A stretch of 64,000 nucleotides of DNA from Dehalococcoidia bacterium. Its GTDB lineage: Bacteria; Chloroflexota; Dehalococcoidia; GIF9; AB-539-J10. Shown here in pieces: positions 1 to 64,000 of this stretch (positions are counted from its first letter, which is position 1; every line of letters starts with the position of its first letter). The notes under the pieces are model-generated. The model did not search any database, had not been told where the DNA came from, and was given only the letters and a program-made list of their open reading frames with translations. The stretch is taken from positions 24,082-88,081 of the forward strand of contig JAUWQY010000002.1 of NCBI GenBank assembly GCA_030610855.1, written 5' to 3'. Position numbers and translations under genes: made by a program.

Positions 1-16
1 CGTTATAGGACGCCCG

Positions 17-436
17 TTACTCCAATAGTCGCTCGATAATCTCTGCCGCATCTGTAACAAGCTTTGGACAAACGTTCCTTGCAGTCTTCATTCCTTCAGG
101 AGTACCTATGTCACCACCAATTAACTCCCTGCATATGATGGATCCATTGCGAGGCTCGAACTCCGCAACGAATTCCCTGACCAGGGTATAAGCCTTCTCT
201 CTTGTTTGATTATCTTCGGCTTTCGTTTTCCCATATTTGAGCCCTATCACCATGAACGCACCGGTTACTGCTCCACAAGTTCCACCCATCCGCCCCATTC
301 CGCCTCCGAAGGCTCCAGAGACCTTTAAGGCTATCTCGCGATCCAGACCGGATTCAGTGCCGTAGGCAGAGAGCACCGCCTGAGAACAACTGAAGCCTTC
401 CTTCAAACAAGAAACGGCCTCCTCGACTCTGCGCAT
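17..436 (-). CDS. C_GCAxxG_C_C family putative redox-active protein
   Basis: 139 aa; C-x-GCAxxG-like motifs (CSQAVL..., GGTCGAVTGA); last gene of the minus-strand operon. Confidence 0.65.
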   Translation of the reverse strand: MRRVEEAVSCLKEGFSCSQAVLSAYGTESGLDREIALKVSGAFGGGMGRMGGTCGAVTGAFMVIGLKYGKTKAEDNQTREKAYTLVREFVAEFEPRNGSIICRELIGGDIGTPEGMKTARNVCPKLVTDAAEIIERLLE

Positions 437-478
437 AGCAAAACCACCAGTTCCTGAGCCAGTATCATATGACGCTCA

Positions 479-1405
479 TCATAATCCCATTATCTTGATT
501 AGTTCCAGCACTGCATTTGCTGATTTCTTCAATGCCGCATCTTCCTCAGGAGTCAATTTGATCTCTATTATCTGCTCAATGCCGTTTCTGCCCAATTTCA
601 CAGGAACCCCTACAACAACCCCTTTGATGCCGTACTCCCCCTCTAGATAGGCAGCGCACGGCAATATCTCCTTCTTGTCGAGGATTATGGCATCCACCAT
701 TTGAGCTGTGGCAGCCGCCGGAGCATAGAAAGCGCTGCCGGTTTTGAGCAAGCTCACTATTTCACCTCCGCCCTTAACTGTGCGCTCCACCAGACCATCG
801 ATCTTACCTTCAGACAGGAGTGCACTAATGGGAATACCTCCGACTGTACAAAGTCTGGTGACTGGCACCATGGCATCACCATGTCCACCCAAAACGCAGG
901 TGGATACGTTCTTCACTGAGACACCAAGCTCTTGCGCGATGAAGGTTCGAAACCTGGCGCTGTCGAGGATGCCTGATTGCCCAAGTACCCTATTCCGGGG
1001 GAACTTGCTTATATGGAGAGCCAACTGGGTCATTGCGTCCAAAGGATTAGCCACCACGATGATTATGCAGTTAGGTGAATACCGGACAACTCTCTCGGTT
1101 ACTTCCCGAACGATTTTCATGTTGGTGAGCACCAGATCGTCCCGGCTCATTCCCGGTTTACGTGGTACACCCGATGTGATGACCACTATATCTGAATTGA
1201 CGGTTTCTTTGTATTCATTAGTTCCGGTGATCTTGACGTCCGAATCGATTATGGGGGTGGCTTCCAGCATGTCGAGCCCTTTGCCCTGAGGAAGCCCTTC
1301 GATTATGTCTAGCAACACAATGTCCGCATAGCCCTTTTCCGCAATCCTGAAGGCACAAGTTGCCCCGACATTTCCGGCACCGATTATGGAGACTTTGCTT
1401 CGCAC
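479..1405 (-). CDS. mdh: malate dehydrogenase (LDH-like MDH family)
   Basis: 308 aa; N-terminal Rossmann motif IIGAGNVGA; conserved LDH/MDH family blocks ([22 protein letters not shown]). Confidence 0.9.
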
Positions 1406-1461
1406 TACACTTACCTCCCTGTTGATTCCTTTATCTTGCCCCTCTAAGCACTACGAGAGGT

Positions 1462-3450
1462 TCAAGCAATAACAGCTAAGACGTCATTCGTGCGCACCGA
1501 AGCCCCGGGCCCAAAGTTGATTGCCTTAACCACTCCGTTGACGGGGGCAGGAACATTGTTTTGCATCTTCATTGCCTCCAGTATAAGCAGTGGATCGCCA
1601 GCCTTTATCTCATCGCCGACTTTAGCCAAGTAGCGGATGATCATACCTGGCATAGGCGCAAGTACCTTCGTTCCTTCAGCAACCGGAGTCAGTGGCGACT
1701 TCTTTTCCGGGGCCTTCTCAGGTGCTTGTATATTGGCAGACGGGGTAGGTGGGGGAGCAACGACACTTGATCGTGGAGAAGAGGCAATGGTTGGCGACTC
1801 CCCCACAGCTTCCACGTCCACTTCATAGTACTCACCTTCAATGAAAACACTGAATGTCCTCGCACCAGGCCCCTTTTCAGGGACTACTTTCTCAGATTTC
1901 TCCACCAGCTTGCCGGCTTTAGCCTTAGCGATAAGCTCATCCTCTTTCTTCACCTGTTCCAGAGTTTTCGGAGCGCGAGGAGGCTGCCAATCATCAGGAG
2001 TAGTTTTGTCTATGCCGTATTTGTACTTCAAGAAACGTGCCCCAGTGGTGGGGAACAGAGCGTAGGTAAGCACATCCCGAATATCCCTGGCAAATTCCTT
2101 GGACTCTTCCTTGGCTTTCTCCAGTTCAGGCTCCAGCATATCAGCAGCTCGCCCCTTGATCGGCTCTTCACCCCTTTCGTAACCCTTGAGCACCATCTTC
2201 TGGATATTCTCATCAATCGGCGCCGGCGGCCGACCATAGAGCCCGTAGCAGTAATCCTTGGTCTCCCGTGTCATCATCTTGTAGCGCCCTGTCAGAACAT
2301 TCTGCACCGCCTGGACACCGACAATCTGGCTCGTAGGCGTGACCAAAGGTGGATAACCGAGTTCCGCCCTTGTCTTAGCAGTTTCTGCTCTCACCTCATC
2401 CAGTCTGTCCAAAGCATTGGCCTGCTTTAGTTGGGCTAGCAGCGTCGTAGTCATACCACCTGGAATCTGATGCACTAGCACTCCGGTATCGATGACCGAC
2501 ATAGACGATGTATCGAGGAAATCCCTATACTTGGGGGCAATCTTCTCAACCATCTGCCCGCACTTGAGCAGTTGTTCGATGTCCAGCCCCGTATCTCTAT
2601 CCGTTCCGTAAAGCGCGACTACTAGAGGTTCGATGGGTGGTTGCGACGAACGCAATGCAAAGGGAGACAAAGCAGTATCAACGATGTCAACTCCGGCCTC
2701 GATGGCCTTCAGCACAGACATGGAAGCCTGCCCACTGGTGTAGTGGGTGTGAAGTTCAACAGGAACCTTCAAGCTCTCCTTAAGGGCCTTGATCAGTTCA
2801 TAGGCATCATAGGGCGAGATAAGCCCGGCCTGGTCCTTAATACAAATGGAGTCGGCGCCCATATCCTGAAAGATGAGGGCTTTCTTAATGTAGTATTCCA
2901 GATTGTAGACCGGTCCGCCCATTCTTGGCTGCGTAAGCGAGTAACATATGGCCGCCTGGTAGTGTCTGCCGGCCTTCTTAATCGCCCTGGCCGCGCGTTT
3001 GTGATTACGTTCATCATTCACAGCATCGAAAACGCGGAAGATATCAATGCCGACCTCAACAGCTTGTTTCACAAAGGCATCGACCAAATCGTCAGGATGG
3101 TTTCGATAGGCGACCAAATTCTGTCCCCGCAAAAGCATCTGTAGTGGCGTGTCGGGCATGAGCTTCTTCAATTTGCGAGGTCTATCCCAGGGGTCCTCGC
3201 CCAGAAAACGATGGGGTACATCAAATGTCGCGCCACCCCAGACCTCCATCGAATAGAAGCCACATTTATTCATCTCAGGGGCCATCCGCTCCATATCCTC
3301 AGTTAGCATCCTTGTAGCCAATGTGGATTGATGGCCATCACGAAAGGTGGTGTCACATATCTTCACAGGGTTCTTGCCTTTCGGCCTAGCCTTCACCTTG
3401 TCAGTGGTCAAATCTTTGGCCGATATCCTGCCTTTTCCTACTCCATTCAT
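1462..3450 (-). CDS. pyruvate carboxyltransferase (5S-type) fused to a C-terminal biotinyl carrier domain (pyruvate carboxylase subunit B / oxaloacetate decarboxylase alpha-like)
   Basis: 662 aa; HMGL-like carboxyltransferase N-terminus (KICDTTFRDGHQS); Ala/Pro-rich linker; C-terminal biotin attachment motif EAMKMQN; AGGAGGT Shine-Dalgarno 8 nt upstream of the ATG at 3450. Confidence 0.85.
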   Translation of the reverse strand: MNGVGKGRISAKDLTTDKVKARPKGKNPVKICDTTFRDGHQSTLATRMLTEDMERMAPEMNKCGFYSMEVWGGATFDVPHRFLGEDPWDRPRKLKKLMPDTPLQMLLRGQNLVAYRNHPDDLVDAFVKQAVEVGIDIFRVFDAVNDERNHKRAARAIKKAGRHYQAAICYSLTQPRMGGPVYNLEYYIKKALIFQDMGADSICIKDQAGLISPYDAYELIKALKESLKVPVELHTHYTSGQASMSVLKAIEAGVDIVDTALSPFALRSSQPPIEPLVVALYGTDRDTGLDIEQLLKCGQMVEKIAPKYRDFLDTSSMSVIDTGVLVHQIPGGMTTTLLAQLKQANALDRLDEVRAETAKTRAELGYPPLVTPTSQIVGVQAVQNVLTGRYKMMTRETKDYCYGLYGRPPAPIDENIQKMVLKGYERGEEPIKGRAADMLEPELEKAKEESKEFARDIRDVLTYALFPTTGARFLKYKYGIDKTTPDDWQPPRAPKTLEQVKKEDELIAKAKAGKLVEKSEKVVPEKGPGARTFSVFIEGEYYEVDVEAVGESPTIASSPRSSVVAPPPTPSANIQAPEKAPEKKSPLTPVAEGTKVLAPMPGMIIRYLAKVGDEIKAGDPLLILEAMKMQNNVPAPVNGVVKAINFGPGASVRTNDVLAVIA

Positions 3451-3588
3451 AGATTACCTCCTTTCGTTGATGCTGAGCCCTGTGGCCAATCACTATGAGC
3501 GCAGAGAAGAGTCTTCACCTTTGACCAGCATCTTCTTCTTCACCTCGTTCACGATCACAGCTTAAGCCTAGGTTACAGCTAGATACCA

Positions 3589-3825
3589 TCATCTGGGAAC
3601 AATTCTCCGCTGCCACAGCATACGCATTCGCATTATCTCCTCGCGCCCGGAACTACGCCACACGCTTGAGGCCTCTGCCGGCCTTCGCTGAAACATTGCC
3701 GGCCTCAGAGCCTTTTCTTCCTCTTCTAAGTATGCAGCCACCGCAGCGGTGATGGCAGCTACTGTTCCTTTCTTGCTTTTCAACTGCTCCCTTGCCTGAA
3801 CCTCCTTACACAGGAATGTTTCCAT
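3589..3825 (-). CDS. small hypothetical protein between the 12S and 5S carboxyltransferase genes (possible accessory subunit)
   Basis: ORF overlaps the stop codon of the upstream 12S gene (translational coupling). Ala-rich segment AAITAAVAAYLEEEE followed by a basic tail. No biotin motif. Start ambiguous: ATG at 3825 or an internal TTG. Confidence 0.3.
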   Translation of the reverse strand: METFLCKEVQAREQLKSKKGTVAAITAAVAAYLEEEEKALRPAMFQRRPAEASSVWRSSGREEIMRMRMLWQRRIVPR

Positions 3826-5359
3826 GCTTCTTTGGGGGTCTGGTTTCTCGTTTGGTAGAGAGAAGCTCAAAGGCACTGATTATCCTAGGGCGGCTCTCCC
3901 GGGGCAGAATGACCTCGTCAACGTATCCCCGCGAGGCAGCAATATAGGGATTGTACAGGACATCACGATATTCCTGCATCTTCTCCTTCTCTTTTGCCTT
4001 GGGATCCGACGCAACCTCTATTTCCTTGCGGAAGATGACTGGCGTCGCACCTTCAGCACCCATCACTGCGATTTCCGCTGTGGGCCAGGCGAAAACAAAA
4101 TCAGCGCCCAGGTCTTTGCCGCACATGGCAAGATATGAGCCTCCATAGTCCTTGCGGATGATCAGGGTGATCTTAGGAACTGTAGCTTCAGAATAGCACC
4201 AGAGAACCTTGGCACCATGCCTTATTATGCCTGACCATTCCTGGTCAGCCCCCGGCAAATAGCCCGGGACATCGGCAATTGTGAGTAGAGGGGTGTTGAA
4301 CGCATCGCAAAACCTGATGAACCTGGCTATTTTGTCTGAGGCATTGACATCAAGACAACCGGCGAGATGCATTGGCTGATTAGCGATAATGCCCACTGTT
4401 TTGCCAGCAAGCCTGGCAAAACAAACGATGGCATTTCGAGCATAATCAAGATGAGGCTCAAGTATCTCACCATTATCAACAATTGATTGGATGACAGCCC
4501 TCACATCATAGACCTGACTGGGCTCGTCTGGTATTATGCCGTCAAGGGCCGGGTCAACACGGTTCGGGTCATCGGCAGTCTCAATGGAAGGGGGGTCCTC
4601 CATGTTATTCGAGGGGAGATAGCTCAGGAGTTTCTTAATGAGTTCGATGGCCTGGCCATCACTATCGCACGGGAAATGGCATACGCCGCTCTTGGTGGCG
4701 TGACTCATGGCACCGCCCAGCTCCTCAGAGGTGATCTCCTCCCCTGTAACCTGTTTGATGACAGCCGGGCCTGTAATGTGCATGTAGCTTGTTCCCTTCG
4801 TCATGAATACCCAATCGGTCATGGCAGGCGAATAGACTGCCCCACCAGCCGTAGGCCCCACAATCGCGGAGAGCTGAGGAATAACCCCTGAAGCCGCTGA
4901 ATTTCGGAAGAATATCTGCCCGTAGCCTGAAAGGGCATCAACACCCTCCTGAATCCGGGCTCCGCCGGAATCATTGAAGCCTATTATGGGAATACCACAC
5001 TTCATGGCTAAATCCATCACCTTGCATATCTTCTTAGCGTGCATCTCACCCAGTGTCCCCCCCATGGAGGTGAAGTCCTGGGAAAAGGCACACACTGGGC
5101 GACCACCTACGGTCCCATGTCCGGTGATGACTCCCTCTGCAGGAACCTCAACCTTGTCCATGCCGAAGGAAGTAGCTCGATGCCGAACAAACAAATCAAG
5201 CTCGTGAAAGCTGCCAGGGTCAAAAAACAGGTCGAGTCTTTCACGAGCAGTTAATTTCCCCGATTTGTGCTGTTTCCCCACCCGTTCCGCACCTCCCATG
5301 GCCTTTTCTTTGTTTTCCTTCTCTTTCAGTTCTCTCGATCTCTGAGCAACCGTGTCCAT
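3806..5359 (-). CDS. acyl-CoA carboxylase carboxyltransferase subunit (methylmalonyl-CoA carboxyltransferase 12S / propionyl-CoA carboxylase beta-like)
   Basis: 517 aa; carboxyltransferase family signature along the full length (N- and C-domains of the PccB/12S type). Confidence 0.9.
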   Translation of the reverse strand: MDTVAQRSRELKEKENKEKAMGGAERVGKQHKSGKLTARERLDLFFDPGSFHELDLFVRHRATSFGMDKVEVPAEGVITGHGTVGGRPVCAFSQDFTSMGGTLGEMHAKKICKVMDLAMKCGIPIIGFNDSGGARIQEGVDALSGYGQIFFRNSAASGVIPQLSAIVGPTAGGAVYSPAMTDWVFMTKGTSYMHITGPAVIKQVTGEEITSEELGGAMSHATKSGVCHFPCDSDGQAIELIKKLLSYLPSNNMEDPPSIETADDPNRVDPALDGIIPDEPSQVYDVRAVIQSIVDNGEILEPHLDYARNAIVCFARLAGKTVGIIANQPMHLAGCLDVNASDKIARFIRFCDAFNTPLLTIADVPGYLPGADQEWSGIIRHGAKVLWCYSEATVPKITLIIRKDYGGSYLAMCGKDLGADFVFAWPTAEIAVMGAEGATPVIFRKEIEVASDPKAKEKEKMQEYRDVLYNPYIAASRGYVDEVILPRESRPRIISAFELLSTKRETRPPKKHGNIPV

Positions 5360-5744
5360 CCAAATCTCTCCTTACTGGCTGAGTTCGCAACAAACCAGAA
5401 TATCTTAGCTCGGATTTGCAACTAAAGCAACCGCTTGAGCCAGAAGGCTGCCACCAGGACTCGCCAATTCTATCCCGCCTGAGTCGGTTGAAATCGCCTG
5501 TGGTTCTTGTCCACCTGATGGCGCCTCGATTCCTCGGGAATTGACAGCCTTATCCACGGGTATGACCAGCGTCTTCTTCCATTAGCGCTTGGCTCCTGGG
5601 CTCACAGTTACGGGTGCGGCGGGCGTTACGGGCAATTGTGCTACTATGCTCCATGATTGTAGCTTAAGCTTGGTTTCGGGCATGATGCCTATCCTTAACC
5701 TGGCTGCAGAGCGAACCTGAACTCAGACCCAAGAGCTTGACAGC

Positions 5745-6443
5745 TTGGTTCAGAATGATAAGATGGAGGGAGATTTGAAACCACAACTGATTGCGATAGA
5801 CGGTCCTGTGGCAGTCGGCAAGAGCACTGTAGGCTCAATGCTAGCAAGAAGACTGGGCTATGTTTTCTTCGATACAGGTATGATATATCGAGCGTTTACC
5901 TGGAAGGTTCTCAAATCGGGTGTTCCTCCGAGAGACGAAGAGAAGATATGTCAGTTGGCAAACACGACCAAATTTGAGTTTGTCGCCGTACAGGAATGGC
6001 TTCTCTCACCCCTCATTGATGGCGAAGATGTCTCCTCCAAGCTGCTCTGCCCTGAAGTAGAAGAACAGGTTCCCCTGACATCGAAGATAGCCGGAGTACG
6101 CCAAGCACTGGTATTGGAACAACGCAGATTGGCCAGGCGAGGAAAGGTGGTCATGGCAGGAAGGGACATTAGCACAGTTGTCCTGCCCTGGGCAGAACTG
6201 AAGATCTTCCTCACGGCTTCCACCGAAGAAAGGGCCAAGCGCCGTTACAGGGAACTATTGGCGCGAGGGGTGAATGCGAATCTGGAAACCGTAATCGGCG
6301 ACCTGAAGAGACGAGATGAGATGGATATCCGTAGAGCCATCTCGCCACTTAAACCCGCTGAGGACGCCATAATAATCAATACAGAGGGACTTAGCCTAGA
6401 GCAAGTCGTGGACAAGATTTACGCTCTGGCGGCAGATCTATGA
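5745..6443 (+). CDS. cmk: cytidylate kinase
   Basis: 232 aa; P-loop IAIDGPVAVGKST; Cmk-like organisation; overlaps the next gene by 4 nt. Confidence 0.9.
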   Translation: MVQNDKMEGDLKPQLIAIDGPVAVGKSTVGSMLARRLGYVFFDTGMIYRAFTWKVLKSGVPPRDEEKICQLANTTKFEFVAVQEWLLSPLIDGEDVSSKLLCPEVEEQVPLTSKIAGVRQALVLEQRRLARRGKVVMAGRDISTVVLPWAELKIFLTASTEERAKRRYRELLARGVNANLETVIGDLKRRDEMDIRRAISPLKPAEDAIIINTEGLSLEQVVDKIYALAADL

Positions 6444-7090
6444 CCTTCTCTCAGAAGCTTCTCTTGACGGTATTCAGGCCTTTGCTCAATACCCTCTTCT
6501 GCTGGGAAGTGGTAGGAAGAGAAAATGTGCCCTTGACTGGTTCACTCATACTGGCAGCCAACCATGTGCACGTCCTTGATCCCGTCTTTCTAGCGTTTGG
6601 CTTTCCACGCTGGATTAACTTCATGGCAAAGGAAGAACTCTTTCGATCTCCCTTTTTGAGACCCTATCTTCGCTGGGCCGGATCTTTCTCCATACGTCGT
6701 GGAGGGAAAATCAGGGAGAAACAAGAGGTGCTTAAGAACGCCGCCGATGCACTGGAAAGAGGATCAATGCTCGGAGTGTTCCCGGAGGGTAGCCGAAGCC
6801 GCGACGGAAGACTTAGAAAGGCCAAGCCAGGCTGCGCAGTCATAGCTTCACAAACAGGTGTCCCGGTTCTTCCCGTCGGCGTCGTCGGCACAGACAGGAT
6901 TAAGGGCATAAACTGGCTATGGAAGCGCCCCGGCATAGTTGTCAACATCGGCAAACCTTTCACGCTCCCTCCGACTCATGGCAAGGCAGGCAAATCGCAA
7001 AGGCAATTGTTGACCACACGAATAATGACGGAAATCGCCGCCCTTCTGCCGCCAGAATATCAAGGCGCATACAGAGAACATGAAGATTGA
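6440..7090 (+). CDS. plsC: 1-acyl-sn-glycerol-3-phosphate acyltransferase
   Basis: 216 aa; acyltransferase HX4D motif (NHVHVLD) and FPEGSRS motif; cmk-plsC linkage is common. Confidence 0.85.
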   Translation: MTFSQKLLLTVFRPLLNTLFCWEVVGRENVPLTGSLILAANHVHVLDPVFLAFGFPRWINFMAKEELFRSPFLRPYLRWAGSFSIRRGGKIREKQEVLKNAADALERGSMLGVFPEGSRSRDGRLRKAKPGCAVIASQTGVPVLPVGVVGTDRIKGINWLWKRPGIVVNIGKPFTLPPTHGKAGKSQRQLLTTRIMTEIAALLPPEYQGAYREHED

Positions 7091-7922
7091 GAAAGCTGAA
7101 AAACTGGGCCTGTGCTTCGGCGTCAGGCGAGCCATCAAGCTGCTGAAAGAGGCGGTTGATAAGTATGGAGAGATAGAAACCCTTGGGCCTCTGGCACACA
7201 ACCGCCTGCTCGTGGAAGCACTGGCCGATCTAGGAGTGAAGCCCATAAAGCATCTCGACGGAGCTCAAGGCAGATTCCTGGCTATCACAACTCATGGTGT
7301 AAGCCCACTGGTATTGTCTGAGATCATGGCTCGTCATATTCATATCATTGACACCACCTGCCCGATAGTTCGCAAAGCGCAGGACACCGCCAGGGAACTA
7401 GCCGAGGCCGGTTTTGAAGTCATCATCTTTGGGGAAGCACAGCACTCCGAGGTGAAAGGATTGCTAGGCTGTACAGGACAAAAAGGTATAGCCGCTCTCA
7501 ACATGAAGCAGATAGATAGCTGGGGAAAATCACCATCGCGCCTGGGTATCATCTCCCAGACAACCCAGACGCGAACTGCCTTTATCGAATTTGTGGGGCA
7601 GCTTGTGGATATGGTTGGTCCTGAGATCAAGGAAATGCGCCTTGTCAACACTTTATGTCAAGTAACACAGGCACAACAGGAGGCTGCCATGAGACTAGCT
7701 CGCAGAAGTCAGATAATGGTAGTGATAGGCAGTGGCAACAGTGCCAATGCCAGGCATCTTGTCGATATATGCTCATCTCTCGTGGAAACTCACCTGGTAG
7801 AAACGGCAGACGAGGTTGATGAATCCTGGTTCGCGGGCAAGCATCACGTTGGCATCACCGCAGGAGCCTCCACCCCAGATGAAGCTGTGGAGGAGTTGAT
7901 AGCCAAGTTGAGGTCCTTATGA
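7080..7922 (+). CDS. ispH: 4-hydroxy-3-methylbut-2-enyl diphosphate reductase
   Basis: 280 aa; LytB/IspH family N-terminus (KIEKAEKLGLCFGVRRAI) and conserved Cys-containing blocks. Confidence 0.9.
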   Translation: MKIEKAEKLGLCFGVRRAIKLLKEAVDKYGEIETLGPLAHNRLLVEALADLGVKPIKHLDGAQGRFLAITTHGVSPLVLSEIMARHIHIIDTTCPIVRKAQDTARELAEAGFEVIIFGEAQHSEVKGLLGCTGQKGIAALNMKQIDSWGKSPSRLGIISQTTQTRTAFIEFVGQLVDMVGPEIKEMRLVNTLCQVTQAQQEAAMRLARRSQIMVVIGSGNSANARHLVDICSSLVETHLVETADEVDESWFAGKHHVGITAGASTPDEAVEELIAKLRSL

Positions 7923-7925
7923 TCT

Positions 7926-8273
7926 TCAGCCAAGCCCACCACTCAGTTTCCTGCCGCCAATGAGGTGAAGATGAAGGTGAGGCACCTGCTGCCCCCCCTC
8001 AGAGCCGCAGTTTATGACCAAGCGATACCCCCTTTCCGCTATCCCCTCCTTCTCAGCCAAGTTTCTAGCTATGATTATTAGACGCCCGGCAAGCTCCTGC
8101 TGTCCTTCCATGAGCCGGGCAGCAGATGTTATGTGCGTTTTGGGAATAATCAGCACATGTGTGGGTGCCTGAGGGAAGATATCTCTGAAGGCCAGGAAAT
8201 CTTCATCTTGATAGACTATATCGCTAGGCGCTTCCCCGGCAGCAATCCGGCAGAAGATACATTCTTCAGGCAT
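7926..8273 (-). CDS. HIT family (histidine triad) nucleotide hydrolase
   Basis: 115 aa; N-terminal CIFCRI and C-terminal HLHLHLIGG histidine-triad motif. Confidence 0.85.
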   Translation of the reverse strand: MPEECIFCRIAAGEAPSDIVYQDEDFLAFRDIFPQAPTHVLIIPKTHITSAARLMEGQQELAGRLIIIARNLAEKEGIAERGYRLVINCGSEGGQQVPHLHLHLIGGRKLSGGLG

Positions 8274-8400
8274 AGTCCAGCTCCTTCGACAGATTAAACC
8301 TCCTTGTCATAAATCCTCAATCTCTTCCGAGTGTTTACACATTCCAAACCTAACATATCGCCTCCCGCATCGATTAACCGCTCATTATAGGCTATCCGGG

Positions 8401-8450
8401 TCGCCTTTTGCATTTTTCACCCGGATATGATAAATTCAGACAAAGGGATT
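8401..8450 (+). promoter_or_regulatory. putative sigma70-type promoter upstream of nusA
   Basis: TTGCAT ... TGATAAATT (extended -10-like) about 60-90 nt upstream of the nusA start. Confidence 0.3.
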
Positions 8451-8499
8451 CAACCTGAAGGTGGGGACTACCCACTTTTTTGTTAATAGGAAACAGAGG

Positions 8500-9849
8500 A
8501 TGAAAACTGAACTTAAGGCTGCGATTACTCAGCTTTCGGCTGAGAGGAACTTGCCCAGAGAGGTGGTCCTGGCTGCTTTGGAATCGGCGCTGGCCTCAGC
8601 ATACAAGAAGGATACAGCCGCTCCGGAACAAGATGTTCTGGTAAAAGTTGACCCTAACGCTGGCGAAATCGACTTCTATATTCAAAAGGTCGTCGTTGAG
8701 CCGGTTATCAATCCAAATCGCGAAATCTCCGTCGATGAGGCGCGAAAACTGCGGCCTACAGCACAGATAGGCGATGTAGTAAGCATAGAATTCACGCCCA
8801 GGAGTATTGGCCGTATTGCTGCTCAAGCGGCAAAGCAGGTCGTGCTCCAGAGGTTACGGGAGGCAGAGCAGCGCGTTGTTTATGAAGAGTTCACCAACAG
8901 AGAAGGAGAGGTTGTTGCCGGCGCGATTCAGTTCATCGAACCTAATCGAATCTATGTCAGACTGAATAGAACCGAAGCGATACTGCCTTCGAATGAACAG
9001 GTTCCTAATGAGCATTATCACAGAGGCCAGCGACTTAAGTTCTATCTTCTCGAGATAGTCCAGGGGGGCAAAGGGCCTCAGATAATAGTTTCGCGCTCTC
9101 ATCCGAACCTGATACGCCGGTTGTTTGAGCTCGAAATACCCGAAGTTCACAACGGGCTTGTGGAGTTAAAGGCCGTTGCCCGCGAGGCTGGACATCGGAC
9201 CAAAGTGGCGGTGGCTACTACTCAAGAAAACGTTGACCCCGTGGGTTGCTGTCTTGGTCCTCGGGGCATAAGGCTGCAGAGTATTATCAATGAACTACAT
9301 GGCGAGAAAATAGATGTAATCCAGTGGCATAGCGACCCGAGAGTGTTCATCTCTAACGCCCTCGGCCCGGCTCAGGTAGCAAGCACCAGAGTTGATGAAG
9401 AAAGAAAGGTGGCAACCGCGGTTGTCCCCGATAAGCAGCTGTCTCTAGCCATTGGCAAAGAGGGACAAAATGCCAGGTTAGCCGCAAAACTCACACGCTG
9501 GCGGCTCGATATCAAGAGCGTCTCCGCTATCGAGGCTGAAAAGGCCGTCGCACAAGAGCCAGAAGCGGCAGCCGAAGCCCTTCTCCCTGAAATCGTAGAA
9601 GAGGAGTCACCCGAAGCAGAGCCGGTTGAGGAGACCGGTGTGGAGGAACCGATCGAATTTGCCACCCTCTTCGAGGCTCCGCCTGAGACGCGTGAACAAA
9701 AACAGATTCGCTTTGCCGAAGAGGTCTTACGGAATACGTTGAAAGCAGAAAGGCCGGACAAGGCGAAAAGCGGCACCAAAGGTAAAGGAAGAGGAGCGAG
9801 ACATAAAGAGCAAACGGACGGTTTCTGGGTTGAAGAACTCGAGGAATAG
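8500..9849 (+). CDS. nusA: transcription termination/antitermination factor NusA
   Basis: N-terminus MKTELKAAITQLSAERNLPREVVLAALESALASAYKK matches the NusA N-terminal domain; S1 and KH regions present; acidic C-terminal tail. The ORF-track start at 8461 (GTG) is probably an upstream extension. Confidence 0.9.
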   Translation: MKTELKAAITQLSAERNLPREVVLAALESALASAYKKDTAAPEQDVLVKVDPNAGEIDFYIQKVVVEPVINPNREISVDEARKLRPTAQIGDVVSIEFTPRSIGRIAAQAAKQVVLQRLREAEQRVVYEEFTNREGEVVAGAIQFIEPNRIYVRLNRTEAILPSNEQVPNEHYHRGQRLKFYLLEIVQGGKGPQIIVSRSHPNLIRRLFELEIPEVHNGLVELKAVAREAGHRTKVAVATTQENVDPVGCCLGPRGIRLQSIINELHGEKIDVIQWHSDPRVFISNALGPAQVASTRVDEERKVATAVVPDKQLSLAIGKEGQNARLAAKLTRWRLDIKSVSAIEAEKAVAQEPEAAAEALLPEIVEEESPEAEPVEETGVEEPIEFATLFEAPPETREQKQIRFAEEVLRNTLKAERPDKAKSGTKGKGRGARHKEQTDGFWVEELEE

Positions 9850-10117
9850 GCATCTGCCTCAGCGTACTTGCATAGCTTGCCGGCGGATCGACGAGAAGAA
9901 GGGCTTGATTCGCCTGGTACGCACCGGAGATGGAGTGGTCGAGGTAGACGTGTCTGGCAAGAAGGCGGGCAGGGGTGCTTACCTATGCCCCAGGAAAGCT
10001 TGTTGGGAAATGGCGCTGAAGAAGAATCGCCTGGAATATACTCTACGCACGAAAATCTGCGAGGAGAATCGCCAAATCCTGGGTGAGTATAGCCATAAGT
10101 CGCTGGAGGAAAGCTAG
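9830..10117 (+). CDS. ylxR: YlxR-like (DUF448) RNA-binding protein
   Basis: 95 aa; RTCIACRR ... GRGAYLCP motif typical of YlxR; canonical position between nusA and infB. Confidence 0.75.
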   Translation: MKNSRNRHLPQRTCIACRRIDEKKGLIRLVRTGDGVVEVDVSGKKAGRGAYLCPRKACWEMALKKNRLEYTLRTKICEENRQILGEYSHKSLEES

Positions 10118-10119
10118 AT

Positions 10120-11871
10120 TTGACCGATAATAGATCGAACCTGAAGGAAGATCCGCTGCAAGTTGAGCTTCCGCCTTCGATAACTGTGAGGCAAATGGCC
10201 GACGTGCTAAACGTGGAGCCTGTGAGGATAATCAAGCAACTCATGCGCAAAGGCGTCATGGCCAACGTTAACCAGGTCATCGACTTTGATACAGCAAGTA
10301 CAATAGCTGCGGACATGGGCTATCATGCCAGAGCAGCAATAGAGCGTAGAGCTTCACGTTCGCGAAAGGAAGCAGGAGAAGGGAAGCTGTCGACTCGTCC
10401 TCCAGTGGTTACCGTCATGGGGCATGTCGACCATGGCAAGACCACCCTCCTCGATGTCATCAGAAAGACCAATGTGACTGCTCATGAGGCAGGAGCCATT
10501 ACCCAACATATAGGTGCCTACCAAACAGTAGTGGACGGACGCAAAATCACATTTCTGGATACGCCGGGACATGAGGCGTTCACAGCCATGAGAGCCCGGG
10601 GCGCACAAGCAACTGATATTGTAATCCTGGTAGTCGCTGCCGATGATGGCGTCATGCCCCAGACTGTGGAAGCTGTGGACCACGCCAAGGCTGCCAAGGT
10701 GCCTATAGTCGTTGCCATCAACAAGATTGATAAATCCAATGCTAATCCTGAGAATCTAAAACAACAGCTTGCCGATCTGGGTCTGGTTATTGAGGAGTGG
10801 GGCGGGGACACCGTTTGTGTACCCATATCAGCCAAGCAAGGACAGGGCATATCAGACTTGCTGGAAAACCTGTTCTTAGTTGCTGACATACTGGAACTGA
10901 AAGCTGATCCTGATAGCCCCGCAGAAGGAGTGATCCTTGAGGCTAAGCTGGACAAAACTAAAGGTCCTTTAGCTACCTTTCTCGTTCAGAGGGGCACTCT
11001 CAGACGAGGCAATACTGTGGTAGCTGGAGATGCTTGGGGAAGAGTAAAAGCCATGTTTGATGACAAAGGGAACCAAGTTCACAAGGCCGGACCGTCCGCT
11101 CCGGTAGAAGTCCTCGGCCTGAACGAGGTGGCAAGGTCAGGAGATCTTTTTGCTGTGCTTCCTGATGAGCGTGAAGCCCGGAGCATCGTGGAAAAGCAAA
11201 AACACACCAGGGCTCGCGCTATTCTGAGTTTGACTGCGCTTTCCAGCCAGATAAGTGATGGTCAGATAAAGGAACTGAACATAGTCCTGAAGACCGATGT
11301 CGAGGGCAGTATTGAACCCATAAAGACTTCACTGGAGAGGTTGAGCACTGAGAAGGTGAAGACAAGAGTTATTCATGCTGCCAGCGGGAGTATAACAGAG
11401 AGCGATGTACTTCTGGCCTCAGCTTCAAAAGGCATCATCATCGGTTTTGACACTCCCATCTCTCCCGGAGCAGTGCAGCTAGCCAACGCAGAGGCGGTGG
11501 GCATCCAGACCTATGACGTGATTTACAGGCTGATAGAGGACATGGATAAGACGTTGAAGGGGATGCTTGAGCCGACTTATGCTGAAGTACTCAGCGGGAG
11601 GGCTGAGGTGAGAGCCGTTTTCCCCAGCAGTAAGGCAGGCAAGATAGCCGGAGTCTATGTTATGGAAGGAAAGATACGGCGGGATGCCCAGGTTAGGATA
11701 CTGCGCCAGAATAAGACCATCGGCGAATCTCGGGTCTCCAGCTTGAAGCGTTTTACAGAGGACGTCTCTGAGGTCTCCGCTGGTCTCGAATGCGGCCTTG
11801 GTATAGAGGGAAGTGCCGATTTCCAGATTGGTGATATCATTGAGTCTTACCGAAAGGAAAGAGTGGGCTAA
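10120..11871 (+). CDS. infB: translation initiation factor IF-2
   Basis: 583 aa; TTG start; GTP-binding domain (GHVDHGKTTLLD, DTPGHEAF, NKID); short N-terminus of the IF-2 type. Confidence 0.95.
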   Translation: MTDNRSNLKEDPLQVELPPSITVRQMADVLNVEPVRIIKQLMRKGVMANVNQVIDFDTASTIAADMGYHARAAIERRASRSRKEAGEGKLSTRPPVVTVMGHVDHGKTTLLDVIRKTNVTAHEAGAITQHIGAYQTVVDGRKITFLDTPGHEAFTAMRARGAQATDIVILVVAADDGVMPQTVEAVDHAKAAKVPIVVAINKIDKSNANPENLKQQLADLGLVIEEWGGDTVCVPISAKQGQGISDLLENLFLVADILELKADPDSPAEGVILEAKLDKTKGPLATFLVQRGTLRRGNTVVAGDAWGRVKAMFDDKGNQVHKAGPSAPVEVLGLNEVARSGDLFAVLPDEREARSIVEKQKHTRARAILSLTALSSQISDGQIKELNIVLKTDVEGSIEPIKTSLERLSTEKVKTRVIHAASGSITESDVLLASASKGIIIGFDTPISPGAVQLANAEAVGIQTYDVIYRLIEDMDKTLKGMLEPTYAEVLSGRAEVRAVFPSSKAGKIAGVYVMEGKIRRDAQVRILRQNKTIGESRVSSLKRFTEDVSEVSAGLECGLGIEGSADFQIGDIIESYRKERVG

Positions 11872-11897
11872 CGATGTTTTCCGGATAGGAGGCCCGA

Positions 11898-12245
11898 ATG
11901 AGCAGGCGAAGTGAACGAACAAGCAAGCTTATCCAACGGGAGATCAGCGAACTGCTCGAGCGTGACGTCAGTGACCCCAGGCTTAGCAGGCTTATCTCAG
12001 TAACAGAAGTGACGCTTTCACCCGATCTCAGGCATGCTAAGGTGTTTGTTAGCACCCTGGGTAGCGAGATAAACAAGGAGGATATGCTGGCAGGCTTTAA
12101 CAAGGCTTCAGGATTCTTGCGCAAGGAACTTGCGTTGCACCTGAAATTGAGATATACGCCGCAACTCAGCTTTCATTATGATGATTCCATTGAGCGAGGA
12201 GCGAAGTTACTCAAGTTGATCGGGGAACTAACCACCACTGAATAG
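11898..12245 (+). CDS. rbfA: ribosome-binding factor A
   Basis: 115 aa; RbfA family (RTSKLIQREISELL ... VTEVTLSPDLRHAKVFVS). Confidence 0.9.
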   Translation: MSRRSERTSKLIQREISELLERDVSDPRLSRLISVTEVTLSPDLRHAKVFVSTLGSEINKEDMLAGFNKASGFLRKELALHLKLRYTPQLSFHYDDSIERGAKLLKLIGELTTTE

Positions 12246-12282
12246 CTGTATTCGTGTTCAACCGGGACTTCGTCGAAGGTAT

Positions 12283-12312
12283 TGACATTGGGATATACAA
12301 ATCTGTATAAAT
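12283..12312 (+). promoter_or_regulatory. putative sigma70 promoter (TTGACA-17-TATAAA) with about 230 nt leader before ino1
   Basis: TTGACA at 12283-12288; TG-extended TATAAA at 12306-12311. Confidence 0.35.
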
Positions 12313-12544
12313 TGGCACATGAAGAGAAACCTGAGTGCGTCCCGGTCCGAGATTCCGGCGGTTGTCAGCGGATGCATATGGTCTCAAATGCAGCGCAGAG
12401 AGACAGATGATAGATGCCCAGAGCAAGACCATTAAGGACGCGAGACTATCAATTCAGGGAATCTGTTCTGTGCGCGGAACGAATGTATCTGGAATGGTTG
12501 GCGCTTGATTCACATAGCAGGTTTTCCTCAGACATGAAACGGAG

Positions 12545-13675
12545 GTGAGAATGGGAGCAATAAACGTAGCCATCATAGGTGTCGGCAACTGCGCCTCTTC
12601 TTTGGTGCAGGGAGTCCGTTACTATAAGAATGCCAAGGAAAATGAATCTGTTCCCGGTCTGATGCATGTCAACCTGGGAGGCTATCATATAGCCGACATA
12701 AACTTCGTGGCAGCCTTCGATATCGATAAGAACAAAGTGGGCAAGGATTTGGCTGAGGTCATTTTCACCAAGCCAAATAACACTGTTAAGTTCTGTGATG
12801 TACCTAAGACAGGCGTCCGAGTTGAGCGGGGCATGACTCATGACGGACTGGGCATCTATCTGTCCAAAATCATCACCAAGGCGCCAGGTCCCACTGCCAA
12901 CATTGTAGAGATACTCAGAAAGACCAAAACCGACGTGGTGGTTAGCTATCTGCCTGTAGGAAGCGAGGAGGCCACGAAATGGTATGTGGAGCAGATACTG
13001 GCCGCCGGTTGTAGCTTCGTCAACTGCATACCTGTTTTCATTGCACGCGAACCTTATTGGCAGAATCGCTTTGCAGAGCGCGGACTGCCCGTTATCGGCG
13101 ATGATATCAAATCCCAGGTCGGCGCCACCATAACTCATCGAGTGTTAACCAGGCTCTTCCGTGACCGCGGAGTCAAACTAGAGCGGACATACCAGCTTAA
13201 CTTCGGTGGCAATACCGACTTCTACAATATGCTTGAACGACAGCGGCTGGAATCCAAGAAGATCTCCAAGACCGATGCTGTGACCTCACAGTTAGACTAT
13301 GTTCTCGATCCTGACAACATCCATATCGGTCCCAGTGATTATGTGCCCTGGCTGACTGACCGCAAGTTCTGCCACCTGAGAATGGAGGGGCGCACCTTCG
13401 GCGATGTCCCTTTGAACCTGGAACTGAAGCTGGAGGTATGGGATAGCCCTAATTCAGCCGGGGTAGTTATCGATGCCATAAGATGCTGCAAACTAGCCCG
13501 GGACCGCGGCTTAAGCGGGACCATTGTGGGGCCTTCGGCCTACTTTATGAAATCTCCGCCCATTCAGTATTCTGACGAGGAAGCTCGCACAAGGACCGAG
13601 GAATTCATCGCAGGACAAGAGCAGGAATGTCCTGTCTCTCTGCCTGAACTGGAGCCAGTCGAGGTTGAGGGATAG
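12545..13675 (+). CDS. ino1: myo-inositol-1-phosphate (inositol-3-phosphate) synthase
   Basis: 376 aa; near-collinear with actinobacterial/archaeal short MIPS: [70 protein letters not shown]. Confidence 0.9.
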
Positions 13676-13734
13676 GAGCCTTTCCGCCGCAGGTGCCAGC
13701 TTCAAATGATCCAGCCTGAAAGTAAACCTGTTAC

Positions 13735-14685
13735 ATGACTTCAGTCAGGGCGACTCACTACGTCACACGTAACAAGCGATCTGAGGTCTCGCTCTCCACT
13801 ATGTGGGCTAAAGGAAGGTTTGCCCACATGGCAGGATTTGCCTCCAGAGCTGAAGAGCTGGGATTCACTCACATAGAAGCAAATCACTGGATTTCTCCGC
13901 AAATGCTCAGTGAACTCCTTGCGACTGCGGTTCCGATTTCAAGCATTCATGATCCGTGTCCGGCGGGTTTGTCGTCCCGAGGCGTCCCGGTGGCTAACCT
14001 TTCCTTAAGTTCCTTAGATGAGCACGAACGTATGGAGGCCGTAAGCTTTACCAAGCAAACGATAGATCTTGGATCAAGTGTGAATGCCAGGGCTATTGTC
14101 GTCCATATGGGCGAAGTGCCGATTGATCTGGGTCTGCAGGGCAGACTGCACAAGCTCTACGCCGAGAGCCATGCTCAGACCAGAGAATATAGCAGGACCA
14201 AAGAAGAACTGGTTCGCCAGCGCACTTCGCGGGTTCGTCCTTACCTCGAGGCAGCGAGGAAAAGCCTTCGCGAGCTTAGCGAATATGGTCGGCAAAAGGG
14301 TATAATGCTGGGGCTTGAGACAAGATTTCATCTTCACGAGATACCGAATGTGGACGAGATGGCAGAGCTACTCAGCCAAGTGCCGGTAGCTCCGGTTGGC
14401 TACTGGCATGACATAGGACACGCCGAAGTGCAGCAGCGCCTCGGGTTTGGCTCACATGAAGAGTGGCTTTCACGATTCGCCCACAAGATGATCGGTATCC
14501 ATCTGCACGATGTTTTGGGTGTTTCCGATCACTATGCTCCAGGAAAAGGAGATGTGGACTGGGAAATGGTGGCCGAAAACCTGCCTCCAGGAATAGTGAA
14601 GGTCTGCGAAATCGGCCAATGGAATGATGAAGAGCAACTAGAGGGAGTGGTCAGTTTTCTTCGGAAGGCAGGCATAGTAGGCTAG
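13735..14685 (+). CDS. sugar phosphate isomerase/epimerase family protein (xylose-isomerase-like TIM barrel)
   Basis: 316 aa; TIM-barrel AP-endonuclease-2 / xylose-isomerase-like pattern (HIEANH, VVHMG, GLETRFH, HLHD). Start may be an internal Met; sits between ino1 and the CDP-alcohol phosphatidyltransferase. Confidence 0.65.
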   Translation: MTSVRATHYVTRNKRSEVSLSTMWAKGRFAHMAGFASRAEELGFTHIEANHWISPQMLSELLATAVPISSIHDPCPAGLSSRGVPVANLSLSSLDEHERMEAVSFTKQTIDLGSSVNARAIVVHMGEVPIDLGLQGRLHKLYAESHAQTREYSRTKEELVRQRTSRVRPYLEAARKSLRELSEYGRQKGIMLGLETRFHLHEIPNVDEMAELLSQVPVAPVGYWHDIGHAEVQQRLGFGSHEEWLSRFAHKMIGIHLHDVLGVSDHYAPGKGDVDWEMVAENLPPGIVKVCEIGQWNDEEQLEGVVSFLRKAGIVG

Positions 14686-14698
14686 CGGGAAAGGCAGG

Positions 14699-15298
14699 AT
14701 GAGTTTAGCAGATATCAGACGGAGTGTAGCGGATCGTATTACGTCTCCTCTGGTTGGGATTCTGAATAGGGGACCAATAACGCCGAATGCCCTTACCCTC
14801 ATCAACCTCGCTCTAAGCATGGTTGCTGCCTATTTTATCGCTACGGGTCACTTCCTTCCGGGCGGGGTTCTGGTTCTAGTTTCAGGTCTCTTTGACATTC
14901 TTGACGGAGCATTAGCCCGCGTCACCAGGAAAAGCACAAAGTTGGGCGCCATCCTGGATTCAACCGTTGACCGCATTGCTGAAGCAGCAATACTATGCGG
15001 TCTCTTAGTCTGGTACATACGGGACACAGCGCAGGGAAACATCCTGGAGATCATGCTTGTCTATGCCGTTCTGGTTGGTTCCTTTCTGATCAGTTACATA
15101 AGGGCCAGGGCAGAAGGGCTCGGCTGGCAATGCCAGGTTGGCTTGTTTACTAGAGCAGAACGGGTTATAGTATTAGTGATAGGTTTGCTGATAAACCAGA
15201 TCTTCATTGCATTATGTATCTTAGCGGTCTTTGTCTCCATCACTGTAGCGCAAAGGTTGGTTCACCTGTGGAAGCAGGCAAGAACCGGAGGTGATTAA
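14699..15298 (+). CDS. CDP-alcohol phosphatidyltransferase (probable phosphatidylinositol-phosphate synthase-like)
   Basis: 199 aa; multi-TM; canonical D-G-x2-A-R-x8-G-x3-D-x3-D motif (DILDGALARVTRKSTKLGAILDSTVDRIAE). Confidence 0.85.
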   Translation: MSLADIRRSVADRITSPLVGILNRGPITPNALTLINLALSMVAAYFIATGHFLPGGVLVLVSGLFDILDGALARVTRKSTKLGAILDSTVDRIAEAAILCGLLVWYIRDTAQGNILEIMLVYAVLVGSFLISYIRARAEGLGWQCQVGLFTRAERVIVLVIGLLINQIFIALCILAVFVSITVAQRLVHLWKQARTGGD

Positions 15299-16591
15299 GT
15301 GGCTGTCATAGCAGTTGTGGGAGGTCAATGGGGTGACGAAGGTAAAGGAAAGATAGTTGATCTCTTAGCTGAAAAAGCGGACATGGTTGTTCGCTTCTCC
15401 GGAGGAGACAACGCTGGCCACACTGTTATCAACCCTTACGGTGAGTTCAGACTGCATCTCATCCCTTCAGGTATCTTCCACCCGCGGGTGACTTGCATTA
15501 TCGGCAATGGCGTAGCTATCAACCCGGCTGTGCTTCTTACAGAAATGCAGGAACTGCAAGAGCACGGTATCGATACAGGTCGCCTGTTCATCAGTGACCG
15601 CGCTCACCTCATCATGCCCTATCACACCCTTCTCGATGAATTGGAAGAGGAACGGCGTAGCAAAGGAGCGATAGGTACTACACTCAAAGGAATCGGCCCT
15701 GTCTTCGCCGATAAAGTAGCTCGCCTGGGAATCCGTGCCGGAGATTTGTTAGACAAAGAAATGTTTCGGAACCGCTTGAGAGCAGCGCTTGAGTTTAAGA
15801 ATACTGTTCTGACAAAAGCATACGAAGTTGCACCGCTGTCGCTGGAAGAGATCTATGACCAATACTGCCACTATGGGCAGCAACTGGCCCCCCTCATCAG
15901 GGATACCACGTCCACAGTTCGCGAAGCGGTGACGAAAGGACACTCAGTCTTGTTAGAGGGTGCCCAAGGGGCTTTGCTTGACCCCGACTTTGGCACCTAC
16001 CCCTATGTGACCTCCTCTTCACCATTAGCCGGGGCAGGCTGTATTGGAGCAGGCCTCGGCCCGAGAGAAATCGATCGCGTGATGGCGGTGTTTAAAGCAT
16101 ACAACACCAGAGTCGGGGCGGGACCTATGCCCACAGAACTCAAAGACGAAGTTGGCAACTTCATACGTGAAAAGGCCCGCGAGTACGGTGCCACCACGGG
16201 AAGGCCGCGAAGATGTGGTTGGTTCGATGCTGTCGCAGGCCGCTTCAGCGTTCAGATAAATGGCCTTAGCGATATAGCGCTGACTCACCTGGATATCTAT
16301 GACGGTTTTCCTTCAATCAAAGTATGCACTGCCTATAGATTCAATGACGAGGTCCTGACTTCTTTCCCCAGCGATGCTGCCGTTCTAGAACAGTGCCAAC
16401 CTGTCTACGAGGAATTGGACGGCTGGCAACAATCAATAAGCGAGACTCGGGATTTTGAGAGGCTGCCGACAGAAGCCCGTGATTATATGTCCCGGCTTGA
16501 AGATCTCCTCTCTTGCCCCATCAGTCTTGTTTCCGTGGGACCGGATCGGAAGCAGATAATACCGGTCAAATGGATCAGCCCTTGGGAATAG
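15299..16591 (+). CDS. purA: adenylosuccinate synthetase
   Basis: 430 aa; GTG start with GGAGGT SD; QWGDEGKGK P-loop, GGDNAGHTV motif. Confidence 0.95.
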   Translation: MAVIAVVGGQWGDEGKGKIVDLLAEKADMVVRFSGGDNAGHTVINPYGEFRLHLIPSGIFHPRVTCIIGNGVAINPAVLLTEMQELQEHGIDTGRLFISDRAHLIMPYHTLLDELEEERRSKGAIGTTLKGIGPVFADKVARLGIRAGDLLDKEMFRNRLRAALEFKNTVLTKAYEVAPLSLEEIYDQYCHYGQQLAPLIRDTTSTVREAVTKGHSVLLEGAQGALLDPDFGTYPYVTSSSPLAGAGCIGAGLGPREIDRVMAVFKAYNTRVGAGPMPTELKDEVGNFIREKAREYGATTGRPRRCGWFDAVAGRFSVQINGLSDIALTHLDIYDGFPSIKVCTAYRFNDEVLTSFPSDAAVLEQCQPVYEELDGWQQSISETRDFERLPTEARDYMSRLEDLLSCPISLVSVGPDRKQIIPVKWISPWE

Positions 16592-16615
16592 GCAGATCTT
16601 GGGCTTGTTGTTGGC

Positions 16616-17662
16616 TTACTCATTCAAGCTAGCCACGCTATTTCCAAGTCTTATCCAACCCCTCTCAATCCCCTGTTCAGCAATCTGTACCGCATTTAGC
16701 GCTGCCCCTTTGCGAAGATTATCAGCCACTATCCACATAACGAGTCCGTTAGGATGAGAGATATCCTTTCTGATTCGACCAACGAATACATGCTCCGACC
16801 CGCTAGCGGCCCAGGGCTGAGGGTAGAAACTGACGCTCGGGTCATCAAGCACGCTGACCCCAGGGGCTTGAGCCAGAATCATGCGCGCCTCTTCAGAGGT
16901 AATGGGCGAACTGAACTCAACGTTGACTGCCTCACTATGCCCAAAATAGACAGGAACCCGGACGCACGTAGCAGAAATGGCTATGCCTTCGGTATGCAAT
17001 ATCTTCCGTGTCTCTTCCACTATTCTCTGTTCCTCTCTAGTGTAACCATTATCCAGAAAGACATCGATTTCAGGCAGTACATTGAAGGCTATTTGATGAG
17101 AATAAACGTGAGGACAAATCCGACGCCCTTCCAAGACCAACCGCGATTGATTCGTCAGTTCTTGCACGGCAGCAGCACCGCTGCTTGATACTGACTGATA
17201 GGTGCTCACCACGATTCGCTTTATGTGATTGACCTCGTGCAAGGGATAGAGCGCCACCATCGTCTGGATTGTGGAGCAACTGGGACTTGCGATTATCCCC
17301 TTATGCCATTCTATATCCTGAGGATTGACCTCCGGAACTACTAAGGGCACTGCCGGGTCCATTCTGAAGGCAGGACTATCATCGATGACCACTGCTCCGG
17401 CTTCGACAGCCAAGGGCGATAGTCTGCGACTAACGCCAGAACCAGCAAAGAAGAAGGCAATGTCAACATCACGAAACGCCTCCGGTTTCGCATCCCTAAC
17501 TTCAATTCTTCGATGATTGAAGAAGAGCTTCACATCAGAAGAATGCTCAGGGGCCAGTAATTGCACGGAGGCTACTGGCAGATTGCACTGCTCAAGTACC
17601 TTGATGAATTCCTGCCCTACAATCCCCGTAACACCGACAACAGCTACATTGAATCCTTCCAT
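16616..17662 (-). CDS. asd: aspartate-semialdehyde dehydrogenase
   Basis: VAVVGVTGIVGQ N-terminus and the active-site Cys block IIASPSCSTI. Start placed at MEGFNV (17662), which overlaps the dapB stop by 19 nt; the longer ORF-track start is probably an extension. Confidence 0.9.
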   Translation of the reverse strand: MEGFNVAVVGVTGIVGQEFIKVLEQCNLPVASVQLLAPEHSSDVKLFFNHRRIEVRDAKPEAFRDVDIAFFFAGSGVSRRLSPLAVEAGAVVIDDSPAFRMDPAVPLVVPEVNPQDIEWHKGIIASPSCSTIQTMVALYPLHEVNHIKRIVVSTYQSVSSSGAAAVQELTNQSRLVLEGRRICPHVYSHQIAFNVLPEIDVFLDNGYTREEQRIVEETRKILHTEGIAISATCVRVPVYFGHSEAVNVEFSSPITSEEARMILAQAPGVSVLDDPSVSFYPQPWAASGSEHVFVGRIRKDISHPNGLVMWIVADNLRKGAALNAVQIAEQGIERGWIRLGNSVASLNE

Positions 17663-18468
17663 GACCCTTCCCGCAGTTCCAGCAAGGCATCCAATCCGAA
17701 AGTCAGCCCCTTGCGTTTTACCACTCCCTTGATTGCCAGAATAACGCCCGGTAAATAACACTCCCGATTTATCGCATTGTGACGCAGACTCAGAGTTTCA
17801 CCCGCGCTGCCAAAAATGACTTCCTGCCCCGACATGAATCCCGGCGACCTTAGGCTATGAATAGCTATACCATCTATCTGTGCTCCTCTGGCACTTCTCA
17901 ATGTTTCCTGTTCAGCTTCAGGGCTAAGGAATGTCCTGCCATGCATTTTCGACATGACTCTGGCTGTGGCAATAGCAGTCCCTGACGGGGCATCAGCTTT
18001 CTTATCGTGCTGCATGTCGATGATTTCGGCGTAGTCGAAGAATCTAGCAGCGGATTTCGACAAATACATCAGGAGTGCCGCACCTATGGAAAAGTTCGGC
18101 GCCACTACCGCCCCGACCCCACTAGCTTGGCACAATCGCTCGATTTCTCGCAAATTCTCATCGGAAAGGCCTGTAGTACCTATGACCATATTAACCCTCT
18201 GCTTAATGGCGATACGAGCGGCCGTCATGGAAGCCTCGGCATTAGTAAAATCCACCACCACATCAGCGTTGCACCTCGTCAAAAGCGAGTCTAAGTCCGA
18301 GGAGAACGGTACCAGCTCTAGAGTCTCAGCTAAAGGAAGATACTGCTGAGTTACTTCCTCTTCCACAGCCCCCACTGCCTTTAATCCGGGCTCGCGCACC
18401 ACGGCCTTAGCTACCTCCTGTCCCATCCTCCCTAGAGCACCATTAATGACCACTCTTACGAACTCCAT
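17644..18468 (-). CDS. dapB: 4-hydroxy-tetrahydrodipicolinate reductase
   Basis: 274 aa; DapB N-terminus (VVINGALGRMGQEV) and family-wide similarity; adjacent to asd. Confidence 0.9.
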   Translation of the reverse strand: MEFVRVVINGALGRMGQEVAKAVVREPGLKAVGAVEEEVTQQYLPLAETLELVPFSSDLDSLLTRCNADVVVDFTNAEASMTAARIAIKQRVNMVIGTTGLSDENLREIERLCQASGVGAVVAPNFSIGAALLMYLSKSAARFFDYAEIIDMQHDKKADAPSGTAIATARVMSKMHGRTFLSPEAEQETLRSARGAQIDGIAIHSLRSPGFMSGQEVIFGSAGETLSLRHNAINRECYLPGVILAIKGVVKRKGLTFGLDALLELREGSWKDSM

Positions 18469-18494
18469 GAGACATCCTCCAGCCGCAAAGCAGC

Positions 18495-20681
18495 CTATTT
18501 GCCGTAATTGTCGCGCCGCTCGCCCTTACCATACGGAGGAGCGAACTTCTTCTGAGGTTGTCTGGGAGCCGAGGAATCGTTGACCTTGGCACCCGGAAGC
18601 CGGGAAAGTTCATCAGACACGGCCTTGCGTGATAGGTTTATTCTCCCCGAGTTGTCAATCCCGATCACCTTCACCATGACTTCATCACCTATCTTAACCA
18701 CATCCTCAACTTCGAGCACACGGTAGTTGGCCAACTCGCTGATATGGACCAGGCCTTCCTTTCCCGGCAAGATTTCTACCATAGCACCAAAATTGAACAA
18801 CCTGGTCACTCTGCCAGTGTAAACCTCCCCCTGCTCCACTTCTCGCGTTAGATCTTCTATTATTTTGATTGCTTTCTGCGCTGCTTCTGCGCTTGAAGAG
18901 CCAACGATGACTGTACCATCATTCTTTATGTCTATCGTCGTTTTGGTTTCCTCTATGATGGACCTTATGACCTTGCCTCCCGGACCGATAACGCTCCCTA
19001 TCTTGCTCGGGTCGATCTTGATTTCATACATCCTGGGAGCATAGGGACTGAGTTCAGACCGACTGGCACTAATGACCAGGCCCATTTTCGCCAGTATGTC
19101 CAGCCTCGCTTCGCGAGCCTGACTCAGGGCTTCAGCCAATATGGCATAATCTATCTCGTGCAGCTTAATATCAAGCTGCAAAGCTGTCAGTCCTCCAGCT
19201 GTGCCGGCAACCTTGAAATCCATGTCGCCGTAGGCATCTTCCATCCCCACGATGTCAGTCAGGATAACAGAGCCTCCATCCTCTCCCGAAACAAAACCCA
19301 TAGCTATACCGGCCACAGGTGTCCTGATAGGTACACCGGCGTCCATCAAGGAGAGGGTCGCTGCACACACGCTAGCCATAGATGTGCTTCCGTGAGAACT
19401 AAGTACTTCGGAAACCAGACGTATCGTGTAAGGGAAATCCTCCTCTGATGGCAGTACCGGCGCAATAGCCCGTTCCACCAAAGCACCGTGCCCGATCTCT
19501 CGCCTCCCTGTTGCTCCTATTCGCTTCACTTCGCCAGTAGAGAAGGGAGGAAAATTATAATGATGCATAAAGCGTTTGGTTTGCTCCAGACCTAAGCCAT
19601 CCAACAACTGCTCCCGATTTGTCGACCCCAGAGTGGTGATAGTCAGCACCTGAGTCTCTCCACGGGCAAACAATCCTGAGCCATGGGTGCGCGGCAGGAT
19701 GCCGATTTCACAGCTAATAGGACGGATTTCGTTGGCCTGGCGGCCATCCAGGTGCCGTCCTGTCTTTAGTATTCTCTCTCTCACCGTAGCTCTAAGCTGA
19801 GTTCCAAAAGCAGACTTGATCTCATCTTCAGAAAACGAATCAAGCAGTTTCTCCTTCGCTTCATCTTTGAGAGCGGTCAGAGCCTTCTCTCGTTGCAGTT
19901 GCTCTGGTTCCTCTAGAACCTGGCCTAATCTCTCACCAAGTATGGAGGCAACTTGAGTCGAAAGCTCGGGAGGGAGTTCCCTGGATTTGAGCTCTGCCTT
20001 GGCTTTGCCGTAGATTCGCTGCAGCTCGTCCTGAAGCCCGATGACCTCCTGGTTCGCCTGGTGTCCCATCTTAATTGCCTCTAGCAGTGTTCCCTCGGAA
20101 ACCTCTCTAGCATTTGCCTCCACCATCACAACATCTTTCTTGGTACTAGCAACAATCAGGTCGAGCAAGCTATTCTCCATTTGAGGTAGAGTGGGGTTCA
20201 GCACTAGAGCATCGTCTATGTAGCCAATGTGCACCGCCGATATGGGGCCAAAGAACGGGACGTCCGATAATGTCAAGGCTGCTGAAGCGCCAATAAGGGC
20301 ACAAACATCGGGGTCGTTTTCCTGGTCAACGGATAGTACAGTCGCCACAACCTGAACATCATAGTTGAATCCCTTGGAAAGAAGGGGGCGCAGGGAGCGA
20401 TCGATGAGCCGACAGGTTATGGTTGCTTCCTCAGTAGGGCGTCCTTCCCTTCTGATAAAGCTGCCCGGTATTTTGCCCGCAGCATACAGCCTTTCTTCAT
20501 AATCCACCGTTAGAGGCACGAAATCTATGCCCTCTCGTGGTTCAGAGCTCGAACAGGCGGTAATCAAGACAATCGTGTTACCGTACCGAACAGCAACAGC
20601 ACCGCCGGCTTGCTGGGCGAATTTCCCGGCCTGGATGCTAAGCACCCTGCCGGCCAATGAATGCTCAAGCACATCGGGCAT
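18495..20681 (-). CDS. pnp: polyribonucleotide nucleotidyltransferase (PNPase)
   Basis: 728 aa; two RNase PH domains, then KH and S1 domains; abuts rpsO upstream. Confidence 0.95.
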   Translation of the reverse strand: MPDVLEHSLAGRVLSIQAGKFAQQAGGAVAVRYGNTIVLITACSSSEPREGIDFVPLTVDYEERLYAAGKIPGSFIRREGRPTEEATITCRLIDRSLRPLLSKGFNYDVQVVATVLSVDQENDPDVCALIGASAALTLSDVPFFGPISAVHIGYIDDALVLNPTLPQMENSLLDLIVASTKKDVVMVEANAREVSEGTLLEAIKMGHQANQEVIGLQDELQRIYGKAKAELKSRELPPELSTQVASILGERLGQVLEEPEQLQREKALTALKDEAKEKLLDSFSEDEIKSAFGTQLRATVRERILKTGRHLDGRQANEIRPISCEIGILPRTHGSGLFARGETQVLTITTLGSTNREQLLDGLGLEQTKRFMHHYNFPPFSTGEVKRIGATGRREIGHGALVERAIAPVLPSEEDFPYTIRLVSEVLSSHGSTSMASVCAATLSLMDAGVPIRTPVAGIAMGFVSGEDGGSVILTDIVGMEDAYGDMDFKVAGTAGGLTALQLDIKLHEIDYAILAEALSQAREARLDILAKMGLVISASRSELSPYAPRMYEIKIDPSKIGSVIGPGGKVIRSIIEETKTTIDIKNDGTVIVGSSSAEAAQKAIKIIEDLTREVEQGEVYTGRVTRLFNFGAMVEILPGKEGLVHISELANYRVLEVEDVVKIGDEVMVKVIGIDNSGRINLSRKAVSDELSRLPGAKVNDSSAPRQPQKKFAPPYGKGERRDNYGK

Positions 20682-20682
20682 A

Positions 20683-20964
20683 TTACTTCCTCAATCCCAA
20701 TCTGTTAGCAAGAGAATAATGCCGCCTCGCATCCGTCCTGCTCAGGTAAGCCAGAAAGCGCCTTTGCTTTCCTATCACTCCATGAAGTGCATGCCGGGTA
20801 TGTCGATCCTGGGGATACAGCTTGAGATGCTCCGTTAACCGGCTGATTCTCTCGGTAAGCAGTGCCACCTGGACCTCGACAGACCCTGTATCGCTTTCCT
20901 TAAGCCTGAATTGAGTGATGATTTCGCCTTTCTTCTCCTTGTCCACTGTTATTAACTCCCTCAC
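20683..20964 (-). CDS. rpsO: 30S ribosomal protein S15
   Basis: 93 aa; GS(V/T)EVQVALLT ... RRHYSLANRLGLRK typical of S15. Confidence 0.9.
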   Translation of the reverse strand: MRELITVDKEKKGEIITQFRLKESDTGSVEVQVALLTERISRLTEHLKLYPQDRHTRHALHGVIGKQRRFLAYLSRTDARRHYSLANRLGLRK

Positions 20965-21037
20965 TTACTTCAGCAATAATGTCGTATATCATATCACGAC
21001 GGAAGACTCTTGTATAGAAATTGACCGGAAGCCCAAG

Positions 21038-22483
21038 ATGCTCTACAATTGTCCTGTAAAGACAGCCTTCATGCATGAATGTTGTGGCGTTTTCGGAGTC
21101 TATGCCTCAGGCATAAATGTAGCCCAGACGACCTTTTTTGCCCTCTTCGCTCTGCAACATCGCGGTCAAGAAAGCGCCGGCATTGCCGTTACTGACGGCG
21201 ATGGCATAAAGCTACATACCAAGATGGGGCTGGTTTCGCAGGCATTCACTGAAAACGACATTGCCTTGCTCAAAGGACATATCGGCATCGGGCATAACCG
21301 TTACTCCACCACAGGCTCAAGCAGACCTGTAAACGCCCAACCGGTTATTGCGAAATCAGGCGGCTTGACCATCGCCCTGGCACACAACGGCAATATCATC
21401 AACTCCAAGCCACTCCACGACGAGCTTCAAGAACGTGGCTATCACTTTCATACCGGTACTGATTCCGAAGTCATCGCCAACCTGATTCTGGCCTCCCCCG
21501 GCCAAAACTGGCAGACAAAGATAGAACATGCCATGCATCGTCTCCAAGGAGCTTATTCTCTGGTAATGCTGACTGAAGATAAGCTGATCGGAGTTCGTGA
21601 CCCTTTTGGTGTTCGTCCTCTCTGTCTCGGAACTATTGACAACGGATGGAGCATCGCCTCGGAAAGCTGCGCCTTAGACCATATAGGTGCCCAATTCATA
21701 AGGGAAGTCACACCCGGTGAAATTGTGGTGATTGATAGCCATGGAGTGAAGAGTTTCGGGAAGAAAGATGGCAAGAAAGCCTTATGTATCTTCGAATACA
21801 TTTATTTCGCCCGTCCCGACAGCATAATACAGGGCAAACTGCTCTATCTCACAAGGGAGGCTATGGGCAGAGCATTGGCTCGTGAGTACCCTGTTGATGC
21901 TGATTTGGTCATGGGTGTTCCTGATTCGGCTACCGCCGCCGGCATTAGCTACTCGAACGCCTCCGGCATTCCATACTGTGAAGGCTTACTGAAAAACCGC
22001 TATGTGGGACGCACCTTCATTGCGCCTGACCAGAGGATGCGGGAGCTTGGCGTCCAGCTCAAATTCAACCCTCTCTCCCAGGTGATTGCCGGGAAAAGAC
22101 TGGTAGTCGTCGATGACAGCATCGTTCGTGGCACCACCACTCCTAAGATAGTCGGTATGCTCAGAAAGGCAGGTGCGGCACAGGTTCATCTCCGCATCTG
22201 CGCCCCCCCCATACGCTACCCTTGCTTCTTCGGAGTGGATACAGCACCCAGATGGCAGCTCATCGCCGCAAGAATGACCGTCCCGGAAATCAGGGAGTTC
22301 CTTGACGCCGATTCGCTGGGCTATCTCAGTCTCGACGGCCTGATTGGAGCTGTGGGTCTGCCCAAGGATATCTTCTGCCTTGCTTGCTTCACCGGAGAAT
22401 ACCCCATTCCAGTACAAATAGAAATGGACAAACTGGCTTTGGAATCACTGCCTCAGGAGAACTTCAGTGCAATCAAGCTCTGA
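21038..22483 (+). CDS. purF: amidophosphoribosyltransferase
   Basis: Active-site CGVFGV after a short propeptide; PRTase motif VVVDDSIVRGTT. Start at 21038 or 21071; the ORF-track start at 20915 would overlap rpsO and is unlikely. Confidence 0.9.
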   Translation: MLYNCPVKTAFMHECCGVFGVYASGINVAQTTFFALFALQHRGQESAGIAVTDGDGIKLHTKMGLVSQAFTENDIALLKGHIGIGHNRYSTTGSSRPVNAQPVIAKSGGLTIALAHNGNIINSKPLHDELQERGYHFHTGTDSEVIANLILASPGQNWQTKIEHAMHRLQGAYSLVMLTEDKLIGVRDPFGVRPLCLGTIDNGWSIASESCALDHIGAQFIREVTPGEIVVIDSHGVKSFGKKDGKKALCIFEYIYFARPDSIIQGKLLYLTREAMGRALAREYPVDADLVMGVPDSATAAGISYSNASGIPYCEGLLKNRYVGRTFIAPDQRMRELGVQLKFNPLSQVIAGKRLVVVDDSIVRGTTTPKIVGMLRKAGAAQVHLRICAPPIRYPCFFGVDTAPRWQLIAARMTVPEIREFLDADSLGYLSLDGLIGAVGLPKDIFCLACFTGEYPIPVQIEMDKLALESLPQENFSAIKL

Positions 22484-23510
22484 ATCGCCTCGTTTCGCTC
22501 GCAACAGGGCGTATGCCTCCGCTGGCGTAGACGTTCCTCTCGCTAATGGACTGAAGGGAATCGTTGCCCAGCAGGTTCGAGCTACTTATCGACCGGAAGT
22601 GCTGGGCTCAGGATTCTTCGGCAGTATGTTTCAGTTCAAAGGATATGATGAGCCGATTCTGGTCTCCAGCGTTGACGGAGTGGGCACCAAGCTCAGAATA
22701 GCATCGCTCTTGGGCAAACACGATACCGTAGGCATTGACATAGTCAACCATTGCGTGAACGATATTCTCTGTTGTGGCGCCGAGCCCCTTTTCTTTCTCG
22801 ACTACATCGCCATGGGCAAGCTCAGACCCAAGCAAGTAGAAGCAATTATCTCGGGCATAGTTCAGGCCTGCCTGGAAGTTGGCTGCTCGTTGATTGGCGG
22901 TGAAACTGCTGAGATGCCGGGCATGTACTCTGAGCAGGACTATGACCTGGTAGGTTTCATTGTTGGAGTGGTGGAAAAGGGAAATGTCGTTGATGGCAGC
23001 AGCATCGTGTCTGGTGACGTGGTTCTGGGCCTGCCCTCATCCGGCCTGCATACTAACGGCTACTCACTGGTACGCAAGGCCTTCGGCATAGAGGCCAACC
23101 CTTCGTGCTTGGACAAGTTCTACCCTGAGCTGGGGAAAAGCCTGGGCGAGGAATTGCTCCGGGTACACCAATGCTATTATCCTCAACTGAAGCCAGTCCT
23201 GCCGTTGGTCAAGGGGATAGCTCACATCACCGGTGGCGGCTTTGAGGGTAACATACCGCGCATTCTGCCACAAGGACTCGCCGCTCGTCTGCACAAAGAT
23301 TCCTGGCATGTGCCACCCATTTTCAAGCTTGTGCAGAAAGATGGCGGCATAGAAGAGGCAGAGATGTATCGAGTATTCAACATGGGCGTAGGCATGACCG
23401 TTGTCTGTTCACCTCAGCAGGTAGCCAGCATCGCCAGCGTCCTGCCTGAGGCTAGAACTATCGGCGAAATCGTCAAGGCAGTAGACGAGGACAGAGTAGC
23501 AATAGAGTGA
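22467..23510 (+). CDS. purM: phosphoribosylformylglycinamidine cyclo-ligase (AIR synthetase)
   Basis: 347 aa; PurM family blocks (VDGVGTKL, DIVNHCVNDIL, AHITGGG). Confidence 0.9.
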   Translation: MQSSSESPRFARNRAYASAGVDVPLANGLKGIVAQQVRATYRPEVLGSGFFGSMFQFKGYDEPILVSSVDGVGTKLRIASLLGKHDTVGIDIVNHCVNDILCCGAEPLFFLDYIAMGKLRPKQVEAIISGIVQACLEVGCSLIGGETAEMPGMYSEQDYDLVGFIVGVVEKGNVVDGSSIVSGDVVLGLPSSGLHTNGYSLVRKAFGIEANPSCLDKFYPELGKSLGEELLRVHQCYYPQLKPVLPLVKGIAHITGGGFEGNIPRILPQGLAARLHKDSWHVPPIFKLVQKDGGIEEAEMYRVFNMGVGMTVVCSPQQVASIASVLPEARTIGEIVKAVDEDRVAIE

Positions 23511-23520
23511 AGGAGGCTCC

Positions 23521-25053
23521 GTGCGTGCCATAATAAGTGTTTCCGATAAATCAGGCGTCGTTGATTTTGCCCGAGGTCTAAAAGAGCTGGGCATCGAGAT
23601 ATTCAGCACCGGCGGAACGAAGAAATCGTTGGAGGCTGCCGGGACACAGGTGCATAGCATATCGGAACTGACCGGCTTCCCTGAGATCCTTAATGGTCGT
23701 GTGAAAACTCTGCATCCCGCAGTGCATGGCGGCATCCTGGCCCGACGTGATCTTCCTCAACACTTGTCCGAGCTAAGGCGAAACCGAATTGAGCCACTTG
23801 ATATGGTGGTTGTGAACCTCTATCCCTTTGTGGAAACTGTGACCAGAGCCACCGTCACCTTAGATGAAGCGCTGGAGAACATCGATATTGGCGGGCCAAC
23901 GATGATTCGCTCGGCGGCCAAGAATTTCCCTTCCGTCCTGGTAGTAGTCGACCCCCGGGATTACGATGCAGTCCTGCAAAAGCTGCGCCAAAGCAATGTA
24001 GATTTACAGTACAGAAAACGGTTGGCCCAGAAAGCTTTCCAGCATGTGGCCCTTTATGATACCGCCATCGCTCAGTATCTTAATGAAGAGACCTTTCCCG
24101 AAGAGATGACCATAGCCTTGAAAAAGGAGCGCGGCCTCCGCTACGGTGAGAATCCCCACCAGCAAGCCGCCTTCTATGTTGAACAGAGTGTGAGACGCGG
24201 CCAAGATGGCTTAGCATCGCTGGAACAGCTCGGCGGGCCCGAGATTTCCTTCAACAACCTCCTTGATTTGGATGCTGCCTTGAACCTGCTATGCGACTTC
24301 ACCGATCCCACCATCGCTATAATGAAGCACAACAACTCCTGCGGGCTTGCCTGCCATGACGATCTGGCCGAGGCTTACCGACTGGCTCTAGCAGGTGATC
24401 CTGTAGCTGCTTTCGGAGGGGTGGTTGCGAGCAACCGGCCCGTAAATTTGGCTACTGCCAGGGAGATAGACAAAACCCATTATGACGCCATTGTAGCTCC
24501 GGGATATGAGAAGAATGCTCTGGAATTCCTGGCACGCAAGGAGAGTTTGCGCCTTGTCAAAGTTGCCCCCTATGACCGTCCTTCGCCCTCCGAATCAACC
24601 CTCGATTTTCGCCACATCAGAGGCGGCTTCCTGGCACAAGCGCCAGACCTGATAACCGGGCCGGAGCTTCAGCCCCGCGCAGTGACCAGGCGTCGACCTA
24701 CGGACGCCGAGTTTTCAGACCTGCTCTTCGCCTGGAAGGCGGTAAAAGCCACAAAATCTAACGCCATAGTTATCGCCAAAGACAAAGCATTATTGGGCAT
24801 GGGAGCCGGACAACCTAGCCGCGTAGTAAGCGTTGAACTGGCTCTAAGAAGGGCTGGCGACCGAACTCAGGGCAGCGTCCTTGCCTCAGATGCCTTCTTC
24901 CCTTTCACCGATGGGCCGGAATTGGCGATCAAGCACGGAGTTTCCGCTATTATTCAGCCCGGTGGCTCGGTAAGGGACAAGGACGTGATTGAACTGGCAG
25001 ACAAGCATAAGGTTGCCATGGTATTTACCGGTATTCGTCACTTTCGGCACTGA
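23521..25053 (+). CDS. purH: bifunctional AICAR transformylase / IMP cyclohydrolase
   Basis: 510 aa; GTG start; MGS-like N-terminal domain (ALISVSDK-like, STGGT) plus AICARFT domain. Confidence 0.95.
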   Translation: MRAIISVSDKSGVVDFARGLKELGIEIFSTGGTKKSLEAAGTQVHSISELTGFPEILNGRVKTLHPAVHGGILARRDLPQHLSELRRNRIEPLDMVVVNLYPFVETVTRATVTLDEALENIDIGGPTMIRSAAKNFPSVLVVVDPRDYDAVLQKLRQSNVDLQYRKRLAQKAFQHVALYDTAIAQYLNEETFPEEMTIALKKERGLRYGENPHQQAAFYVEQSVRRGQDGLASLEQLGGPEISFNNLLDLDAALNLLCDFTDPTIAIMKHNNSCGLACHDDLAEAYRLALAGDPVAAFGGVVASNRPVNLATAREIDKTHYDAIVAPGYEKNALEFLARKESLRLVKVAPYDRPSPSESTLDFRHIRGGFLAQAPDLITGPELQPRAVTRRRPTDAEFSDLLFAWKAVKATKSNAIVIAKDKALLGMGAGQPSRVVSVELALRRAGDRTQGSVLASDAFFPFTDGPELAIKHGVSAIIQPGGSVRDKDVIELADKHKVAMVFTGIRHFRH

Positions 25054-25122
25054 CCCGGACGAACACGAAGTCGAGAGCATTCAAGAGCCGGCACCGAGCA
25101 TCTACCTGGGTGGTGTGAAGCC

Positions 25123-25440
25123 ATGTTCATGATCAGCAAAGAAGCTATGGATAGCGTTATGTCGCTTAGAGGCAAGATGACTGATCCCGGGAGGAAGGCG
25201 GAGTGTATTGCCGATGTGGAAAACATGATAGAAACAAAGGAATCCATATTGGCAAGGGCGGAGTGGGGCTCTTGTTGCGGCAACATCTGCAACCTGGTGC
25301 CTCAAATAGACAACGAAATACAGATACTCCAGAGCATATTGGGCCTTCTAAGAGAAGGCAGCACGAAGGCAGCTTCTCTGTTGGATGATTACATAGCCCT
25401 GGTGCAAGAAAGCTACAGACCTGAACCGGATCATTGGTGA
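25123..25440 (+). CDS. hypothetical small protein (105 aa)
   Basis: ORF 5 nt upstream of the PncA-PncB fusion gene; no recognisable family; contains WGSCCGNIC. Confidence 0.35.
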   Translation: MFMISKEAMDSVMSLRGKMTDPGRKAECIADVENMIETKESILARAEWGSCCGNICNLVPQIDNEIQILQSILGLLREGSTKAASLLDDYIALVQESYRPEPDHW

Positions 25441-25444
25441 TTCC

Positions 25445-26971
25445 ATGGCCAGAGCGGTGATTGTATCAGATATGCTACGTGGCTTTCTCGAGGAAGGTTA
25501 TCCTCTTTACTGCGGCATCCAGGCCAGGAGTATCATACCTAATGTCCAGAGACTGCTGAAGAGGGAGCTAGAACAGGGCTCGAAGGTGTTCTATTCCTGT
25601 GACCGCCATATACCGGACGACCCGGAATTCAGGATGTTCCCACCTCATTGTATCGAAGGTACTGAGGAAGCCGAACTCATACCCGAGCTCCTAGAATATC
25701 CCGGCGAGATGATACCGAAGAAGTCTTTTAGCGGCTTCTACAAGACTCCTTTAGACAGGAGACTGGAGGCAATCAGGCCCGAAACGATTGTTGTCTGCGG
25801 CGTAACCACCCATATCTGCGTTTTGCACGCAGTTATTGATGCCAGAAACAGGGGCTATGATATTGAAGTCCCCGCTGATTGCGTCGCCTCATTCGATAGA
25901 AAGGCTCACTTCTTCGCCCTGGATTATATGGAAAAGGTGCTTGGAGCCAGGCTTGTCAAGCCACCTGTTAAGGTGCCCCCGCCGCGTTTTGAGATTCTGG
26001 ATTCATGGTTGAACGGGGAGACGGCCGACATCTATTTCCCCCGCACGGTGGAAATACTCAAGAAAGAGGGGATTAACCCCGCAGTAACGATGGAGGTTTT
26101 TTCTCGCCAGGCCGGTATCTTGTGCGGCATAGAAGAAGTCAAAACTCTACTAGATAGAGTGCTTCCCGAGGATAATCGTGAAGTCTGGGCACTGGATCAA
26201 GGCGAGCCTTTCAACGGAATGGAAGTAGTTCTGCGCATAAGAGCCCCTTATCAAAGCTACGGAGCTTATGAGACAGCCTACTTGGGCATGCTCTCTCATT
26301 GCAGTGGCTGGGCTACTGCTGCTCGAGAATGCGTCGATGCTGCCCGGGGTATTCCTGTCATCAGCTTTGGAGCCCGTCATGTCCATCCCTCAGTGGTCGG
26401 CATTATGGAATACTCTGCCGTAGTCGGAGGCTGCACTGGCTGCGCCAGTACCGCCGGGGCAAGACTTGCTGGCATCCAACCCACAGGGACTATTCCCCAC
26501 GCCCTCATCATTATTATGGGCAACACTGCTAAGGCCACTCTTGCCTTTGACAAGCATATGCCTTCCGAAGTGCCACGCATTACTCTGGTAGATACCTTCG
26601 AGGACGAGGTCAGAGAAAGCGTAACTGTGGCCAAAGCGATGCAAGGAAAGTTACAGGGCGTAAGATTAGATACACCTTCAGAGAGAGGTCGAGTTACTGC
26701 CGACTTGGTCAAAGAGGTTAGAGCCTGGCTGGACCTCGAGGGATTTAAGGACGTGAAAATAGTTGTCAGCGGTGGACTGAACCCGGAACGCATCAGGTAT
26801 TTTATCGATGAAGGGGCACCTGTGGACATTCTCGCTGTTGGCAGCCATATCAGCGATGCCAAGCCCATTGACTTCACCGCTGACCTTCACGAAATAGAGG
26901 GCAAACCCATCGCCAAAAGAGGCAGAATGCCCGGCATCACTCCCAACCCCAGGCTAAAAAGCGTGATGTAA
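25445..26971 (+). CDS. fused nicotinamidase/isochorismatase-family hydrolase (N-terminal) and nicotinate phosphoribosyltransferase (C-terminal)
   Basis: 508 aa. The N-terminal ~180 aa carry cysteine-hydrolase/isochorismatase signatures (IVVCGVTTHICV, catalytic Cys context). The C-terminal ~330 aa match archaeal-type NAPRTase. No stop codon or frameshift between the two parts. Confidence 0.8.
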   Translation: MARAVIVSDMLRGFLEEGYPLYCGIQARSIIPNVQRLLKRELEQGSKVFYSCDRHIPDDPEFRMFPPHCIEGTEEAELIPELLEYPGEMIPKKSFSGFYKTPLDRRLEAIRPETIVVCGVTTHICVLHAVIDARNRGYDIEVPADCVASFDRKAHFFALDYMEKVLGARLVKPPVKVPPPRFEILDSWLNGETADIYFPRTVEILKKEGINPAVTMEVFSRQAGILCGIEEVKTLLDRVLPEDNREVWALDQGEPFNGMEVVLRIRAPYQSYGAYETAYLGMLSHCSGWATAARECVDAARGIPVISFGARHVHPSVVGIMEYSAVVGGCTGCASTAGARLAGIQPTGTIPHALIIIMGNTAKATLAFDKHMPSEVPRITLVDTFEDEVRESVTVAKAMQGKLQGVRLDTPSERGRVTADLVKEVRAWLDLEGFKDVKIVVSGGLNPERIRYFIDEGAPVDILAVGSHISDAKPIDFTADLHEIEGKPIAKRGRMPGITPNPRLKSVM

Positions 26972-27133
26972 ACAACGGCAGAAGAGCTTTATTACGCTTA
27001 TTCATATATAGTTAACTGCATAATCTCGTACAAGAATCCTCTCCGTTGACGAGCTTTGCTCCATAAGTACCACTTGCTCCAAAAGTAAGGCATCTGCTCC
27101 AAAAGTCCGTGAGTTGCCCAAAAGGTCTGCACC

Positions 27134-27583
27134 TCAAGTTCTATCACCCCAAAAATCCCTCCAATCCCATGGCTTGTATTGACTACGTTTCCTAGTTGCA
27201 CTGATGGCCAAGACTGAGAAAAGGATTGCGGCTACTATTGATACAATTGTCGCACTGATTGTCCAGCCAGTACGAGGTATGCTAATCATTGCTAATGCTA
27301 AGCCGGTTGTCATTAATGCAAAGCCCCATAAAACCAACATGAGAGTCTCAAATCTATCTCCCTTAGACCTTTTAGTATCTTGGTCGTGGTATTCGTCAAT
27401 CTTCTTAATAAGAGTGGCTAGCTGTTCATTATCCTCTTGTTTTGGATTCGCTTCATTTGGTGCCGTCTCGGTTTCTTGTCTTGAGTAATTTCTTTGGTTG
27501 CCAATGAACATGGATAATAGCTTTAGTAATCCAAAACTGATGACACCTAGAATTAGCATAGCTATTAATGCTAGAACAAACAT
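27134..27583 (-). CDS. small membrane protein (3 predicted TM helices), candidate effector of the island
   Basis: 149 aa; hydrophobic N-terminal helix, hydrophilic ~55 aa loop, two C-terminal TM helices; AAGGAG SD 8 nt before the ATG; preceded by the 33-nt repeat element. Confidence 0.5.
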   Translation of the reverse strand: MFVLALIAMLILGVISFGLLKLLSMFIGNQRNYSRQETETAPNEANPKQEDNEQLATLIKKIDEYHDQDTKRSKGDRFETLMLVLWGFALMTTGLALAMISIPRTGWTISATIVSIVAAILFSVLAISATRKRSQYKPWDWRDFWGDRT

Positions 27584-27611
27584 ATCTCGGTCTCCTTTCC
27601 TGTTTTTGGCC

Positions 27612-27644
27612 TTGTATCACAAGTGCCTTCTGTATCAAAAGTCA
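27612..27644. promoter_or_regulatory. 33-nt repeated element copy A (TTGTATCAcAAgTGCCTTCTGTATCAAAAGTCA) upstream of the membrane protein gene
   Basis: 31/33 identical to copy B at 28874-28906; contains an internal TGTATCA direct repeat. Confidence 0.55.
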
Positions 27645-27674
27645 TTTATCTGGCTTTTGCAAACCTTGATTGTT

Positions 27675-28424
27675 TCATTCATTGATAAGTCGAGGGATAC
27701 TTGGCGTTTCCTCATCTTTGGGCTTTTGTAGGCTCAAACAATAATTTAACAAGGCTGCTTTAGCACCTTCGATACTCTGTTTATGTTCTCCCAAGTCAAT
27801 CTCCGAAAGTTGTTTTGCTCTCAATTGCCCCTTGCTATCTGGCCCAAGCACAGCTAACTGAATAGGCCCCTTAACTCCACCAACATTCACGTCTATTGCA
27901 TGTTCTAGGGTCCATGTAGCCACAAATTCACCTCCGCTAAGAGGTGGAGGGCCAGTCTTCCAGAACACCTCCCGCATTAGAGCAAGAAACGAATCTGTAA
28001 CTTGCTGAGTTACACCAAGAGAAACATACCACAAATCCGTCTTAAGTTCCGGTTGGAAATCAGCCACTGCGAACTCGCAAAGGTGGAATTTCCCCTCTGC
28101 TGGGAAAGCTACTAAAGCACCATACCCTGCTTTCGGCGCAAATGTATAGGCAAAATCTTGTTGAGTAACCCTGCTTAGGTATTCTATTATTTCCATTGCG
28201 GTCCTATTGAATATCCCATCTTGCCATGATTTTTCAACTGTAGCTTCGAAACGTTGCCCAAGCCCGACTTGCCCAGTACCTGCAAGGATAATGCTATCCC
28301 CTATAATTTTTAACTTTTGGGTGGGTTGTTCGACTGTATGAATCTGGCCTGAGCCAAAAGTCGCTGAACTATCAGTGCCTAGAACGACACCATTCTGGCA
28401 GAGAATGCCGACTATTGCTGTCAT
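27675..28424 (-). CDS. proteasome beta/HslV-like Ntn-hydrolase family protein
   Basis: 249 aa. N-terminus MTAIVGILCQNGVVLGTDSSATFG aligns with proteasome beta / HslV mature N-termini: Thr1 after Met removal, Asp17 and a Lys near position 33 conserved. The start abuts the stop of the upstream Panacea-like gene. Confidence 0.6.
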   Translation of the reverse strand: MTAIVGILCQNGVVLGTDSSATFGSGQIHTVEQPTQKLKIIGDSIILAGTGQVGLGQRFEATVEKSWQDGIFNRTAMEIIEYLSRVTQQDFAYTFAPKAGYGALVAFPAEGKFHLCEFAVADFQPELKTDLWYVSLGVTQQVTDSFLALMREVFWKTGPPPLSGGEFVATWTLEHAIDVNVGGVKGPIQLAVLGPDSKGQLRAKQLSEIDLGEHKQSIEGAKAALLNYCLSLQKPKDEETPSIPRLINE

Positions 28425-28856
28425 TTATTCGCAGCCTTGAAATACACTATTAGCCTTCATTTCAGGGTAGGCTTTATAAATTGCCGACACTAATTGCTCA
28501 AAGGATAATACTCGTACAAACTCAGATACGGTTTTTATAAACTCTTGTGCCTTAGTATCTAGGCTGGTCAATAGCGTATCTCCTGCCTGCTGCCCCTTTT
28601 CTGTGAGCCTATAACTCGACCAAGTTTGCTCAGGGACAATTTCAACGTAACCATCGCCCGCTAACTCAAGGAGCACATCATATAAAGACACATCAAAAGG
28701 ACCATAATTGTATGGCTTGAAGTCATAGTGAGGGCCCCCCACTAACTTTGGTATTTCTCTGTCAATCAAGAAGAGGAGTTTTTGCACCTGCACCGGAGTA
28801 TGGCTTGAACCATTGGCGGGAGCAAATGCAGCCAAAATAGTTTCCCTTTTATTCAT
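28425..28856 (-). CDS. Panacea (DUF4065)-like domain protein
   Basis: About 143 aa from the ATG at 28856 (GGAGGT SD 7 nt upstream). The motif VQKLLFLIDRE ... YNYGPFDVSLYDVL resembles the Panacea/SocA-like antitoxin domain core (KLxKLLY ... GPx ... Y). The ORF-track GTG start at 28907 probably over-extends into the 33-nt repeat. Confidence 0.5.
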   Translation of the reverse strand: MNKRETILAAFAPANGSSHTPVQVQKLLFLIDREIPKLVGGPHYDFKPYNYGPFDVSLYDVLLELAGDGYVEIVPEQTWSSYRLTEKGQQAGDTLLTSLDTKAQEFIKTVSEFVRVLSFEQLVSAIYKAYPEMKANSVFQGCE

Positions 28857-28873
28857 TTCATTTACCTCCAGTT

Positions 28874-28906
28874 TTGTATCATAAATGCCTTCTGTATCAA
28901 AAGTCA
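28874..28906. promoter_or_regulatory. 33-nt repeated element copy B, between the S-like gene stop and the Panacea-like gene start
   Basis: TTGTATCAtAAaTGCCTTCTGTATCAAAAGTCA; 31/33 identical to copy A at 27612-27644. Confidence 0.55.
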
Positions 28907-28907
28907 C

Positions 28908-29906
28908 CTAGGCAAATACTTTTCTAATTTGATTCCAGTAAGTAGTGTTGTGTAAAAGAGATTTTATACTAGCTTCATCTAGTTTATTGTCATCGTTCAT
29001 TGGTAACCAAATCTTTGTCGTTGCTTCAAACTTGGTTTTATAACATTGGCGACCATAAGAATAACGCCATCTTTGCCGATTTAACGCAAACGCAATAAAA
29101 AATAAGGTCTCTCTCCCTAAAGGATATTTCGGAGAAAGTACAAGCACATTGTCAGTTGCGATAAAACTACTCAGTTGAACAAAGGCATCTCCCCCTACAG
29201 TGCTAATTGTTATTCTGCTTCTGGGATATATGTTAGCTTTATCAGGAATCTCAAAGAATCCTACAGTGCCGTTATCCCCACTAACACGGGATACCGTTCG
29301 ATGGACACCTGAAGCTAATGCCGATAACGAATGGAAGTCTCCCCGCTTGACATTGAACAGTTCACTAATGTCCATACTTTTCCATTGAAATATAGATAGG
29401 GCTAATGAACCCCTTTTACCCTTGGGCGGAAGCAATGAACGGTAATCCATCAAGAATTGTTCAGCTATAGCATCTTGGTCAATATCCTTTTCACCATTTT
29501 CTCTTTCCACAACTGGCATCTGTATTGTGATATTGGACAATTTATTACGGAAGCATTTTCTCCCGAAGTTATAACGCCATTTCATCGCATTAAGTGACGT
29601 TGCGATATAGAGTAAAGTGCTCTCTAACATAGGAATTCGTGGTTTTAGCACCGCAACATCATCCTTTGCACCAAACTCATACGGGTGGAATTTAGCTAAT
29701 AACGGTTGCCCATTATAAGCAACTGTAAGACTATGTTGATACCGTTTCTCCTGTGGAATGTCGAAATATCCAACCAACCCATTATCAGTATCCCCACAGG
29801 AAATTAAGGGTACATCTCCAAGTTCTAATTCCTTTGTAGCGTGAAAATCACCTGACTTAATGGTAAATAAGGCATCAACTGTCTTTGCCTCAAGTATCCA
29901 GTTCAT
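28908..29906 (-). CDS. Type IIB restriction-modification specificity (B/S-like) subunit with two target-recognition domains
   Basis: 332 aa; internal duplication. Each half has an F-x-[IV]-K-x-GDFH block. Each half also has an HsdS-like L-x-Y-I-A-x-S-L-N ... (R/K)-x-S/YGRxC(F/Y) ... I(Q/W)(M/L)P motif. Size matches the BcgI B subunit class; overlaps the upstream MTase gene by 4 nt. Confidence 0.65.
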   Translation of the reverse strand: MNWILEAKTVDALFTIKSGDFHATKELELGDVPLISCGDTDNGLVGYFDIPQEKRYQHSLTVAYNGQPLLAKFHPYEFGAKDDVAVLKPRIPMLESTLLYIATSLNAMKWRYNFGRKCFRNKLSNITIQMPVVERENGEKDIDQDAIAEQFLMDYRSLLPPKGKRGSLALSIFQWKSMDISELFNVKRGDFHSLSALASGVHRTVSRVSGDNGTVGFFEIPDKANIYPRSRITISTVGGDAFVQLSSFIATDNVLVLSPKYPLGRETLFFIAFALNRQRWRYSYGRQCYKTKFEATTKIWLPMNDDNKLDEASIKSLLHNTTYWNQIRKVFA

Positions 29907-31792
29907 TCTTCTTTTCCAAACCTTATTAAGAACGCTACTGCATCCCTTACCACTTGTTCAATACCCTGTTGAGTTTCCTCCATACTTGGTTGTGCTTGGT
30001 CTAAGTGATTTTCAGGAACCAACTCGAGGAGTTTATCAGAAAAGTCTATCGGACACGCCTTCTGCCTCATTTGAATATTCGGTACTGAGCATGATGGATT
30101 AGTAAGGAATGTTCTAATCAAATCACTTGAGTCGTACAGTTCGTTAGTCGTCCTATCAGTGGGAAGCCGTTTGCCCTTGCTTTTGAGTAATCCATCTGTG
30201 AGTGTCCTTACCCATAAGACGTTTTGCTCAATAGGATGGGGTATTCCCTTACGGATAAATACGCCTACTGTTGTAACACCAACTGGATAGAACATATCTA
30301 CAGGGAAAGTAACCACAGCACAAAGAGTGTGGTTAGCTAATAGTGAATCACGACGCCAGGTGAGGTATTGACCTGGTTTCACCATAGCAGGATATGGTAG
30401 TACTGAAAATAAGAGACCTCCGTGTTGTATTTGCCCTAGTGCTTGGTCTATGAATCTGAATTCTTTCTCAGCATCACGTTTCAAGGCGAAGGGGGGATTC
30501 ATCATTACCTTTGTCACGGGCGGGTTGCCGGAGAGCGTCTGCGCATATCTTGCTGTAGGAAGCCCACTCTCAGTGTGAGGAATGAGGAATTTCTTGAAAC
30601 AGTCTCCTTCTTGTATATTGTTCTTGCCATCCCCCCTGAAAATCATGTTTACTACTGCTAGTGCTGCAACCCCAGCTTCCTGCTCAATGCCAAATACCGA
30701 TAATCGTTTGAAGCGGGCTAATTGAGAAGGACTAGCTCGCCTTTTCACATAGTCAAACGCTGCAACTAAGAAACCGCCTGTCCCACACGTGGGGTCGTAT
30801 ATTGTATCCGTAATCTGTATATCCATGACATCAGCAACCCATCGTGTCAAGTGACGTGGCGTAAGAACTATGCCAAGGTCTTGCGCCCAGCTAGCATACT
30901 TTAGAAATACCTCGTAAAATGCACCTAACCAATCCGCTCCTGAGTTCATTGCTGAGCGGATATTTAGGTTATTAAGTTCCTGGAGAGTATCCACTAAGGC
31001 TCGACGCAATTTTGCATGGTTGTCAACTGTAGAGGGCAACCTAATTCTGATATAGTCATAGAATTCAGGCTTGCCTTGGTCTTTTAGAATACTGTCAACA
31101 CGAGAATTGATGTCACCGATTAGTATATCGGGACGGCGCTCGTCTATATTGGGGGGAGTACCGCTTAGCATGGATAGCAATAAGGCGGCCATAACACCTG
31201 CTCTCTGATGCGGGTTGACTGCGCCTAAATGAAGAATTTCGTTGATATGCTCAGCGCGGGAAATGAATAGGCCTTCATCTATTTCTGGCTCTGCGATGTC
31301 TGCAATCCCATTCTTTAACATAAGTTCAAGTTGAGACTGAGGCAATAATCCTGTTGCCTCAATCTCGTTCAAGGTGATTGGGATAAATGTACTACCATCG
31401 AAGAATTCACTCCGTACTAGGAAAGAATCAATCTCATTGCCAGCTACACCAGTAACGAACCTAGCATCATATCGATCGCTTTGGGCAAATCGCTTGGCAT
31501 AATCCTCTGCCTCTGAAAGTGCTCGCCGAAGCTCACTATGAGAACGCTTCGCCTCAATAATCCAAAGCACACGCTCAGTAACTTTCACTATATTCTCTGG
31601 TTTGTCTAGGTTAAGGCACTTCTTTATTTCAGGATTCGATAGGCACTCGTTTTGTGTCCACACTTGACCAGTATCACACCTTTCAGGGTTACGAACATCC
31701 CAACCAAGAAGACGCAGATTACGCTTAATAAATTCGTAGGCATGGACTTCACTATCTTTGGGTTTATGTGCCATCAATCTTTGACCTCCCAT
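29903..31792 (-). CDS. Type IIB (BcgI-like) restriction-modification A subunit: N-terminal PD-(D/E)xK nuclease plus gamma-class N6-adenine DNA methyltransferase
   Basis: 629 aa; AdoMet motif I DPTCGTGGFL and catalytic motif IV NPPF in gamma-class order; N-terminal D ... IIEAKR (PD-ExK-like) segment; size and partner gene match the BcgI A/B architecture. Confidence 0.7.
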   Translation of the reverse strand: MGGQRLMAHKPKDSEVHAYEFIKRNLRLLGWDVRNPERCDTGQVWTQNECLSNPEIKKCLNLDKPENIVKVTERVLWIIEAKRSHSELRRALSEAEDYAKRFAQSDRYDARFVTGVAGNEIDSFLVRSEFFDGSTFIPITLNEIEATGLLPQSQLELMLKNGIADIAEPEIDEGLFISRAEHINEILHLGAVNPHQRAGVMAALLLSMLSGTPPNIDERRPDILIGDINSRVDSILKDQGKPEFYDYIRIRLPSTVDNHAKLRRALVDTLQELNNLNIRSAMNSGADWLGAFYEVFLKYASWAQDLGIVLTPRHLTRWVADVMDIQITDTIYDPTCGTGGFLVAAFDYVKRRASPSQLARFKRLSVFGIEQEAGVAALAVVNMIFRGDGKNNIQEGDCFKKFLIPHTESGLPTARYAQTLSGNPPVTKVMMNPPFALKRDAEKEFRFIDQALGQIQHGGLLFSVLPYPAMVKPGQYLTWRRDSLLANHTLCAVVTFPVDMFYPVGVTTVGVFIRKGIPHPIEQNVLWVRTLTDGLLKSKGKRLPTDRTTNELYDSSDLIRTFLTNPSCSVPNIQMRQKACPIDFSDKLLELVPENHLDQAQPSMEETQQGIEQVVRDAVAFLIRFGKEE

Positions 31793-32034
31793 CCCTGACC
31801 AGCCTTATCATATTGCTTCTTCTTCGGTATTCGTTTCCGTTTGAGAAGCCCATCAAGTGATGCGAGAACTGACTGTAAATTAGCAGGAGACCTTTTGCCT
31901 TGATTCCAGGATTCGACTGTGCGTGTAGCTTGCCCTATCTCTCGAGCAATATTGGCAAGTGTCCAGCCTTTTTGTTGAAGCTCAAGAAGTTTGGCTTGTA
32001 CTTTGTCGTTATTCACTTGCTGGTATTCTACCAT
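31774..32034 (-). CDS. XRE-family helix-turn-helix regulator (C-protein-like controller of the RM operon)
   Basis: About 87 aa from the ATG at 32034; HTH GWTLANIAREIGQATRTVESWNQGKRSP; overlaps the MTase start by 19 nt. The ORF-track start at 32259 is likely an over-extension through AT-rich sequence. Confidence 0.6.
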   Translation of the reverse strand: MVEYQQVNNDKVQAKLLELQQKGWTLANIAREIGQATRTVESWNQGKRSPANLQSVLASLDGLLKRKRIPKKKQYDKAGQGWEVKD

Positions 32035-32138
32035 ACAATGTGTGTTATTATCAATAAGTATTAGGAGAATATTTTTGTGTTTTTTTGTAGAATTGGTAGC
32101 AAAAGGTATTGATGAAGTCATACATTGTGTGTTATTAT
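32032..32138. repeat. 20-nt direct repeat (CATACA[A/T]TGTGTGTTATTAT) x2, 87 nt apart, spanning the HTH gene start and its upstream region
   Basis: Copies at 32032-32051 and 32119-32138 with a single mismatch; each contains an in-frame ATG on the minus strand. Confidence 0.6.
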
Positions 32139-32776
32139 AAATACAGAACAGGGAATGAGCAGGAGAATTGAAATGGAATTTTGGAAAGAAAAAGGACCGG
32201 CAATAGCGGAATCTGACACAGTTAAGGAAAACAAGCTGGGATGGCAAGTTCCCTCCCAATCGGGTACAAAGCCCCCTTGACGGGAGAGGATTAAGGTAAG
32301 GGTGATATCCCCCTCCCTCTAACTCCCTCGCACCGGGGGAGGGAGAAATTATGAGGAGTTTTGCAGTTAACTATGATTAGCGATACATGCATTAGCTTCG
32401 CTGCTTTCGTGCTGTTCTCAATTCCTCTACTATCCTGGGCAATATCTCACCCGTCTGTCCCTGAAGAAGGCAGTCTGATACACCTTCGTGGGTGAGTGGT
32501 GTAGGCTCTGCGTGTCTCTTGAAGCCCAAGCATTTCCTGCCAGTACGCCCCCCCCCTGGGGTCTTTCAGGAAAAGGTCGTGTCTTTGATAAGCCCTGGCC
32601 TCTGCCTCCTTGTTTGTGGTCCACACCCCTTTTGGTCCCCCCGACAAGTCGGGGTATGCCTGATTCAGTCGACATACCGGCCCCGCTCAGTGCAATGGCA
32701 TACCTGCTTTCCACCAAATCCTCTGCTCCCTGCCTGACCAGGCTTTCCGTTACTCACCCCACCATCACGGTCATCT

Positions 32777-33445
32777 CTAACAAACTGCCGCCTGCTCCTG
32801 CTTTCTTGCTCTGAACAGGATCACCCTGACTGCGATCAAAGCTAGTAAGCCCGAGACAAGAAGTATCTTTCTATCGAGAGGCATGACAGGCCAGAAGCCT
32901 TGCCAAGCGGCATCCATTACCTCTATCAGCTCGATTCGAGGAACCTGGAATTGCGTTTCACCTGTCTGAGGGTCGCGTTGGTAGAACATCACATCAGGAT
33001 TCTCAATGGGGGTCTCCACTTTGCTCTCATACTCCACCCATATATGCATGGGCGACATATTGACTCGATAGGGGATGCCTTTCGCTTCCAGAACAGAAGC
33101 CAGAACCAGAGCCCGGCCTTTGCAATCTCCCCTCTCCCGCTCCAGCACTTCCTGAACGGTAGGGAAGTACCAGGGCATGCCATAGACCTCCCAATCATAA
33201 CCATAAGGTATCCTGGCCAGGACTGCCTTCTCAACAGCTACAGGATCAGAAGGAAGATCATCGAGCATGACCTCGACGGCGCCGGGATCAACACGTAGGT
33301 GAGCAGCCCTTTGGATGCTGATGATTATGTTCAGAGGATTGGGATACAACACAACAAGAATCCAGAGGATGATAAACAAAGGAAAATAGCGCCGGAAAAC
33401 CCTCTTCCCCGCAATCTTCCGTCCTGGCCTGCTACTATCCCGCAT
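32777..33445 (-). CDS. membrane-anchored transglutaminase-like domain protein
   Basis: 222 aa; TM helices at the N- and C-termini; ERGDCKGRALVLASVLEAKGIPYRV resembles the transglutaminase-like cysteine-protease core. Confidence 0.5.
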   Translation of the reverse strand: MRDSSRPGRKIAGKRVFRRYFPLFIILWILVVLYPNPLNIIISIQRAAHLRVDPGAVEVMLDDLPSDPVAVEKAVLARIPYGYDWEVYGMPWYFPTVQEVLERERGDCKGRALVLASVLEAKGIPYRVNMSPMHIWVEYESKVETPIENPDVMFYQRDPQTGETQFQVPRIELIEVMDAAWQGFWPVMPLDRKILLVSGLLALIAVRVILFRARKQEQAAVC

Positions 33446-33660
33446 TTCTCTCCTTCAACTCTTGATCTACCTCTTCAACGGCGAGTTTGGCCATCAAGTT
33501 GATATGCTCAAATGTGTCCTCACGGAGCAGCGGAAACGCGCCATGCGTTGTCCCTGCAATGCTTGATTGGCAATCGCAGTTCATAGACAGCAACTTCCTC
33601 TCGGTACGGTGCCCAATCTATCCTCCATTCTGCCTATCCCGGCCTAGATGAGCAGCACAG

Positions 33661-34065
33661 CTAGCCTTTATCACGATCGATGTTAGAGAGAGGCCGCCTC
33701 CTTCGCTCTATCCGGCGCAGAGTCCTCTCATCGAGGCCGAAGTGATGGGCCAGCTCATGACGGACTACGTCCCCTATTTTCACCTCAACCTCCTTCTCGG
33801 AGTTACACTGTGTCTCTATCGGCTTCTGGAAGATACTTATCTTATCGGGAAGCACCATTCCGTAACTCCTGCCTCGCTTGGTTTGGGGCACGCCCTCATA
33901 AAGCCCCAATAACTGCCGACGATTAGCAAGCTTAACCTGCCGGAGCTGCCTTGGCGTCGGCCAATCCTGTATCACAATATCAACATTTTCCAGTTTGTGC
34001 CGAAACTCCGGCGGCAGATTGTCGATCGCCTGCGCAATAAGAATCTCAAACTTCTCTCTCTCCAT
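33661..34065 (-). CDS. zincin-like metallopeptidase family protein (DUF1025 type)
   Basis: 134 aa; HELAHHFG zinc-binding HExxH motif near the C-terminus. Confidence 0.55.
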   Translation of the reverse strand: MEREKFEILIAQAIDNLPPEFRHKLENVDIVIQDWPTPRQLRQVKLANRRQLLGLYEGVPQTKRGRSYGMVLPDKISIFQKPIETQCNSEKEVEVKIGDVVRHELAHHFGLDERTLRRIERRRRPLSNIDRDKG

Positions 34066-34170
34066 GTCTGGAAATCACAGGTACCGCAGGTAAGCACAAC
34101 AGGCTACCATCACTCTACCACGGAAGGTTGTTATCAGACAAATGAGGGCCACCAACGGTATCACTCGAAG

Positions 34171-34230
34171 TTGACTTTTTTGACTGTACTGGGTATAACA
34201 CTAGACATACCTCGGTTCACGATGTATAAT
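34171..34230 (+). promoter_or_regulatory. two tandem sigma70-like promoters upstream of aroH (TTGACT-17-TATAAC; TAGACA-17-TGTATAAT)
   Basis: -35 TTGACT at 34171-34176 with -10 TATAAC at 34194-34199; second -35-like TAGACA at 34202-34207 with an extended -10 TGTATAAT at 34223-34230. Confidence 0.4.
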
Positions 34231-34326
34231 GGTGTTAGCTTAGCCCGGCGTCAAGGCGAGCCTTGTTGACGAAGGATGACAAATGGTATAGGCTGTTATT
34301 CAGGTCTGAGAAGAGGAGACGTCAGA

Positions 34327-34710
34327 TTGCGATGCCGTGGAATCAGAGGTGCTATCACAGTTTCAACGAATGAAAAGGAGAGCATCTTGGCCGCAGCCAA
34401 AGAGTTGCTTGTGGAGATGACACAGGCCAACAGAATCGGAGTTGAGGACATAGCTGCCATTCTTTTCACCACCACGCCAGACCTGAATGTTGAGTTTCCT
34501 GCCGCGGCCACACGCGAGCTAGGATGGCCACCCAACTTGGCTTTGCTTTGCAGCCATGAGATGAACGTCGCTCACGATCTGCCCCACTGCCTGAGGATTC
34601 TGATGCTCATAAACACTGAGAAGGGGCTTGACGAGGTCAAGCATGTTTACTTAGGAGAGGCGAAGAGGCTGAAGAACGAAACGTCGCTGTCAATCGGAGG
34701 CAACACATGA
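34327..34710 (+). CDS. aroH: chorismate mutase, AroH class
   Basis: TTG start with GAGGAG SD. N-terminus (M)RCRGIRGAITV matches B. subtilis AroH MMIRGIRGATTV; TTPDLNVEFPAAATRELGW matches ATPDLHAVFPAKAVREL. The ORF-track start at 34276 is probably too far upstream. Confidence 0.8.
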   Translation: MRCRGIRGAITVSTNEKESILAAAKELLVEMTQANRIGVEDIAAILFTTTPDLNVEFPAAATRELGWPPNLALLCSHEMNVAHDLPHCLRILMLINTEKGLDEVKHVYLGEAKRLKNETSLSIGGNT

Positions 34711-35747
34711 TTGTAATCATGAGAATCGGCTGCAGCCAAGATGAAATTAGCCGGGTCACGAACAGAATCGTGGACGCCGGTCTGAGGGTATACGTACCGC
34801 ATGGTGTCGAACGTATGGTTATCGGCGTGGTAGGACAAGCTTTCCCTGGACTTCGCGATGCGCTGGAATCGCTCCCCGGTGTGGATCAGGTCATACCCGT
34901 GACCAAACCTTACCAGCTTGCCAGTCGGGAGTTCCATCCCGAGGACACCATAGTTGAGCTGGATGGCGTAACTATCGGTGGCAGTGAAATAGTCATCATG
35001 GCTGGACCCTGCGCCGTAGAAAGCGAGGAGCAACTTCTGCTCACTGCGCAAGCGGTCAAGGCAGCCGGGGCCACTGTGCTGCGCGGCGGTGCCTTCAAAC
35101 CACGCACCTCTCCCTATGAGTTTCGCGGACTGGGAGAACGGGGGCTCAGGATACTGGCACAGGTGGGCGAGGAAACTCAAATGCCCATAGTCACCGAGGT
35201 CATGGCGCCGCACGACGTTGATCTAGTAGCCCGATACGCCGATATACTCCAGATTGGAAGCAGAAACATGCAGAATTTCGTTCTGCTCGATGAGGTGGGA
35301 AGAACGAGGAAGCCAGTCTTGCTCAAACGTGGTTTGTCAGCAAACATCCAGGAGTGGTTACTGGCCGCTGAATATGTTCTGGTGCAAGGAAATGAACAGG
35401 TTATCCTCTGTGAACGTGGTATCAGAACGTTTGAGAATTATGCCCGTAATACTATGGACATTACCGCTATACCGATTATCGAGAGGGTCAGCCATCTGCC
35501 GATTATCGCCGATCCCAGCCACGCCGCAGGCAAATGGTACTTGGTATCCCCGCTGGCGCTAGCCGCGGTAGCTGCCGGAGCAGACGGACTTCTCATAGAA
35601 GTCCATCCTAATCCTGACATGGCGCTTGCTGATGGTGCTCAATCACTTACCTTTGACAATTTCCGCCTCTTGATGTCTCAATTACAACCCATAGCTGAAG
35701 CCAGGAGTAGAAAGCTAGCTATGCCAGCCGTGAGGGTCAACCCCTGA
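34707..35747 (+). CDS. 3-deoxy-7-phosphoheptulonate (DAHP) synthase, class I-beta, with N-terminal ferredoxin-like regulatory domain
   Basis: 346 aa; KDO8PS/DAHPS I-beta core (MAGPCAVES, LRGGAFKPRTSPY, ADPSH); about 70 aa N-terminal extension as in Thermotoga-type DAHPS. Confidence 0.9.
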   Translation: MIVIMRIGCSQDEISRVTNRIVDAGLRVYVPHGVERMVIGVVGQAFPGLRDALESLPGVDQVIPVTKPYQLASREFHPEDTIVELDGVTIGGSEIVIMAGPCAVESEEQLLLTAQAVKAAGATVLRGGAFKPRTSPYEFRGLGERGLRILAQVGEETQMPIVTEVMAPHDVDLVARYADILQIGSRNMQNFVLLDEVGRTRKPVLLKRGLSANIQEWLLAAEYVLVQGNEQVILCERGIRTFENYARNTMDITAIPIIERVSHLPIIADPSHAAGKWYLVSPLALAAVAAGADGLLIEVHPNPDMALADGAQSLTFDNFRLLMSQLQPIAEARSRKLAMPAVRVNP

Positions 35748-35751
35748 GATC

Positions 35752-36681
35752 ATGCCAATCGAGCCAGAGCTAGTTAGCATAGCTCCCCAAAGAGAAACAC
35801 TTCTTACCATAGGCGTGTTTGACGGTGTCCACGCCGGGCATCGCTACCTGCTGGAACGATTGCAGCTGCGAGCGGCGGAGAAATCCCTGCTTAGCGCAGT
35901 ACTTACCTTCAACCCTCATCCTCAATCGGTGTTACATCCGCAGAGTCAGCTGCGCTGGCTAAGCGACGTGGAAGACAGAGTCAAGTCCCTTCAAGGGCTA
36001 GGCATAGACCTGGTCGCAGTGCTCACATTCAGTCCGGAGGTAGCCCGGCTGAGTGCCCGCGAGTTCATGTCCTTAGTTAGGAAATATCTCAGGATGCGCG
36101 GCGTTATGGTGGGACCTGACTTTGCATTAGGACGAGGACGGGAAGGCAGTATTCACCTGCTCCACACGCTGGGATGCGAACTGGAGTTCAGCGTGGAAAC
36201 TATCCCCCCTTATACTATAAACGGCGAAGTAGTGAGCAGCACTCTTATCCGCCAGGCATTAGCTGAAGGAGATACGAGAAAGGTACACAGATTAATGGGG
36301 CGCTATTTCCATGTTCGAGGCACAGTTATCACTTCCGACAAACGCGGACGAGTTCTGGGCTTTCCCACCGCAAATCTGGACATCAAGCCCCAGCAAGCCT
36401 TACCAGGCAACGGAATCTATGCTACTATCACTCGGATAGATGGCAAGCAATTCCCTTCAGCAACTAGCATCGGCACCCGCCCTACCTTTGGCGGCGGAAA
36501 GGAGACGGTGGAAACCTATTTGTTGGACTATGACGGGGATTTGTATGGCAAGGAGATGACGGTGGAGTTTGTGCAGAGACTGAGGGATGAGCAGTGCTTT
36601 TCCTCTTCGGAAGAACTGAAGACGCAGATCGAAAAAGATGTTCGAGAGGTAGAAGCAATCCTAGCCAAGGAAGCGAGATGA
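35752..36681 (+). CDS. ribF: bifunctional riboflavin kinase / FMN adenylyltransferase
   Basis: 309 aa; FAD-synthetase N-terminus (GVFDGVHAGHRYL) and riboflavin kinase C-terminus. Confidence 0.9.
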   Translation: MPIEPELVSIAPQRETLLTIGVFDGVHAGHRYLLERLQLRAAEKSLLSAVLTFNPHPQSVLHPQSQLRWLSDVEDRVKSLQGLGIDLVAVLTFSPEVARLSAREFMSLVRKYLRMRGVMVGPDFALGRGREGSIHLLHTLGCELEFSVETIPPYTINGEVVSSTLIRQALAEGDTRKVHRLMGRYFHVRGTVITSDKRGRVLGFPTANLDIKPQQALPGNGIYATITRIDGKQFPSATSIGTRPTFGGGKETVETYLLDYDGDLYGKEMTVEFVQRLRDEQCFSSSEELKTQIEKDVREVEAILAKEAR

Positions 36682-37886
36682 CTAAGGCAGAGTCTACCCG
36701 CATACTGACGCGAGGCGTAGCCGAGATCATAGTTGAGTCGGAGCTGAGAGGGTTGCTGAGCTCGGGGAGAGTTTTGACCCTGAAGCAGGGTTTCGACCCC
36801 AGTGCTCCTGACATTCACCTCGGACATGTAGTCGGTCTGAGAAAGCTGCGTCAATTTCAAGAACTGGGACATAAAGTAACTCTCATAGTCGGCGACTGGA
36901 CTGCAAGAATCGGTGACCCCAGCGGTCAGCTGGTTACCCGTCCCATGCTCTCGGTCAGCCAGGTAGAGAGCCATGCTCAGACCTACATGGAACAATTCTT
37001 CAAGGTGGTTGACAGGGACAATACGGAGCTAAGATGGCAAAGCGAATGGTTCTCCCGCTTCACTCTGGATGAAGTGATCAAACTCACGGGCAGATTCACT
37101 GTAGCGCAGGTCCTGGCCAGAGAGGATTTTAGCAGGCGGTATGGTTCCGGCAACCCGATATCTCTAGCCGAGATGCTTTACCCCTTGCTTCAAAGCTATG
37201 ACTCGGTAGCTATCAGGGCCGACGTGGAATTCGGCGGCATGGACCAGAAATTCAATTGTCTTATGGGCAGGGAACTGCAGCAAAGCATGGGGCAGCACCC
37301 TCAGCAGGTCTTTCTTGTTCCCCTCTTGATCGGCACCGATGGCAAACAGAAGATGAGCAAGAGCTTGAAGAACCACATAGGCATCGCTGAACCTCCGCAA
37401 GAAGTATATGGTAAGGTTATGTCCATCCCCGACCATCTTATCCTGGATTATTTTGAGCTGGTGACCGACGTTCCTGAAGAGGAGATCGCTGAGTTCAAGC
37501 AGCAGCTGAAAACTGATTCAGTTAACCCCATGAACCTTAAGAAACGATTGGCCTATGAGATTGTAAGGCAGTTCCACGGCAAACGGGCAGCGGATGAGGC
37601 ACAGGAGCATTTCACCCACGTATTCCAGAAGAGGGATACACCGGAAGAGGCACCCGAGTATGCCTTTGCCGCTAGCTATATCGGGAATGGACTTTTCCAG
37701 CTCGACATCGCTCCAACACTGCTCAGAGAAGGATTAGTTAAGGGTATCGGCGAGCTCAAGCGGCTCCTTGCCCAAAACGCAATCGAAGTAGATGGCAGCA
37801 AAATAACCAGCACTACAGTCAATGCCCGCCAGGGCAGCATCATAAAGATAGGAAAACGCCGCTTTGTCAGGATTGCTATTGAATAA
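36678..37886 (+). CDS. tyrS: tyrosyl-tRNA synthetase
   Basis: HIGH-like HLGH and KMSKS motifs; C-terminal S4 domain. Start at 36678 overlaps the ribF stop (ATGA); the ORF-track start at 36594 is an extension. Confidence 0.9.
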   Translation: MTKAESTRILTRGVAEIIVESELRGLLSSGRVLTLKQGFDPSAPDIHLGHVVGLRKLRQFQELGHKVTLIVGDWTARIGDPSGQLVTRPMLSVSQVESHAQTYMEQFFKVVDRDNTELRWQSEWFSRFTLDEVIKLTGRFTVAQVLAREDFSRRYGSGNPISLAEMLYPLLQSYDSVAIRADVEFGGMDQKFNCLMGRELQQSMGQHPQQVFLVPLLIGTDGKQKMSKSLKNHIGIAEPPQEVYGKVMSIPDHLILDYFELVTDVPEEEIAEFKQQLKTDSVNPMNLKKRLAYEIVRQFHGKRAADEAQEHFTHVFQKRDTPEEAPEYAFAASYIGNGLFQLDIAPTLLREGLVKGIGELKRLLAQNAIEVDGSKITSTTVNARQGSIIKIGKRRFVRIAIE

Positions 37887-38025
37887 CCACAGTCTTATGT
37901 CATCCTGAATCAGAGCAGAGCCTCTGGATTGCGATGGAATCAGGATCAAACTCCTCGCCTGGCTGATAATGACACGAGGTGGAGTACGCTGAATGACAGG
38001 GACACTGAACAGGAGGAAACAAGAG

Positions 38026-39108
38026 ATGCAGCTACGGATTCCAGGGCCAACACCTTGCCCGCCACAGGCTCTTCAGGCCATGGGACAGCAGATGATGAAC
38101 CATCGGGGGGACAGGTTTGTCAAGATCCTTAAGTCAATAACGGAGAGATTAAAACAGGTATTCCAAACCAAAGGAGATGTTCTGTTACTTACCGCTTCCG
38201 GCACCGGCGGCATGGAGGCAGCCATTGTCAATACTCTGTCACCTGGTGACAAGGTTCTCTCCATAACCAACGGATTCTTCGGCGAGCGATTTCTGGATAT
38301 TGCCAGGGAGTACGGTGCCGAGGTAATCGCCCTTGGTTTTGAATGGGGCAAGCCGGTTGATCCTGATGCGATAGCCGGGGCATTAAGGGCCAATAGTGAC
38401 ATTAAGGCGGTGTTGGTGGTGCACAATGAGACATCCACAGGGATGACAAACAACCTCCGCGAGATAAGCACCGTGGTTAAGACGTTCGACAAACTTCTTC
38501 TGGTTGACGCCATCTCAAGCCTTGGTTGCATCAATCTGCCCGTCGATGAGTGGCTTTGTGATGTAGTGGTTACGGGTTCTCAAAAAGGATGGATGGTTCC
38601 CCCGGGACTAGCCATGGTTAGCGTAAGCGAAAGAGCGTGGCAGGCCCATGCCCGGGCCAGGATGCCACGCTGTTACTGGGATTTTACGTTAGCTAAGGAC
38701 CGTCTCCAGAAAGGGCAAACTCCCTGGACACCAGCGGTCTCTCTCTGCTATGCCCTGGATGCCACTCTGGATCTGATGCTAAGCGAGGGACTGGACAATA
38801 TATTCGCCCGCCATGCCCGAGTAGCCCGACTGACCAGAAACGGAGTAAAATCGCTGGGCCTCTCTCTGTTCTCTGACGAGAATCATGCTTCCAACACAGT
38901 GACTGCCGTGAGCGCCTCTGGCAAAATCGATGTCTCCAGGCTGATACGGGTACTCGAAGATGAGCATGACGTGATTATTGCCGGGGGGCAGGAGAGACTG
39001 TCAGGCAAGATATTTCGTATTGGTCATCTCGGTTCCGTGGGTGACGACGATATGGAGGCAGTATTGGAGGCTCTGAACAAGGCTCTGCCGCTAGCCAAGA
39101 AGGCGTGA
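38026..39108 (+). CDS. class V aminotransferase (alanine-glyoxylate / serine-pyruvate / phosphoserine aminotransferase-like)
   Basis: PLP-dependent fold type I, class V pattern (IPGPTP ..., GTGG, SGSQKGWM with the Lys). AGGAGG SD 9 nt before the ATG at 38026. Confidence 0.8.
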   Translation: MQLRIPGPTPCPPQALQAMGQQMMNHRGDRFVKILKSITERLKQVFQTKGDVLLLTASGTGGMEAAIVNTLSPGDKVLSITNGFFGERFLDIAREYGAEVIALGFEWGKPVDPDAIAGALRANSDIKAVLVVHNETSTGMTNNLREISTVVKTFDKLLLVDAISSLGCINLPVDEWLCDVVVTGSQKGWMVPPGLAMVSVSERAWQAHARARMPRCYWDFTLAKDRLQKGQTPWTPAVSLCYALDATLDLMLSEGLDNIFARHARVARLTRNGVKSLGLSLFSDENHASNTVTAVSASGKIDVSRLIRVLEDEHDVIIAGGQERLSGKIFRIGHLGSVGDDDMEAVLEALNKALPLAKKA

Positions 39109-39448
39109 GCACTGAAACTGAGAGCCATGGGCTGTCAACCTGTAAGTTGCTTCCTGCGTTCGCCCGATAACCGCCCAGGGCAATCCCGCCAGGCTCTTGC
39201 CACCCTGGTCAGAGATGAGTCGATGTAGCCTTTCACCGCCAAGTGCTTTCGCCAGCTTTCCCGAGCAAAGTCAGTGGAGCCTGCCATCTTCTGGCTATCC
39301 TACTTAGTCTCACTGCCGAGTCGCCTGCTATGGCCGCTGCAATGGAGGTATTCATCAATTGGCCCTGTCCGCCCAGATATGATCCTGATGAGCAAGGCGA
39401 TGAAGAGCCCCGATTTGTCGGGATGGAAATCTGGATCGCCTGCTAAAT

Positions 39449-39898
39449 CTAGCAGGCAGCAAGCAATTCTGAGACTATCTCGCTGACTTCTTTGCCATCG
39501 GCCTTGCCTTTGAGTTGAGGCATAAGCTGAGACATGACTTTCCCTCTGTCGCCCGGCCCCCTGGCCCCGACTGCATCAACTACCTGCCGTGCCGCTGATA
39601 TTATCTCCTCTCGGCTCATCTGTTGAGGAAGATAACTCATAAGAACAGCCAGTTCTGCTTCCTCCTGTGCCACCAGATCGCTACGATTCCCCCGCTTAAA
39701 CGCTTCGATGCTCTCTCGGCGGCGTCTTGCTTCCCTGGCAATAACATCAAGCACTTTGCTATCGTCGGCCGGCTTTTGCTGAGCAATCTCAGCATACTTT
39801 ATTTCCGATAACAATAACCTTAATGTGGCAACCTCGGTTCTCTGTTGCTTCTTAAGCGCCACTTTGAGGGCTTCCCGGATGCCGTCCTTCAGTGCCAT
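39449..39898 (-). CDS. GatB/YqeY domain protein
   Basis: 149 aa; YqeY family (LKDGIREALK ... ATLRLLLSEIK ... KGKADGKEVSEIV); immediately downstream of rpsU. Confidence 0.8.
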   Translation of the reverse strand: MALKDGIREALKVALKKQQRTEVATLRLLLSEIKYAEIAQQKPADDSKVLDVIAREARRRRESIEAFKRGNRSDLVAQEEAELAVLMSYLPQQMSREEIISAARQVVDAVGARGPGDRGKVMSQLMPQLKGKADGKEVSEIVSELLAAC

Positions 39899-39905
39899 TT
39901 CCTGG

Positions 39906-40082
39906 CTATCTAGAGCTCTTCCGCCTTTTCGCTGCCGCTTTCTTCTTCCTCTCTACACTGGGTTTTTCGTAGTGTCTGCGGCGGCGAACTTCAGCTAGAA
40001 TGCGATCTTGCTGCACCTGCCTGTTGAACCTGCGCAGCAGGCCCTCGAAACCCTCCCCTGAACCAAGCTTTACATCTGCCAT
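39906..40082 (-). CDS. rpsU: 30S ribosomal protein S21
   Basis: 58 aa, missing from the ORF track. MADVKLGSGEGFEGLLRRFNRQVQQDRILAEVRRRRHYEKPSVERKKKAAAKRRKSSR matches S21 (..ALRRFKR...L.E.RRR.FYEKPS..RK). Confidence 0.85.
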   Translation of the reverse strand: MADVKLGSGEGFEGLLRRFNRQVQQDRILAEVRRRRHYEKPSVERKKKAAAKRRKSSR

Positions 40083-40321
40083 ATCAAAACAGACCGTATT
40101 TTACCCCCATTACTCCACTGTGTCAATTATGGAAAACTCCATGCTGGTTGGCATGGAGAGGTAGAAGCGAGGAGAATTCCCGCAGCGCTCCTGTCGGGGA
40201 CTCAGGCATGCCGGGCAAGAGGACTTATGGCAGGGGCAACGTCAACAGCGGTAGAGTGAGCCATGATAATTGACAGATAGCACCAAGATGTGATAACAAT
40301 ATTGTACTTGGGGGAGAGAAG

Positions 40322-40723
40322 ATGGCATCAAACAAGAGAAGGTCCAAGCGTGAGTCTATAATCAGATCCCTCGCAGAAAAGTGGTTCTCCGCTTCTGTGA
40401 AACTAGTAGATAGATATGCGCCGGATAGGCTGCTGCTCTTTGCCCTCAACTTCCTGGATAAGCGTGTGCCGAACAGGCTGATTACTTTCGCAAGCAACGC
40501 GGTCGAGAAACTGGTTCCTCGTAAGCTGCGCTCTACTGCTATTGCTGCCGCCGATGAGTATGTCCCTGACACCGTGGCGAATTCGAGAAAGACTTGCACT
40601 GTCATCGCCGCGGTAGGGAAGTATATCCCGGACGAGATAATACCCCCGGAGTCGGCAGAAACCTGGGAGAATCTCAAAACAAAACTCCATATTCCGAAAC
40701 TCATATCAAACAAGCAGAAGTGA
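40322..40723 (+). CDS. hypothetical small protein with degenerate ~17-residue repeats
   Basis: 133 aa; GGAG SD upstream. Repeated K(L/R)VP(D/N)RL..FA.NA.. units (KLVDRYAPDRLLLFALNFLD / KRVPNRLITFASNAVE / KLVPRKLRSTAIAAADE / YVPDTVANS.. / YIPDEII). Favoured over the overlapping antisense ORF at 40225..40755. Confidence 0.4.
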   Translation: MASNKRRSKRESIIRSLAEKWFSASVKLVDRYAPDRLLLFALNFLDKRVPNRLITFASNAVEKLVPRKLRSTAIAAADEYVPDTVANSRKTCTVIAAVGKYIPDEIIPPESAETWENLKTKLHIPKLISNKQK

Positions 40724-40795
40724 GCGCCTATAGTAGATGCAGGTGTTTTCGCCATAGCTCCTCACGATGTTGGTGAGGAAGAAGTGTGGTATTGA

Positions 40796-41845
40796 ATGCA
40801 GTACGAAAAGGTCTATCTGGAGTCGTTTGGTTATGAACTCCCTGAGCATGTCGTCACATCCTTGAGCCTGGAAGAAAGACTGGCCCCAATATACGACAAG
40901 TTGCATCTTTCCTACGGGCGCCTGGAATTGTCGACTGGAATCCGAGAACGGCGATTCTGGGATGATGATGTGACGCCCAGCCAGGCCAGTATCAGAGCGG
41001 CAGAAAAGGCCATCAACAAATCCGGGATCAACAAAGAGGATATCGGATGCCTGCTCCATACTTCTGTATCCCGCGATTTCCTGGAGCCGGCGACAGCTAC
41101 CGTGGTTCATGATTCTTTGGGACTCCCTCCCGCAGCCATGATTTTCGACATCTCCAATGCCTGTCTGGGTTTCATCAACGGCATGGTAACTCTGGCCAAT
41201 ATGATTGAGCTGGGTCAGGTAAAAGCAGGCGTTGTCGTTGGCTGTGAGAACAGCAAACGGCTTATTGACACAACCATCATTAAACTCTTGAGAGACCCTG
41301 ACATCACCAGAGCTAAGCTCAAACTCGCCTTTGCCACTCTAACTTTGGGGTCCGGAGCAGTGGCGGCGGTGCTAACCCACTCCTCCATGTCGCAAGACGG
41401 TCATAAGCTCCTTGGTGGCGTAACGCGCGCTGCTTCACAACATAATGGTCTTTGTCGTATAGAAGCCGATGCTTCTTTCCTCGACCTGCATGAGCTCCCG
41501 GATATGCGCACGGACCAAAAACGAATCCTGGAAAATGGACTGAGATTGGCGCCTGACACATGGGAGGCCATAAAACAAGAGCTTGAATGGAGAAACTCCG
41601 ACGTAGATAAGGTTTTTGCTCACCAGGTTAGCGCCTCGCATAGTAAGCTGTTATTCGAGGCTTTGGGGCTGGATACTGCAAGAGACTTCTCCACCCTGGA
41701 ATATCTGGGAAATGTTGGGTCGGTTTCCCTTCCCATTACCATGGCTATCGGAATTGACCAGGGTCGCCTTAACACTGGCGACAAAGTTGCTGCGCTCGGG
41801 ATTGGCAGCGGCCTGGTTTGTCTTATGCTGGGTCTGCAATGGTAG
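40796..41845 (+). CDS. 3-oxoacyl-ACP synthase III (FabH-like) family protein
   Basis: 349 aa; thiolase-fold KAS III pattern with the active-site Cys in the DISNACLGF context and a C-terminal GN(V/T)GS-like block. Confidence 0.85.
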   Translation: MQYEKVYLESFGYELPEHVVTSLSLEERLAPIYDKLHLSYGRLELSTGIRERRFWDDDVTPSQASIRAAEKAINKSGINKEDIGCLLHTSVSRDFLEPATATVVHDSLGLPPAAMIFDISNACLGFINGMVTLANMIELGQVKAGVVVGCENSKRLIDTTIIKLLRDPDITRAKLKLAFATLTLGSGAVAAVLTHSSMSQDGHKLLGGVTRAASQHNGLCRIEADASFLDLHELPDMRTDQKRILENGLRLAPDTWEAIKQELEWRNSDVDKVFAHQVSASHSKLLFEALGLDTARDFSTLEYLGNVGSVSLPITMAIGIDQGRLNTGDKVAALGIGSGLVCLMLGLQW

Positions 41846-41959
41846 CACAGGGAACGACCCCTGCGAGATGAGCTCAGGAGAACACACCTTCAGACTGTGA
41901 CGCAATTGGATTGCTCCGGGCCGCGCCCGTATCTACATTCTTGAGCGGAGTTCTACTCT

Positions 41960-43228
41960 ATGGTGGCAAAGAAGAGTGATGAGAGACGAATTGTAATAAC
42001 CGGGGTTGGCCTCACGGCGCCAAACGGAAATAACCTGACGGAATTTCGGCGGAGTCTCCTCGACGGCAAATCCGGGGTGCAGAAATTCGAGGTCCGCTAC
42101 ATGGGTGAGGTGCTGGCCGGTATATGTCACTTCGACCCGCTGAAGTATCAGAAGAAGAAGGAATTGCGGCGTGGGACGAGGGCAGGCTCTATCGCGATTT
42201 ACTGCGCCCAAGAAGCAATCGCTAACGCTAAGCTAGACCTTGCATGCCTCGACAAATCGAGGATCGGTGTTTACCTCGGGATTACTGAGCATGGCACCGT
42301 GGAGACCGAAAACGAAATCTATGAGATCAAGCAATTCGACTACGATGTGAAATACTGGTCTCACCATCATAATCCAAGGGTGGTAGCCAATAATCCCGCC
42401 GGTGAAGTCACCTTGAATATGGGCATTACTGGACCGCACTATACTCTGGGGGCCGCATGTGCCGGCGGCAACCTCGGGCTGATACAGGGCTTACAGATGC
42501 TGTTGCTGAACGAAGTCGATTTGGCTCTGGGTGGCGGGGTTTCGGAAAGTACCGCTTCCTTCGGTATTTTTGCTGGCTTCAGAAGTGAAGGGGCTCTGGC
42601 TTCCCATCCAAACCCTGAGAAGGCATGCCGTCCCTTTGACAAGGATCGGAATGGCGTGGTTGTTGCAGAAGGCGGCGGTATTTTTGTTCTGGAAAGACTG
42701 AGCGATGCGCAGAAAAGGGGAGCCAGGATCTACGGCGAAATCGTGGGCTATGCTATCAACTCGGATGCGTTGGACTTTATTTTGCCCAGCGCAGAAAGAC
42801 AGGTTGAGTGCATGAAGCTTTCTCTTAACAAAGCCGGCATATCTCCCGAAGATATCGATATCATCAATACCCACGGGACGGGCACTGCTGAAGGAGACCC
42901 TGTGGAGTGCCAGGCAATTAGGGAGGTCTTCGGCGAATATCCTCATGCTTATATGAACAACACCAAGAGCTTCATTGGTCACGCCATGGGTGCCGCCGGC
43001 GCTTTGGAACTGGCTGGTAACTTACCCTCTTTTGAGGACTATATCGTCCATCCGACGATCAATCTGGACCACCTGGATCCTGAGTGTAATCTCAACCATC
43101 TGGTTATCAATGAACCAAAGAGGATTGACAAGGTTGACTATATATTGAATAATTCCTTCGGAATGTTGGGCATCAATTCGGTTGTTATCGTAAAAAGATT
43201 TGAGCCACAAAACTGCAAGCATTCTTGA
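41960..43228 (+). CDS. beta-ketoacyl-ACP synthase (FabF/FabB-like KAS I/II)
   Basis: 422 aa; RRIVITGVG N-terminus; active Cys (GAACAGG) and the two His (HGTGT, GHAMGAAG) present. Confidence 0.9.
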   Translation: MVAKKSDERRIVITGVGLTAPNGNNLTEFRRSLLDGKSGVQKFEVRYMGEVLAGICHFDPLKYQKKKELRRGTRAGSIAIYCAQEAIANAKLDLACLDKSRIGVYLGITEHGTVETENEIYEIKQFDYDVKYWSHHHNPRVVANNPAGEVTLNMGITGPHYTLGAACAGGNLGLIQGLQMLLLNEVDLALGGGVSESTASFGIFAGFRSEGALASHPNPEKACRPFDKDRNGVVVAEGGGIFVLERLSDAQKRGARIYGEIVGYAINSDALDFILPSAERQVECMKLSLNKAGISPEDIDIINTHGTGTAEGDPVECQAIREVFGEYPHAYMNNTKSFIGHAMGAAGALELAGNLPSFEDYIVHPTINLDHLDPECNLNHLVINEPKRIDKVDYILNNSFGMLGINSVVIVKRFEPQNCKHS

Positions 43229-43248
43229 AATAGATAGATTGGGGGTAC

Positions 43249-43500
43249 ATGACCAAGGAACAAATTAGAGCCACGCTTCTCGAAATCATAGCCCAAATCA
43301 TACCGGACGAAGACCTGAGCAATCTGAAGGGTGACGTCGCGATACGAGAACAAGTGGAACTCGACTCAATGGACTTCTTAGATATCGTTATGGAGTTGCG
43401 AAAGCGCTTCGGTATCGAAGTACCCGAGAGTGACTACACAGAACTAGCCACCCTGGATGGCTCTGTAGCCTATCTGGAGCCACGGATGAAAGACCTCTAG
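43249..43500 (+). CDS. acyl carrier protein
   Basis: 83 aa; phosphopantetheine-attachment serine in LDSMDFLDIV (DSL-like). Confidence 0.85.
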   Translation: MTKEQIRATLLEIIAQIIPDEDLSNLKGDVAIREQVELDSMDFLDIVMELRKRFGIEVPESDYTELATLDGSVAYLEPRMKDL

Positions 43501-43596
43501 TCCAGAGCGCCAGCAAGCCAGGAACAAAGGCCTTTGTCGCATTCTACCCGACGATTGAAGGTTGAGCTAGCCCTCGGTTTCTAGAAGAGCCTGCCC

Positions 43597-44982
43597 ATGC
43601 ATTATGATGTTCTGATTATCGGCGCCGGAATGTCTGGTCTTGCCGCTGGCATCAGATTAGCCTACTACGACAAGAAGGTCTGCATCGTCGAAAAGCATTA
43701 CCGTGTCGGAGGACTCAACTCGTTCTACAGCTTACGAGGACATAAACTCGACGTCGGCCTCCATGCCATGACCAATTATGTACCCGGGGATGCTAAATCA
43801 AGGCCGTTGCCCAGGTTGCTGCGACAGCTCAAGCTAAAAGCTGAAGATTTCGCCCTCTGCCCGCAACGCATGTCAGTAATCAGATTTCCCGACAAGACCC
43901 TGAGGTTTAATAACGACTTCAACTTCTTCGTGCAAGAGGTCGTCGACAGCTTTCCAGGACAAGCTGACAACTTCCAAAAGCTGCTTAAGACTACTCTTGA
44001 ATATGATGAATTGAACCTGTATGCCCAACCGGTTTCGGCTCGTGAGGTAGTGAGTTCTGTTATTTCCGACCCGCTCCTCACCGACATGATTTTCTGCCCG
44101 CTCATGTTCTACGGGAATCCCCAGGAGAACGACATGGAGTTCGGGCAGTTTGTTATCATGTTCAAGAGTATCTTCTGCGAAGGATTTGCCCGACCTCAGG
44201 ACGGCGTGCGCCAGATCCTTGACGTGCTGGTGAACAAATACAGAGGTTACGGCGGCGAACTGAAGATGAGGTGCGCGGTAACAAGTCTCAAATGCGCCAA
44301 CGGCAAGGTTGCATCAATCCTGCTCGAGAACGGTGAAGTCCTTACCGCTGACAGGATACTCTCATCGGCCGGTTACGTTGAAACCATGCAGCTGCTAGCC
44401 GACTCTGATTCTTCGGCAGTCAATCATCCAGTGGGTCAACTCTCATTTGTAGAGTCTATTCTGATTCTAGACAAAGAACCTGCCGAAATGGGCTATAATA
44501 CGACAATCACCTTTTACAATGATTCGGATAGATTTGCTTATCGAAAACCCGCGGAACTCGTTGATGTTTCCAGTGGTGTTATCTGTTGCCCGAATAACTT
44601 CGAACTAGAACATCCCTTGCCGGAGGGCATGATCAGAATAACTAACCTGGCTAACTTCGATCTCTGGAACAGCTTGAGTGAAGAAGAGTACAAGACCTGG
44701 AAAGCTGCCTGGCTGGAAACCACGCTCAAACAGGTGGTGAGATTCGTGCCCGATTTCCGTGACTCCATTATCTTCACCGATGTCTTCACTCCGAAAACAA
44801 TCCGCAGATTCACCGGCCATATAAATGGCGCGGTCTACGGGACACCGGACAAGATCAAGACGGGCGAGACTCAACTAGAGAACCTGTTCATCTGCGGAAC
44901 CGACCAGGGATTCCTCGGAATCGTTGGAGCAATGCTTAGCGGTATCTCGATGGCAAATCTTCACGTTTTGCAGAAGACCTAG
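43597..44982 (+). CDS. FAD-dependent oxidoreductase, phytoene desaturase (CrtI)-like family
   Basis: 461 aa; N-terminal dinucleotide fold DVLIIGAGMSGLAAG ... VGGL; CrtI/amine-oxidase-like length. Confidence 0.8.
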   Translation: MHYDVLIIGAGMSGLAAGIRLAYYDKKVCIVEKHYRVGGLNSFYSLRGHKLDVGLHAMTNYVPGDAKSRPLPRLLRQLKLKAEDFALCPQRMSVIRFPDKTLRFNNDFNFFVQEVVDSFPGQADNFQKLLKTTLEYDELNLYAQPVSAREVVSSVISDPLLTDMIFCPLMFYGNPQENDMEFGQFVIMFKSIFCEGFARPQDGVRQILDVLVNKYRGYGGELKMRCAVTSLKCANGKVASILLENGEVLTADRILSSAGYVETMQLLADSDSSAVNHPVGQLSFVESILILDKEPAEMGYNTTITFYNDSDRFAYRKPAELVDVSSGVICCPNNFELEHPLPEGMIRITNLANFDLWNSLSEEEYKTWKAAWLETTLKQVVRFVPDFRDSIIFTDVFTPKTIRRFTGHINGAVYGTPDKIKTGETQLENLFICGTDQGFLGIVGAMLSGISMANLHVLQKT

Positions 44983-45091
44983 TCAGAATCCTGATGATAA
45001 GTACGAGCAACAGGAAAGCTCCTCCTAAATCCCCCTCTTAGGATAAGAGGGGCAAGGGGAGTTATGGGACTCCGATGGCAAAGGAAGAAGC

Positions 45092-46495
45092 ATGACCCAC
45101 GATTGGTTGAAGGAGACAAGGTCGGAATATGATGTCGTTGTCATTGGCGGCGGATTGGCGGGGTTGACCTGTGCCAATATGCTGGCCAGAGGAGGACACT
45201 CGGTCTTGCTTCTTGAGCAGCACCACAACCTTGGCGGATTGGCCACCTGGTTCAATAGAAAGGGACATATCTTTGATATCGCCCTGCACGGATTCCCGGT
45301 CGGCATGATCAAGACCTGTCGTAAATACTGGAATCCCGAAATCGCCGGCATGATTGTCCAGCTCAAAGGGATCAGATTCGACAACCCGCAGTTCTCCTTT
45401 ACCACAACCTATGACAGGGAGGATTTCACGCGCATCTTGCAGGAGCGGTTCAAAATACCTCAACACAGCATTGAAGGCTTTTTCGATACAGCGAGAAACA
45501 TGAACTTCTACGATGACCAGAGCATGACCACGAGAGAGCTTTTTGAGAGGTTCTTTCCCGGCCGCGACGACGTTCACCGCATGTTGATGGAACCTATCAC
45601 CTATGCCAACGGATCGACCCTGGACGATCCCGCCATAAGCTACGGCATTGTCTTTTCCAACTTCATGAGCAAAGGCGTCTGTACCGTTCAGGGGGGGACG
45701 GATCAGTTCATCGGAAGAATGCGGGACGAGCTTCTAAGAAACGGCGTTGATATTCGAACCAGGTGCCTGGCGGAAAGAATCGTCGTCGAAGACGGCAGAG
45801 CCGCCGGCGTAATAGCGAATGGAAAGAGGATCAAGAGCAAGACTGTTGTCTCCAACGGCAATCTGTTATCAACCATCCACGAACTGGTGGGAGACGAGCA
45901 CTTCTCTGAGAGCTTCGTCGCAGAGGCGAGGAAGGTGCGCCTCAACAACAGCAGTTGCCAGGTCTACATGGGGATCAGGAAGGGCGAGAAGATTGACTAC
46001 ATAGGAGATTTGCTTTTCACCTCGGCGGCGGGGAAATTCAATTCTCAAGAGCTTTGCAGCAAGAACACCACCAGCAGGACGTTTTCAGTTTACTATCCGC
46101 AGACCCGGCCCGGCTCCGATATGTACTCCATCGTTGCCTCCTCCAACGCCAATTACGACGACTGGGCAAATCTGTCTGAGGAAGAGTATCGCACCTCTAA
46201 GGAAGAATTGACGGAGAGAGTGCTCGACGCTCTGGAGAAATACGTTCCTCGCATTCGAGACAAGGTAGATTACCTGGAAGCTGCCACTCCGAAGACATTT
46301 CAAAGGTATACGCTCCATTTGAGCGGTGCCTCTTTCGGCACCAAGTTTGAAGGGCTAAAGGTCAGCATGGGTCTTCCCAAAGAGCTACCGGGACTTTTTC
46401 ATACCGGCTCTGTGGGGATTATTATGTCAGGTTGGCTGGGGGCAGCTAACTATGGAGTGATCGTCGCCAATGATGTAGATAAATTCCTTTCATAA
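45092..46495 (+). CDS. FAD-dependent oxidoreductase, phytoene desaturase (CrtI)-like family (second paralogue)
   Basis: 467 aa; [15 protein letters not shown] ... LGGL dinucleotide motif; paralogous to the preceding gene. Confidence 0.8.
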
Positions 46496-46505
46496 GGCGC
46501 AGGAA

Positions 46506-47246
46506 ATGTATGATTTCAGAGGACAGACTATCATCGTCACCGGCGGAACCAGAGGGATAGGCAAGGGGATTTCCGAGGGCTTCCTGAAGTCAGGAGCTAA
46601 GGTTACCGCTACCTATTCGACAAATGAAGCTGCGGCGGCACAATTTCAACAGGACAACAGCCAGTTCGCAGAAATGATTGATATCCGGAAGCTTGATGTG
46701 ACCAAATATGAAGAGGTGGAAGAGTTTTTCAAGTACATGGAAACGAGATATGGGAGCTTTGAAGTCCTGGTGAACAACGCCGGTATCCGAAAGGACTCGG
46801 TCCTGGCGATGATGAAAGAATCGGACTGGCATGACGTGATGAATGTCAACCTCGCGGGAGCCTTCTACATGTGCAAATTTGCCGTTATGAGCCTGATGCG
46901 CAGACGATACGGACGGATTATCAACGTAAGCTCTGTCATGGAAAGATACGCGTTTGAAGGCCAGGCCAACTATGCAGCTTCAAAGGCAGGCCTCGTTGCA
47001 TTGACCAAATCACTGTCCAAGGAGGTCGCCACCCGGGGTATTACGGTTAACTGCGTCTCGCCGGGATTCATTACCACCGAGTTGATCCAGGACCTTCCCG
47101 ATAAACTGCGTGAAGCTTACCTGGCCCGGATTCCCCTGAAGAGATTCGGAAGCACTGAAGAAGTGGCTGCCTGCGTTCTTTTCCTCGCTTCCAGAGAAGC
47201 GTCCTATGTCACCGGTTCTACTCTTGAGGTAGCGGGAGGATTATGA
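46506..47246 (+). CDS. SDR family 3-oxoacyl-ACP reductase (FabG-like)
   Basis: 246 aa; TGGTRGIGKG cofactor motif, NNAG, catalytic YxxxK (YAASK). Confidence 0.85.
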   Translation: MYDFRGQTIIVTGGTRGIGKGISEGFLKSGAKVTATYSTNEAAAAQFQQDNSQFAEMIDIRKLDVTKYEEVEEFFKYMETRYGSFEVLVNNAGIRKDSVLAMMKESDWHDVMNVNLAGAFYMCKFAVMSLMRRRYGRIINVSSVMERYAFEGQANYAASKAGLVALTKSLSKEVATRGITVNCVSPGFITTELIQDLPDKLREAYLARIPLKRFGSTEEVAACVLFLASREASYVTGSTLEVAGGL

Positions 47247-47247
47247 G

Positions 47248-47673
47248 ATGGAGGAGATTCTAAACGCCATACCCCATCGTCCACCGTTCCTGTTTGTCGA
47301 CAGGATCGTGGAGTTGAGCGGAACAAAGATCAGGACAACGAAAGAGATAAGGCCCGATGAACCGGTCTTCGAAGGACATTATCCCGGACAACCAATCATG
47401 CCCGGGGCGCTCATCTGTGAATCCATTTTTCAAACAGGCGCAGTCCTGCTCTCCAAGATGATGGGCGGCGTCGGCGAAGGCGTTCCCGTCTTGACGCGCA
47501 TCAATAACGCCAAGTTCAAGAGCATCGTCAAGCCCGGCAGCACTCTGGATATCGAGGCAGAACTGATGGAAAAGGTCAGCAATGCCTACTACATGAAGGG
47601 CAAAGCCTCGGTCGCGGGCAGGACATCGGTCACCGTCGAATTTACAGTCACCTTGACCAGCCAGGCACCCTGA
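47248..47673 (+). CDS. hotdog-fold 3-hydroxyacyl-ACP dehydratase (FabZ/FabA-like)
   Basis: 141 aa; IPHRPPFLFVDRIVE ... FEGHYPGQPIMPG matches the FabZ signature. Confidence 0.75.
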   Translation: MEEILNAIPHRPPFLFVDRIVELSGTKIRTTKEIRPDEPVFEGHYPGQPIMPGALICESIFQTGAVLLSKMMGGVGEGVPVLTRINNAKFKSIVKPGSTLDIEAELMEKVSNAYYMKGKASVAGRTSVTVEFTVTLTSQAP

Positions 47674-47837
47674 CATGTAGTTAGGCTGTTCAGGAATGTA
47701 GTTGCCCAATTCATTGGGCGGTTCGTGCCTGATAAATCGGGCAACGACAAGAATGCCCGAATCTGAGCCGGAAAGCGAGATGATCTAGTTCAGATAGATG
47801 GGTGATACTTCATGTGCTTGTAATACTGGGTAATAAC

Positions 47838-47990
47838 CTTCCGTGTCATTGCGAGCCCCAACTTGTCGGGGCGTGGCAATCTCATTGCGAAGCCGGAGCC
47901 TGCTATAGTTGGACGGATGAACCTCGCTTAGAGATTGCGGAGCCTGTTCCGAACCGCAGGTGAGGAATCTCGCTCCTCGCAATGACAAGA
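47838..47990. repeat. inverted-repeat element (TGTCATTGCGAG ... CTCGCAATGACA) with internal CATTGCGAAG copy, in the 395-nt gap before the FabI-like gene
   Basis: Near-perfect 12-nt inverted repeat arms about 135 nt apart, plus a third CATTGCGA copy; includes the palindromic motif CCCCAACTTGTCGGGG. Confidence 0.5.
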
Positions 47991-48068
47991 AAGAAGTGTC
48001 TCTAATCACGTGAACGAGTACACGAAATTGAACGGTCCAATATTGGAAGGTATAATAAGGAGCATTAT

Positions 48069-48869
48069 ATGGATTTCCTAGACATTGTGGATAAGACCTT
48101 CCTTGTTTTCGGGGTGGCGAACAAGAAGAGCGTCGCCTTCTCCGTCGGAGAGGTTCTCTCCGAGGCAGGAGCAGATGTAGTCTACAGTGTTCAATCAAGA
48201 GAAGGCAAAGAGAGTGTTTCCAAAATCCTTCCCGGCACCGATATCTTTGTATGTGATGTCGAGCGAGAGCCCGAGATCAAGAAGCTGGCGGAAGATATCG
48301 CAGAAAAATATGCCAGAATTCATGGCATCGTTCACTCCATAGCCTTTGCCAACTACGAAGAAGGACTCAAGCCGTTTCACGAAACTAAGAAGAAGAACTT
48401 CCTGCAGTCAGTTGATGTCTCCTGTTATTCCTTAATCGCTATTGCTAATGCCTTCAAGGACCTGCTGGATGAGAGAGCATCTGTGGTCACCATATCCATC
48501 TCAACCACCAAGATGGCAGCGGAGCCCTACGGTTTCATGGGTCCAGTGAAGGCCGCCCTCGACTCAACGATATGCTTCCTGGCTAAGTCCTTCAGTTCCT
48601 TCTCCCAAATCCGGTTTAACTCCGTGAACGCCGGGCTGTTGAAAACCTCGGCATCCGCAGGGATACCGGGTTACCTGGACTACTATCTCTTTGCCGAGCA
48701 ATTGACCCTGCGCAAGAAAGCTCTCAAGACCAAGGAAGTGGCCAACACAGTGGCGTTTCTCTTGAGCCCGCGCTCGAGCGCCATTAATGCCCAGGGCATC
48801 GTTGTCGACGCTGGAATGTCGGTCAACTACTTTGACAAAGACATCATCAAGAAGGCAATAAGGATCTAG
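48069..48869 (+). CDS. enoyl-ACP reductase (FabI-like, SDR superfamily)
   Basis: 266 aa; FabI-like glycine-poor N-terminus ([14 protein letters not shown]), HSIAFA, and a Y-x6-K-like catalytic region. Confidence 0.7.
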
Positions 48870-48876
48870 CAAACCG

Positions 48877-49467
48877 ATGATTCTGTTTCCGGTCGTTATG
48901 CCGGTCATCGAAGCCGTACATGACCTCTCGGGGAAAGAGCAAGTAGCTCGTCTAAGCCGGCTTGCTCGTGAGGCACTAAAAGTGAGTGCTGAAAAAAGCC
49001 AGGTCAAGCTGGGAGAATTGCTCAAAGACGAGATTGGGAGCCCGTGCCCGGTTTCGGGCCATTACTGGTCTCTCTCCCATAAACCTGAGTGCGTGGCGGC
49101 GGTGGTGAGCAGAGATAGGATCGGGATCGATGTCGAAGAGATGAAACCCCGAACTGAGCCGCTCTTCTCCTATGTGGCGAGTGATGACGAATGGGGACTG
49201 AAGGAGAAGTCCTGGGACACATTTTTCCGCTACTGGACGGCCAAGGAAGCGACCTTGAAGGTTATCGGAATCGGTATCGGCGGCCTAAAGACCTGCCGCA
49301 TAGTCTCAGTCCCGGACGAGAGTCATATTGTTCTGGATTATAAGGGAGATTCCTTCCTGGTCGAGCAATTGAGGTACAAGAAACACATTGTTGCCGTCGT
49401 CAAGGGCGACAACGAAATCGAATGGGTAGTCCTCTCCGAATCCCAAATCCCAAGCACGAAATCCTAA
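48877..49467 (+). CDS. 4'-phosphopantetheinyl transferase (Sfp/EntD type)
   Basis: 196 aa; (I/V)GIDVEE and W(T/S)AKEA(T/Y)LK motifs. Confidence 0.8.
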   Translation: MILFPVVMPVIEAVHDLSGKEQVARLSRLAREALKVSAEKSQVKLGELLKDEIGSPCPVSGHYWSLSHKPECVAAVVSRDRIGIDVEEMKPRTEPLFSYVASDDEWGLKEKSWDTFFRYWTAKEATLKVIGIGIGGLKTCRIVSVPDESHIVLDYKGDSFLVEQLRYKKHIVAVVKGDNEIEWVVLSESQIPSTKS

Positions 49468-49570
49468 ACAGATCCTCGACTTCAGATTCCAAACCGTTTG
49501 GTCCCTTGGGTTTTGGGCCTCAGTGCTTTGATATTGTCTAGAATTTCGTACTTCGTGCCTGGGATTTTCC

Positions 49571-50959
49571 TCAGAAGTGGCTCCTGTCGAACTCCTTTGA
49601 CCGGTATCGCCCCCATCCGGGAAACACCTCGCGGTAGATCCGGAGCCTTATTCCGATTAGCTTTAGAGTCCTCAGAAGCAGCATCCTGAACATCCTGGGT
49701 TTACCGAGAAGCGCCTTCATCAAAAGGAGGAGGGTTCTCGTTAGTGTAGGCGGGCATCCTTCTATACTGACGACTGACAGCTGACAGCTATCAGGTGACT
49801 CCCTGAAGTGTGCAGGAATCGTTTCCTTCACCTTCTTGTGTAGACCTTTGTTACTTCTGATGGCACAGTCGCCGTAAAGGACGATCTTTGTAGGGGAGGG
49901 TCTTGTACCTTCCCTTTTTCCGTTTTCCGCCCTCAGTTCCAGCCCATAATACAGCTCCACAGAACCAAAATCCATTCCAGGGTTGTCCTTGCCCAGTATC
50001 GATAGAGCCAGGGCAAGCGTGGCACCACAGGCAGAACAAAGAGTTTGCCCCGGATGAGGGGCGGAAATCCCTGTTGTTCTTGACGGGCTCAGCAGTTCTC
50101 TGTCGGGTTCAAATCGCCACTCAAGGTGCTCCTTCAGAGATTCTACATCTTCTCCTTCAACCTGAATCCTACTGATATCAAAGGAACGACCATGCCTCCG
50201 GGCATATTCCTTCAGATAGTCAACTTGCGCAGGATCAATCCCCAGGATTGTCGCTCCCACAACATCGCTCTCGAATACGTCCGGACTGGCTATAATCAAA
50301 TCCTTGCGGTAAGCCGTACCGGCAAGAGTTTCTGGCCCCTTCTCCAGCATATATATTCCATCGATGATTACCAGGTCGCTCTTGACAGCTTCGTTCAATA
50401 GGCAAATCAAAGCGTCCAGTCGCTTACTAGTATGAAACCTCTTCCTCGAGTCCGGGCTGAGACAGCCCTTCAAATTCTTGAAACCCAGGGAGACCTTTGT
50501 TTGAAAGTGAGTCTTGAGCACAGGAATGTTGATGAGAAAGCCTGTCTCCAGGGCTGTTCGAACGATCTTGACCTTCACCCCTCCCAGATCAAGCTCGCGA
50601 AACGGACCCTGGTTGAAATCAACCATCTTAATCCCGTACTTCCCCGCCACCTTGTCAATGCCTGTACCCCTAAAACCCCGTTTCGTATATGGCTTGAGCT
50701 CATCGAATATATTGATGATGGAGCCTTCACCGATAGAAATATCTCTACAGCCATGTTCCAGCAGTAACTGTACGACCCCGTCTATGATCTTTGTGGTGGT
50801 TACCATCCCATAAGGAGGCATTATCTTGTGCCGGAAACAATTGTTGGGTTTTATGAGAACTCTGGCATTCCTGTCCAGCTTCTCAAATCCATGACACAGT
50901 TCGACAGCTTTACGAAGTGAGTCCAGGGAGCCATCGAACTTCACCAGCGATACTGTCAT
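49571..50959 (-). CDS. DUF362 domain protein
   Basis: 462 aa; VLIKPNNCF ... IGEGS pattern characteristic of DUF362. Confidence 0.6.
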   Translation of the reverse strand: MTVSLVKFDGSLDSLRKAVELCHGFEKLDRNARVLIKPNNCFRHKIMPPYGMVTTTKIIDGVVQLLLEHGCRDISIGEGSIINIFDELKPYTKRGFRGTGIDKVAGKYGIKMVDFNQGPFRELDLGGVKVKIVRTALETGFLINIPVLKTHFQTKVSLGFKNLKGCLSPDSRKRFHTSKRLDALICLLNEAVKSDLVIIDGIYMLEKGPETLAGTAYRKDLIIASPDVFESDVVGATILGIDPAQVDYLKEYARRHGRSFDISRIQVEGEDVESLKEHLEWRFEPDRELLSPSRTTGISAPHPGQTLCSACGATLALALSILGKDNPGMDFGSVELYYGLELRAENGKREGTRPSPTKIVLYGDCAIRSNKGLHKKVKETIPAHFRESPDSCQLSVVSIEGCPPTLTRTLLLLMKALLGKPRMFRMLLLRTLKLIGIRLRIYREVFPGWGRYRSKEFDRSHF

Positions 50960-52365
50960 GCCTCCTGCGCACCAACCTGGTAGTTCTTAAGCTCTTCAAC
51001 ATAGAGAGCCAGAAACATTCGAGCTTTCTCTTCAGAGAAGTGGGCAGGCCTATAAGTGAGGGAGAAATTCAGATTCTTATTGTACGTACCAGCGGCGATG
51101 CTCAGTCCCATTGGACTCACTACCGGTGCGGAGCCGGTCACATTGACTATTCTAGCATTGCCTATGGTGCTCACGGCCGGTTCCGCAGAACCTGGTTTGG
51201 GCCAGATAAAGCCCAAATTGGTAATAAGAATAGTGTCGACATATGTCCGTGTAACAATCAAGAACCAGCACATTCCTCTCATAACCACCAGAGGAAAGCG
51301 AGAGCAGAAGTAGAAGAAATAGACCAGGGAGAAGGCTATTCTGTTCTTGGTCGCATTTATGGTATCTCCTCTTACTTTTCTCAGTAGCTCCGCCGCATCC
51401 GTCCTATCTTTGGGCGTAGTGGGCAAGGAAAACCAGGATGCCTGGTTGGAAACAACATAGCGAAAGCCCTTCGGACTTATGTTCACCGGAGCCATTACGC
51501 GGATCCTCTTGCTGACCTTCCCATGCATGCTATTCCATTTCTCCACCATTCTGTAACAGGCCGCCAGGAGAAGATCGTTTAGCGTAACCCCAGCCAACTT
51601 TGCTTTGAGCTGGATTTGGGTCAGCTCCCGGGGGTTTATGATTTCGAAACAGAAATGGAGTTCCCTAGAGTGCCCGGATCTATCATGGAAAACCCTTGTC
51701 GGGGGAGGGAGCGCGCATAGGACAAAACGATGGAAGAGACTGAGAATCACCTTCCTGTAGTAGTGTTGCACCTTTGATCTCTGGCTGTGGGCGAATTCCA
51801 GCAGTTCGTCTCCCTTACGATTTACGCGGATATCGCCAGCATTTCCCGGGGCCGACGCTTTGGCCCCACCCCCCACAGAAAGCTGGTTGTTATAACTCTC
51901 GATAACCTTCCTTACGAAGAGAAGGGCACGGAGTCCATCTGCTGATGAGTGATGAAAAGTGAAAACCAACAGGTATTCCGTGTCGTTCTTCCTTAACAGG
52001 AGAACCCTCACCGGGAACTCCTTTCTGATATTCAAGGGTCGGTTCATCCACGACGAAAGATAGGTTTCATAGTCGGTGTCTTCCAGTTCACCCTGGTCTG
52101 CCATAGTGAGGACTCCCGTGCCGGTGCCCTCCTGTATCTGGCGGAAAGGCCTGAGGTTTCTCCTGCGCAGAATCGTTCTCATCACAGGATGAGCCCCCTG
52201 CGCCGAGACAATTGCCTGATTCAGCCTGGCGGCATCTACTTCCCCCTGAACGCTTAGAATCGTATGAATAAGCATGGGCTCGTTCATGCCATCAAGAGCC
52301 AACAGGCATTTATCAACGCAGTTCAGCGGGATGAAACCGGGGGAACTCTCCATCTCTCTTCGCAT
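50956..52365 (-). CDS. condensation-domain / WS-DGAT-like acyltransferase (HHxxxDG motif)
   Basis: 469 aa; FTFHHSSADG catalytic motif typical of NRPS condensation, WS/DGAT and PapA5-type acyltransferases. Confidence 0.65.
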   Translation of the reverse strand: MRREMESSPGFIPLNCVDKCLLALDGMNEPMLIHTILSVQGEVDAARLNQAIVSAQGAHPVMRTILRRRNLRPFRQIQEGTGTGVLTMADQGELEDTDYETYLSSWMNRPLNIRKEFPVRVLLLRKNDTEYLLVFTFHHSSADGLRALLFVRKVIESYNNQLSVGGGAKASAPGNAGDIRVNRKGDELLEFAHSQRSKVQHYYRKVILSLFHRFVLCALPPPTRVFHDRSGHSRELHFCFEIINPRELTQIQLKAKLAGVTLNDLLLAACYRMVEKWNSMHGKVSKRIRVMAPVNISPKGFRYVVSNQASWFSLPTTPKDRTDAAELLRKVRGDTINATKNRIAFSLVYFFYFCSRFPLVVMRGMCWFLIVTRTYVDTILITNLGFIWPKPGSAEPAVSTIGNARIVNVTGSAPVVSPMGLSIAAGTYNKNLNFSLTYRPAHFSEEKARMFLALYVEELKNYQVGAQEA

Positions 52366-52550
52366 AATAGTCCGGAACCGGGCCGGGCGAGGCAGTTTGT
52401 CAAGTTCAGACGGTTGTAACGATGCCCTGCCAGTTCAGTGTCCCGAAAATCCTGGTCGTCCATAGTATATCACGCCCCTGCTGTGAAGCGGTTTGGAGGG
52501 AAGACTTACCCGTTGCCATAAGTCGGGTGTGCTGGAGAGTGAACCCGGAG

Positions 52551-53336
52551 CTAAGAGCAAGCCGGCGGGTGGGGTAAGGGGGGACGTTGACCGGCAACGT
52601 ACTGGCGGAGCCTTTCAGCCATCTCAGGGTCGGCAAGACTGCTCCGGTGAATCTCCGCTTCCAGCCTGATTCCTTCCGCTAGCGGCAGCGACAGGCCCTC
52701 ATAAACGGCCCGCCGGTCGTTCTTCAGGCTGACTCGGGGGTATTCTGCTATGGCCTCAGCAAGTTCCAGGGCCCGCGGCAGAGCCTGTCCATCGGGGACG
52801 ACCTCCTGTACCAGCCCCATCTGAAGTGCGCGGGCAGCGTCAATCACGATGCCCGTCTCTATGAGATAGAGCGCATTGCCGAGGCCGACGATTCTGGGGA
52901 GGCGCTGCGTGCCACCATCGATGAGCGGAACACCCCAACGGCGGGCAGGGTTGCCAAAACTGGCGTTGCGAGAGGCGATGCGGAAATCGCACCAGCAGGC
53001 CAACTCCAGACCACCGGCTAAGCAGTAGCCGTTAACAACGGCTATGGTTGGTTTTTCCAGGTCGGTAACACAACTGATGCCCATCGGCCCGGACTCATCC
53101 GCGCCGGGACGTGCAATGAGGCCTTCAACGTGTTTCAGATCTGCTCCGGAACAGAAGGAAACATCGCCTGCTCCCGTCAGGACAAGCACCTCAAGATCCC
53201 GGGCTTTGCGGAACGATTGGACAGCCTCGAAGAGGAGTTGCGCCGTTTCAGCATCGACGCAGTTATGCACCTGCGGACGATTTATGGTTACTACAATTGA
53301 GCGGCCTTTCAGTTCAGTCTCCACTTTGGCCATCAT
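52551..53336 (-). CDS. enoyl-CoA hydratase/isomerase (crotonase) family protein
   Basis: 261 aa; crotonase fold signature (LTGAGDVSFCSGADL, IAVVNGYCLAGG). Confidence 0.85.
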   Translation of the reverse strand: MMAKVETELKGRSIVVTINRPQVHNCVDAETAQLLFEAVQSFRKARDLEVLVLTGAGDVSFCSGADLKHVEGLIARPGADESGPMGISCVTDLEKPTIAVVNGYCLAGGLELACWCDFRIASRNASFGNPARRWGVPLIDGGTQRLPRIVGLGNALYLIETGIVIDAARALQMGLVQEVVPDGQALPRALELAEAIAEYPRVSLKNDRRAVYEGLSLPLAEGIRLEAEIHRSSLADPEMAERLRQYVAGQRPPLPHPPACS

Positions 53337-53412
53337 GCACCTCCGGTGAGTATTTGGAACCTCTTGTCTGCAACCGCCCGTTTAGCGGTGGGCATTCTTG
53401 CCAGGCGGCACT

Positions 53413-53754
53413 CTACGCACGATCACTCCTCACGTACCCGTAAGCTATAAGGAATATCGCCAGGTAGTAAGTAGTCATAATAACATAGCTTGACGCCGGC
53501 ACCGAGATGGTGAATTTGTCGATGGCGATGAGTGAGTCCGAGAGGATGAAAGAGAGAGCACAGAACAGGAAAGCTACAGACAAGAGCTTGCCCGTGAGCC
53601 CGCTTACTGCTGTCAGTGCCAGGATGGACAGAGTTATCGCCGGTATCGCCTTAACTGCGAAGTGACCCGGATAAGGTGTGACCATCTGAGAGACAACGAA
53701 GATGACGGCGAATGCAAGAGCAGTATAGAGCAGGCTTCTCTGTACAGTAGTCAT
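53413..53754 (-). CDS. small hydrophobic membrane protein (hypothetical)
   Basis: 113 aa; 3-4 predicted TM helices. Confidence 0.4.
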   Translation of the reverse strand: MTTVQRSLLYTALAFAVIFVVSQMVTPYPGHFAVKAIPAITLSILALTAVSGLTGKLLSVAFLFCALSFILSDSLIAIDKFTISVPASSYVIMTTYYLAIFLIAYGYVRSDRA

Positions 53755-54084
53755 TGTGTTTTCCTCCTGATATCGACAGCAGCCGTTCCTCTATGCAGAC
53801 AGAAGATTAGCACCAGATTGCCTTGTATTCCTGTCTTTGTTCTACAGTAGTTCAGCCTTGGGGAAACCCGGCCGATAGTATATCAGGACCCCGCACTGTC
53901 AAGCGCCTGTCCAGAAGTCTTGAAGCCTTTGATCGGACTGGTGAACGTTCCTATCATTCCTTCAAGTAACTGGTCTGCTATCATAAAGGACTTGCTTTCG
54001 TATTCAATTCCGCGATGGACTGTGCCTGTCCTCTGTTGATGACTGCGCAGGTCTATAATAGAATATGGGGTAATCGGCCGAGCA

Positions 54085-55326
54085 ATGATGAATCCATTCT
54101 TCTTTGTCATTCTTATCGCCCTGCTCATTGAGCACGCGATAGGAGTGATTGCCAATCTCTTTAATCTCAAATCCCTGAGCACAAAACCGCCTCCCGCTCT
54201 TGAAGGGGTGTACCAATCGGAGGAGTATCGTAAGTCTCAAGAATACCTTCGCGCTAATACCCGTTTTGATTTCGTAACCAGTACATTCGACCTGGTCGTT
54301 TTGCTTTCCTTCTGGTTTACTGGCGGCTTCAACTATCTTGACCAGGCAGTCAGGTCCTGGGGCTTTGTTCCTATCCTGCACGGATTGTTATACATTGGCA
54401 TCTTGGTGCTAGGCTACAGCCTGACTAAGCTGCCCTTCAGCATCTATCGAACGTTTGTAATTGAGGAGCGATTCGGCTTCAACAGGACTAACCCGCGCAC
54501 TTTCGCGTTGGACAGGATCAAGGGCCTGGTCCTTGCAGCATCGATTGGTGGCCCCCTGCTAAGCGGTATTCTGGCCCTGTTTGAGTATGCGGGATACCAT
54601 GCCTGGATCTACTGCTGGATTGCCGTCATCCTCTTTTCGCTGATTTTGCAGTATGTGGCTCCGACATGGATTATGCCGCTCTTCAACAAGTTCACCCCCC
54701 TGGAACCAGGCGAGTTGAGAGAGGCTATTCTCAACTATTCCCGCTCGGTCGGTTTCCCGGTCAAAAACGTCTTCGTCATGGACGGCTCCAAGCGTTCCAG
54801 TAAATCCAATGCCTTCTTTACCGGATTTGGCCGTAACAAGCGGATTGCCCTATTTGATACCTTGATCAAGAAGCACACGGTGCCCGAACTGATAGCCGTG
54901 CTTGCCCATGAAATCGGTCATCACAAGAAGAAGCATATACTACAGGGCACAATAATCAGCATTCTTCACACGGGGGTGCTCTTCTTCGTACTATCTATCT
55001 TGCTGGGCAGCCCCGGGCTCTACGACGCATTCTATATGGAGCAGCAATCCATTTACAGCGGGATTCTCTTCTTCGGCTTGCTCTACACCCCTCTGGAAAT
55101 GGTGCTTTCGATCATGATGCACGCGCTGTCGCGTAGGAACGAGTACGAAGCTGACCGCTTCGCAGCCGACACTACCCAGCATCCACAGCATCTGGTAGAA
55201 GCGCTGAAGAAACTACATGCGGGCAACCTGTCAAACCTGGTGCCCCATCCCTTTTACGTTTTTCTCAACTACTCGCATCCGCCACTGCTGCAGCGCATGC
55301 GTGCCATTCTGCGATATGAAGCCTAG
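54085..55326 (+). CDS. M48 family zinc metalloprotease (Ste24/CAAX prenyl protease-like)
   Basis: 413 aa; multi-TM N-terminal half; HEIGHHKKKH zinc motif; downstream Glu-containing block. Confidence 0.85.
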   Translation: MMNPFFFVILIALLIEHAIGVIANLFNLKSLSTKPPPALEGVYQSEEYRKSQEYLRANTRFDFVTSTFDLVVLLSFWFTGGFNYLDQAVRSWGFVPILHGLLYIGILVLGYSLTKLPFSIYRTFVIEERFGFNRTNPRTFALDRIKGLVLAASIGGPLLSGILALFEYAGYHAWIYCWIAVILFSLILQYVAPTWIMPLFNKFTPLEPGELREAILNYSRSVGFPVKNVFVMDGSKRSSKSNAFFTGFGRNKRIALFDTLIKKHTVPELIAVLAHEIGHHKKKHILQGTIISILHTGVLFFVLSILLGSPGLYDAFYMEQQSIYSGILFFGLLYTPLEMVLSIMMHALSRRNEYEADRFAADTTQHPQHLVEALKKLHAGNLSNLVPHPFYVFLNYSHPPLLQRMRAILRYEA

Positions 55327-55466
55327 CTTTCTGAACAAGCAGTGATACTACTGAGTTGCCGTGGTAGCTTCAACTGCAGACAAGGAGACTCCGGCTTGAG
55401 CCGATAGTGGTTGGTGGCGCATTCTGCTACACTCTACTTGCCGATGAGAGTCATAAGGAGGAGCCT

Positions 55467-57926
55467 ATGGAACTAAAGAAGTATGAGGTACCGGTTGATA
55501 AGCTTCGCTGGGAATGCGATCCCAAACTGTTCGATTTTGAGTGTACCGGGGATTTAACCCCGCTTCGGGAGTTCATCGGTCAGGAGCGAGCAACGCGGGC
55601 AGTGGAGTTCGGCATAAACATGGCCGACACAGGGTATAACATCTATGTTGCCGGTCTCACCGGGACGGGAAAGACGAGCATGGTGAAGGCTTATATCGAA
55701 AGAGTCATCAAGGAACGAGAAGCCCGGGGGGAAACCGTCGACCTAAACGATTGGTGTTACCTTTACAATTTCAAGGAGCCTGACACTCCTCAAATAGCCA
55801 GTCTGCCTCAAGGTAAGGGCAAAGCCTTCCGTAAAGAGATTACCAACCTCCTTAACAAGATTCGCCACGGACTGGGGCAGGCCTTCTCCAGCGAGGAGTA
55901 CAAGAACCAGAAACAGAAGACGGTAGAAGCGGCACAGGCTCAGCAGCAGAAGCTGCTTGAGGAGATCTCGGGCGAAGCCCGCCGCCAGGGCTTCATCCTG
56001 CAGATGACTCCATCCGGCCCGGTCTTGATTCCCGTGAAAGAGGACCGTCCCATGCAGGAACAGGAGTATCTTTCTCTCAACGAAGACGTCAAGAAAGAAC
56101 TCGACTCCAGGCAAGCAGAGTTACGCAAGAAACTGAAGGCAAGCTTCGAAACTGCGAGCAATGTGCAAACGAAGGCCATGGAGCGATTACAGAAGGTAGA
56201 TGAAGACATCGGCGAGTATACCGTCTCCGGCCTATTCGGCTCGCTGTTTGAGCGATACTCTGATTGGCCGAAGGTAACTCAATATCTTACCGGCCTCAAA
56301 GCTTATATACTCGACAACCTCGAACTCTTCAAGGGAACTGAAGAACCAGTACATACCGTGTTCGGAGTCCCGGTGAGTCAAGCCATGGGAGGAAGAGATC
56401 CTTTCCTTCCGTTCCAGGTAAACGTTTTTGTGGACAACGATGGAGCCAAAGGTCCTCCTGTGATTCTCGAGAGTAATCCCAATCTCGGCAATATGTTCGG
56501 CAAGATTGAGCGGCGATTCCTCTTCGGCGGGTACCTCAGCGACCATACCATGCTGAAAGCAGGCGCTCTGAGTAAGGCCAACGGCGGCTATGTGCTGCTC
56601 AGTGTCAACGATGTGCTCACGAATCCCGGCGTCTGGCCAGCGCTTAAGCGGGCGATTAAGAATGGAGAGGTGAGAATAGAAGACCCGTTTGAGCAGTCTG
56701 GGCTCATCGCGCCCCAGGGGCTGCGACCGGAACCGATGCCGATAAAGGTGAAGGTGGTGCTTACCGGTGACGCCCTGCTCTACCAGTTGTTGTCGATGTA
56801 CGATGAAGACTTCTGGGAGATATTCAAGGTCAAAGCTGACTTTGATTCTGAGATTGAGAGAACCAAAGACAACATGCTGGCCTATGCCGCCTTTCTCTCC
56901 GGGTGTTGCAAGGAATGTGAAGCCCGACATTTCGACCCCAGCGGTGTTGCCAAGGTCATCGAGCATTCTGCCAGGATAGTGGCCGACCAGGAACGACTGT
57001 CCTCAAGGTTTGCTCAGGTCAAGGACTGGGTCGAGGAAGCCAACTACTGGGCCTTACAGGATAATGCCAAGTTTATCTCAGCCAAGCACGTGCAGAAAGC
57101 TATCGACGAGAGGCTGTTCAGACATAACCTTCTTGACGAACGAATTCGGGACATGATAAATCGGGGCACCATCATGATAGATACTGAGGGCGGGGTGGTG
57201 GGCCAGGTCAACGGCCTGAGCATTTACGCCCTCGGTGATATCTCCTTTGGCAAGCCATCGCGGATTACAGCCAAGACTTTTCTGGGACGCGGCGGCGTTA
57301 TCAACATAGAGCGAGAGTCGCAGCTGAGCGGTCCAATTCACAGCAAAGGGGTCATGATTCTGAGCGGCTATCTGGGGTGGAAGTATGCCCAGGACAAGCC
57401 GTTGTCCCTGTCGGCCAGCCTCTGTTTCGAGCAGTCTTACGAGGGCGTGGAGGGAGACAGCGCCTCTTCTGCCGAGCTATACGCCATTCTCTCCAGCCTC
57501 TCGGCCAGACCGATAAAGCAGGGTATAGCTGTGACCGGCTCGGTGAACCAGAAAGGTGAGATTCAACCGATAGGTGGCGTCAATCAGAAGATAGAAGGCT
57601 TCTTCAGAGTATGCCAGGCGAAAGGGCTCAATGGTGACCAGGGAGTGCTGATACCCCGACAGAATCTGAGAAACCTCATGCTGCGCGAGGAAGTGGTGGG
57701 CGCTGTCAGGCAGGGCCGGTTCCATATCTACTCAGCCAGGACCATCGACGAGGGTATCGAAATACTGACCGGCGTACCCGCAGGCGAGAAACAGAAAGAT
57801 GGCGTCTATCCTGAGGGCACGATTAGCTGCCTCGTCAACAAGCGCCTGGAAGAGATGGCGGAACGGCTCAAGGGCTTCTACTACGACCAGGAGAAAAAGG
57901 AAGGCGCCCAGGGTAGATGCTCTTAG
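55467..57926 (+). CDS. Lon-like ATP-dependent protease (COG1067-type: AAA+ module with insertion plus S16 Lon protease domain)
   Basis: Walker A GLTGTGKTS; C-terminal Lon catalytic Ser in GDSASSAELYAILS plus the downstream Lys region. AAGGAGGAG SD before the ATG at 55467; the ORF-track start at 55407 is an extension. Confidence 0.85.
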   Translation: MELKKYEVPVDKLRWECDPKLFDFECTGDLTPLREFIGQERATRAVEFGINMADTGYNIYVAGLTGTGKTSMVKAYIERVIKEREARGETVDLNDWCYLYNFKEPDTPQIASLPQGKGKAFRKEITNLLNKIRHGLGQAFSSEEYKNQKQKTVEAAQAQQQKLLEEISGEARRQGFILQMTPSGPVLIPVKEDRPMQEQEYLSLNEDVKKELDSRQAELRKKLKASFETASNVQTKAMERLQKVDEDIGEYTVSGLFGSLFERYSDWPKVTQYLTGLKAYILDNLELFKGTEEPVHTVFGVPVSQAMGGRDPFLPFQVNVFVDNDGAKGPPVILESNPNLGNMFGKIERRFLFGGYLSDHTMLKAGALSKANGGYVLLSVNDVLTNPGVWPALKRAIKNGEVRIEDPFEQSGLIAPQGLRPEPMPIKVKVVLTGDALLYQLLSMYDEDFWEIFKVKADFDSEIERTKDNMLAYAAFLSGCCKECEARHFDPSGVAKVIEHSARIVADQERLSSRFAQVKDWVEEANYWALQDNAKFISAKHVQKAIDERLFRHNLLDERIRDMINRGTIMIDTEGGVVGQVNGLSIYALGDISFGKPSRITAKTFLGRGGVINIERESQLSGPIHSKGVMILSGYLGWKYAQDKPLSLSASLCFEQSYEGVEGDSASSAELYAILSSLSARPIKQGIAVTGSVNQKGEIQPIGGVNQKIEGFFRVCQAKGLNGDQGVLIPRQNLRNLMLREEVVGAVRQGRFHIYSARTIDEGIEILTGVPAGEKQKDGVYPEGTISCLVNKRLEEMAERLKGFYYDQEKKEGAQGRCS

Positions 57927-58014
57927 CCTGAGCATTCTTCTGTATCGGACACTGCGGACAGCCCAAAACAGCTCCGGTAATAGAGGCAGCGATCACTGGG
58001 GACAACTCCCGATG

Positions 58015-59049
58015 CTACAACCGGAGGTCGGCCTGATGGCAGGTCTCGAGGAAGGCGACAAGTAGGTTGATCGCGCCCTCGATGTCAGCCTTATGGGCGG
58101 CCTCCACCACAGTGTGCACGTAACGGGTGGGAACAGAGATGGTGACCACGGCTACCCCTTCGCGGGCAGCCTGGATTGCGCCGGCATCGGTCCCTCCCCT
58201 CGGCAGTATCTCAAGCTGATATTGTATCTTTCGCTCTTCGGCCAAGCTCACCAGGAACTGCACAAGCCCGGGATGGGAGATGGACGCCGAATCCTTCACC
58301 TTGATCGCCACACCTTTGCCAAGGCGGGTTATCTGCTCGTGGGCCGCTACGCCCGGTATGTCACAGGCTATGGTCGAGTCCAGGGCTACTCCGATGTCCG
58401 GGGCAACGGCGAAGGCAGATGTCCGCGCTCCCCGCAGCCCCACCTCCTCCTGCACCGTAGCCACGAAGTAGACATCGGCCTGGTGCTCTTTTGCAAGTCT
58501 TCTTACTGCCTCGATCCCCACATACACACCCAACCGGTCATCGAGCGCCTTGCCCGTAACGAGGTTTCCCACCTCATCGAACGTCTGCACAAGGGTTACG
58601 GGATCACCGATGCGCACCTGTTCTCTCGCCTCCTTGCCCGAAAGACCGACATCAACGAACAGGTCCTTCATCTCCGGTACTTTCTTCCGCTCTTCTTCCG
58701 TGAGAACATGGACGGGTTTGGTGCCGATGAGCCCGCACATGGCGCCACCCTTGGCATGGACAGTCACGCGGTGAGCAATCAACGTGCGAGGGTCAAACCC
58801 GCCTACCGGCTCGATGCGCAGGAACCCTGCTTCCTCGTCCACGTACGACACGAGAAACCCAATCTCGTCCATGTGTCCGGCTACTACCACCTTTGGACCA
58901 GCACCCTTCTTGTGAGCGATCACGTTCCCCAGCCGGTCTACGGCGATCTCATCCACATGGGCACGCAGCGCCTCTCGAACTATGGCCCGAATCGCCTCCT
59001 CCCTTCCCGGGATTCCCGGGGCCTCAGACAGCCTTTTCAGAAGTTCCAT
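58015..59049 (-). CDS. M42 family aminopeptidase (TET/FrvX-like)
   Basis: 344 aa; M42 glutamyl aminopeptidase pattern (GHMDEIGF, metal-binding D/E/H residues). Confidence 0.85.
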   Translation of the reverse strand: MELLKRLSEAPGIPGREEAIRAIVREALRAHVDEIAVDRLGNVIAHKKGAGPKVVVAGHMDEIGFLVSYVDEEAGFLRIEPVGGFDPRTLIAHRVTVHAKGGAMCGLIGTKPVHVLTEEERKKVPEMKDLFVDVGLSGKEAREQVRIGDPVTLVQTFDEVGNLVTGKALDDRLGVYVGIEAVRRLAKEHQADVYFVATVQEEVGLRGARTSAFAVAPDIGVALDSTIACDIPGVAAHEQITRLGKGVAIKVKDSASISHPGLVQFLVSLAEERKIQYQLEILPRGGTDAGAIQAAREGVAVVTISVPTRYVHTVVEAAHKADIEGAINLLVAFLETCHQADLRL

Positions 59050-59797
59050 CTTTTCCTCCCTTTGCGCGGCATAGTATACGGAGCCCTAACATAGCGTAAC
59101 TATGCCGCAGAATTCACGGTGAGCGAGAACCCTGCACCGAGATACGAACTCGTCACTATCCGTGCCTCAGACATAGGGTTATCTGCAATCATCCGCAGAA
59201 GGAATGATAGCAAAAACGGCGAAATGCCTCTACACCTTCCCAGGACAGCTGGCCTGACCGATAGCATTCACGAAGCGCTGTCATCCACCCAACAAAGCCG
59301 GCAATCGTGCAGTGCAGAGACAGGGGCGTAGTCACAGGGGAATGCCTATCTACCCGTCATCTCAGTATCAACCAATGCCCATTTCAGGGCCCAAACAGCG
59401 TATAGTATGTCGTGGATACCGCACAAGGAAATTTGACAAGCTATTCACAGACGTGCTATTATTAGGGGTACCCCAAGCAGCCGAACACGAGGTTGGTGGA
59501 CGGAGAACCGAGCCTGAGTAGGCGGAAGTCGAAAGGAGGAGGGGAGAAGACCAAAGGATGGGAGGTTGCTTGGGGCATCGTCTTGTGCGTCCTAAGACCA
59601 AGCACCGCCTGATTCTCGAAGGCGTATCGCACAACCGGCACACTTTGAGACTTCTCGCTCATTGAGTAAAATACCGACAGAGGGCAGGCAACGGATGAGT
59701 TCGATATTGGCTCCGACATCGCAGGTAATATCGGCGTGCCTTGACCTCGACCATGGTGAGAGAATCGCCGTACAATGAAAACAATAGGGAGGAGGAG

Positions 59798-60919
59798 ATG
59801 AATACGATTGAAAGGGCGTTGATGCATGCTTTGTTTGCCCACCTGCATCACAACATCGACCAGGCCGTTGATTTCAAGGCGTTTGAAGAGCTGAATCAGA
59901 TAGTCAATCAGAAGTGGCCGGGGGCCTTGGCCGTAGGACCGGGAGATGATGCTGCCGTCTTCCGCATGCCGGGGACGCAAGGTTATCTTGTGGCCAAACT
60001 GCAAAGCCATTGCTCTCCCTGTGTACCGAGACCCTATGATGCCGCCGCAACCGGAGCCGGTGGTGCCATGCGCGACGTTGCTGCCATGGGCGGTAGGCCC
60101 TTCTTCCTCCTGGATTTCATAGGAACCAGACCGTTAGGGGAAGAGGTGCTGGTGGGACCTTGTGGTTTCACAGGCAAATGCACCTGTGGCGAATGCAAGA
60201 TAATGACAAGCCGAGAAAGACTCAACCTCATGGTTCAAGGGATAAGAGACATGTGTGCCGCAATGGATGTTTTCATCATTGGAGGTGGTCTTTCGACCTC
60301 CTTAACTGACATTGTCCCGGCAGTAGTGGCTGCGGTGATCGGCAAACTGGTTGCCCAAGAGCCGCTTACCAAGCCAGCCAAACGGGTCGGGGATAAGATC
60401 ATCATTATTGGTCAGACCGCCGAGGACGGGAACGATACTCTGTACAGAGCGGGATTAGTCCGGGAGATGCGACCAGCTAAACCTCTTTTCAAGGAAGAAA
60501 GAACGACTTTGGAAGCCAGTTTAGCTGCCTTCCGGACAGGCAAAATCCATGCCTGTTCTGACCTGGGAGCCGCCGGCATCGGGGCGGCCGTCTGCGAATC
60601 GGCCAGGTACGGTGGTTTTGGCGCAGAAGTCGACCTATCGCCAGTGCCGGTTAAAGTGGAGGGTCTCACCGCAGAGGAAATCCTGATCTGCGAGACTCAA
60701 GCCAGGATGGTCCTTCAGGTTTCTCCGGCGGACGTCGACGAGGTAATGACGGCCATCCAGTCCCAAAACGGTATTGCCGCCGTAATAGGTCAAATCAGCG
60801 ACGACAATAAGGAGGTTTTCGAATACCAGGGAGAAACCATAGCTACCATTCCAAACGAGCCCTCCAGTGACATACTGGAGAGCTTGAAAGGGAAGACTGA
60901 TCATGCCACAGGAGCGTAG
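59798..60919 (+). CDS. AIR synthase-related protein (PurM-like superfamily; HypE/ThiL/SelD-like fold)
   Basis: PurM N-domain motif (GPGDDAAV) and C-terminal domain. GGGAGGAGGAG SD immediately before the ATG at 59798. The ORF-track start at 59741 is an extension. Confidence 0.65.
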   Translation: MNTIERALMHALFAHLHHNIDQAVDFKAFEELNQIVNQKWPGALAVGPGDDAAVFRMPGTQGYLVAKLQSHCSPCVPRPYDAAATGAGGAMRDVAAMGGRPFFLLDFIGTRPLGEEVLVGPCGFTGKCTCGECKIMTSRERLNLMVQGIRDMCAAMDVFIIGGGLSTSLTDIVPAVVAAVIGKLVAQEPLTKPAKRVGDKIIIIGQTAEDGNDTLYRAGLVREMRPAKPLFKEERTTLEASLAAFRTGKIHACSDLGAAGIGAAVCESARYGGFGAEVDLSPVPVKVEGLTAEEILICETQARMVLQVSPADVDEVMTAIQSQNGIAAVIGQISDDNKEVFEYQGETIATIPNEPSSDILESLKGKTDHATGA

Positions 60920-61050
60920 CCAGTGCCCACGACAAGTGCTGACAACTCACCGCAAAAGAAGAGAATCGAGATAACTGCGGCAGCAGCAATGGGACATGGC
61001 TGACGCCAGCGATACAGATGATTTACGAACCAAGTCCGCATGGAGGCAAG

Positions 61051-61905
61051 ATGACGATTGTCTGCTTCGTTTCCGGTTCGGGAACGAACTACGAGAGGAT
61101 TGTTCAACGCGATCCCGATCACGACTACGTTGTGTTCACGAATAGACCCGATTGTGAAGGTGTGAACAAAGCCAGGGCGAATAACCATATCGCCATCGAA
61201 CTAAGCCACGTACCCTACTTGAAGGCGGCAAGAGATAGATATGGTTCAATGAATGTTCCCAGGAATTGTCCTGAGAGGGTGAAGTTCGAACAGGATGTGT
61301 GGGGCCTGATAGAAGACAGAATCGAAAAGGCACCCGACTTGATCTGCCTGGCAGGCTACGACCAATGGTTAACCGATTGGACGGTGGATAGGTACTATCC
61401 AAAGACCCTCAATATTCATCCAGGGGATACGCCTAAGGGTTACTCAGGTTTGCATTGGATACCTGCCGCCAAAGCCATACTGGCCGGTGACACAGAGATA
61501 AGATCAACTCTGTTCATCGTTGATAAGGGAGAAGACACAGGACCAGTATTGGCCCAATCTAAACCCCTTGAGATAGTCCCCACGCTCAGGGCATTGGAAT
61601 CACAAGGAACAAAGGGACTGGTCGACGGGTTCGAGGAGGTTACGGGCTTTGCCAAGAAGCACACTCTATCCAGTTATGGTGATTTTGAAAAGTCGGCTGA
61701 CGCCGAGCTAAGAGCAGTGATGAAGAAAACATGTGAGAATCTTCAGACTGCACTTAAGGTCGCGAGAGACTGGGAGCTCTATCCGTTTGCCGTACATGCT
61801 CTGATAGCACGCGGGCGGGTGAAGGTGGTTGATAGAACGGTATACATAGACGGCAGGCAGATGCCGGATTATGGATACAGGATGGACCAGGAACTGCCGG
61901 AATGA
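61051..61905 (+). CDS. formyltransferase family protein (PurN-like N-terminal domain with an unrelated C-terminal extension)
   Basis: MTIVCFVSGSGTNYERI, LICLAGYDQWLT and NIHPGDTP align with PurN motifs (VLISG.GSN, LAGYMRIL, NIHPSLLP); GGAGG SD before 61051. Confidence 0.55.
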   Translation: MTIVCFVSGSGTNYERIVQRDPDHDYVVFTNRPDCEGVNKARANNHIAIELSHVPYLKAARDRYGSMNVPRNCPERVKFEQDVWGLIEDRIEKAPDLICLAGYDQWLTDWTVDRYYPKTLNIHPGDTPKGYSGLHWIPAAKAILAGDTEIRSTLFIVDKGEDTGPVLAQSKPLEIVPTLRALESQGTKGLVDGFEEVTGFAKKHTLSSYGDFEKSADAELRAVMKKTCENLQTALKVARDWELYPFAVHALIARGRVKVVDRTVYIDGRQMPDYGYRMDQELPE

Positions 61906-62089
61906 TGAAACAGGGACCCGTGCTGATACCTGTGACGAAACAAAAGGGTGGGAAGCTCGATTGGATATCAACCTTGCTTCTCCTTCATGTGACCAAGTAA
62001 CGCTGACTTTTCGGTAAGCTCCTCCCCGAAGAATTGGAACGGTTTGTTCTCTGGGATACCGTCACGGTAGCTATCTGTGCAGAGGAAGT

Positions 62090-63346
62090 CTAAAGTCCGG
62101 CGGCGGCTTTGCCTTTCACCAGAGCAAGGCAGATAATGGCCCCCAGAGCAGTGGCCGCAGTGGCCATAAGGAAGGCAGATTGATGTCCCAAAGCAATCCA
62201 GACAAAGCCGCCTACACTGGCCCCAGCAATAATCCCGATGTTCTCACCTAAGGCGCCGTAAATCCCCATTGCAGTGCTCTGCCGCCTTGCCGGCACTAAA
62301 TCCGAAATCATGCCCAGAGCCGCCGGGCTGAATGTTGCCACACCCATTCCGGCGACAAGGACCGAGACTATGAGCCAGGCATAACTCGGGCTGAACGCCA
62401 TGCCTGCCATAGCTGCCCCGGACGTCACCAGCCCCAGCGTCATCAGTGTTTTCTTTCCTATCCGGTCTGCTAACATTCCCATGGGTATGCTCAGCGACAT
62501 AACTGCAATGCCGTAGATCGTGAACAGGACACCCACTTTCGTGGCAGAGACACCCAGAACCTGAGTGGCTAGAAGTGGCAAAAAACCCAGCATGGTGCCT
62601 CGAGTCCAACTTTGGAGGGCCGTTACTACACACTGGACGGCGAAGGAGCTATAGTTCACTCTGTCTACAGAATCTGATGGGTTCGGGGCTTTGTCACCGA
62701 TGATCTGAATCTGCGGCGGCTGAGCTTGTCTCCAGCCTGCTAGAACGACGATGCCAGCAAGCAAGCTAATTCCACAGGAAACAAAGAACAGAGCATGAAA
62801 TCCCAGATTGTCAGCCAGGAAGCCACTCGGGAGAGCGCCAATGCTTCTTGAAGCTGACATTATCATCGTGATGATAGCCATGAACGTGGCCTTTCTCAGC
62901 ACTGGCGCATTGGCGCCTATGTAGCCCCTGCAGGGACCAAAAAGGGCCGATTGAAGCAACCCCCAGAAGAAGAAAATAGTGAAGATAAGAGATATATTCT
63001 GTGTCAATGCAAAAAAGCAAACGGTCAAACCAGTGACGAAGGTGCCTACTTTCAGAGGGAGTTTGATCCCTCTTTTATCAGCCACCCACCCCCAGAAACC
63101 CTCACCGACAACCATGCCGACCATGGCTACTGAGAGCATCAACCCCACTATCTCAGGAGTAACCCCGATGGATGTGAGGTAGAGAGGCATCATAGGATTC
63201 AGGATGCTCATAGCAAGAATGCTGAGACCCATGACAGACATGATGGCAATCATCTGGCGGCTTGCAGCCATTTTCACGACACCGATGACACCCCCCAACC
63301 CGGTATGCACGTGTTTCAACCCAGGCAATATTAGAGGATTGACCAA
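62090..63346 (-). CDS. MFS transporter
   Basis: 418 aa; 12 predicted TM helices; MFS signature-like loop (LADRIGKK). Confidence 0.8.
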   Translation of the reverse strand: MVNPLILPGLKHVHTGLGGVIGVVKMAASRQMIAIMSVMGLSILAMSILNPMMPLYLTSIGVTPEIVGLMLSVAMVGMVVGEGFWGWVADKRGIKLPLKVGTFVTGLTVCFFALTQNISLIFTIFFFWGLLQSALFGPCRGYIGANAPVLRKATFMAIITMIMSASRSIGALPSGFLADNLGFHALFFVSCGISLLAGIVVLAGWRQAQPPQIQIIGDKAPNPSDSVDRVNYSSFAVQCVVTALQSWTRGTMLGFLPLLATQVLGVSATKVGVLFTIYGIAVMSLSIPMGMLADRIGKKTLMTLGLVTSGAAMAGMAFSPSYAWLIVSVLVAGMGVATFSPAALGMISDLVPARRQSTAMGIYGALGENIGIIAGASVGGFVWIALGHQSAFLMATAATALGAIICLALVKGKAAAGL

Positions 63347-64000
63347 TAGGCGTCAAACACATCCGGCAGATAGACAATGTGTGCCGATAGTCATCTGCCT
63401 GCATGCACCGCATTTGGGCTCGATACTGCAGAACGTCTGCGCCTGACTAGCCGTAGCCGGGCTTGATCCTATGAGTCTCCTGCGTGACAACCCGGTCTAC
63501 TGTCACAAGGGCATGGGGAAAAACCTGTTGAATAGATAGATGAACGCCGGAATTGAGAATATAGAGAATATGAAACTGGCAACCACAAGCTGGCTGGCTA
63601 CTCTCCGATTGCCTCCACACAGGTCGTGTTCGTGAATCCTGAGACCATTCCGGCACCTGCAGGCAGCTAGAAGCGACACCAGATTTCACTGACTTCTGCC
63701 AACCATCGCCCGATTGGACAAGACAGTCACGAAGGTGCTGAACGACGATACTGCCTTGTTTGATTTCCTGCAAAAGCGTACAATATCTGTTGCGGCGCCT
63801 GCAGAGCGGCAACTTAGTCGAGGTGGCAGACCACGGTGGTTGTTGGCTATAACACTGGAATGACGGGATCCCGGAGCTTAGCCTCCCTGAAGGGCCGGCG
63901 GCAAAACCGGAGAGCATTTCAGTCTCGGCTAAGAGCAAGACAAGGCGGGTTAACAGCTAAAAGCAAGGGAGGTATCTGAGAAATGTCTATCACTTTTTCT

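Follow-up and report, generated by a model that had tools for sequence, protein, structure and literature searches.

A proposed phosphatidylinositol module with a candidate TIM-barrel headgroup phosphatase in a Dehalococcoidia bacterium

Results

Within the 64-kb stretch of Dehalococcoidia DNA analysed here (the window), the genes for a myo-inositol-1-phosphate synthase (hereafter MIPS), a xylose-isomerase-like TIM-barrel protein and a phosphatidylinositol-phosphate synthase (PIPS) are co-oriented and closely packed, and we propose that they form a phosphatidylinositol module (Table 1). A preliminary description of this DNA had placed three reading frames as an insertion between the nusA-infB-rbfA run and purA; the frames are present on the plus strand where it put them, and Pfam identifies the flanking genes as named, with E-values for the locus genes that are far beyond chance. 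MIPS and the TIM-barrel gene are separated by 59 nt and the TIM-barrel gene and PIPS by 13 nt, while the purA start directly abuts the PIPS stop (0 nt), and co-transcription of purA is probable. For MIPS, the ATG at 12551, giving 374 aa, is the more likely true start, because it is preceded by GGAGG at 12541-12545 and the homologues have 374 aa. The TIM-barrel start at 13735 is the sole start codon 5' of a conserved SLSTMW peptide. The spacer between rbfA and MIPS, which measures 48-303 nt among relatives, gave zero Rfam matches, and promoter and terminator scans yielded no excess over the shuffled expectation. Judged by Pfam annotation and neighbourhood, and setting the candidate TIM barrel aside, there is no phosphatase gene within or adjoining the cluster.

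Table 1. Genes of the locus and its flanks (positions in the window)
Feature	Position	Strand	Product or place	Evidence
nusA	8461-9849		upstream flank	Pfam
ylxR	9830-10117		upstream flank	Pfam
infB	10120-11871		upstream flank	Pfam
rbfA	11898-12245	+	upstream boundary, last of the nusA-ylxR-infB-rbfA run	Pfam PF02033, E 5.5e-36
MIPS	12545-13675	+	myo-inositol-1-phosphate synthase, 376 aa	Pfam PF01658 Inos-1-P_synth, E 2.5e-37
TIM barrel	13735-14685	+	xylose-isomerase-like, 316 aa	Pfam AP_endonuc_2, E 5e-17
PIPS	14699-15298	+	phosphatidylinositol-phosphate synthase, PIP/AIP type, 199 aa	Pfam PF01066 CDP-OH_P_transf, E 4e-19
purA	15299-16591	+	adenylosuccinate synthase, downstream boundary	Pfam PF00709, E 1.6e-179

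The MIPS protein scores 127.8 bits against PF01658 (cut-off 27) and matches M. tuberculosis Ino1 (PDB 1gr0) with an E-value of 1.7e-144 and 60.5% identity. Hereby, residues 6-357 are collinear with residues 16-367 of 1gr0, the N-terminal NAD-binding segment is identical in the two, and the collinearity previously claimed with actinobacterial and archaeal enzymes holds against this reference. The score against TIGR03450, the actinobacterial, mycothiol-linked INO1 model, amounts to 537.6 bits and stays below the equivalog cut-off of 638. Judged by its sequence, the protein is a MIPS, though one outside the actinobacterial equivalog.

In PIPS, which reaches 69.9 bits against PF01066 (cut-off 22), the signature D66-x2-D-G-x2-A-R...G-x3-D-x3-D91 occupies residues 66-91 (DILDGALARVTRKSTKLGAILDSTVD), so that the full CDP-alcohol transferase motif attributed earlier to the 199-aa protein is complete from D66 to D91. 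Among NCBIfam models, AIP synthase (158.3 bits, cut-off 180) and PIP synthase (154.2 bits, cut-off 170) score highest, both slightly under threshold and unable to tell whether the donor is CDP-DAG or CDP-archaeol; the models of other classes give 54.5 (DIPP synthase), 33.9 (ClsA), 29.6 (PgsA) and 26.1 bits (PssA). By these scores the transferase, whose class the preliminary description had left to be settled, ranks as a PIP/AIP synthase and not as a PgsA, PssA or DIPP synthase. Its solved relatives 6wm5, 6h53 and 5d92 are PIP synthases (E 1e-26 to 1e-21), the best being mycobacterial and Renibacterium enzymes. S132, R155 (within RAER) and R186 (within AQRL) have S132, R155 and R195 of the M. 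tuberculosis enzyme MtPIPS as their counterparts in the alignment; relative to MtPIPS, K135 is replaced by Arg and P153 by Ala. In MtPIPS, R155 and R195 bind the phosphate of inositol phosphate, and this pair is absolutely conserved in PIP synthases and missing from eukaryotic PI synthases (PMC4634129). A homologue search with PIPS returned only members of the same clade (72-94% identity) and therefore provides no outgroup information. With MIPS and a PIP/AIP-type transferase identified by family models and solved relatives, the inositol-phospholipid module of the preliminary description is borne out, and we consider it highly probable that the locus is a MIPS plus PIP-synthase module for an inositol lipid.

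The TIM barrel, which the preliminary description had left without an assigned role, belongs to a family that is indeed uncharacterised. Its Pfam domain and (beta/alpha)8 fold are those of the AP_endonuc_2/xylose-isomerase-like superfamily, and the closest solved relative of its family is MJ1311. Among 22 homologues (31-58% identity), H72, R99, H124, E195, D226, H229, H256, H258, H266 and E292 are invariant. These residues were compared with the trinuclear site of endonuclease IV (Endo IV, Nfo), which comprises nine ligands (H69, H109, E145, D179, H182, H216, D229, H231, E261), by L-INS-i alignment and strand topology. In this comparison, which used an approximate Nfo sequence, six of the nine ligands align directly (Nfo H109, D179, H182, H216, H231 and E261 to H124, D226, H229, H256, H266 and E292), and Nfo D229 falls on S264, next to the near-invariant D265. 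H72 and E195, which MAFFT did not align, are invariant and end the equivalent strands beta2 and beta4. When the TIM family was aligned to Nfo by hhalign in local mode, the match spanned 30 columns only (E 0.064), and the NCBIfam Nfo model gave no match to the TIM barrel. After the beta2 His, the family has D-P-C-P, with Pro-Cys-Pro conserved, where Endo IV has D-S-Y-L, and a helical insertion of about 40 residues between beta3 and beta4 carries an invariant Arg.

Four core ligands (E195, D226, H256, E292) are common to the TIM family and the epimerases. H72, H124, H258, D265 and H266 are additional invariant or near-invariant positions, which the epimerases lack and Endo IV and MJ1311 possess, and the HxHD...DH residues are missing from D-tagatose 3-epimerases. 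In the MJ1311 structure, nine of the nine Endo IV ligands are reportedly conserved. As far as alignments can tell, the invariant residues resemble the greater part of the Endo IV three-metal phosphoesterase site, and not the four-ligand site of ketose epimerases; we propose that the TIM barrel is a soluble, MJ1311-like putative metalloenzyme with endonuclease-IV-like metal ligands. In some members of the family the TIM barrel is fused to a HAD phosphatase. Genes around one such fusion (L084) encode a transporter and a Pit/PhoU phosphate transporter, together with HAD phosphatases, a PfkB kinase and a PEP-synthase-like protein, a neighbourhood that suggests phospho-compound metabolism and names no substrate. 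The HAD fusions and the Pit-type phosphate transporter with PhoU therefore point to small phospho-compounds, not DNA.

The order rbfA-MIPS-TIM-PIPS-purA was found in 58 complete and about 20 partial loci (two independent scans), with TIM and PIPS lying about 12-20 nt apart in the genome loci and with PIPS adjoining purA in every locus extending that far. Gene-order conservation is weak evidence when taken alone, because the clade that carries the trio keeps the flanking housekeeping genes too. The co-conservation on which the preliminary description had made its reading depend thus stands for about 60 related Dehalococcoidia loci, but the trio is not fixed, since the slot between MIPS and PIPS is variable. 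Relatives have there the TIM barrel, a GT4 glycosyltransferase, the two together, a relic of TIM, or no gene at all. MIPS directly adjoins PIPS in L104, L127 and L169; GT4 occupies the slot together with a TIM relic in L091, L092 and L111, without TIM in L122, L147 and L141/142, and with TIM also present in L026 and, partially, in L024 and L090. Because L104, L127, L169 and L111 keep MIPS-PIPS or MIPS-GT4-PIPS after TIM loss, the TIM barrel is not obligatory at the locus; the loss is one from the locus, and the rest of the genome may hold a copy.

The GT4 proteins of the slot form one orthologous group (60-89% identity), which has no member within the 64-kb window. In L023 the gene directly upstream of TIM is an ortholog (62-67% identity), and in L027 the same GT4, fused to a sugar-1-P nucleotidyltransferase, follows two genes after TIM, both loci being without MIPS or PIPS nearby. 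Because the GT4 of the MIPS-PIPS slot thus also adjoins TIM in two lineages without these genes, TIM, GT4, MIPS and PIPS appear to be linked. The best solved relatives of GT4 are 7qsg, 'D-inositol 3-phosphate glycosyltransferase' (E 1e-25), and a sucrose-phosphate-synthase-like protein, PDB names that may be automatic; the match to PimA has an E-value of 1.6e-12, and the score against the MshA equivalog is 115 bits, far under the cut-off of 462. The presence of GT4 suggests that the relatives carrying it may also make glycosylated inositol lipids.

TIM homologues of at most about 58-59% identity (50-odd loci) lie away from MIPS and PIPS, except in L026 and in a truncated match (L037). Their contexts include cdsA-dxr-rseP-(ispG)-TIM-proS, dnaJ-TIM, TIM-uppS and S21-TIM-Memo. 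The last of these, seen for the distant member P0223, is an uninformative housekeeping run, and the short contig of P0256 gives no usable context. Because distant homologues sit in housekeeping runs, the function of the family may be general and unrelated to inositol. Among 10 matches to an MJ1311 fragment, the two archaeal contexts that were read (L170, L171) contain no inositol genes.

Discussion

Prokaryotic phosphatidylinositol is made by a two-step synthesis, of which the second enzyme, the PIP/AIP phosphatase, is called unidentified (PMC4634129, PMC9385802); the sole genetically supported candidate is PgpA-like and comes from Bacteroides (PMC9246714). The preliminary description had listed a phosphatase as a known pathway step. 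However, the cluster has no such gene, and the enzyme is called unidentified outside Bacteroides (PMC4634129, PMC9385802, PMC9246714), which makes the TIM barrel the natural candidate. Accepting the homology-based, well-supported assignments of the first two steps, MIPS would cyclise glucose-6-phosphate to 1L-myo-inositol-1-phosphate, and PIPS, a membrane protein, would join CDP-diacylglycerol and inositol phosphate to yield phosphatidylinositol phosphate (PIP). The TIM barrel, with invariant His/Asp/Glu residues that resemble the Endo IV three-metal site and two invariant arginines besides, may then hydrolyse the monoester phosphate once the inositol is conjugated. In this reading, to which we assign a probability of roughly 0.4, the TIM barrel would be a headgroup phosphatase that converts PIP to phosphatidylinositol (PI) by removing the phosphate inherited from inositol-1-phosphate. 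In GT4-bearing relatives it may act also on a glycosylated inositol-phosphate product. The wider proposal that the MJ1311-like TIM family is a new class of inositol-3-phosphate headgroup phosphatase, perhaps also for glycosyl-inositol-phosphate, is more doubtful. No paper that we found connects PIP dephosphorylation with the TIM family or with Dehalococcoidia.

Somewhat unlikely, yet the best placed of the alternatives, is a housekeeping role of the TIM barrel with no connection to inositol, for instance as a divergent AP endonuclease or as another phosphoesterase for small molecules or for lipids or isoprenoids. A rearrangement would then have placed it between MIPS and PIPS in one Dehalococcoidia clade, with the phosphatase gene lying elsewhere. 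This would fit the distant homologues away from MIPS and PIPS (e.g. cdsA-dxr-rseP-ispG-TIM-proS), the three loci in which MIPS adjoins PIPS without TIM, and the conserved synteny of an entire region of housekeeping genes. Moreover, MJ1311 once figured among the predicted homologues of Endo IV (PMC2770678), and repair genes lie near TIM in two loci (PolX four genes away in L027, UvrB three genes away in L086). The independent TIM-GT4 linkage in L023, L027 and L026 is, however, not easily explained by chance, and the TIM-PIPS spacing (13 nt) is conserved. Against a role in DNA repair in particular, the HAD fusions and the phosphate-transporter context favour small molecules, the family carries the beta3-beta4 insertion of about 40 residues, Pro-Cys-Pro replaces the Endo IV Tyr-Leu, and the NCBIfam Nfo model finds no match.

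A phosphatase acting on a soluble product is improbable. Here, an MshA-like GT4 would make glycosyl-inositol-phosphate from an NDP-sugar and inositol-1-phosphate, and the TIM barrel would dephosphorylate it to glycosyl-inositol, or else would act as inositol monophosphatase. Synthase/phosphatase pairing is the rule for such solutes, the TIM protein is soluble, GT4 and TIM are adjacent without PIPS in L023 and L027, where the L027 GT4 is fused to the sugar-1-P nucleotidyltransferase, and the solved relatives of GT4 bear names of phosphosugar-acceptor enzymes (7qsg), with PimA a weaker match. Yet TIM is retained directly upstream of PIPS in the window, where GT4 is missing, GT4 scores far under the MshA cut-off (115 vs 462 bits), and an inositol monophosphatase would drain the substrate of PIPS.

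An isomerase or epimerase of the IolI/IolO/ketose-epimerase kind, altering the stereochemistry of inositol (phosphate) or supplying the sugar phosphate for MIPS, is slightly less probable still. The core ligands E195, D226, H256 and E292 are those of epimerases, the HAD-TIM fusions could be epimerase-phosphatase pairs, and the best NCBIfam match is IolO. The latter match is weak (31.4 bits, cut-off 300), as are those to psicose epimerase (18 vs 300) and fructoselysine epimerase (19 vs 305), and the invariant H72, H124, H258 and H266 are missing from the DTEase alignment. The role is disfavoured because inositol phosphate and PIP offer no carbonyl to act on, and the cluster has no dehydrogenase to create one. 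The isomerase/epimerase role suggested in the preliminary description thus finds no positive support, given Endo IV-like invariant residues and scores below the cut-offs. Its other alternative, a soluble solute of the di-myo-inositol-phosphate type in place of a lipid, is very improbable: the CDP-alcohol transferase group does include DIPP synthases and some related metagenomes come from sediments, but the DIPP synthase model gives PIPS 54.5 bits (cut-off 580) vs 154-158 for the PIP/AIP synthases, the nearest structures are PIP synthases, and PIPS is a single-domain protein in a cluster without a cytidylyltransferase domain or NTP-transferase gene to make CDP-inositol.

Compared to the mycobacterial PI pathway (Ino1, PgsA1/PIP synthase and the GT4 PimA), MIPS is 60% identical, PIPS has its nearest relatives among the mycobacterial enzymes and shares their catalytic Asp motif and inositol-phosphate arginines, and in relatives GT4 and the PIP synthase are clustered, just like pimA and pgsA1. 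The Dehalococcoidia module differs in its gene order and its place between rbfA and purA, in containing a TIM-barrel gene, which the mycobacterial operons lack, in a PIPS that scores 154 on the NCBIfam PIP synthase model, short of the cut-off of 170, and in a GT4 that is not demonstrably PimA (E 1.6e-12). The B. thetaiotaomicron cluster BT_1522-1526 likewise combines MIPS and PIPS with a third gene that completes the conversion of PIP to PI, a PgpA-like PIP phosphatase (Heaver 2022, PMC9246714); for Dehalococcoidia this completion is a proposal. The Bacteroides third gene (BT_1525) encodes a PgpA-family membrane phosphatase, whereas the TIM barrel is soluble and of unrelated fold; no match to the PgpA family was found for any of the three proteins, and the BT_1523-type synthase model gives PIPS 105 bits against a cut-off of 350. 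If the TIM barrel is a PIP phosphatase, it is a non-orthologous replacement of the PgpA type.

Methanocaldococcus jannaschii MJ1311p, whose structure is solved (PDB 3wqo, named 'D-tagatose 3-epimerase-like protein'), has about 21% identity to the TIM barrel and differs from the TIM family by the beta3-beta4 insertion with its invariant Arg. Relative to Endo IV, a three-zinc AP endonuclease, the family shows no detectable sequence-family membership and lacks the residues inserted into DNA; its HAD fusions and the putative lid formed by the insertion are signs of small phosphorylated substrates. Within the AP_endonuc_2 superfamily, a phosphoesterase acting on a small molecule has a precedent in the cobamide-remodelling phosphodiesterase CbiR (PMC7733943), whose His/Asp/Glu metal ligands are conserved. 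CbiR cleaves a diester, whereas a monoesterase is proposed for the TIM barrel, which scores 20.3 bits against the CbiR model (cut-off 105) and has no cobamide genes in its neighbourhood.

If the proposed phosphatase function is true, the TIM family would fill the missing PIP to PI step of Chloroflexota with a fold never before linked to lipid-headgroup dephosphorylation, and would provide a first function for the structurally solved orphan MJ1311 type. To our knowledge, no enzyme has been identified for the MshA2 step of mycothiol synthesis, and the TIM barrel might also serve an analogous step. Should the TIM barrel be unrelated to inositol, an ordinary MIPS plus PIPS module remains. Whatever the role of the TIM barrel, the locus is an indication of inositol-lipid synthesis in abundant sediment Dehalococcoidia, which matters for the group's unusual cell envelope and for the reading of environmental lipid biomarkers.

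Composition of the inositol locus

As the preliminary description had stated, three open reading frames lie on one strand at 12545-15298 of the window, with nusA, ylxR, infB and rbfA upstream and purA downstream. They encode a myo-inositol-1-phosphate synthase (Ino1, here MIPS), a xylose-isomerase-fold TIM-barrel protein (here TIM) whose closest solved relative is MJ1311, and a CDP-alcohol phosphatidyltransferase (here PIPS) in which the motif reported earlier is complete (D66-x2-D-G-x2-A-R...G-x3-D-x3-D91). MIPS is collinear over its full length with M. tuberculosis Ino1 (PDB 1gr0; E 1.7e-144, 60.5% identity, 352 residues). The nearest genome, the MAG E29_bin54, encodes proteins 92-97% identical to those of the window; this genome and the names of the homologues assign the window to Dehalococcoidia (Chloroflexota).

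Coordinates of the features discussed (window positions, or positions within the related locus named)
Feature	Position	Strand	Description
cmk, plsC-like, ispH	5745-7922	+	cytidylate kinase, acyltransferase and ispH, just upstream of nusA
rbfA-MIPS spacer	12246-12544		~300 nt
TTGACA	12282-12287		first half of sigma-70-like pair
TATAAA	12306-12311		second half of sigma-70-like pair, after 18-nt spacer
MIPS	12545-13675	+	376 aa; Inos-1-P_synth, E 2.5e-37
TIM	13735-14685	+	316 aa; AP_endonuc_2 / xylose-isomerase-like TIM barrel, E 5e-17
PIPS	14699-15298	+	199 aa; CDP-alcohol phosphatidyltransferase, E 4e-19
PIPS-purA junction	15296-15301		purA start GTG at 15299
FAS-II-like set	40796-49467	+	Pfam assignments
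GT4	L026:5821-6912		between MIPS and TIM
GT4	L147:3726-4820		between MIPS and PIPS
GT4	L023:5721-6827		upstream of TIM
GT4	L027:3320-5638		downstream of TIM
TIM relic	L111:4336-4995		between GT4 and PIPS
TIM relic	L091:4668-4790		between GT4 and PIPS
TIM relic	L092		between GT4 and PIPS
HAD phosphatase-TIM fusion	L084:5537-8683		fusions ~560-573 aa; also P0144, P0148, P0153, P0160, P0187

Using NCBIfam models, the transferase scores 158 bits as archaetidylinositol-phosphate (AIP) synthase and 154 bits as phosphatidylinositol phosphate (PIP) synthase, slightly under both equivalog cut-offs, and the two models do not separate CDP-diacylglycerol (CDP-DAG) from CDP-archaeol as donor. With only 30 bits for PgsA and 26 bits for PssA it does not group with these ordinary enzymes, and the inositol-lipid reading thus stands. 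Among solved structures, the PIP synthases of mycobacteria and Renibacterium match it best. In the PIP-synthase alignment R155 and R186 correspond to R155 and R195 of MtPIPS, two arginines that contact the phosphate group of the substrate inositol phosphate and set PIP synthases apart from eukaryotic PI synthases (PMC4634129); S132 is kept as well. Given the bacterial host and the plsC-like acyltransferase nearby, CDP-DAG is the expected donor. Judged from the encoded proteins, the locus is probably (at roughly 85%) a MIPS-PIPS inositol-lipid module. By homology, MIPS would convert glucose-6-phosphate into inositol-1-phosphate, which PIPS would join to CDP-DAG to yield PIP; TIM might then hydrolyse PIP to phosphatidylinositol (PI) and phosphate.

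The purA start codon begins at the base right after the PIPS stop codon, and this adjacency is kept in all related loci (L001-L169) that reach purA, even where MIPS, TIM and the glycosyltransferase GT4 described below are variably present. A lipid gene is in this way tightly coupled to a purine gene. The rbfA-MIPS spacer, 48-303 nt long across relatives, gave no match in an Rfam search; by eye it contains a sigma-70-like pair, which is not among the matches listed by a promoter scan. Genes for CMP/CTP and phospholipid precursors (cmk, plsC-like) lie within 6 kb of the module. Elsewhere in the window, a FAS-II-like set comprising KAS III, KAS I/II, ACP, a phosphopantetheinyl transferase, two phytoene-desaturase-like FAD oxidoreductases, a ketoreductase-type SDR and an enoyl-ACP-reductase-like SDR looks, by its domains, like a specialised lipid/polyene pathway rather than core fatty-acid synthesis.

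Conservation of the locus and its variable slot

A first scan with TIM as query, covering one genome per species, returned at least 571 relatives, nearly all from Chloroflexota. The run infB-rbfA-MIPS-TIM-PIPS-purA is complete in 25 loci in which the TIM homologue is at least ~58% identical, with a TIM-PIPS gap of about 12-20 nt. More distant homologues occupy 50-odd loci, in which MIPS and PIPS are both absent within 7 kb, apart from L026 and the truncated match L037. These distant homologues mostly reside in cdsA-dxr-rseP-(ispG)-TIM-proS, while others adjoin dnaJ, uppS or iPGM/PRK genes. The same-strand placement inside the cdsA-proS run recurs in many Chloroflexota (L034, L041, L029, L038, L058, L059, L069, L082 and others) and could reflect a lipid/isoprenoid link or mere synteny.

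In a second scan, of metagenomes with the PIPS of an edge-of-clade locus as query, the MIPS-PIPS slot proved variable among relatives. The window's MIPS-TIM-PIPS-purA order is complete in 58 loci from both scans together, with additional partial ones. Elsewhere the slot holds a GT4-family glycosyltransferase followed by TIM (L026; partial L024, L090), GT4 with a TIM relic (L091, L092, L111), GT4 alone (L122, L147, L141/142) or nothing (L104, L127, L169), purA following PIPS in each type. Co-conservation of the trio, a point raised in the preliminary description, holds for the 58 complete loci, but among these relatives the trio is not fixed. In L111 the remnant ...AEVQQRLGF.S.E......HKM is joined in frame ahead of the PIPS start; the relics show that some lineages lost TIM at this position recently.

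The slot-borne GT4 proteins form one orthologous group (60-89% identical), which is absent from the 64-kb window. The same GT4 occurs immediately upstream of TIM in L023 (62-67% identity) and two genes downstream of TIM in L027, there fused to a sugar-1-phosphate nucleotidyltransferase (mannose-1-phosphate-guanylyltransferase-like domain); MIPS and PIPS are absent nearby in both. TIM, GT4, MIPS and PIPS thus adjoin pairwise in combinations that differ by lineage. This is stronger evidence for a functional link among the four than a gene order shared inside a single clade, since there the housekeeping genes on either side keep their places as well. The best solved relative of GT4 bears the name D-inositol-3-phosphate glycosyltransferase, which may be an automatic one. 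GT4 would place a sugar on the inositol headgroup, acting on PI in the manner of PimA or on inositol phosphate in that of MshA, and its presence in relatives suggests glycosylated inositol compounds in Dehalococcoidia.

Function of the TIM-barrel protein

An AlphaFold model of TIM, with 32 homologues as input, is confident (pLDDT 96.9). Across 22 homologues (31-58% identity, HAD fusions included) H72, R99, H124, E195, E208, D226, H229, H256, H258, H266 and E292 are invariant, and D259 and D265 nearly so. The family was aligned (MAFFT) with a sequence of E. coli endonuclease IV (Nfo) whose ligand numbering is consistent. In this alignment six of the nine trinuclear-zinc ligands of Nfo fall on invariant, identical TIM residues (Nfo/TIM: H109/H124, D179/D226, H182/H229, H216/H256, H231/H266, E261/E292). 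Nfo H69 and E145 are misaligned by MAFFT, and in the model the invariant TIM residues H72 and E195 are located at the ends of the corresponding strands, beta2 and beta4; Nfo D229 aligns beside D265, not on it. Unlike MJ1311, the family carries a basic helical insertion of ~40 residues between beta3 and beta4 with an invariant R163. Several homologues (32-40% identity) bear an N-terminal HAD phosphatase, and the fusion in L084 neighbours a second protein of HAD-HAD type, an RpiR regulator, a PhnU-like ABC transporter, a PhoU-like protein (PhoU_div), a PHO4 phosphate transporter, a PfkB kinase and a PEP-synthase-like protein. The active-site residues, the insertion, and the HAD fusions with their phosphate context point to a predicted metalloenzyme for small phosphorylated compounds, features that a plain sugar epimerase or DNA nuclease would fit poorly.

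The PIP phosphatase is given as unidentified in the PIP-synthase structural paper (PMC4634129) and in a 2022 review (PMC9385802), and an analogous Bacteroides cluster combines MIPS and PIPS with a PgpA-like PIP phosphatase (PMC9246714); B. thetaiotaomicron delta-BT_1525 accumulates PIP. Since the window's cluster contains no other phosphatase and the active site of TIM is phosphoesterase-like, we tentatively regard TIM as a candidate PIP phosphatase, at somewhat below even odds. Counting against this role, the greater part of the family is found among housekeeping genes and not near those for inositol, and in some lineages MIPS and PIPS have outlasted TIM at the locus. Together with the partial metal-site map and the archaeal MJ1311-like genes, which have no inositol context in the neighbourhoods examined (L170, L171), this makes a general function unrelated to inositol a serious rival, although one we hold to be less probable, as TIM is linked in L023 and L027 to the very GT4 found between MIPS and PIPS elsewhere. 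Should GT4 work like MshA, a soluble glycosyl-inositol-phosphate would call for this phosphatase chemistry as well; as the substrate of TIM in place of PIP it is unlikely. The isomerase or epimerase role proposed in the preliminary description appears slightly less likely still: inositol phosphate and PIP have no carbonyl, which in turn favours the phosphatase assignment, and what ketose 3-epimerases have in common with the TIM family is confined to the E-D-H-E core, its HxHD...DH block being absent from them. Synthesis of a di-myo-inositol-phosphate-type solute by the module is highly improbable, given 54 bits for DIPP synthase vs 154-158 and no cytidylyltransferase domain or gene at the module.

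Compared to known systems, the module belongs to the prokaryotic two-step PI pathway, with the actinobacterial version closest. The polar lipids given for cultured Chloroflexota already include PI (e.g. PMC12453558) and D. mccartyi expresses an abundant MIPS (PMC7918482), so that inositol lipids in this phylum are unsurprising. What is new is the presence of an MJ1311-like TIM barrel within the module, together with the network that links it to MIPS, PIPS and GT4.

What the first reader, a model, noticed from the sequence alone, without database searches (positions are those of the whole stretch)
26972..32300. Low-GC island: C-protein-like HTH plus BcgI-like Type IIB RM (A+B subunits) plus accessory module, inserted between pncA-pncB and a GC-rich noncoding stretch
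Seen in sequence:
- The segment is conspicuously AT-rich relative to its 52-56% GC flanks.
- It carries a 629 aa protein with a gamma-class MTase (DPTCGTGGFL ... NPPF) and an N-terminal D ... IIEAKR nuclease-like region, followed by a 332 aa protein made of two duplicated HsdS-like TRD halves.
- The sizes (629/332) and architecture match the two-subunit Type IIB (BcgI-class) organisation rather than Type I, and no HsdR is present.
- An XRE-HTH gene overlaps the A-subunit start, like a controller protein.

The island lacks integrase or transposase genes, so the insertion mechanism is unclear.
Basis: partly seen in the sequence, partly recalled or inferred. Interest (0 to 1): 0.6.

Follow-up and report, generated by a model that had tools for sequence, protein, structure and literature searches.

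The report
Crippled transposon carrying BcgI-like restriction system
The low-GC island is a 5.2-kb IS5-like transposon that has lost its transposase and sits in a hairpin loop of an uncultured Dehalococcoidia genome; it carries an ordinary BcgI-type restriction-modification enzyme, and the more interesting parts are the transposon itself and a captured gene pair that couples an antitoxin-like protein to a proteasome-type protease.

Summary
Window 26990-32379 has GC 0.427 against 0.522 elsewhere, and none of its genes occurs in any of 80 related genomes.

The restriction-modification (RM) reading holds on every test I could run. The A protein has a conserved PE...EAK nuclease motif, a helical connector and a gamma-class methyltransferase, and its model aligns end to end with BsaXI. 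The S protein is an internal duplication of two TRD halves. No HsdR gene lies in the window.

The statement that the island has no transposase is wrong. It is a transposon, 27051-32276, with a 5-bp target duplication (TTGAC), inserted in the loop of a 136-bp hairpin element. Codons 1-31 of an IS5-like SWIM+DDE transposase survive at 32173-32265. Intact relatives show the full layout: transposase, divergent promoters that each hold a palindromic operator, a small HTH gene, RM cargo, and a terminal array of 12-mers.

So the HTH is the transposon's regulator. It behaves like a C protein but is not a homologue of one.

The accessory module is captured cargo: a conserved pair of a Panacea-like protein and a proteasome-beta-like Thr protease that also occurs on its own elsewhere, plus a membrane protein. 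Each cassette ends in a 12-mer array.

The RM system is a new member of a known kind. The transposon family and the protease pair appear undescribed.

The parts
27008..27045 (.). Left arm of a ~136-bp hairpin (MITE/REP-like) element that was the insertion target. It starts with ATAGTTAACTGCA, the inverted partner of 32362-32374, and ends with the stem arm AATCCTCTCCG.
   Evidence: The inverted repeat was found (I5). The reconstructed element folds at -30.8 kcal/mol, z = -5.8. L113 holds an uninterrupted relative. The element is absent from L001.
27046..27050 (+). Target-site duplication copy 1 (TTGAC).
   Evidence: Reading outward from the two termini gives GTCAA and TTGAC. Six other independent insertions show the same relation with other 5-mers.
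27051..27106 (-). Cargo-side transposon terminus (array R3): three 12-mers (ACTTTTGGAGCA, ACTTTTGGAGCA, ACTTATGGAGCA) followed by AAGCTC.
   Evidence: It is 85% identical to the terminal array of L081. The same architecture is seen in about 85 copies.
27134..27583 (-). Cargo cassette 3: a 149-aa predicted membrane protein of unknown function.
   Evidence: ORF. No significant family hit. Homologues of 53-63% identity sit directly before the terminal array in L136 and L159.
27613..27642 (-). Internal array R2: two 12-mers (ACTTTTGATACA, ACTTGTGATACA) that close the Panacea/proteasome cassette.
   Evidence: The same array follows the homologous pair in L083 and L163.
27675..28424 (-). Proteasome-beta-like N-terminal-nucleophile Thr protease, 249 aa, with no propeptide.
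28425..28856 (-). Panacea-like (SocA/DUF4065-related) partner protein, 143 aa, abutting the protease gene.
   Evidence: PADLOC PDC-M19A 4.7e-13 and DarG 1.4e-6. Pfam SocA_Panacea is the top hit but below threshold in 6 of 7 diverged partners. Some homologues carry a precomputed PF13274 hit. The pairing is conserved in every context with enough upstream sequence.
28875..28904 (-). Internal array R1: two 12-mers (ACTTTTGATACA, ATTTATGATACA), starting 3 nt after the S stop codon.
   Evidence: It is conserved after the S gene in L081, where a different gene follows.
28908..29906 (-). S (specificity, B-type) subunit, 332 aa, made of two duplicated TRD halves.
   Evidence: Pfam Methylase_S 1e-9. PADLOC Type II specificity subunit 4.3e-14, matched in two stretches. 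The halves are 34% identical, E = 1e-26.
29903..31774 (-). A (RM) subunit, 623 aa from Met7 (the ORF extends to 31792). Residue numbers below follow the 629-aa ORF: N-terminal PD-(D/E)XK nuclease (E66, E80, K82), helical connector, gamma-class N6-adenine methyltransferase (DPTCGTGGF 333-341, NPPF 432-435).
31774..32016 (-). 80-aa HTH regulator. Its start codon lies 8 nt after the -10 box (near-leaderless). Its stop overlaps the A start (TGATG).
   Evidence: Homologues lie upstream of the array in 23 loci.
32025..32054 (-). Promoter of the HTH/cargo operon (TTGATA-18-TAGAAT), with the palindromic operator ACACACATTGTATG (32032-32045) in its spacer.
   Evidence: Best promoter-like site in the region. 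The layout is conserved in at least 10 loci, and the operator sequence changes from locus to locus together with its distal copy.
32109..32138 (+). Divergent transposase promoter (TTGATG-18-TATTAT), with a second operator copy ACACACAATGTATG (32119-32132, read on the minus strand).
   Evidence: (D3).
32173..32265 (+). Stump of the transposase gene: codons 1-31 (MEFWKEKGPAIAESDTVKENKLGWQVPSQSG). The reading frame runs on to a stop at 32280.
   Evidence: It is 87% identical to the N-terminus of the intact 429-aa SWIM+DDE transposase of L129, E = 9e-12.
32265..32276 (+). Remnant of the transposase-side terminus (TACAAAGCCCCC). The 12-mer units that intact copies have here are deleted.
32277..32281 (+). 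Target-site duplication copy 2 (TTGAC).
32282..32374 (.). Right arm of the hairpin target element: GGGAGAGGATTAAGGTAAGGGTGA, a GC-rich inner hairpin, and the outer repeat TGCAGTTAACTAT.

Best explanation
The island is a non-autonomous, now probably immobile derivative of a cargo-carrying IS5-like DNA transposon.

Shown by sequence comparison:
- Intact relatives are built in this order: terminus with two 12-mer units; a 415-429 aa SWIM-zinc-finger + DDE transposase gene; two divergent sigma-70-like promoters, each with the same palindromic operator in its spacer; a roughly 80-aa HTH gene on a near-leaderless transcript; cargo; and a terminus with two or three 12-mer units ending in AAGCCC.
- These elements insert with a 5-bp target duplication, often in the loop of a C-rich/G-rich hairpin.
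- In this window the element (27051-32276) sits in the loop of a 136-bp hairpin element between the convergent pncA-pncB gene and a sirtuin pseudogene. It is flanked by TTGAC on both sides.
- A later deletion removed the transposase from codon 32 through the transposase-side 12-mers.

Cargo 1 is a two-subunit Type IIB/IIG (BcgI-class) restriction-modification enzyme. Its architecture is shown. The following is inferred by analogy with BcgI and BsaXI: an A2S complex in which S reads a bipartite site, and each A subunit either methylates an adenine or, on unmodified DNA, cuts at a fixed distance using its N-terminal nuclease.

Inferred from operator placement and covariation: the HTH represses or tunes both promoters. 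This couples expression of the transposase and of the cargo, and acts like a controller protein when the element enters a new host.

Cargo 2 is a conserved pair of a Panacea-like protein and a proteasome-beta-like protease. Cargo 3 is a membrane protein. Both are independent cassettes, each ending in its own 12-mer array. I infer that they were added by recombination at arrays or by use of alternative ends.

Inferred only from fold, catalytic residues, tight pairing and genomic neighbourhoods: the pair is a toxin-antitoxin-like or abortive-infection module. The Thr protease would be the effector, and the Panacea-like protein its inhibitor or substrate adaptor.
For: Foreign origin and boundaries.

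RM architecture:
- N6_Mtase and Methylase_S hits, with the best PADLOC hits being REase_MTase_IIG and the Type II specificity subunit.
- P65, E66, E80 and K82 are invariant in 50 aligned homologues and at least 98% conserved in 120, within an otherwise variable domain.
- The model (pLDDT 85) has an alpha-beta-beta-beta-alpha-beta N-terminal domain.
- Only BsaXI RM, BpuSI and DrdV align over more than 600 columns. Type I M subunits cover only the connector and methyltransferase.
- Many homologues are about 800 aa with a fused Methylase_S domain.
- The S protein is an internal duplication.
- There is no HsdR-like gene in the 64 kb.
- Family definitions are taken from PMC3592470 and PMC11997821.

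Transposon:
- The array pattern has 4 matches in the window, all inside the island, with 0 expected, and 101 matching stretches in metagenomes.
- HTH homologues lie upstream on the same strand in 23 loci.
- The divergent transposase is present in 19 loci and full length in 12, with one more (L108) cut only by the contig end. It matches DDE_Tnp_1 at 1e-17, SWIM at 3e-5 and IS5_2 at 3.7e-33.
- The termini are inverted copies of each other.
- Matching 5-bp duplications with five different sequences occur in seven independent insertions, including the window.
- L113 holds an uninterrupted target relative, and the reconstructed target folds strongly.
- The first cargo gene is a DNA methyltransferase protein in 10 of 10 other loci. 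Three of these have a recognisable nuclease domain and two have a fused S domain. Copies with no cargo also exist.
- Promoters and operators.

Modularity:
- The RM block is 92% identical to L081 and ends at array R1. A different gene follows there, and then the same terminal array.
- The Panacea/protease pair is 90% identical to L083 and is followed by the same array there.

Protease pair: with contexts.
Against: - No enzymology or methylome data exist. Cutting on both sides of the site, the A2S stoichiometry and the recognition sequence are all inferred.
- The PADLOC and PDB sequence alignments to Type IIG/IIB enzymes cover only the methyltransferase part. The nuclease domain is linked to them by motif, predicted fold and position, not by significant sequence similarity.
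- The transposase scores below NCBIfam's IS5 cutoff (115 against 140 bits), so IS5-family membership is approximate.
- Four or so elements (L160, L164, L119/L132, and L110 unclear) do not show matching 5-bp flanks.
- How cassettes are added is not shown.
- Whether the HTH actually binds the palindromic boxes is untested.
- The Panacea assignment is below threshold in Pfam.
- Nothing demonstrates that the protease pair is toxic or protects against phage.
Confidence: 0.8

Rival explanations
1. The A and S genes are the M and S subunits of a Type I system, or an orphan methyltransferase, with its HsdR encoded elsewhere in the genome or lost.
For: Database sources name the homologues 'type I restriction enzyme M protein' or 'N-6 DNA methylase'. 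The best PDB sequence hits are Type I M subunits. TIGR00497 hsdM gives a weak hit. Only 64 kb of the genome can be inspected.
Against: The protein has about 165 extra N-terminal residues with a conserved PE...EAK motif and a PD-(D/E)XK-type predicted fold, which HsdM proteins lack. Full-length structural alignment is obtained only with the RM fusion enzymes BsaXI, BpuSI and DrdV. Many homologues are single-chain R-M-S fusions. The whole system moves as a 3-kb transposon cargo without any HsdR, both here and in L081. No HsdR lies in the window.
Confidence: 0.05
2. The A+S enzyme is a Type IIG enzyme that cuts on one side only, or one whose nuclease is inactive, rather than a true Type IIB enzyme that excises its site.
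For: Sequence cannot establish cutting on both sides. The nuclease domain has no significant sequence match to BcgI or BsaXI models, because the alignments stop at the methyltransferase. About 800-aa relatives with a single fused TRD exist.
Against: A separate S subunit with two TRDs, together with an RM subunit, is the arrangement that gives the symmetric (RM)2S assembly and double cutting in BcgI and BsaXI (PMC3592470, PMC11997821). The catalytic residues are invariant.
Confidence: 0.12
3. The island is the remnant of an integrase-mobilised element such as a prophage or integrative island. On this view the 12-mer arrays are arm-type integrase sites, and ATA-GTTAAC-TGCA and TGCA-GTTAAC-TAT are hybrid attL and attR cores.
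For: In phage contig L096 the same array lies between a cargo gene and the 3' end of a tyrosine integrase gene, next to a cI-like repressor. The two island edges carry a 13-bp inverted repeat that can be read as hybrid cores.
Against: Apart from L174, a 2.1-kb fragment whose integrase and cargo matches are 100% identical to L096, L096 is the only one of about 85 array loci with an adjacent integrase. Its 'cargo' is a Tsp45I restriction-enzyme fragment lying beside a transposase C-terminal stump, so it is a decayed copy of the transposon. Nineteen loci carry the DDE transposase in a fixed orientation. Matching 5-bp duplications lie directly outside the AAGCCC termini. The 13-bp repeat belongs to the small hairpin target element, which has an uninterrupted relative in L113.
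Confidence: 0.03
4. The Panacea-like/proteasome-like pair is not a toxin-antitoxin or defence module. It would instead be a small housekeeping or regulatory proteolytic system (protease plus adaptor or transcription factor) that happens to be mobile.
For: No PADLOC model matches the protease. The partner also gives weak winged-helix and PadR-like hits. Known bacterial proteasome homologues (HslV, Anbu, BPH) are not toxins. In some contexts, such as L090, the neighbours are ordinary genes.
Against: The pair is inserted sporadically next to IS elements, ParE/HTH and MazE-type genes, Dcm-Vsr, an EcoRI-type methylase and GmrSD/HNH nucleases. It is carried as transposon cargo beside an RM system here. 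The partner's best matches are Panacea, DarG and a PADLOC candidate system.
Confidence: 0.3

Closest known systems
BcgI (archetypal two-subunit Type IIB RM enzyme, A2B)
   Same: It has two genes in the same order, and the best-matching PADLOC models (637 and 341 positions) are close in length to these proteins (623/629 and 332 aa). The A subunit has an N-terminal PD...EXK nuclease motif (Glu53 in BcgI; E66, E80 and K82 here) followed by a gamma-class N6-adenine methyltransferase. The B/S subunit has two TRDs. There is no motor subunit.
   Different: There is no significant sequence similarity in the nuclease domain. The recognition site and cutting pattern are unknown. This system is preceded by a co-transcribed HTH gene and is carried as transposon cargo.
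BsaXI, a Type IIB (RM)2S enzyme with cryo-EM structures (8w0p, 8w2p)
   Same: The predicted A structure aligns with BsaXI RM over 638 columns (E = 7e-17), including the N-terminal endonuclease, the helical connector and the methyltransferase. The catalytic cluster is of the same type: an acidic residue, E/D, then ExK.
   Different: BsaXI RM is 916 aa and has 'knob' and C-terminal 'paddle' elements that have no counterpart in this 623-aa protein. Sequence identity is only about 16%.
Transposon-like RM units of Furuta et al. 2010 (PMC2853133), especially the Neisseria gonorrhoeae unit with a Type IIG RM gene, an S homologue and a degenerate transposase gene, flanked by 26-bp inverted repeats and an 8-bp duplication
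   Same: A BcgI-style RM+S pair lies inside inverted repeats with a short target duplication and a decayed transposase. A non-autonomous element mobilised in trans was already proposed there.
   Different: Here the transposase family is different (IS5-like with a SWIM finger). The duplication is 5 bp, the termini are multi-unit 12-mer arrays, the element has a dedicated HTH regulator with twin operators, and it inserts in hairpin loops. A whole family with varied RM cargo is seen.
IS5-family insertion sequences and passenger-carrying ('transporter') IS elements
   Same: The transposase has a DDE_Tnp_1 catalytic domain with the Y-x2-R-x3-E-x6-K signature. The element has terminal inverted repeats and a short target duplication. 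The best curated match is the IS5 family.
   Different: The score is below the curated IS5 cutoff. The transposase has an N-terminal SWIM zinc finger. The ends carry subterminal arrays of 12-mers spaced 18-20 bp apart. A regulator gene and 0-5 kb of cargo lie inside the ends.
IS elements that target REP or palindromic sequences (Tobes and Pareja 2006, PMC1525189; IS1397 and ISKpn1 from my own knowledge)
   Same: Insertion is into the loop of an intergenic palindromic hairpin.
   Different: Those elements belong to the IS3 and IS110/IS1111 families and carry no cargo. Target preference here is inferred from a handful of insertions.
Controller (C) proteins of Type II RM systems
   Same: It is a small HTH protein encoded immediately upstream of the restriction gene and translationally coupled to it. 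Palindromic operators lie in its own promoter, and the transcript is near-leaderless. That several C genes are leaderless is from my own knowledge.
   Different: It has no detectable homology to solved C proteins, and its best Pfam hit is a Terminase_5-type HTH. It is conserved with the transposon backbone, even in copies without cargo. A second operator sits in the transposase promoter.
PanA/PanT (Panacea-domain) toxin-antitoxin systems, and SocA-SocB
   Same: It is a small Panacea-like protein in a tight bicistron with a variable partner, scattered on mobile DNA. SocA is an adaptor for a self-compartmentalising protease, ClpXP.
   Different: Here the partner is itself a proteasome-type protease, which is not mentioned in the main text of either Panacea paper I searched. 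The Panacea match is below threshold.
Bacterial proteasome homologues (HslV, Anbu, BPH) and archaeal 20S beta subunits
   Different: It is only 12-21% identical to these proteins. It has a C-terminal helix and a conserved P-x-x-P-(R/K) tail. It is always paired with a Panacea-like gene rather than an AAA+ ATPase, and its distribution is sporadic and mobile.

Membership tests
Type IIB / two-subunit Type IIG RM (BcgI class) | One polypeptide carries both an N-terminal PD-(D/E)XK endonuclease and a methyltransferase. | tested here: met
   P65-E66...E80-A-K82 is invariant in 50 homologues and at least 98% conserved in 120. The N-terminal domain is predicted as alpha-beta-beta-beta-alpha-beta. The model aligns over its full length with BsaXI RM, BpuSI and DrdV.
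Type IIB / two-subunit Type IIG RM (BcgI class) | A gamma-class N6-adenine methyltransferase, with motif I before motif IV (NPPF/Y). | tested here: met
   DPTCGTGGF lies at 333-341 and NPPF at 432-435, and both are invariant. Pfam N6_Mtase scores 4e-25.
Type IIB / two-subunit Type IIG RM (BcgI class) | A separate specificity subunit with two target-recognition domains. | tested here: met
   The protein is 332 aa, and its halves are 34% identical at E = 1e-26. It matches the PADLOC Type II specificity subunit in two stretches.
Type IIB / two-subunit Type IIG RM (BcgI class) | No HsdR-type motor subunit. | tested here: met
   None is in the island, in the L081 copy or anywhere in the 64-kb window. 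The rest of the genome cannot be inspected.
Type IIB / two-subunit Type IIG RM (BcgI class) | Significant sequence similarity to BcgI-family enzymes across the nuclease domain. | tested here: inconclusive
   The best PADLOC hit is REase_MTase_IIG (1e-37, a 637-position model), but the alignment covers only residues 282-546. The sequence hit to BsaXI is weak (2.5e-5) and confined to the methyltransferase. REBASE was not available.
Type IIB / two-subunit Type IIG RM (BcgI class) | [quoted passage not shown] | not testable with these tools
   This needs biochemistry or methylome data.
Type I RM | An HsdR helicase-nuclease subunit, together with an HsdM that lacks a nuclease domain. | tested here: not met
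   No HsdR was found. The methyltransferase protein carries its own nuclease domain.
RM controller (C) proteins | A small HTH gene directly upstream of, and co-expressed with, the restriction gene, with palindromic operators in its own promoter. | tested here: met
   The HTH stop and the A start overlap as TGATG. The operator lies in the promoter spacer and has a second copy 87 bp upstream. The boxes differ between loci but match within each locus.
RM controller (C) proteins | Homology to known C proteins. | tested here: not met
   No solved C protein appears among the PDB hits even at E up to 5; only weak HipB matches are seen. The Pfam hit is Terminase_5.
RM controller (C) proteins | The regulator is tied to the RM system rather than to its vehicle. 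| tested here: not met
   Homologues occur in transposon copies with no cargo (L112, L126, L164), and a second operator lies in the transposase promoter.
IS5-family transposon | A DDE transposase of the DDE_Tnp_1 type that reaches the curated IS5 score. | tested here: inconclusive
   Intact relatives match DDE_Tnp_1 at 1e-17 and SWIM at 3e-5. IS5_2 scores 115 bits against a cutoff of 140. The window itself keeps only codons 1-31.
IS5-family transposon | Terminal inverted repeats and a short target-site duplication. | tested here: met
   The termini are inverted copies of each other. A 5-bp duplication is seen in seven independent insertions, including the window, where it is TTGAC.
Panacea-domain (PanA-type) antitoxin systems | A Panacea (PF13274) domain in the small protein. 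| tested here: inconclusive
   It is the top Pfam hit over the whole profile in 6 of 7 partners, but at 16-21 bits against a cutoff of 25.7. PADLOC PDC-M19A scores 4.7e-13 and DarG 1.4e-6. About a dozen of 120 homologues carry a precomputed PF13274 hit.
Panacea-domain (PanA-type) antitoxin systems | A conserved bicistron in which the partner is toxic and is neutralised. | not testable with these tools
   The gene pairing is conserved down to 50% identity. Toxicity and neutralisation need experiments.
Proteasome (T1) family of Ntn Thr peptidases | The proteasome subunit fold with N-terminal Thr, Asp17 and Lys33 equivalents. | tested here: met
Proteasome (T1) family of Ntn Thr peptidases | Ring assembly and peptidase activity. 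| not testable with these tools
   No multimer prediction or assay was available.

The most novel reading that the evidence does not exclude
The gene pair of a Panacea-like protein and a proteasome-beta-like protease (28425-28856 and 27675-28424) may represent a widespread, undescribed toxin-antitoxin-type or anti-phage module. At least 500 protease homologues and 1,644 partner homologues were found. On this reading the effector is a catalytically competent, propeptide-free proteasome-type Thr protease. The Panacea-like partner would act as its inhibitor or substrate adaptor, much as SocA does for ClpXP.

Here the pair has been captured as a cassette by a previously undescribed family of IS5-like transposons. 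These transposons ferry Type IIG/IIB RM genes into hairpin loops under a shared HTH repressor.
Probability: 0.4. Interest if true: 0.7.

Novelty: new variant of a known kind. Interest (0 to 1): 0.5.

Why it matters
The RM enzyme is another BcgI-class system and is useful mainly as a possible new specificity. Three things are of wider interest.

1. That answer extends to a family of more than 100 metagenomic copies. The family is an IS5-like transposon whose usual cargo is a Type IIG/IIB RM gene. The cargo and the transposase are placed under one repressor, and the element is targeted to hairpin loops. This offers a defined, testable vehicle for the horizontal spread of RM systems in Chloroflexota and other uncultured lineages.

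2. The internal 12-mer arrays show how further defence cassettes can be stacked onto such a vehicle.

3. One stacked cassette pairs an antitoxin-type domain with a proteasome-type protease. I found this combination neither in the open-access literature I could search nor in PADLOC. If it is a defence or toxin-antitoxin system, it would add a new effector class.

Tried and rejected
- tRNA, tmRNA and Rfam scans of the whole window, looking for an integration target or a non-coding RNA, found nothing.
- I first read the 33-nt direct repeats as att-like sites, and the 12-mers as integrase arm sites, because of the integrase next to an array in phage contig L096. I rejected this once the metagenome survey showed the DDE transposase association, and once the L096 cargo proved to be a Tsp45I fragment lying beside a transposase stump.
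- I considered the 13-bp repeat ATAGTTAACTGCA as the transposon end, with TTAA, TA or AT target duplications. I rejected this because the motif is not found at other copies' ends. It belongs to the small hairpin target element.
- I took a degenerate 'R0' unit upstream of the HTH to be another array. It is in fact the -35 region of the transposase promoter.
- My first attempt to find target duplications beyond GGGAGAGGA failed. It was resolved by placing the terminus at AAGCCC.
- The GC-rich hairpin motif looked like a possible host repeat with a second copy at 51701. That second match is chance.
- Searches of solved structures with S, the Panacea-like protein and the HTH gave nothing significant.
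- Literature searches for a Panacea or DUF4065 pairing with a proteasome, and for proteasome homologues in defence, found nothing relevant.
- Searches were malformed and returned only errors. One search failed on a file path.

Full report
1. THE OBSERVATION

The segment is conspicuously AT-rich. GC is 0.37-0.47 in 500-bp windows from about 27000 to 32400, against 0.50-0.56 on both sides. Over 26990-32379 GC is 0.427, against 0.522 for the rest of the window. Third-codon-position GC is 0.34-0.40 in island genes and 0.55-0.58 in neighbouring genes. No other 5.4-kb stretch of the window is as low.

All island genes are on the minus strand:
- a small HTH gene;
- a 629-aa ORF with DPTCGTGGFL and NPPF;
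- a 332-aa ORF;
- a 160-aa ORF, really 143 aa;
- a 249-aa ORF;
- a 149-aa ORF.

The host is an uncultured Dehalococcoidia bacterium. I found 80 related loci through the upstream pncA-pncB fusion protein (63-94% identity). None encodes any of the six island proteins. The closest relative, L001, has the same gene order on both sides. Homology ends at window 26989 and resumes at 32380, and L001 has about 30 bp in between.

2. THE RESTRICTION-MODIFICATION GENES

Family hits. The A protein matches Pfam N6_Mtase (4e-25) over residues 286-534. Its best PADLOC hit is a Type IIG restriction enzyme-methyltransferase model of 637 positions (1e-37). The S protein matches Methylase_S, and its best PADLOC hit is a Type II specificity subunit model of 341 positions.

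Nuclease domain. In 120 homologues of 61-100% identity, the N-terminal 165 residues are the most variable part. Even so, P65, E66, W77, E80 and K82 are at least 98% conserved, and they are invariant in a 50-sequence alignment. The AlphaFold model (pLDDT 85) gives this region the alpha-beta-beta-beta-alpha-beta order expected of a PD-(D/E)XK nuclease. E66 sits at the start of the second strand and E80-A-K82 lies in the third. A helical connector and the methyltransferase follow.

Structural relatives. Against solved structures, Type I M subunits align only with the connector and methyltransferase. BsaXI RM (Type IIB), BpuSI and DrdV align over more than 600 columns.

Other evidence. Many homologues are about 800 aa with a fused Methylase_S domain, so they are single-chain R-M-S enzymes. 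The two halves of S are 34% identical, E = 1e-26. The island, the near-identical copy in L081 and the rest of the window contain no HsdR-like gene. The other large ORFs are a carboxylase, IF-2, PNPase and a Lon-like protease.

Family definitions. In BcgI, Glu53 belongs to a PD...EXK motif and the enzyme is A2B (PMC3592470). BsaXI is (RM)2S, with an N-terminal PD-(D/E)xK domain, a helical connector, a methyltransferase, and an S subunit built as TRD1-CR1-TRD2-CR2 (PMC11997821). Every defining feature that sequence can address is met. Cutting on both sides, stoichiometry and the recognition site cannot be tested here. Sequence similarity to BcgI and BsaXI is significant only in the methyltransferase part.

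3. HOW THE ISLAND GOT THERE

The first clue was a set of direct repeats at gene-block boundaries. They are arrays of 12-mers (ACTTTTGATACA or ACTTTTGGAGCA) spaced 18-20 bp apart, all on the minus strand. Array R1 lies just after S (28875-28904). R2 lies after the 249-aa gene (27613-27642). R3, with three units, lies at the island's left end (27057-27106).

A copy of HTH-A-S that is 92% identical at the DNA level (the A protein is 95% identical) sits in an unrelated locus, L081. There the homology stops at R1, a different 164-aa gene follows, and then comes the same R3-type array. The 143-aa + 249-aa pair recurs at 90% identity in L083, again followed by the array.

A consensus of the array has 4 matches in the window, all in the island, with 0 expected. 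It has 101 matching stretches in the metagenome collection.

After orienting these loci on the array:
- 23 have a homologue of the island's HTH upstream on the same strand, from 40 bp to 3.7 kb away.
- 19 have, further upstream and always on the opposite strand, a homologue of a 415-429 aa protein. This protein has a SWIM zinc finger and a DDE_Tnp_1 domain with the Y-x2-R-x3-E-x6-K signature.
- That protein matches Pfam DDE_Tnp_1 at 1e-17 and SWIM at 3e-5. NCBIfam IS5_2 scores 3.7e-33, below its curated cutoff.

The window keeps only codons 1-31 of this transposase (32173-32265, plus strand). The stump is 87% identical to the intact protein, E = 9e-12.

Immediately past the transposase stop, intact copies have an inverted copy of the last 12-mer plus AAGCCC. 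The 5 nt just outside the two termini are reverse complements of each other when each end is read outward, so they form a direct 5-bp duplication. This holds in seven independent insertions with five different sequences:

| Locus | Two ends, each read outward |
|---|---|
| L112 = L181 | TTTAC / GTAAA |
| L120 | GTCAT / ATGAC |
| L123 | ATCGA / TCGAT |
| L129 | TTGAT / ATCAA |
| L136 | ATCAA / TTGAT |
| L147 | GTCAA / TTGAC |
| window | TTGAC / GTCAA |

A chance match has probability of about 1/1024 per element. A few copies (L160, L164, L119/L132) do not match, which is expected if ends have been exchanged.

In the window the transposon is 27051-32276, and TTGAC lies at 27046-27050 and 32277-32281. 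The sequences outside the duplication are the two arms of a hairpin, CCTCTCCG and GGGAGAGG. This hairpin lies within a 136-bp element that has its own outer inverted repeat (ATAGTTAACTGCA at 27008 and TGCAGTTAACTAT at 32362). L113 contains an uninterrupted relative of this element. The reconstructed element folds at -30.8 kcal/mol, z = -5.8, and the insertion point is in the loop of a 10-bp stem. L001 lacks this small element.

The deletion that removed the transposase also removed the transposase-side 12-mers, leaving only TACAAAGCCCCC. The copy is therefore probably no longer mobilisable, which is an inference.

4. THE HTH

The apparent ATG start at 32034 is part of a promoter. TTGATA-18-TAGAAT (32054..32025) is the best promoter-like site in the region. 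In all loci the start codon lies 8 nt after the -10 box. The protein therefore starts at GTG 32016 (80 aa) on a near-leaderless transcript. Its stop overlaps the A start as TGATG.

The promoter spacer holds a palindromic box, ACACACATTGTATG. A second copy lies 87 bp upstream (ACACACAATGTATG), in the spacer of a divergent promoter, TTGATG-18-TATTAT, that drives the transposase. Across at least 10 loci the box sequence changes (for example CATAC-TAA-GTATG, or GCACAC-GCC-GTGTGC), but the two copies within a locus stay alike. This argues for specific recognition by the adjacent HTH.

The protein's only significant family hit is a Terminase_5-type HTH (2.7e-5). No solved C protein is detected even at E up to 5. 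Homologues also occur in transposon copies with no cargo at all (L112, L126, L164). It therefore acts like a controller protein but belongs to the transposon.

In 10 of 10 other loci examined, the first gene behind the HTH is a large DNA methyltransferase protein. All ten hit a methyltransferase family (N6_Mtase, Eco57I or N6_N4_Mtase). Three have a recognisable nuclease domain (HSDR_N_2 or RE_AlwI), and two have a fused Methylase_S domain. RM genes are thus the usual cargo of this family.

5. THE ACCESSORY GENES

The 249-aa protein is a proteasome-type N-terminal-nucleophile hydrolase:
- Pfam Proteasome scores 1.5e-7.
- M1-T2, D18 and K37 are invariant in 53 homologues of 49-92% identity.
- The model has pLDDT 89.
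- Foldseek gives a TM-score (normalised to the target) of up to 0.83 against Thermoplasma beta.
- The family profile aligns Thr2 with Thr1 of mature archaeal beta subunits.

With no propeptide, removal of Met1 would expose the nucleophile, as in HslV.

The 143-aa protein upstream gives PADLOC PDC-M19A 4.7e-13 and DarG 1.4e-6. Pfam SocA_Panacea is its top hit over the whole profile, as it is in six of seven diverged partners, but always below the cutoff. Among 1,644 homologues, some carry a precomputed PF13274 hit or the name 'phage-associated protein'.

The two genes abut or overlap in every context with enough upstream sequence, down to 50% identity. They occur on their own next to IS elements, ParE/HTH and MazE genes, Dcm-Vsr, an EcoRI-type methylase and GmrSD/HNH genes. 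Distant pairs lack the 12-mer arrays. The pair is therefore an independent module that this transposon lineage captured.

PADLOC has no model for the protease. I found no paper linking Panacea/DUF4065 to a proteasome-type partner. One Panacea paper notes that SocA works as an adaptor for ClpXP.

My reading is inference only: a toxin-antitoxin-like or abortive-infection module with the protease as effector.

The 149-aa protein is a predicted membrane protein with no family. Homologues sit just before the terminal array in L136 and L159.

6. COMPARISON WITH WHAT IS KNOWN, AND VERDICT

Transposon-like RM units were described by Furuta et al. 2010. One of them has a Type IIG RM gene, an S homologue and a decayed transposase gene between inverted repeats (PMC2853133). 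IS elements that target palindromic REP sequences are also known (PMC1525189).

The RM enzyme is a new member of the BcgI class. The vehicle is a new variant of a known kind, and I could not find it described. Its distinguishing features are an IS5-like transposase with a SWIM finger, subterminal 12-mer arrays that also serve as cassette junctions, a dedicated twin-operator HTH, and insertion in hairpin loops. The protease pair is the most novel element but has the least support for function.

Interest is moderate overall. The original finding is largely correct and largely ordinary, but it leads to a concrete mechanism for RM mobility and to a candidate new module.

Noticed in passing
window 32392-32776 (minus strand): This is a sirtuin (CobB-like) pseudogene. 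The N-terminus AIALSGAGMSTESGIP is followed by a frameshift, and about 490 bp are missing relative to L001 (junction at 32504/32510). The C-terminal end and stop codon are kept at about 32392. The gene is also frameshifted in L001, so its decay predates the insertion or is independent of it.
   Followed up: partly
window 27008-27050 plus 32282-32374: A 136-bp element with a 13-bp outer inverted repeat (ATAGTTAACTGCA / TGCAGTTAACTAT) and nested hairpins lies between two convergent genes. It is absent from the closest relative and has a relative in L113. It may be a MITE/REP-like repeat, a bidirectional terminator, or both. Its copy number in the genome is unknown.
   Followed up: partly
L081 9300-9660 and 13800-14572: The 95%-identical RM element in L081 lies between a truncated 5' copy of a prepilin peptidase (Peptidase_A24) gene and a complete but diverged copy of the same gene. 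The element's transposase side is cut off at the -35 box of the transposase promoter. How this duplication arose is unexplained.
   Followed up: partly
L153, around position 1968 of the array-oriented sequence (reverse complement of the locus as fetched): Here the last 12-mer plus AAGCCCC is followed 9 bp later by its perfect reverse complement (ACTTATGATACAAAGCCCC-tctcctcaa-AGGGGCTTTGTATCATAAGT). Two termini therefore face each other. This could be a minimal two-ended remnant or an abutted-end junction of the kind seen in transposon circles.
   Followed up: no
L096 11563-12313 (phage contig): A temperate-phage contig carries a decayed copy of the transposon between its structural genes and its integrase. 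The copy consists of a transposase C-terminal stump, a Tsp45I restriction-enzyme fragment and a three-unit array. These elements therefore also ride on phages.
   Followed up: partly
window 27675-27710 (C-terminus of the proteasome-like protein) and alignment A2: The family has a long C-terminal helix followed by a conserved P-x-x-P-(R/K) tail (P241 nearly invariant, P244 invariant). This is reminiscent of the docking tails that proteasome regulators use. Its role is unknown.
   Followed up: no
L177, upstream of 3719 (array-oriented sequence): This is an independent case of the same kind of decay. The transposase is reduced to an N-terminal stump of about 37 residues, while the HTH, the RM cargo and the array are retained. 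Loss of the transposase with retention of cargo appears to be recurrent.
   Followed up: no
window 25445-26971: The gene upstream of the island is a single 508-aa fusion of an isochorismatase (PncA-like) domain with nicotinate phosphoribosyltransferase-type domains. It is conserved as a fusion across all 80 Dehalococcoidia relatives, and in many of them a sirtuin gene is convergent with it.
   Followed up: partly

What the first reader, a model, noticed from the sequence alone, without database searches (positions are those of the whole stretch)
27675..28856. Panacea/DUF4065-like protein translationally coupled to a proteasome-beta/HslV-like Ntn-hydrolase, attached to an RM operon: candidate new toxin-antitoxin or defence effector pair
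Seen in sequence:
- Two abutting minus-strand genes, stop and start adjacent with no gap, lie at the distal end of a Type IIB RM operon.
- The first gene has the Panacea-like core (VQKLLFLID ... YNYGPFDVSLYDVL).
- The second has a proteasome-beta/HslV-like N-terminus (M-TAIVGILCQNGVVLGTDS ...). It keeps Thr1 (after Met removal), Asp17 and a Lys near position 33, consistent with an active N-terminal-nucleophile threonine peptidase.

Established: Panacea-domain proteins act as promiscuous antitoxins paired with many unrelated toxin domains, and accessory toxin or abortive-infection genes are frequently embedded in RM loci.

Inference: the proteasome-like hydrolase may be a previously unrecognised toxin or effector neutralised by the Panacea-like protein. 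I am not aware of a described defence or TA system that uses a proteasome-family protease.
Basis: partly seen in the sequence, partly recalled or inferred. Interest (0 to 1): 0.85.

Follow-up and report, generated by a model that had tools for sequence, protein, structure and literature searches.

The report
Mobile Panacea-like / proteasome-like gene pair
Two tightly coupled genes, a small antitoxin-like protein and a proteasome-type threonine peptidase, form a self-contained mobile module found in many bacterial phyla and in methanogen archaea; it behaves in genomes like a toxin-antitoxin or defence cassette, would be the first such module built on a proteasome-family enzyme, and its function is untested.

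Summary
Window 28425-28856(-) encodes a 143-aa divergent Panacea/DarG-C-terminal-like protein. Window 27675-28424(-) encodes a 249-aa proteasome-beta-like Ntn hydrolase that starts M-T and has no propeptide. Stop and start abut (TAA|ATG).

The pairing is close to obligate:
- All 71 proteasome-seeded genome loci with upstream sequence carry the partner.
- 78 of 80 partner-seeded metagenome loci carry the peptidase.
- Intergenic gaps are -4 to about +17 nt, and no third gene is conserved.

The pair is mobile. A 92%-identical sibling RM operon lacks it and holds a different cassette between the same ~33-nt repeats. One MAG carries it as cargo of an IS1595-like element in 100%-identical copies. 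It occurs across many bacterial phyla and in Methanomicrobiales.

Decay is asymmetric: peptidase pseudogenes sit beside intact partners, never the reverse.

Best reading (about 0.5): a type II TA-like or abortive-defence module in which the partner restrains the peptidase, possibly through its invariant C-terminal NSVF tail. The RM linkage is incidental. Toxicity and binding are untested. I found no description in the searched literature; Fuchs et al. 2021 reported no genomic context for new proteasome homologues. Novelty: new variant of a known kind. Interest: 0.75.

The parts
28425..28856 (-). Panacea-like / DarG-C-terminal-like partner gene (143 aa). It has a winged-helix core, an invariant YGPFD motif and an invariant C-terminal tail ...AIYKAYPEM(K/R)xNSVF followed by 1-5 residues.
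27675..28424 (-). Proteasome-beta-like Ntn threonine hydrolase gene (249 aa). It starts M-T with no propeptide. T2, D18, K37 and G51 are invariant. A long C-terminal helix spans residues 208-232, followed by a Pro-containing tail.
   Evidence: Pfam PF00227 at 31.7 bits, above the gathering score. Alignment A1 invariants. PDB profile hits to archaeal beta subunits with T1/E17/K33 aligned. AF2 pLDDT 86.5. Foldseek hits to 20S subunits and Anbu. 1300 clusters at E<=1e-3 and 482 at E<=1e-30, nearly all starting at residue 1.
28422..28427 (-). TAA|ATG junction, consistent with translational coupling. In relatives the gap is -4 (ATGA overlap) to about +17 nt.
   Evidence: Sequence. Gap distribution in 70 loci.
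28874..28906 (-). Repeat copy 1 (33 nt): the upstream boundary of the cassette, between the S-gene stop and the partner gene's RBS. It overlaps a sigma-70-like GTGACT-18-TATGAT site.
   Evidence: the repeat finder family D1, 31/33 identical to copy 2. Promoter-like site. The same motif follows the S gene in the sibling operon L170/L171.
27612..27644 (-). Repeat copy 2 (33 nt): the downstream boundary of the cassette, 30 nt after the peptidase stop and upstream of the next cassette's RBS.
   Evidence: The same motif lies downstream of the pair in relatives L081 and L085, which sit in different contexts.
27053..27106 (-). Variant (GGAGCA-type) double copy of the motif that closes the second cassette. 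It is 85% identical to the equivalent element in L170.
27134..27583 (-). Neighbouring cassette: a 149-aa predicted three-TM protein. It is not a conserved partner of the pair.
   Evidence: ORF. No homologue next to the pair in other loci. L170 holds an unrelated 164-aa gene at this position.
28908..31792 (-). Context only: BcgI-like Type IIB/IIG RM operon. The RM fusion runs 29903-31792 and the S subunit 28908-29906.
   Evidence: Pfam N6_Mtase and Methylase_S; PADLOC REase_MTase_IIG 1e-37 and Specificity_II 4e-14. A sibling operon lacks the pair.
26950..32400 (.). Low-GC island (40-46% against 50-56% in the flanks) holding an HTH ORF, the RM operon and the two cassettes.
   Evidence: Composition profile.

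Best explanation
The two genes form a self-contained, horizontally mobile two-gene module of the toxin-antitoxin / abortive-defence type.

Proposed mechanism:
1. The Panacea-like protein is translated first. It resembles the toxin-binding C-terminal domain of DarG.
2. The proteasome-beta-like Ntn hydrolase is made by coupled translation and has no propeptide. Removal of the initiator Met would therefore expose its Thr1 nucleophile.
3. The partner binds the hydrolase and keeps it inactive. A plausible route is that the partner's invariant, predicted-disordered C-terminal tail (P4-P1 = N-S-V-F, followed by 1-5 variable residues) occupies the non-primed substrate groove as a pseudo-substrate.
4. 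When the partner is lost or titrated (loss of the element, host shut-off, or a phage trigger), the freed peptidase cleaves cellular or invader proteins. This arrests growth or aborts infection.

In this window the module is a cassette dropped between two copies of a ~33-nt repeat at the 3' end of a BcgI-like RM operon. It is not part of that RM system.

Shown here:
- domain identities
- conserved catalytic residues
- near-obligate pairing and coupling
- mobility
- asymmetric decay

Inferred, not shown:
- physical binding
- inhibition through the tail
- toxicity
- a role in defence or addiction
For: Domain identity:
- PF00227 above the gathering score, and a proteasome fold.
- T1/D17/K33/G47 equivalents are invariant.
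- The partner matches Panacea and the DarG C-terminal domain by HMM and by structure.
- Its invariant G-P-F lies in a beta-strand where Panacea proteins have the GPV signature (PMC8832971).

Pairing:
- All 71 peptidase-seeded loci with upstream sequence have the partner directly upstream on the same strand. Gaps are -4 to +17 nt.
- 78 of 80 partner-seeded metagenome loci have the peptidase downstream.
- The pairing holds even at 27-36% identity, in CPR bacteria and in IMG/VR contig L169.
- No third gene is conserved.
- The two proteins co-diverge: r=0.685.

Asymmetric decay:
- Peptidase pseudogenes or deletions sit beside an intact partner in L131, L159, L116, L127, L149, L105, L148 and L134.
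- No intact peptidase lacks a partner.
- The IS deletion derivatives lose the partner together with the catalytic N-terminus of the peptidase.

Mobility:
- An empty site exists in the 92%-identical sibling operon.
- The cassette is flanked by repeats.
- It is cargo of an IS1595-like element in 100%-identical copies.
- It sits in a low-GC island.
- It occurs patchily across many phyla, including archaea.

Neighbours repeatedly include:
- RM types I, II and III
- MADS
- PARIS AriA
- Rosmer RmrA
- GmrSD
- integrases and transposases

Against: - There is no experimental or structural evidence for binding, inhibition or toxicity.
- The partner is as conserved as the enzyme (mean pairwise identity 0.444 for both). 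Classical antitoxins usually evolve faster than their toxins.
- Isolated proteasome-family subunits are normally inactive until they assemble into rings, and no unfoldase is associated with the pair.
- Second-shell residues are non-canonical. An invariant Asn sits at the Asp166 position, and the Ser129 position is variable (Val in this protein). This rests, which is a statistically weak alignment.
- The peptidase matches no PADLOC model.
- Most neighbourhoods are not recognisable defence islands.
- No toxin of this enzyme family is known.
Confidence: 0.5

Rival explanations
1. Adaptor plus protease, not a toxin. The Panacea-like protein is a substrate-recruiting or regulatory subunit, as SocA is an adaptor for ClpXP. 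It delivers a specific target, such as a phage protein, a foreign toxin or a damaged host protein, to a self-assembling proteasome-like peptidase. The module would be beneficial and non-toxic.
For: - SocA, the founding Panacea protein, is a proteolytic adaptor (PMC8832971).
- Partner and enzyme evolve at the same rate and co-diverge, as obligate subunits of one complex would.
- The long C-terminal helix resembles the ring-stabilising H5 helix of Anbu and WPH (PMC8665760).
- Many loci are not in defence islands.
Against: - Peptidase pseudogenes sit beside intact partners and never the reverse, which fits a harmful enzyme better than a helpful one.
- IS cargo, cassette behaviour and patchy distribution are typical of selfish or defence modules.
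- No unfoldase or third component is conserved.
Confidence: 0.25
2. Enzyme plus dedicated substrate. The Ntn hydrolase processes the partner at its invariant C-terminal NSVF motif, or uses it connectase-style as a transpeptidase or ligase substrate. The result would be maturation of the partner or covalent tagging of other proteins.
For: - The tail ...YPEM(K/R)xNSVF is invariant while the 1-5 trailing residues vary. This is the pattern of a non-primed-side recognition site. It persists in the most divergent pairs.
- The tail is predicted disordered.
- Connectase shows that a monomeric proteasome homologue can be a sequence-specific ligase (PMC8665760).
Against: - No acceptor or target gene is conserved nearby.
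- The same tail pattern fits a pseudo-substrate inhibitor equally well.
- The partner's fold is that of a toxin-binding antitoxin domain.
Confidence: 0.12
3. The pair is an accessory of the RM system, functionally tied to the BcgI-like operon, for example as a regulator or a back-up effector.
For: - It lies on the same strand, 51 nt downstream of the S gene, with no predicted terminator between them.
- One PADLOC Type I S-subunit model carries a homologous C-terminal domain.
- Several relatives have RM neighbours.
Against: - A 92%-identical sibling RM operon lacks the pair and has another gene in that slot.
- Close relatives (72-86% identical) sit behind unrelated genes.
- No RM family is a conserved neighbour.
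Confidence: 0.03
4. The small protein is chiefly a winged-helix transcription factor, such as an autoregulator or a binder of the repeat motif, and the peptidase is an unrelated co-transcribed enzyme.
For: - After DarG, the structural neighbours are MarR/PadR-type winged-helix proteins.
- There are weak PadR and TrmB Pfam hits.
- A direct-repeat motif lies just upstream of the gene.
Against: - The winged-helix matches cover only about 80 residues, whereas DarG-C aligns over 132.
- The repeat motif occurs only in this lineage, while the pairing is universal.
- Near-obligate coupling and co-divergence argue for a protein-protein relationship.
Confidence: 0.1

Closest known systems
PanAT (Panacea-domain antitoxin plus diverse toxins; Kurata et al. 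2022, PMC8832971; NetFlax, Ernits et al. 2023, PMC10440598)
   Same: - A small Panacea-type protein is encoded in a tight bicistron with an unrelated enzymatic partner.
- It has a G-P-hydrophobic motif in a beta-strand.
- The module is mobile and patchily distributed.
   Different: - This partner is a divergent subfamily that mostly scores below the Pfam gathering threshold.
- It has its own invariant C-terminal YPEMxxNSVF tail.
- Its cognate is a proteasome-family Ntn hydrolase. 'Proteasome' does not occur in the text or in the held supplements of either paper.
- Neutralisation is untested.
DarTG (the DarG C-terminal domain binds and inhibits the DarT toxin; PDB 7yk3)
   Different: There is no macrodomain. 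The partner is a peptidase, not a DNA ADP-ribosyltransferase. Identity is only 18-23%.
SocAB (a Panacea antitoxin acting as a ClpXP adaptor)
   Same: It links a Panacea domain with regulated proteolysis.
   Different: In SocAB the protease is the housekeeping ClpXP and the toxin is SocB. Here the protease-like protein is itself the encoded partner.
Bacterial and archaeal proteasome homologues (HslV, Anbu, BPH, connectase, and the 22 families of Fuchs, Alva and Lupas 2021, PMC8665760, such as WPH and PHD)
   Same: - Proteasome-beta fold
- Thr1/Asp17/Lys33/Gly47
- No propeptide
- A long C-terminal helix, as described for Anbu and WPH
- Distribution in both bacteria and archaea, like WPH
   Different: - No HslU or other AAA+ neighbour, and no Anbu-type operon.
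- The family profile retrieves only 1300 clusters (E<=1e-3), so it is a separate clade.
- That paper states that no genomic context or co-occurrence was found, whereas this family has a near-obligate partner.
- Which of the 22 families it corresponds to, if any, could not be tested here.
Protease-containing defence and TA modules (for example the Rosmer RmrA ImmA-type peptidase and CapP)
   Same: A peptidase is paired with a small regulator in a mobile, defence-associated two-gene module.
   Different: Those are metallopeptidases that act as antitoxins or sensors. Here the peptidase is an Ntn threonine hydrolase and is the presumed effector.

Membership tests
Proteasome family (Pfam PF00227; Ntn threonine peptidases) | Profile match at or above the curated threshold | tested here: met
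   31.7 bits against a gathering score of 22.4, E=1.5e-7, covering residues 2-118. Most homologues carry precomputed PF00227.
Proteasome family (Pfam PF00227; Ntn threonine peptidases) | Alpha-beta-beta-alpha Ntn fold | tested here: met
   AF2 pLDDT 86.5 and pTM 0.83. Foldseek probability 1.0 and TM 0.65-0.81 to 20S alpha/beta subunits and Anbu.
Proteasome family (Pfam PF00227; Ntn threonine peptidases) | N-terminal Thr nucleophile with Asp17, Lys33 and Gly47 | tested here: met
   M1-T2, D18, K37 and G51 are invariant in 25 and in 61 homologues. They align to T1/E17/K33 of archaeal beta subunits and to G47. Nearly all family members start at residue 1. The active-site geometry itself was not measured.
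Proteasome family (Pfam PF00227; Ntn threonine peptidases) | Second-shell Ser129, Asp166 and Ser169 | tested here: inconclusive
   In a statistically weak hhalign alignment, an invariant Asn180 falls at the Asp166 position, the Ser129 position is variable (Val here), and the Ser169 position is hydrophobic.
Proteasome family (Pfam PF00227; Ntn threonine peptidases) | Ring assembly and peptidase activity | not testable with these tools
   No multimer prediction or biochemistry is available.
HslV / Anbu | Conserved operon partners (the HslU AAA+ unfoldase; the Anbu ATP-grasp, transglutaminase-like and Alpha-E genes, recalled from my own knowledge) | tested here: not met
   No conserved neighbour other than the Panacea-like gene. 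No HslU-type or other AAA+ unfoldase was found among the flanking genes; only AbiEii/OLD-type AAA domains appear, in 2 loci. NCBIfam gives no HslV hit.
Panacea / SocA-like antitoxin domain (PF13274, DUF4065) | Profile match at or above the curated threshold | tested here: inconclusive
   This protein scores 20.3 bits, below the gathering score of 25.7. 13 of 28 close homologues match at E<=0.01, best 1.8e-7. UniProt names the Legionella orthologue a Panacea domain-containing protein.
Panacea / SocA-like antitoxin domain (PF13274, DUF4065) | Conserved GPV motif in a beta-strand next to the central helix (PMC8832971) | tested here: inconclusive
   An invariant Y-G-P-F-D lies in predicted strand 52-54, that is GPF instead of GPV.
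Panacea / SocA-like antitoxin domain (PF13274, DUF4065) | Neutralises a cognate toxin by direct binding | not testable with these tools
The closest structure is the DarT-binding domain of DarG.
Type II toxin-antitoxin module | Compact co-directional bicistron with coupled or overlapping genes, conserved as a unit | tested here: met
   Gaps are -4 to +17 nt in 70 loci. Pairing is 71/71 and 78/80.
Type II toxin-antitoxin module | Mobility and patchy distribution, with the toxin gene decaying before the antitoxin gene | tested here: met
   Empty site. IS cargo. Many phyla plus archaea. Peptidase pseudogenes beside an intact partner and never the reverse.
Type II toxin-antitoxin module | Toxin arrests growth and antitoxin rescues it | not testable with these tools
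   This needs expression experiments.
Component of the BcgI-like Type IIB RM system | Co-inherited with the RM genes | tested here: not met
   The L170/L171 operon is 92% identical over window 32120-28870 and lacks the pair. Close relatives sit in other contexts.
PADLOC candidate system PDC-M19 | Full-length match of both proteins to the system's models | tested here: not met
   Only positions 1-125 of the 294-position PDC-M19A model match the small protein. The peptidase matches no PADLOC model.

The most novel reading that the evidence does not exclude
A proteasome-family threonine peptidase serves as the lethal or abortive effector of a widespread mobile TA/defence module in bacteria and archaea. 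A Panacea/DarG-like partner holds it in check, with its invariant C-terminal NSVF tail plugging the active site as a pseudo-substrate. This would be the first immune or addiction role for the proteasome fold in prokaryotes. It would also give a function and a genomic context to one of the orphan proteasome-homologue families.
Probability: 0.4. Interest if true: 0.85.

Novelty: new variant of a known kind. Interest (0 to 1): 0.75.

Why it matters
Function for orphan proteasome homologues. Fuchs et al. 2021 catalogued dozens of proteasome homologues in prokaryotes and found no genomic context for any of them. Here one such clade (1300 clusters at E<=1e-3, 482 at E<=1e-30, at 50% identity) has a near-obligate partner of a known antitoxin type and behaves like a selfish or defence cassette. 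That turns "what do orphan proteasome homologues do?" into a directly testable question.

A new enzyme class for Panacea partners. If the peptidase is the effector, the Panacea partner repertoire would extend to a new enzyme class. It would also add a self-compartmentalising-protease fold to the list of bacterial immune or addiction effectors.

A possible design lead. The invariant NSVF tail suggests a natural peptide inhibitor, or a recognition tag, for a proteasome-type active site.

Tractable hosts. Orthologues exist in Legionella worsleiensis and in some L. pneumophila isolates.

Tried and rejected
- **Complex prediction.** I built 30 natural peptidase-linker-partner fusions (A5) for AF2.
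- **afdb50 fold search.** The library was unavailable.
- **Third conserved gene.** All-against-all clustering of ORFs within 5 kb in 80 loci found only the IS1595-like transposase of one MAG. The 149-aa TM gene downstream is therefore not part of the module.
- **RM-accessory reading.** Rejected because of the empty site.
- **RNA element at the repeat.** There is no Rfam hit at E<=1, and the three copies give inconsistent fold z-scores of -1.1, -3.6 and +2.2.
- **Flanking direct repeats as a general feature.** Among the roughly 65 loci screened, only L012 has them; in this lineage the window itself has two flanking copies and L081/L085 carry the motif downstream only. They are not general.
- **GenBank phages and PLSDB plasmids.** No tblastn match for the partner in phages or for the peptidase in plasmids.
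- **Exact look-up of the window proteins.** Neither P0001 nor the TM protein is on record.
- **Literature.**
  - No paper in the library combines Panacea/antitoxin/DUF4065 with proteasome.
  - 'PDC-M19' occurs in no paper.
  - Two recent defence-discovery papers do not mention proteasome or Panacea.
- **Assignment to one of Fuchs' 22 named families.** This was not possible because only accession numbers are given.
- **hhalign against the T. acidophilum beta subunit.** The alignment runs end to end but is statistically weak, so I used it only for residue mapping.
- **Automatic intact/disrupted classifier.** My first version over-called disruptions. I re-inspected the cases by hand.
Full report
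**1. Observation**

Two minus-strand ORFs occupy exactly the stated coordinates.
- 28425-28856 encodes a 143-aa protein. A longer GTG ORF reaches 28907, but homologues are 140-143 aa, so the ATG start is right.
- 27675-28424 encodes a 249-aa protein.
- The first gene's TAA stop is followed directly by the second gene's ATG.

They lie downstream of a BcgI-like RM fusion gene (29903-31792; N6_Mtase; PADLOC REase_MTase_IIG, 1e-37) and its S subunit (28908-29906). All of this sits in a low-GC island at about 26950-32400.

**2. What the two proteins are**

The 249-aa protein:
- It passes Pfam Proteasome above the gathering score: 31.7 against 22.4 bits.
- A family profile hits archaeal beta subunits in the PDB, with T1, D/E17 and K33 aligned.
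- Its AF2 model (pLDDT 86.5) matches 20S alpha/beta subunits and Anbu with probability 1.0 and TM up to 0.8.
- M1-T2, D18, K37 and G51 are invariant.
- Nearly all of the best 150 listed family representatives start at residue 1, so there is no propeptide.
- Second-shell residues look non-canonical: Asn at the Asp166 position and a variable Ser129 position. That mapping rests on a weak alignment.

The 143-aa protein:
- It is a divergent Panacea relative. It scores 20.3 bits, below the gathering score, but 13 of 28 homologues hit PF13274, best 1.8e-7.
- It matches PADLOC PDC-M19A over the N-terminal 125 of 294 model positions, the DarG C-terminal region, and LmuC models.
- The family has an invariant YGPFD motif, comparable to the GPV signature of Panacea.
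- It also has an invariant C-terminal ...AIYKAYPEM(K/R)xNSVF followed by 1-5 variable residues. The model predicts this tail to be disordered.

**3. The pairing is the real finding**

- A scan of one genome per species found 80 loci with the peptidase. They span Chloroflexota, Acidobacteriota, Proteobacteria, PVC, Nitrospirota, CPR and other bacteria, plus Methanomicrobiales archaea.
- Every one of the 71 loci with upstream sequence has the Panacea-like gene directly upstream on the same strand. One further locus, L053, has it inverted downstream.
- Gaps run from -4 (ATGA overlap) to +17 nt.
- Seeding from the small protein in metagenomes gave 80 loci, and 78 have the peptidase downstream.
- The pair persists at 27-36% identity.
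- No other gene is conserved nearby.
- The two proteins diverge at the same rate and co-vary in divergence: mean identity 0.444 for both, r=0.685.

**4. Mobility and genomic behaviour**

(a) Empty site.
- Contigs L170 and L171 carry an RM operon 92% identical to window 32120-28870. After the S stop they have one copy of a ~33-nt motif, then an unrelated 164-aa gene, then a variant motif. There is no Panacea-like or peptidase gene.
- In the window the pair lies between two 31/33-identical copies of that motif (28874-28906 and 27612-27644). A second cassette, a 3-TM protein, follows and is closed by the variant motif at 27053-27106.
- The motif occurs nowhere else in the 64 kb. It follows the pair in relatives L081 and L085 and overlaps a sigma-70-like site.
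- It has no Rfam match and no consistent RNA fold.

(b) IS cargo.
- A Vicinamibacterales MAG carries a 2476-bp unit (IS1595-like transposase plus the pair) at four or more sites at 100% identity.
- Deletion derivatives of this unit have lost the small gene together with the first 82 codons of the peptidase.
- An IS1595-type transposase is also inserted between the two genes in L163 and L165.

(c) Other contexts.
- Close relatives (72-76% identical) sit behind sce7726/sce7725-like genes. In L082 these lie in an island with a DNA methylase plus Vsr, an EcoRI-type methylase and GmrSD.
- Across loci the two nearest genes on each side include the following, each in a few loci and mixed with housekeeping genes:
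  - RM components of types I, II and III
  - MADS genes, PARIS AriA and Rosmer RmrA
  - other Panacea proteins
  - integrases and transposases

(d) Asymmetric decay.
- Beside an intact small gene the peptidase carries internal stops (L131, L159), frameshifts (L116, L127, L149) or truncations (L105, L148), or is absent (L134).
- No intact peptidase lacks the small gene.
- Frameshifts in long-read MAGs (L058, L060) were not counted, because they may be assembly errors.

**5. Interpretation**

The evidence fits a self-contained TA-like or abortive-defence module. The Panacea/DarG-C-like protein would restrain a constitutively mature Ntn peptidase. The invariant NSVF-plus-short-tail pattern is what a non-primed-side recognition element looks like, so a pseudo-substrate plug is my favoured mechanism. 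This is inference.

Rivals that remain open:
- an adaptor plus protease complex of the SocA type
- a dedicated enzyme-substrate or ligase pair of the connectase type
- a mainly DNA-binding winged-helix role for the small protein

The RM-accessory reading is rejected because of the empty site. Toxicity, binding and activity are untested.

**6. Comparison with what is known**

- The Panacea papers (PMC8832971, PMC10440598) do not mention proteasome in their text or held supplements.
- Fuchs, Alva and Lupas 2021 (PMC8665760) described 22 new proteasome homologues and stated that they found no genomic context or co-occurrence pattern. This family may be one of theirs (WPH and PHD are the plausible candidates), but I could not test that.
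- No paper in the library joins these terms, and PDC-M19 is not discussed anywhere.
- Databases annotate the Legionella orthologues separately as 'Proteasome subunit beta' and 'Antitoxin SocA-like Panacea domain-containing protein', or simply as hypothetical proteins.

**7. Verdict**

The feature is real, and the observation and the domain calls are confirmed. The functional reading is plausible and unrefuted, but unproven.
- Novelty: a new variant of a known kind, namely a Panacea-type two-gene module with a proteasome-family partner.
- Interest: 0.75.

Noticed in passing
window 28874-28906, 27612-27644, 27053-27106; L170 8003-8033 and 8575-8625: A ~31-33-nt motif (ACTTTTGRWRCA-N6-8-AYTTRTGRWRCAA) marks the boundaries of gene cassettes 3' of a BcgI-like RM operon. 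The window has two cassettes, and the 92%-identical sibling operon has one different cassette. The motif occurs only in this island within the 64 kb. It overlaps a sigma-70-like -35/-10 pair and has no Rfam hit. It may be a repeated promoter, an operator or a recombination site that drives cassette exchange.
   Followed up: partly
L034 6490-8965 (also L033, L035, L051; derivatives L069-L071, L074): A 2476-bp IS1595-like element carries the transposase plus the Panacea-like/proteasome-like pair as cargo. It is present at four or more sites at 100% identity in one Vicinamibacterales MAG. Deletion variants lack the small gene and the first 82 codons of the peptidase.
   Followed up: partly
L163 2850-3770 (and L165): An IS1595-type transposase gene is inserted between the partner gene and an otherwise intact peptidase gene, which uncouples them.
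   Followed up: no
L012, about 84 nt upstream of the called partner ORF and 13 nt downstream of the peptidase stop: A perfect 29-nt direct repeat, GATGCGCTTCGTTCCTCAGCGCATCCTAT, flanks the pair in a Deltaproteobacteria MAG. The repeat is itself a 7-bp-stem hairpin.
   Followed up: no
L082 4610-6547; L085 3-1932: In the 72-76% identical relatives the pair follows a conserved two-gene unit of about 322 and 317 aa. The first has a weak Phage_P4_cII Pfam hit. The second begins MYYPY(L/F)RGK, which looks like the Beta_protein/sce7725 family. I recognised this by eye; Beta_protein was hit once in the neighbour scan. The unit may be another defence candidate.
   Followed up: no
window 27134-27583 (-): A 149-aa predicted three-TM protein with a charged middle segment forms its own cassette downstream of the pair. 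It has no informative family hits.
   Followed up: partly
window 25445-26971 (+) and 32777-33445 (-): Two genes flank the island. One is a 508-aa ORF that looks like a nicotinamidase/isochorismatase-type domain fused to a nicotinate phosphoribosyltransferase-type domain. The other is a 222-aa membrane-anchored protein with a transglutaminase-like GDCKG motif. Both were judged from sequence only.
   Followed up: no
P0429 (468 aa): A family member carries a ~240-aa C-terminal extension of unknown nature after the proteasome-like domain.
   Followed up: no
P0241-P0245: The pair is present in Legionella worsleiensis ATCC 49508 and in some Legionella pneumophila isolates. These give culturable hosts for experiments.
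   Followed up: no
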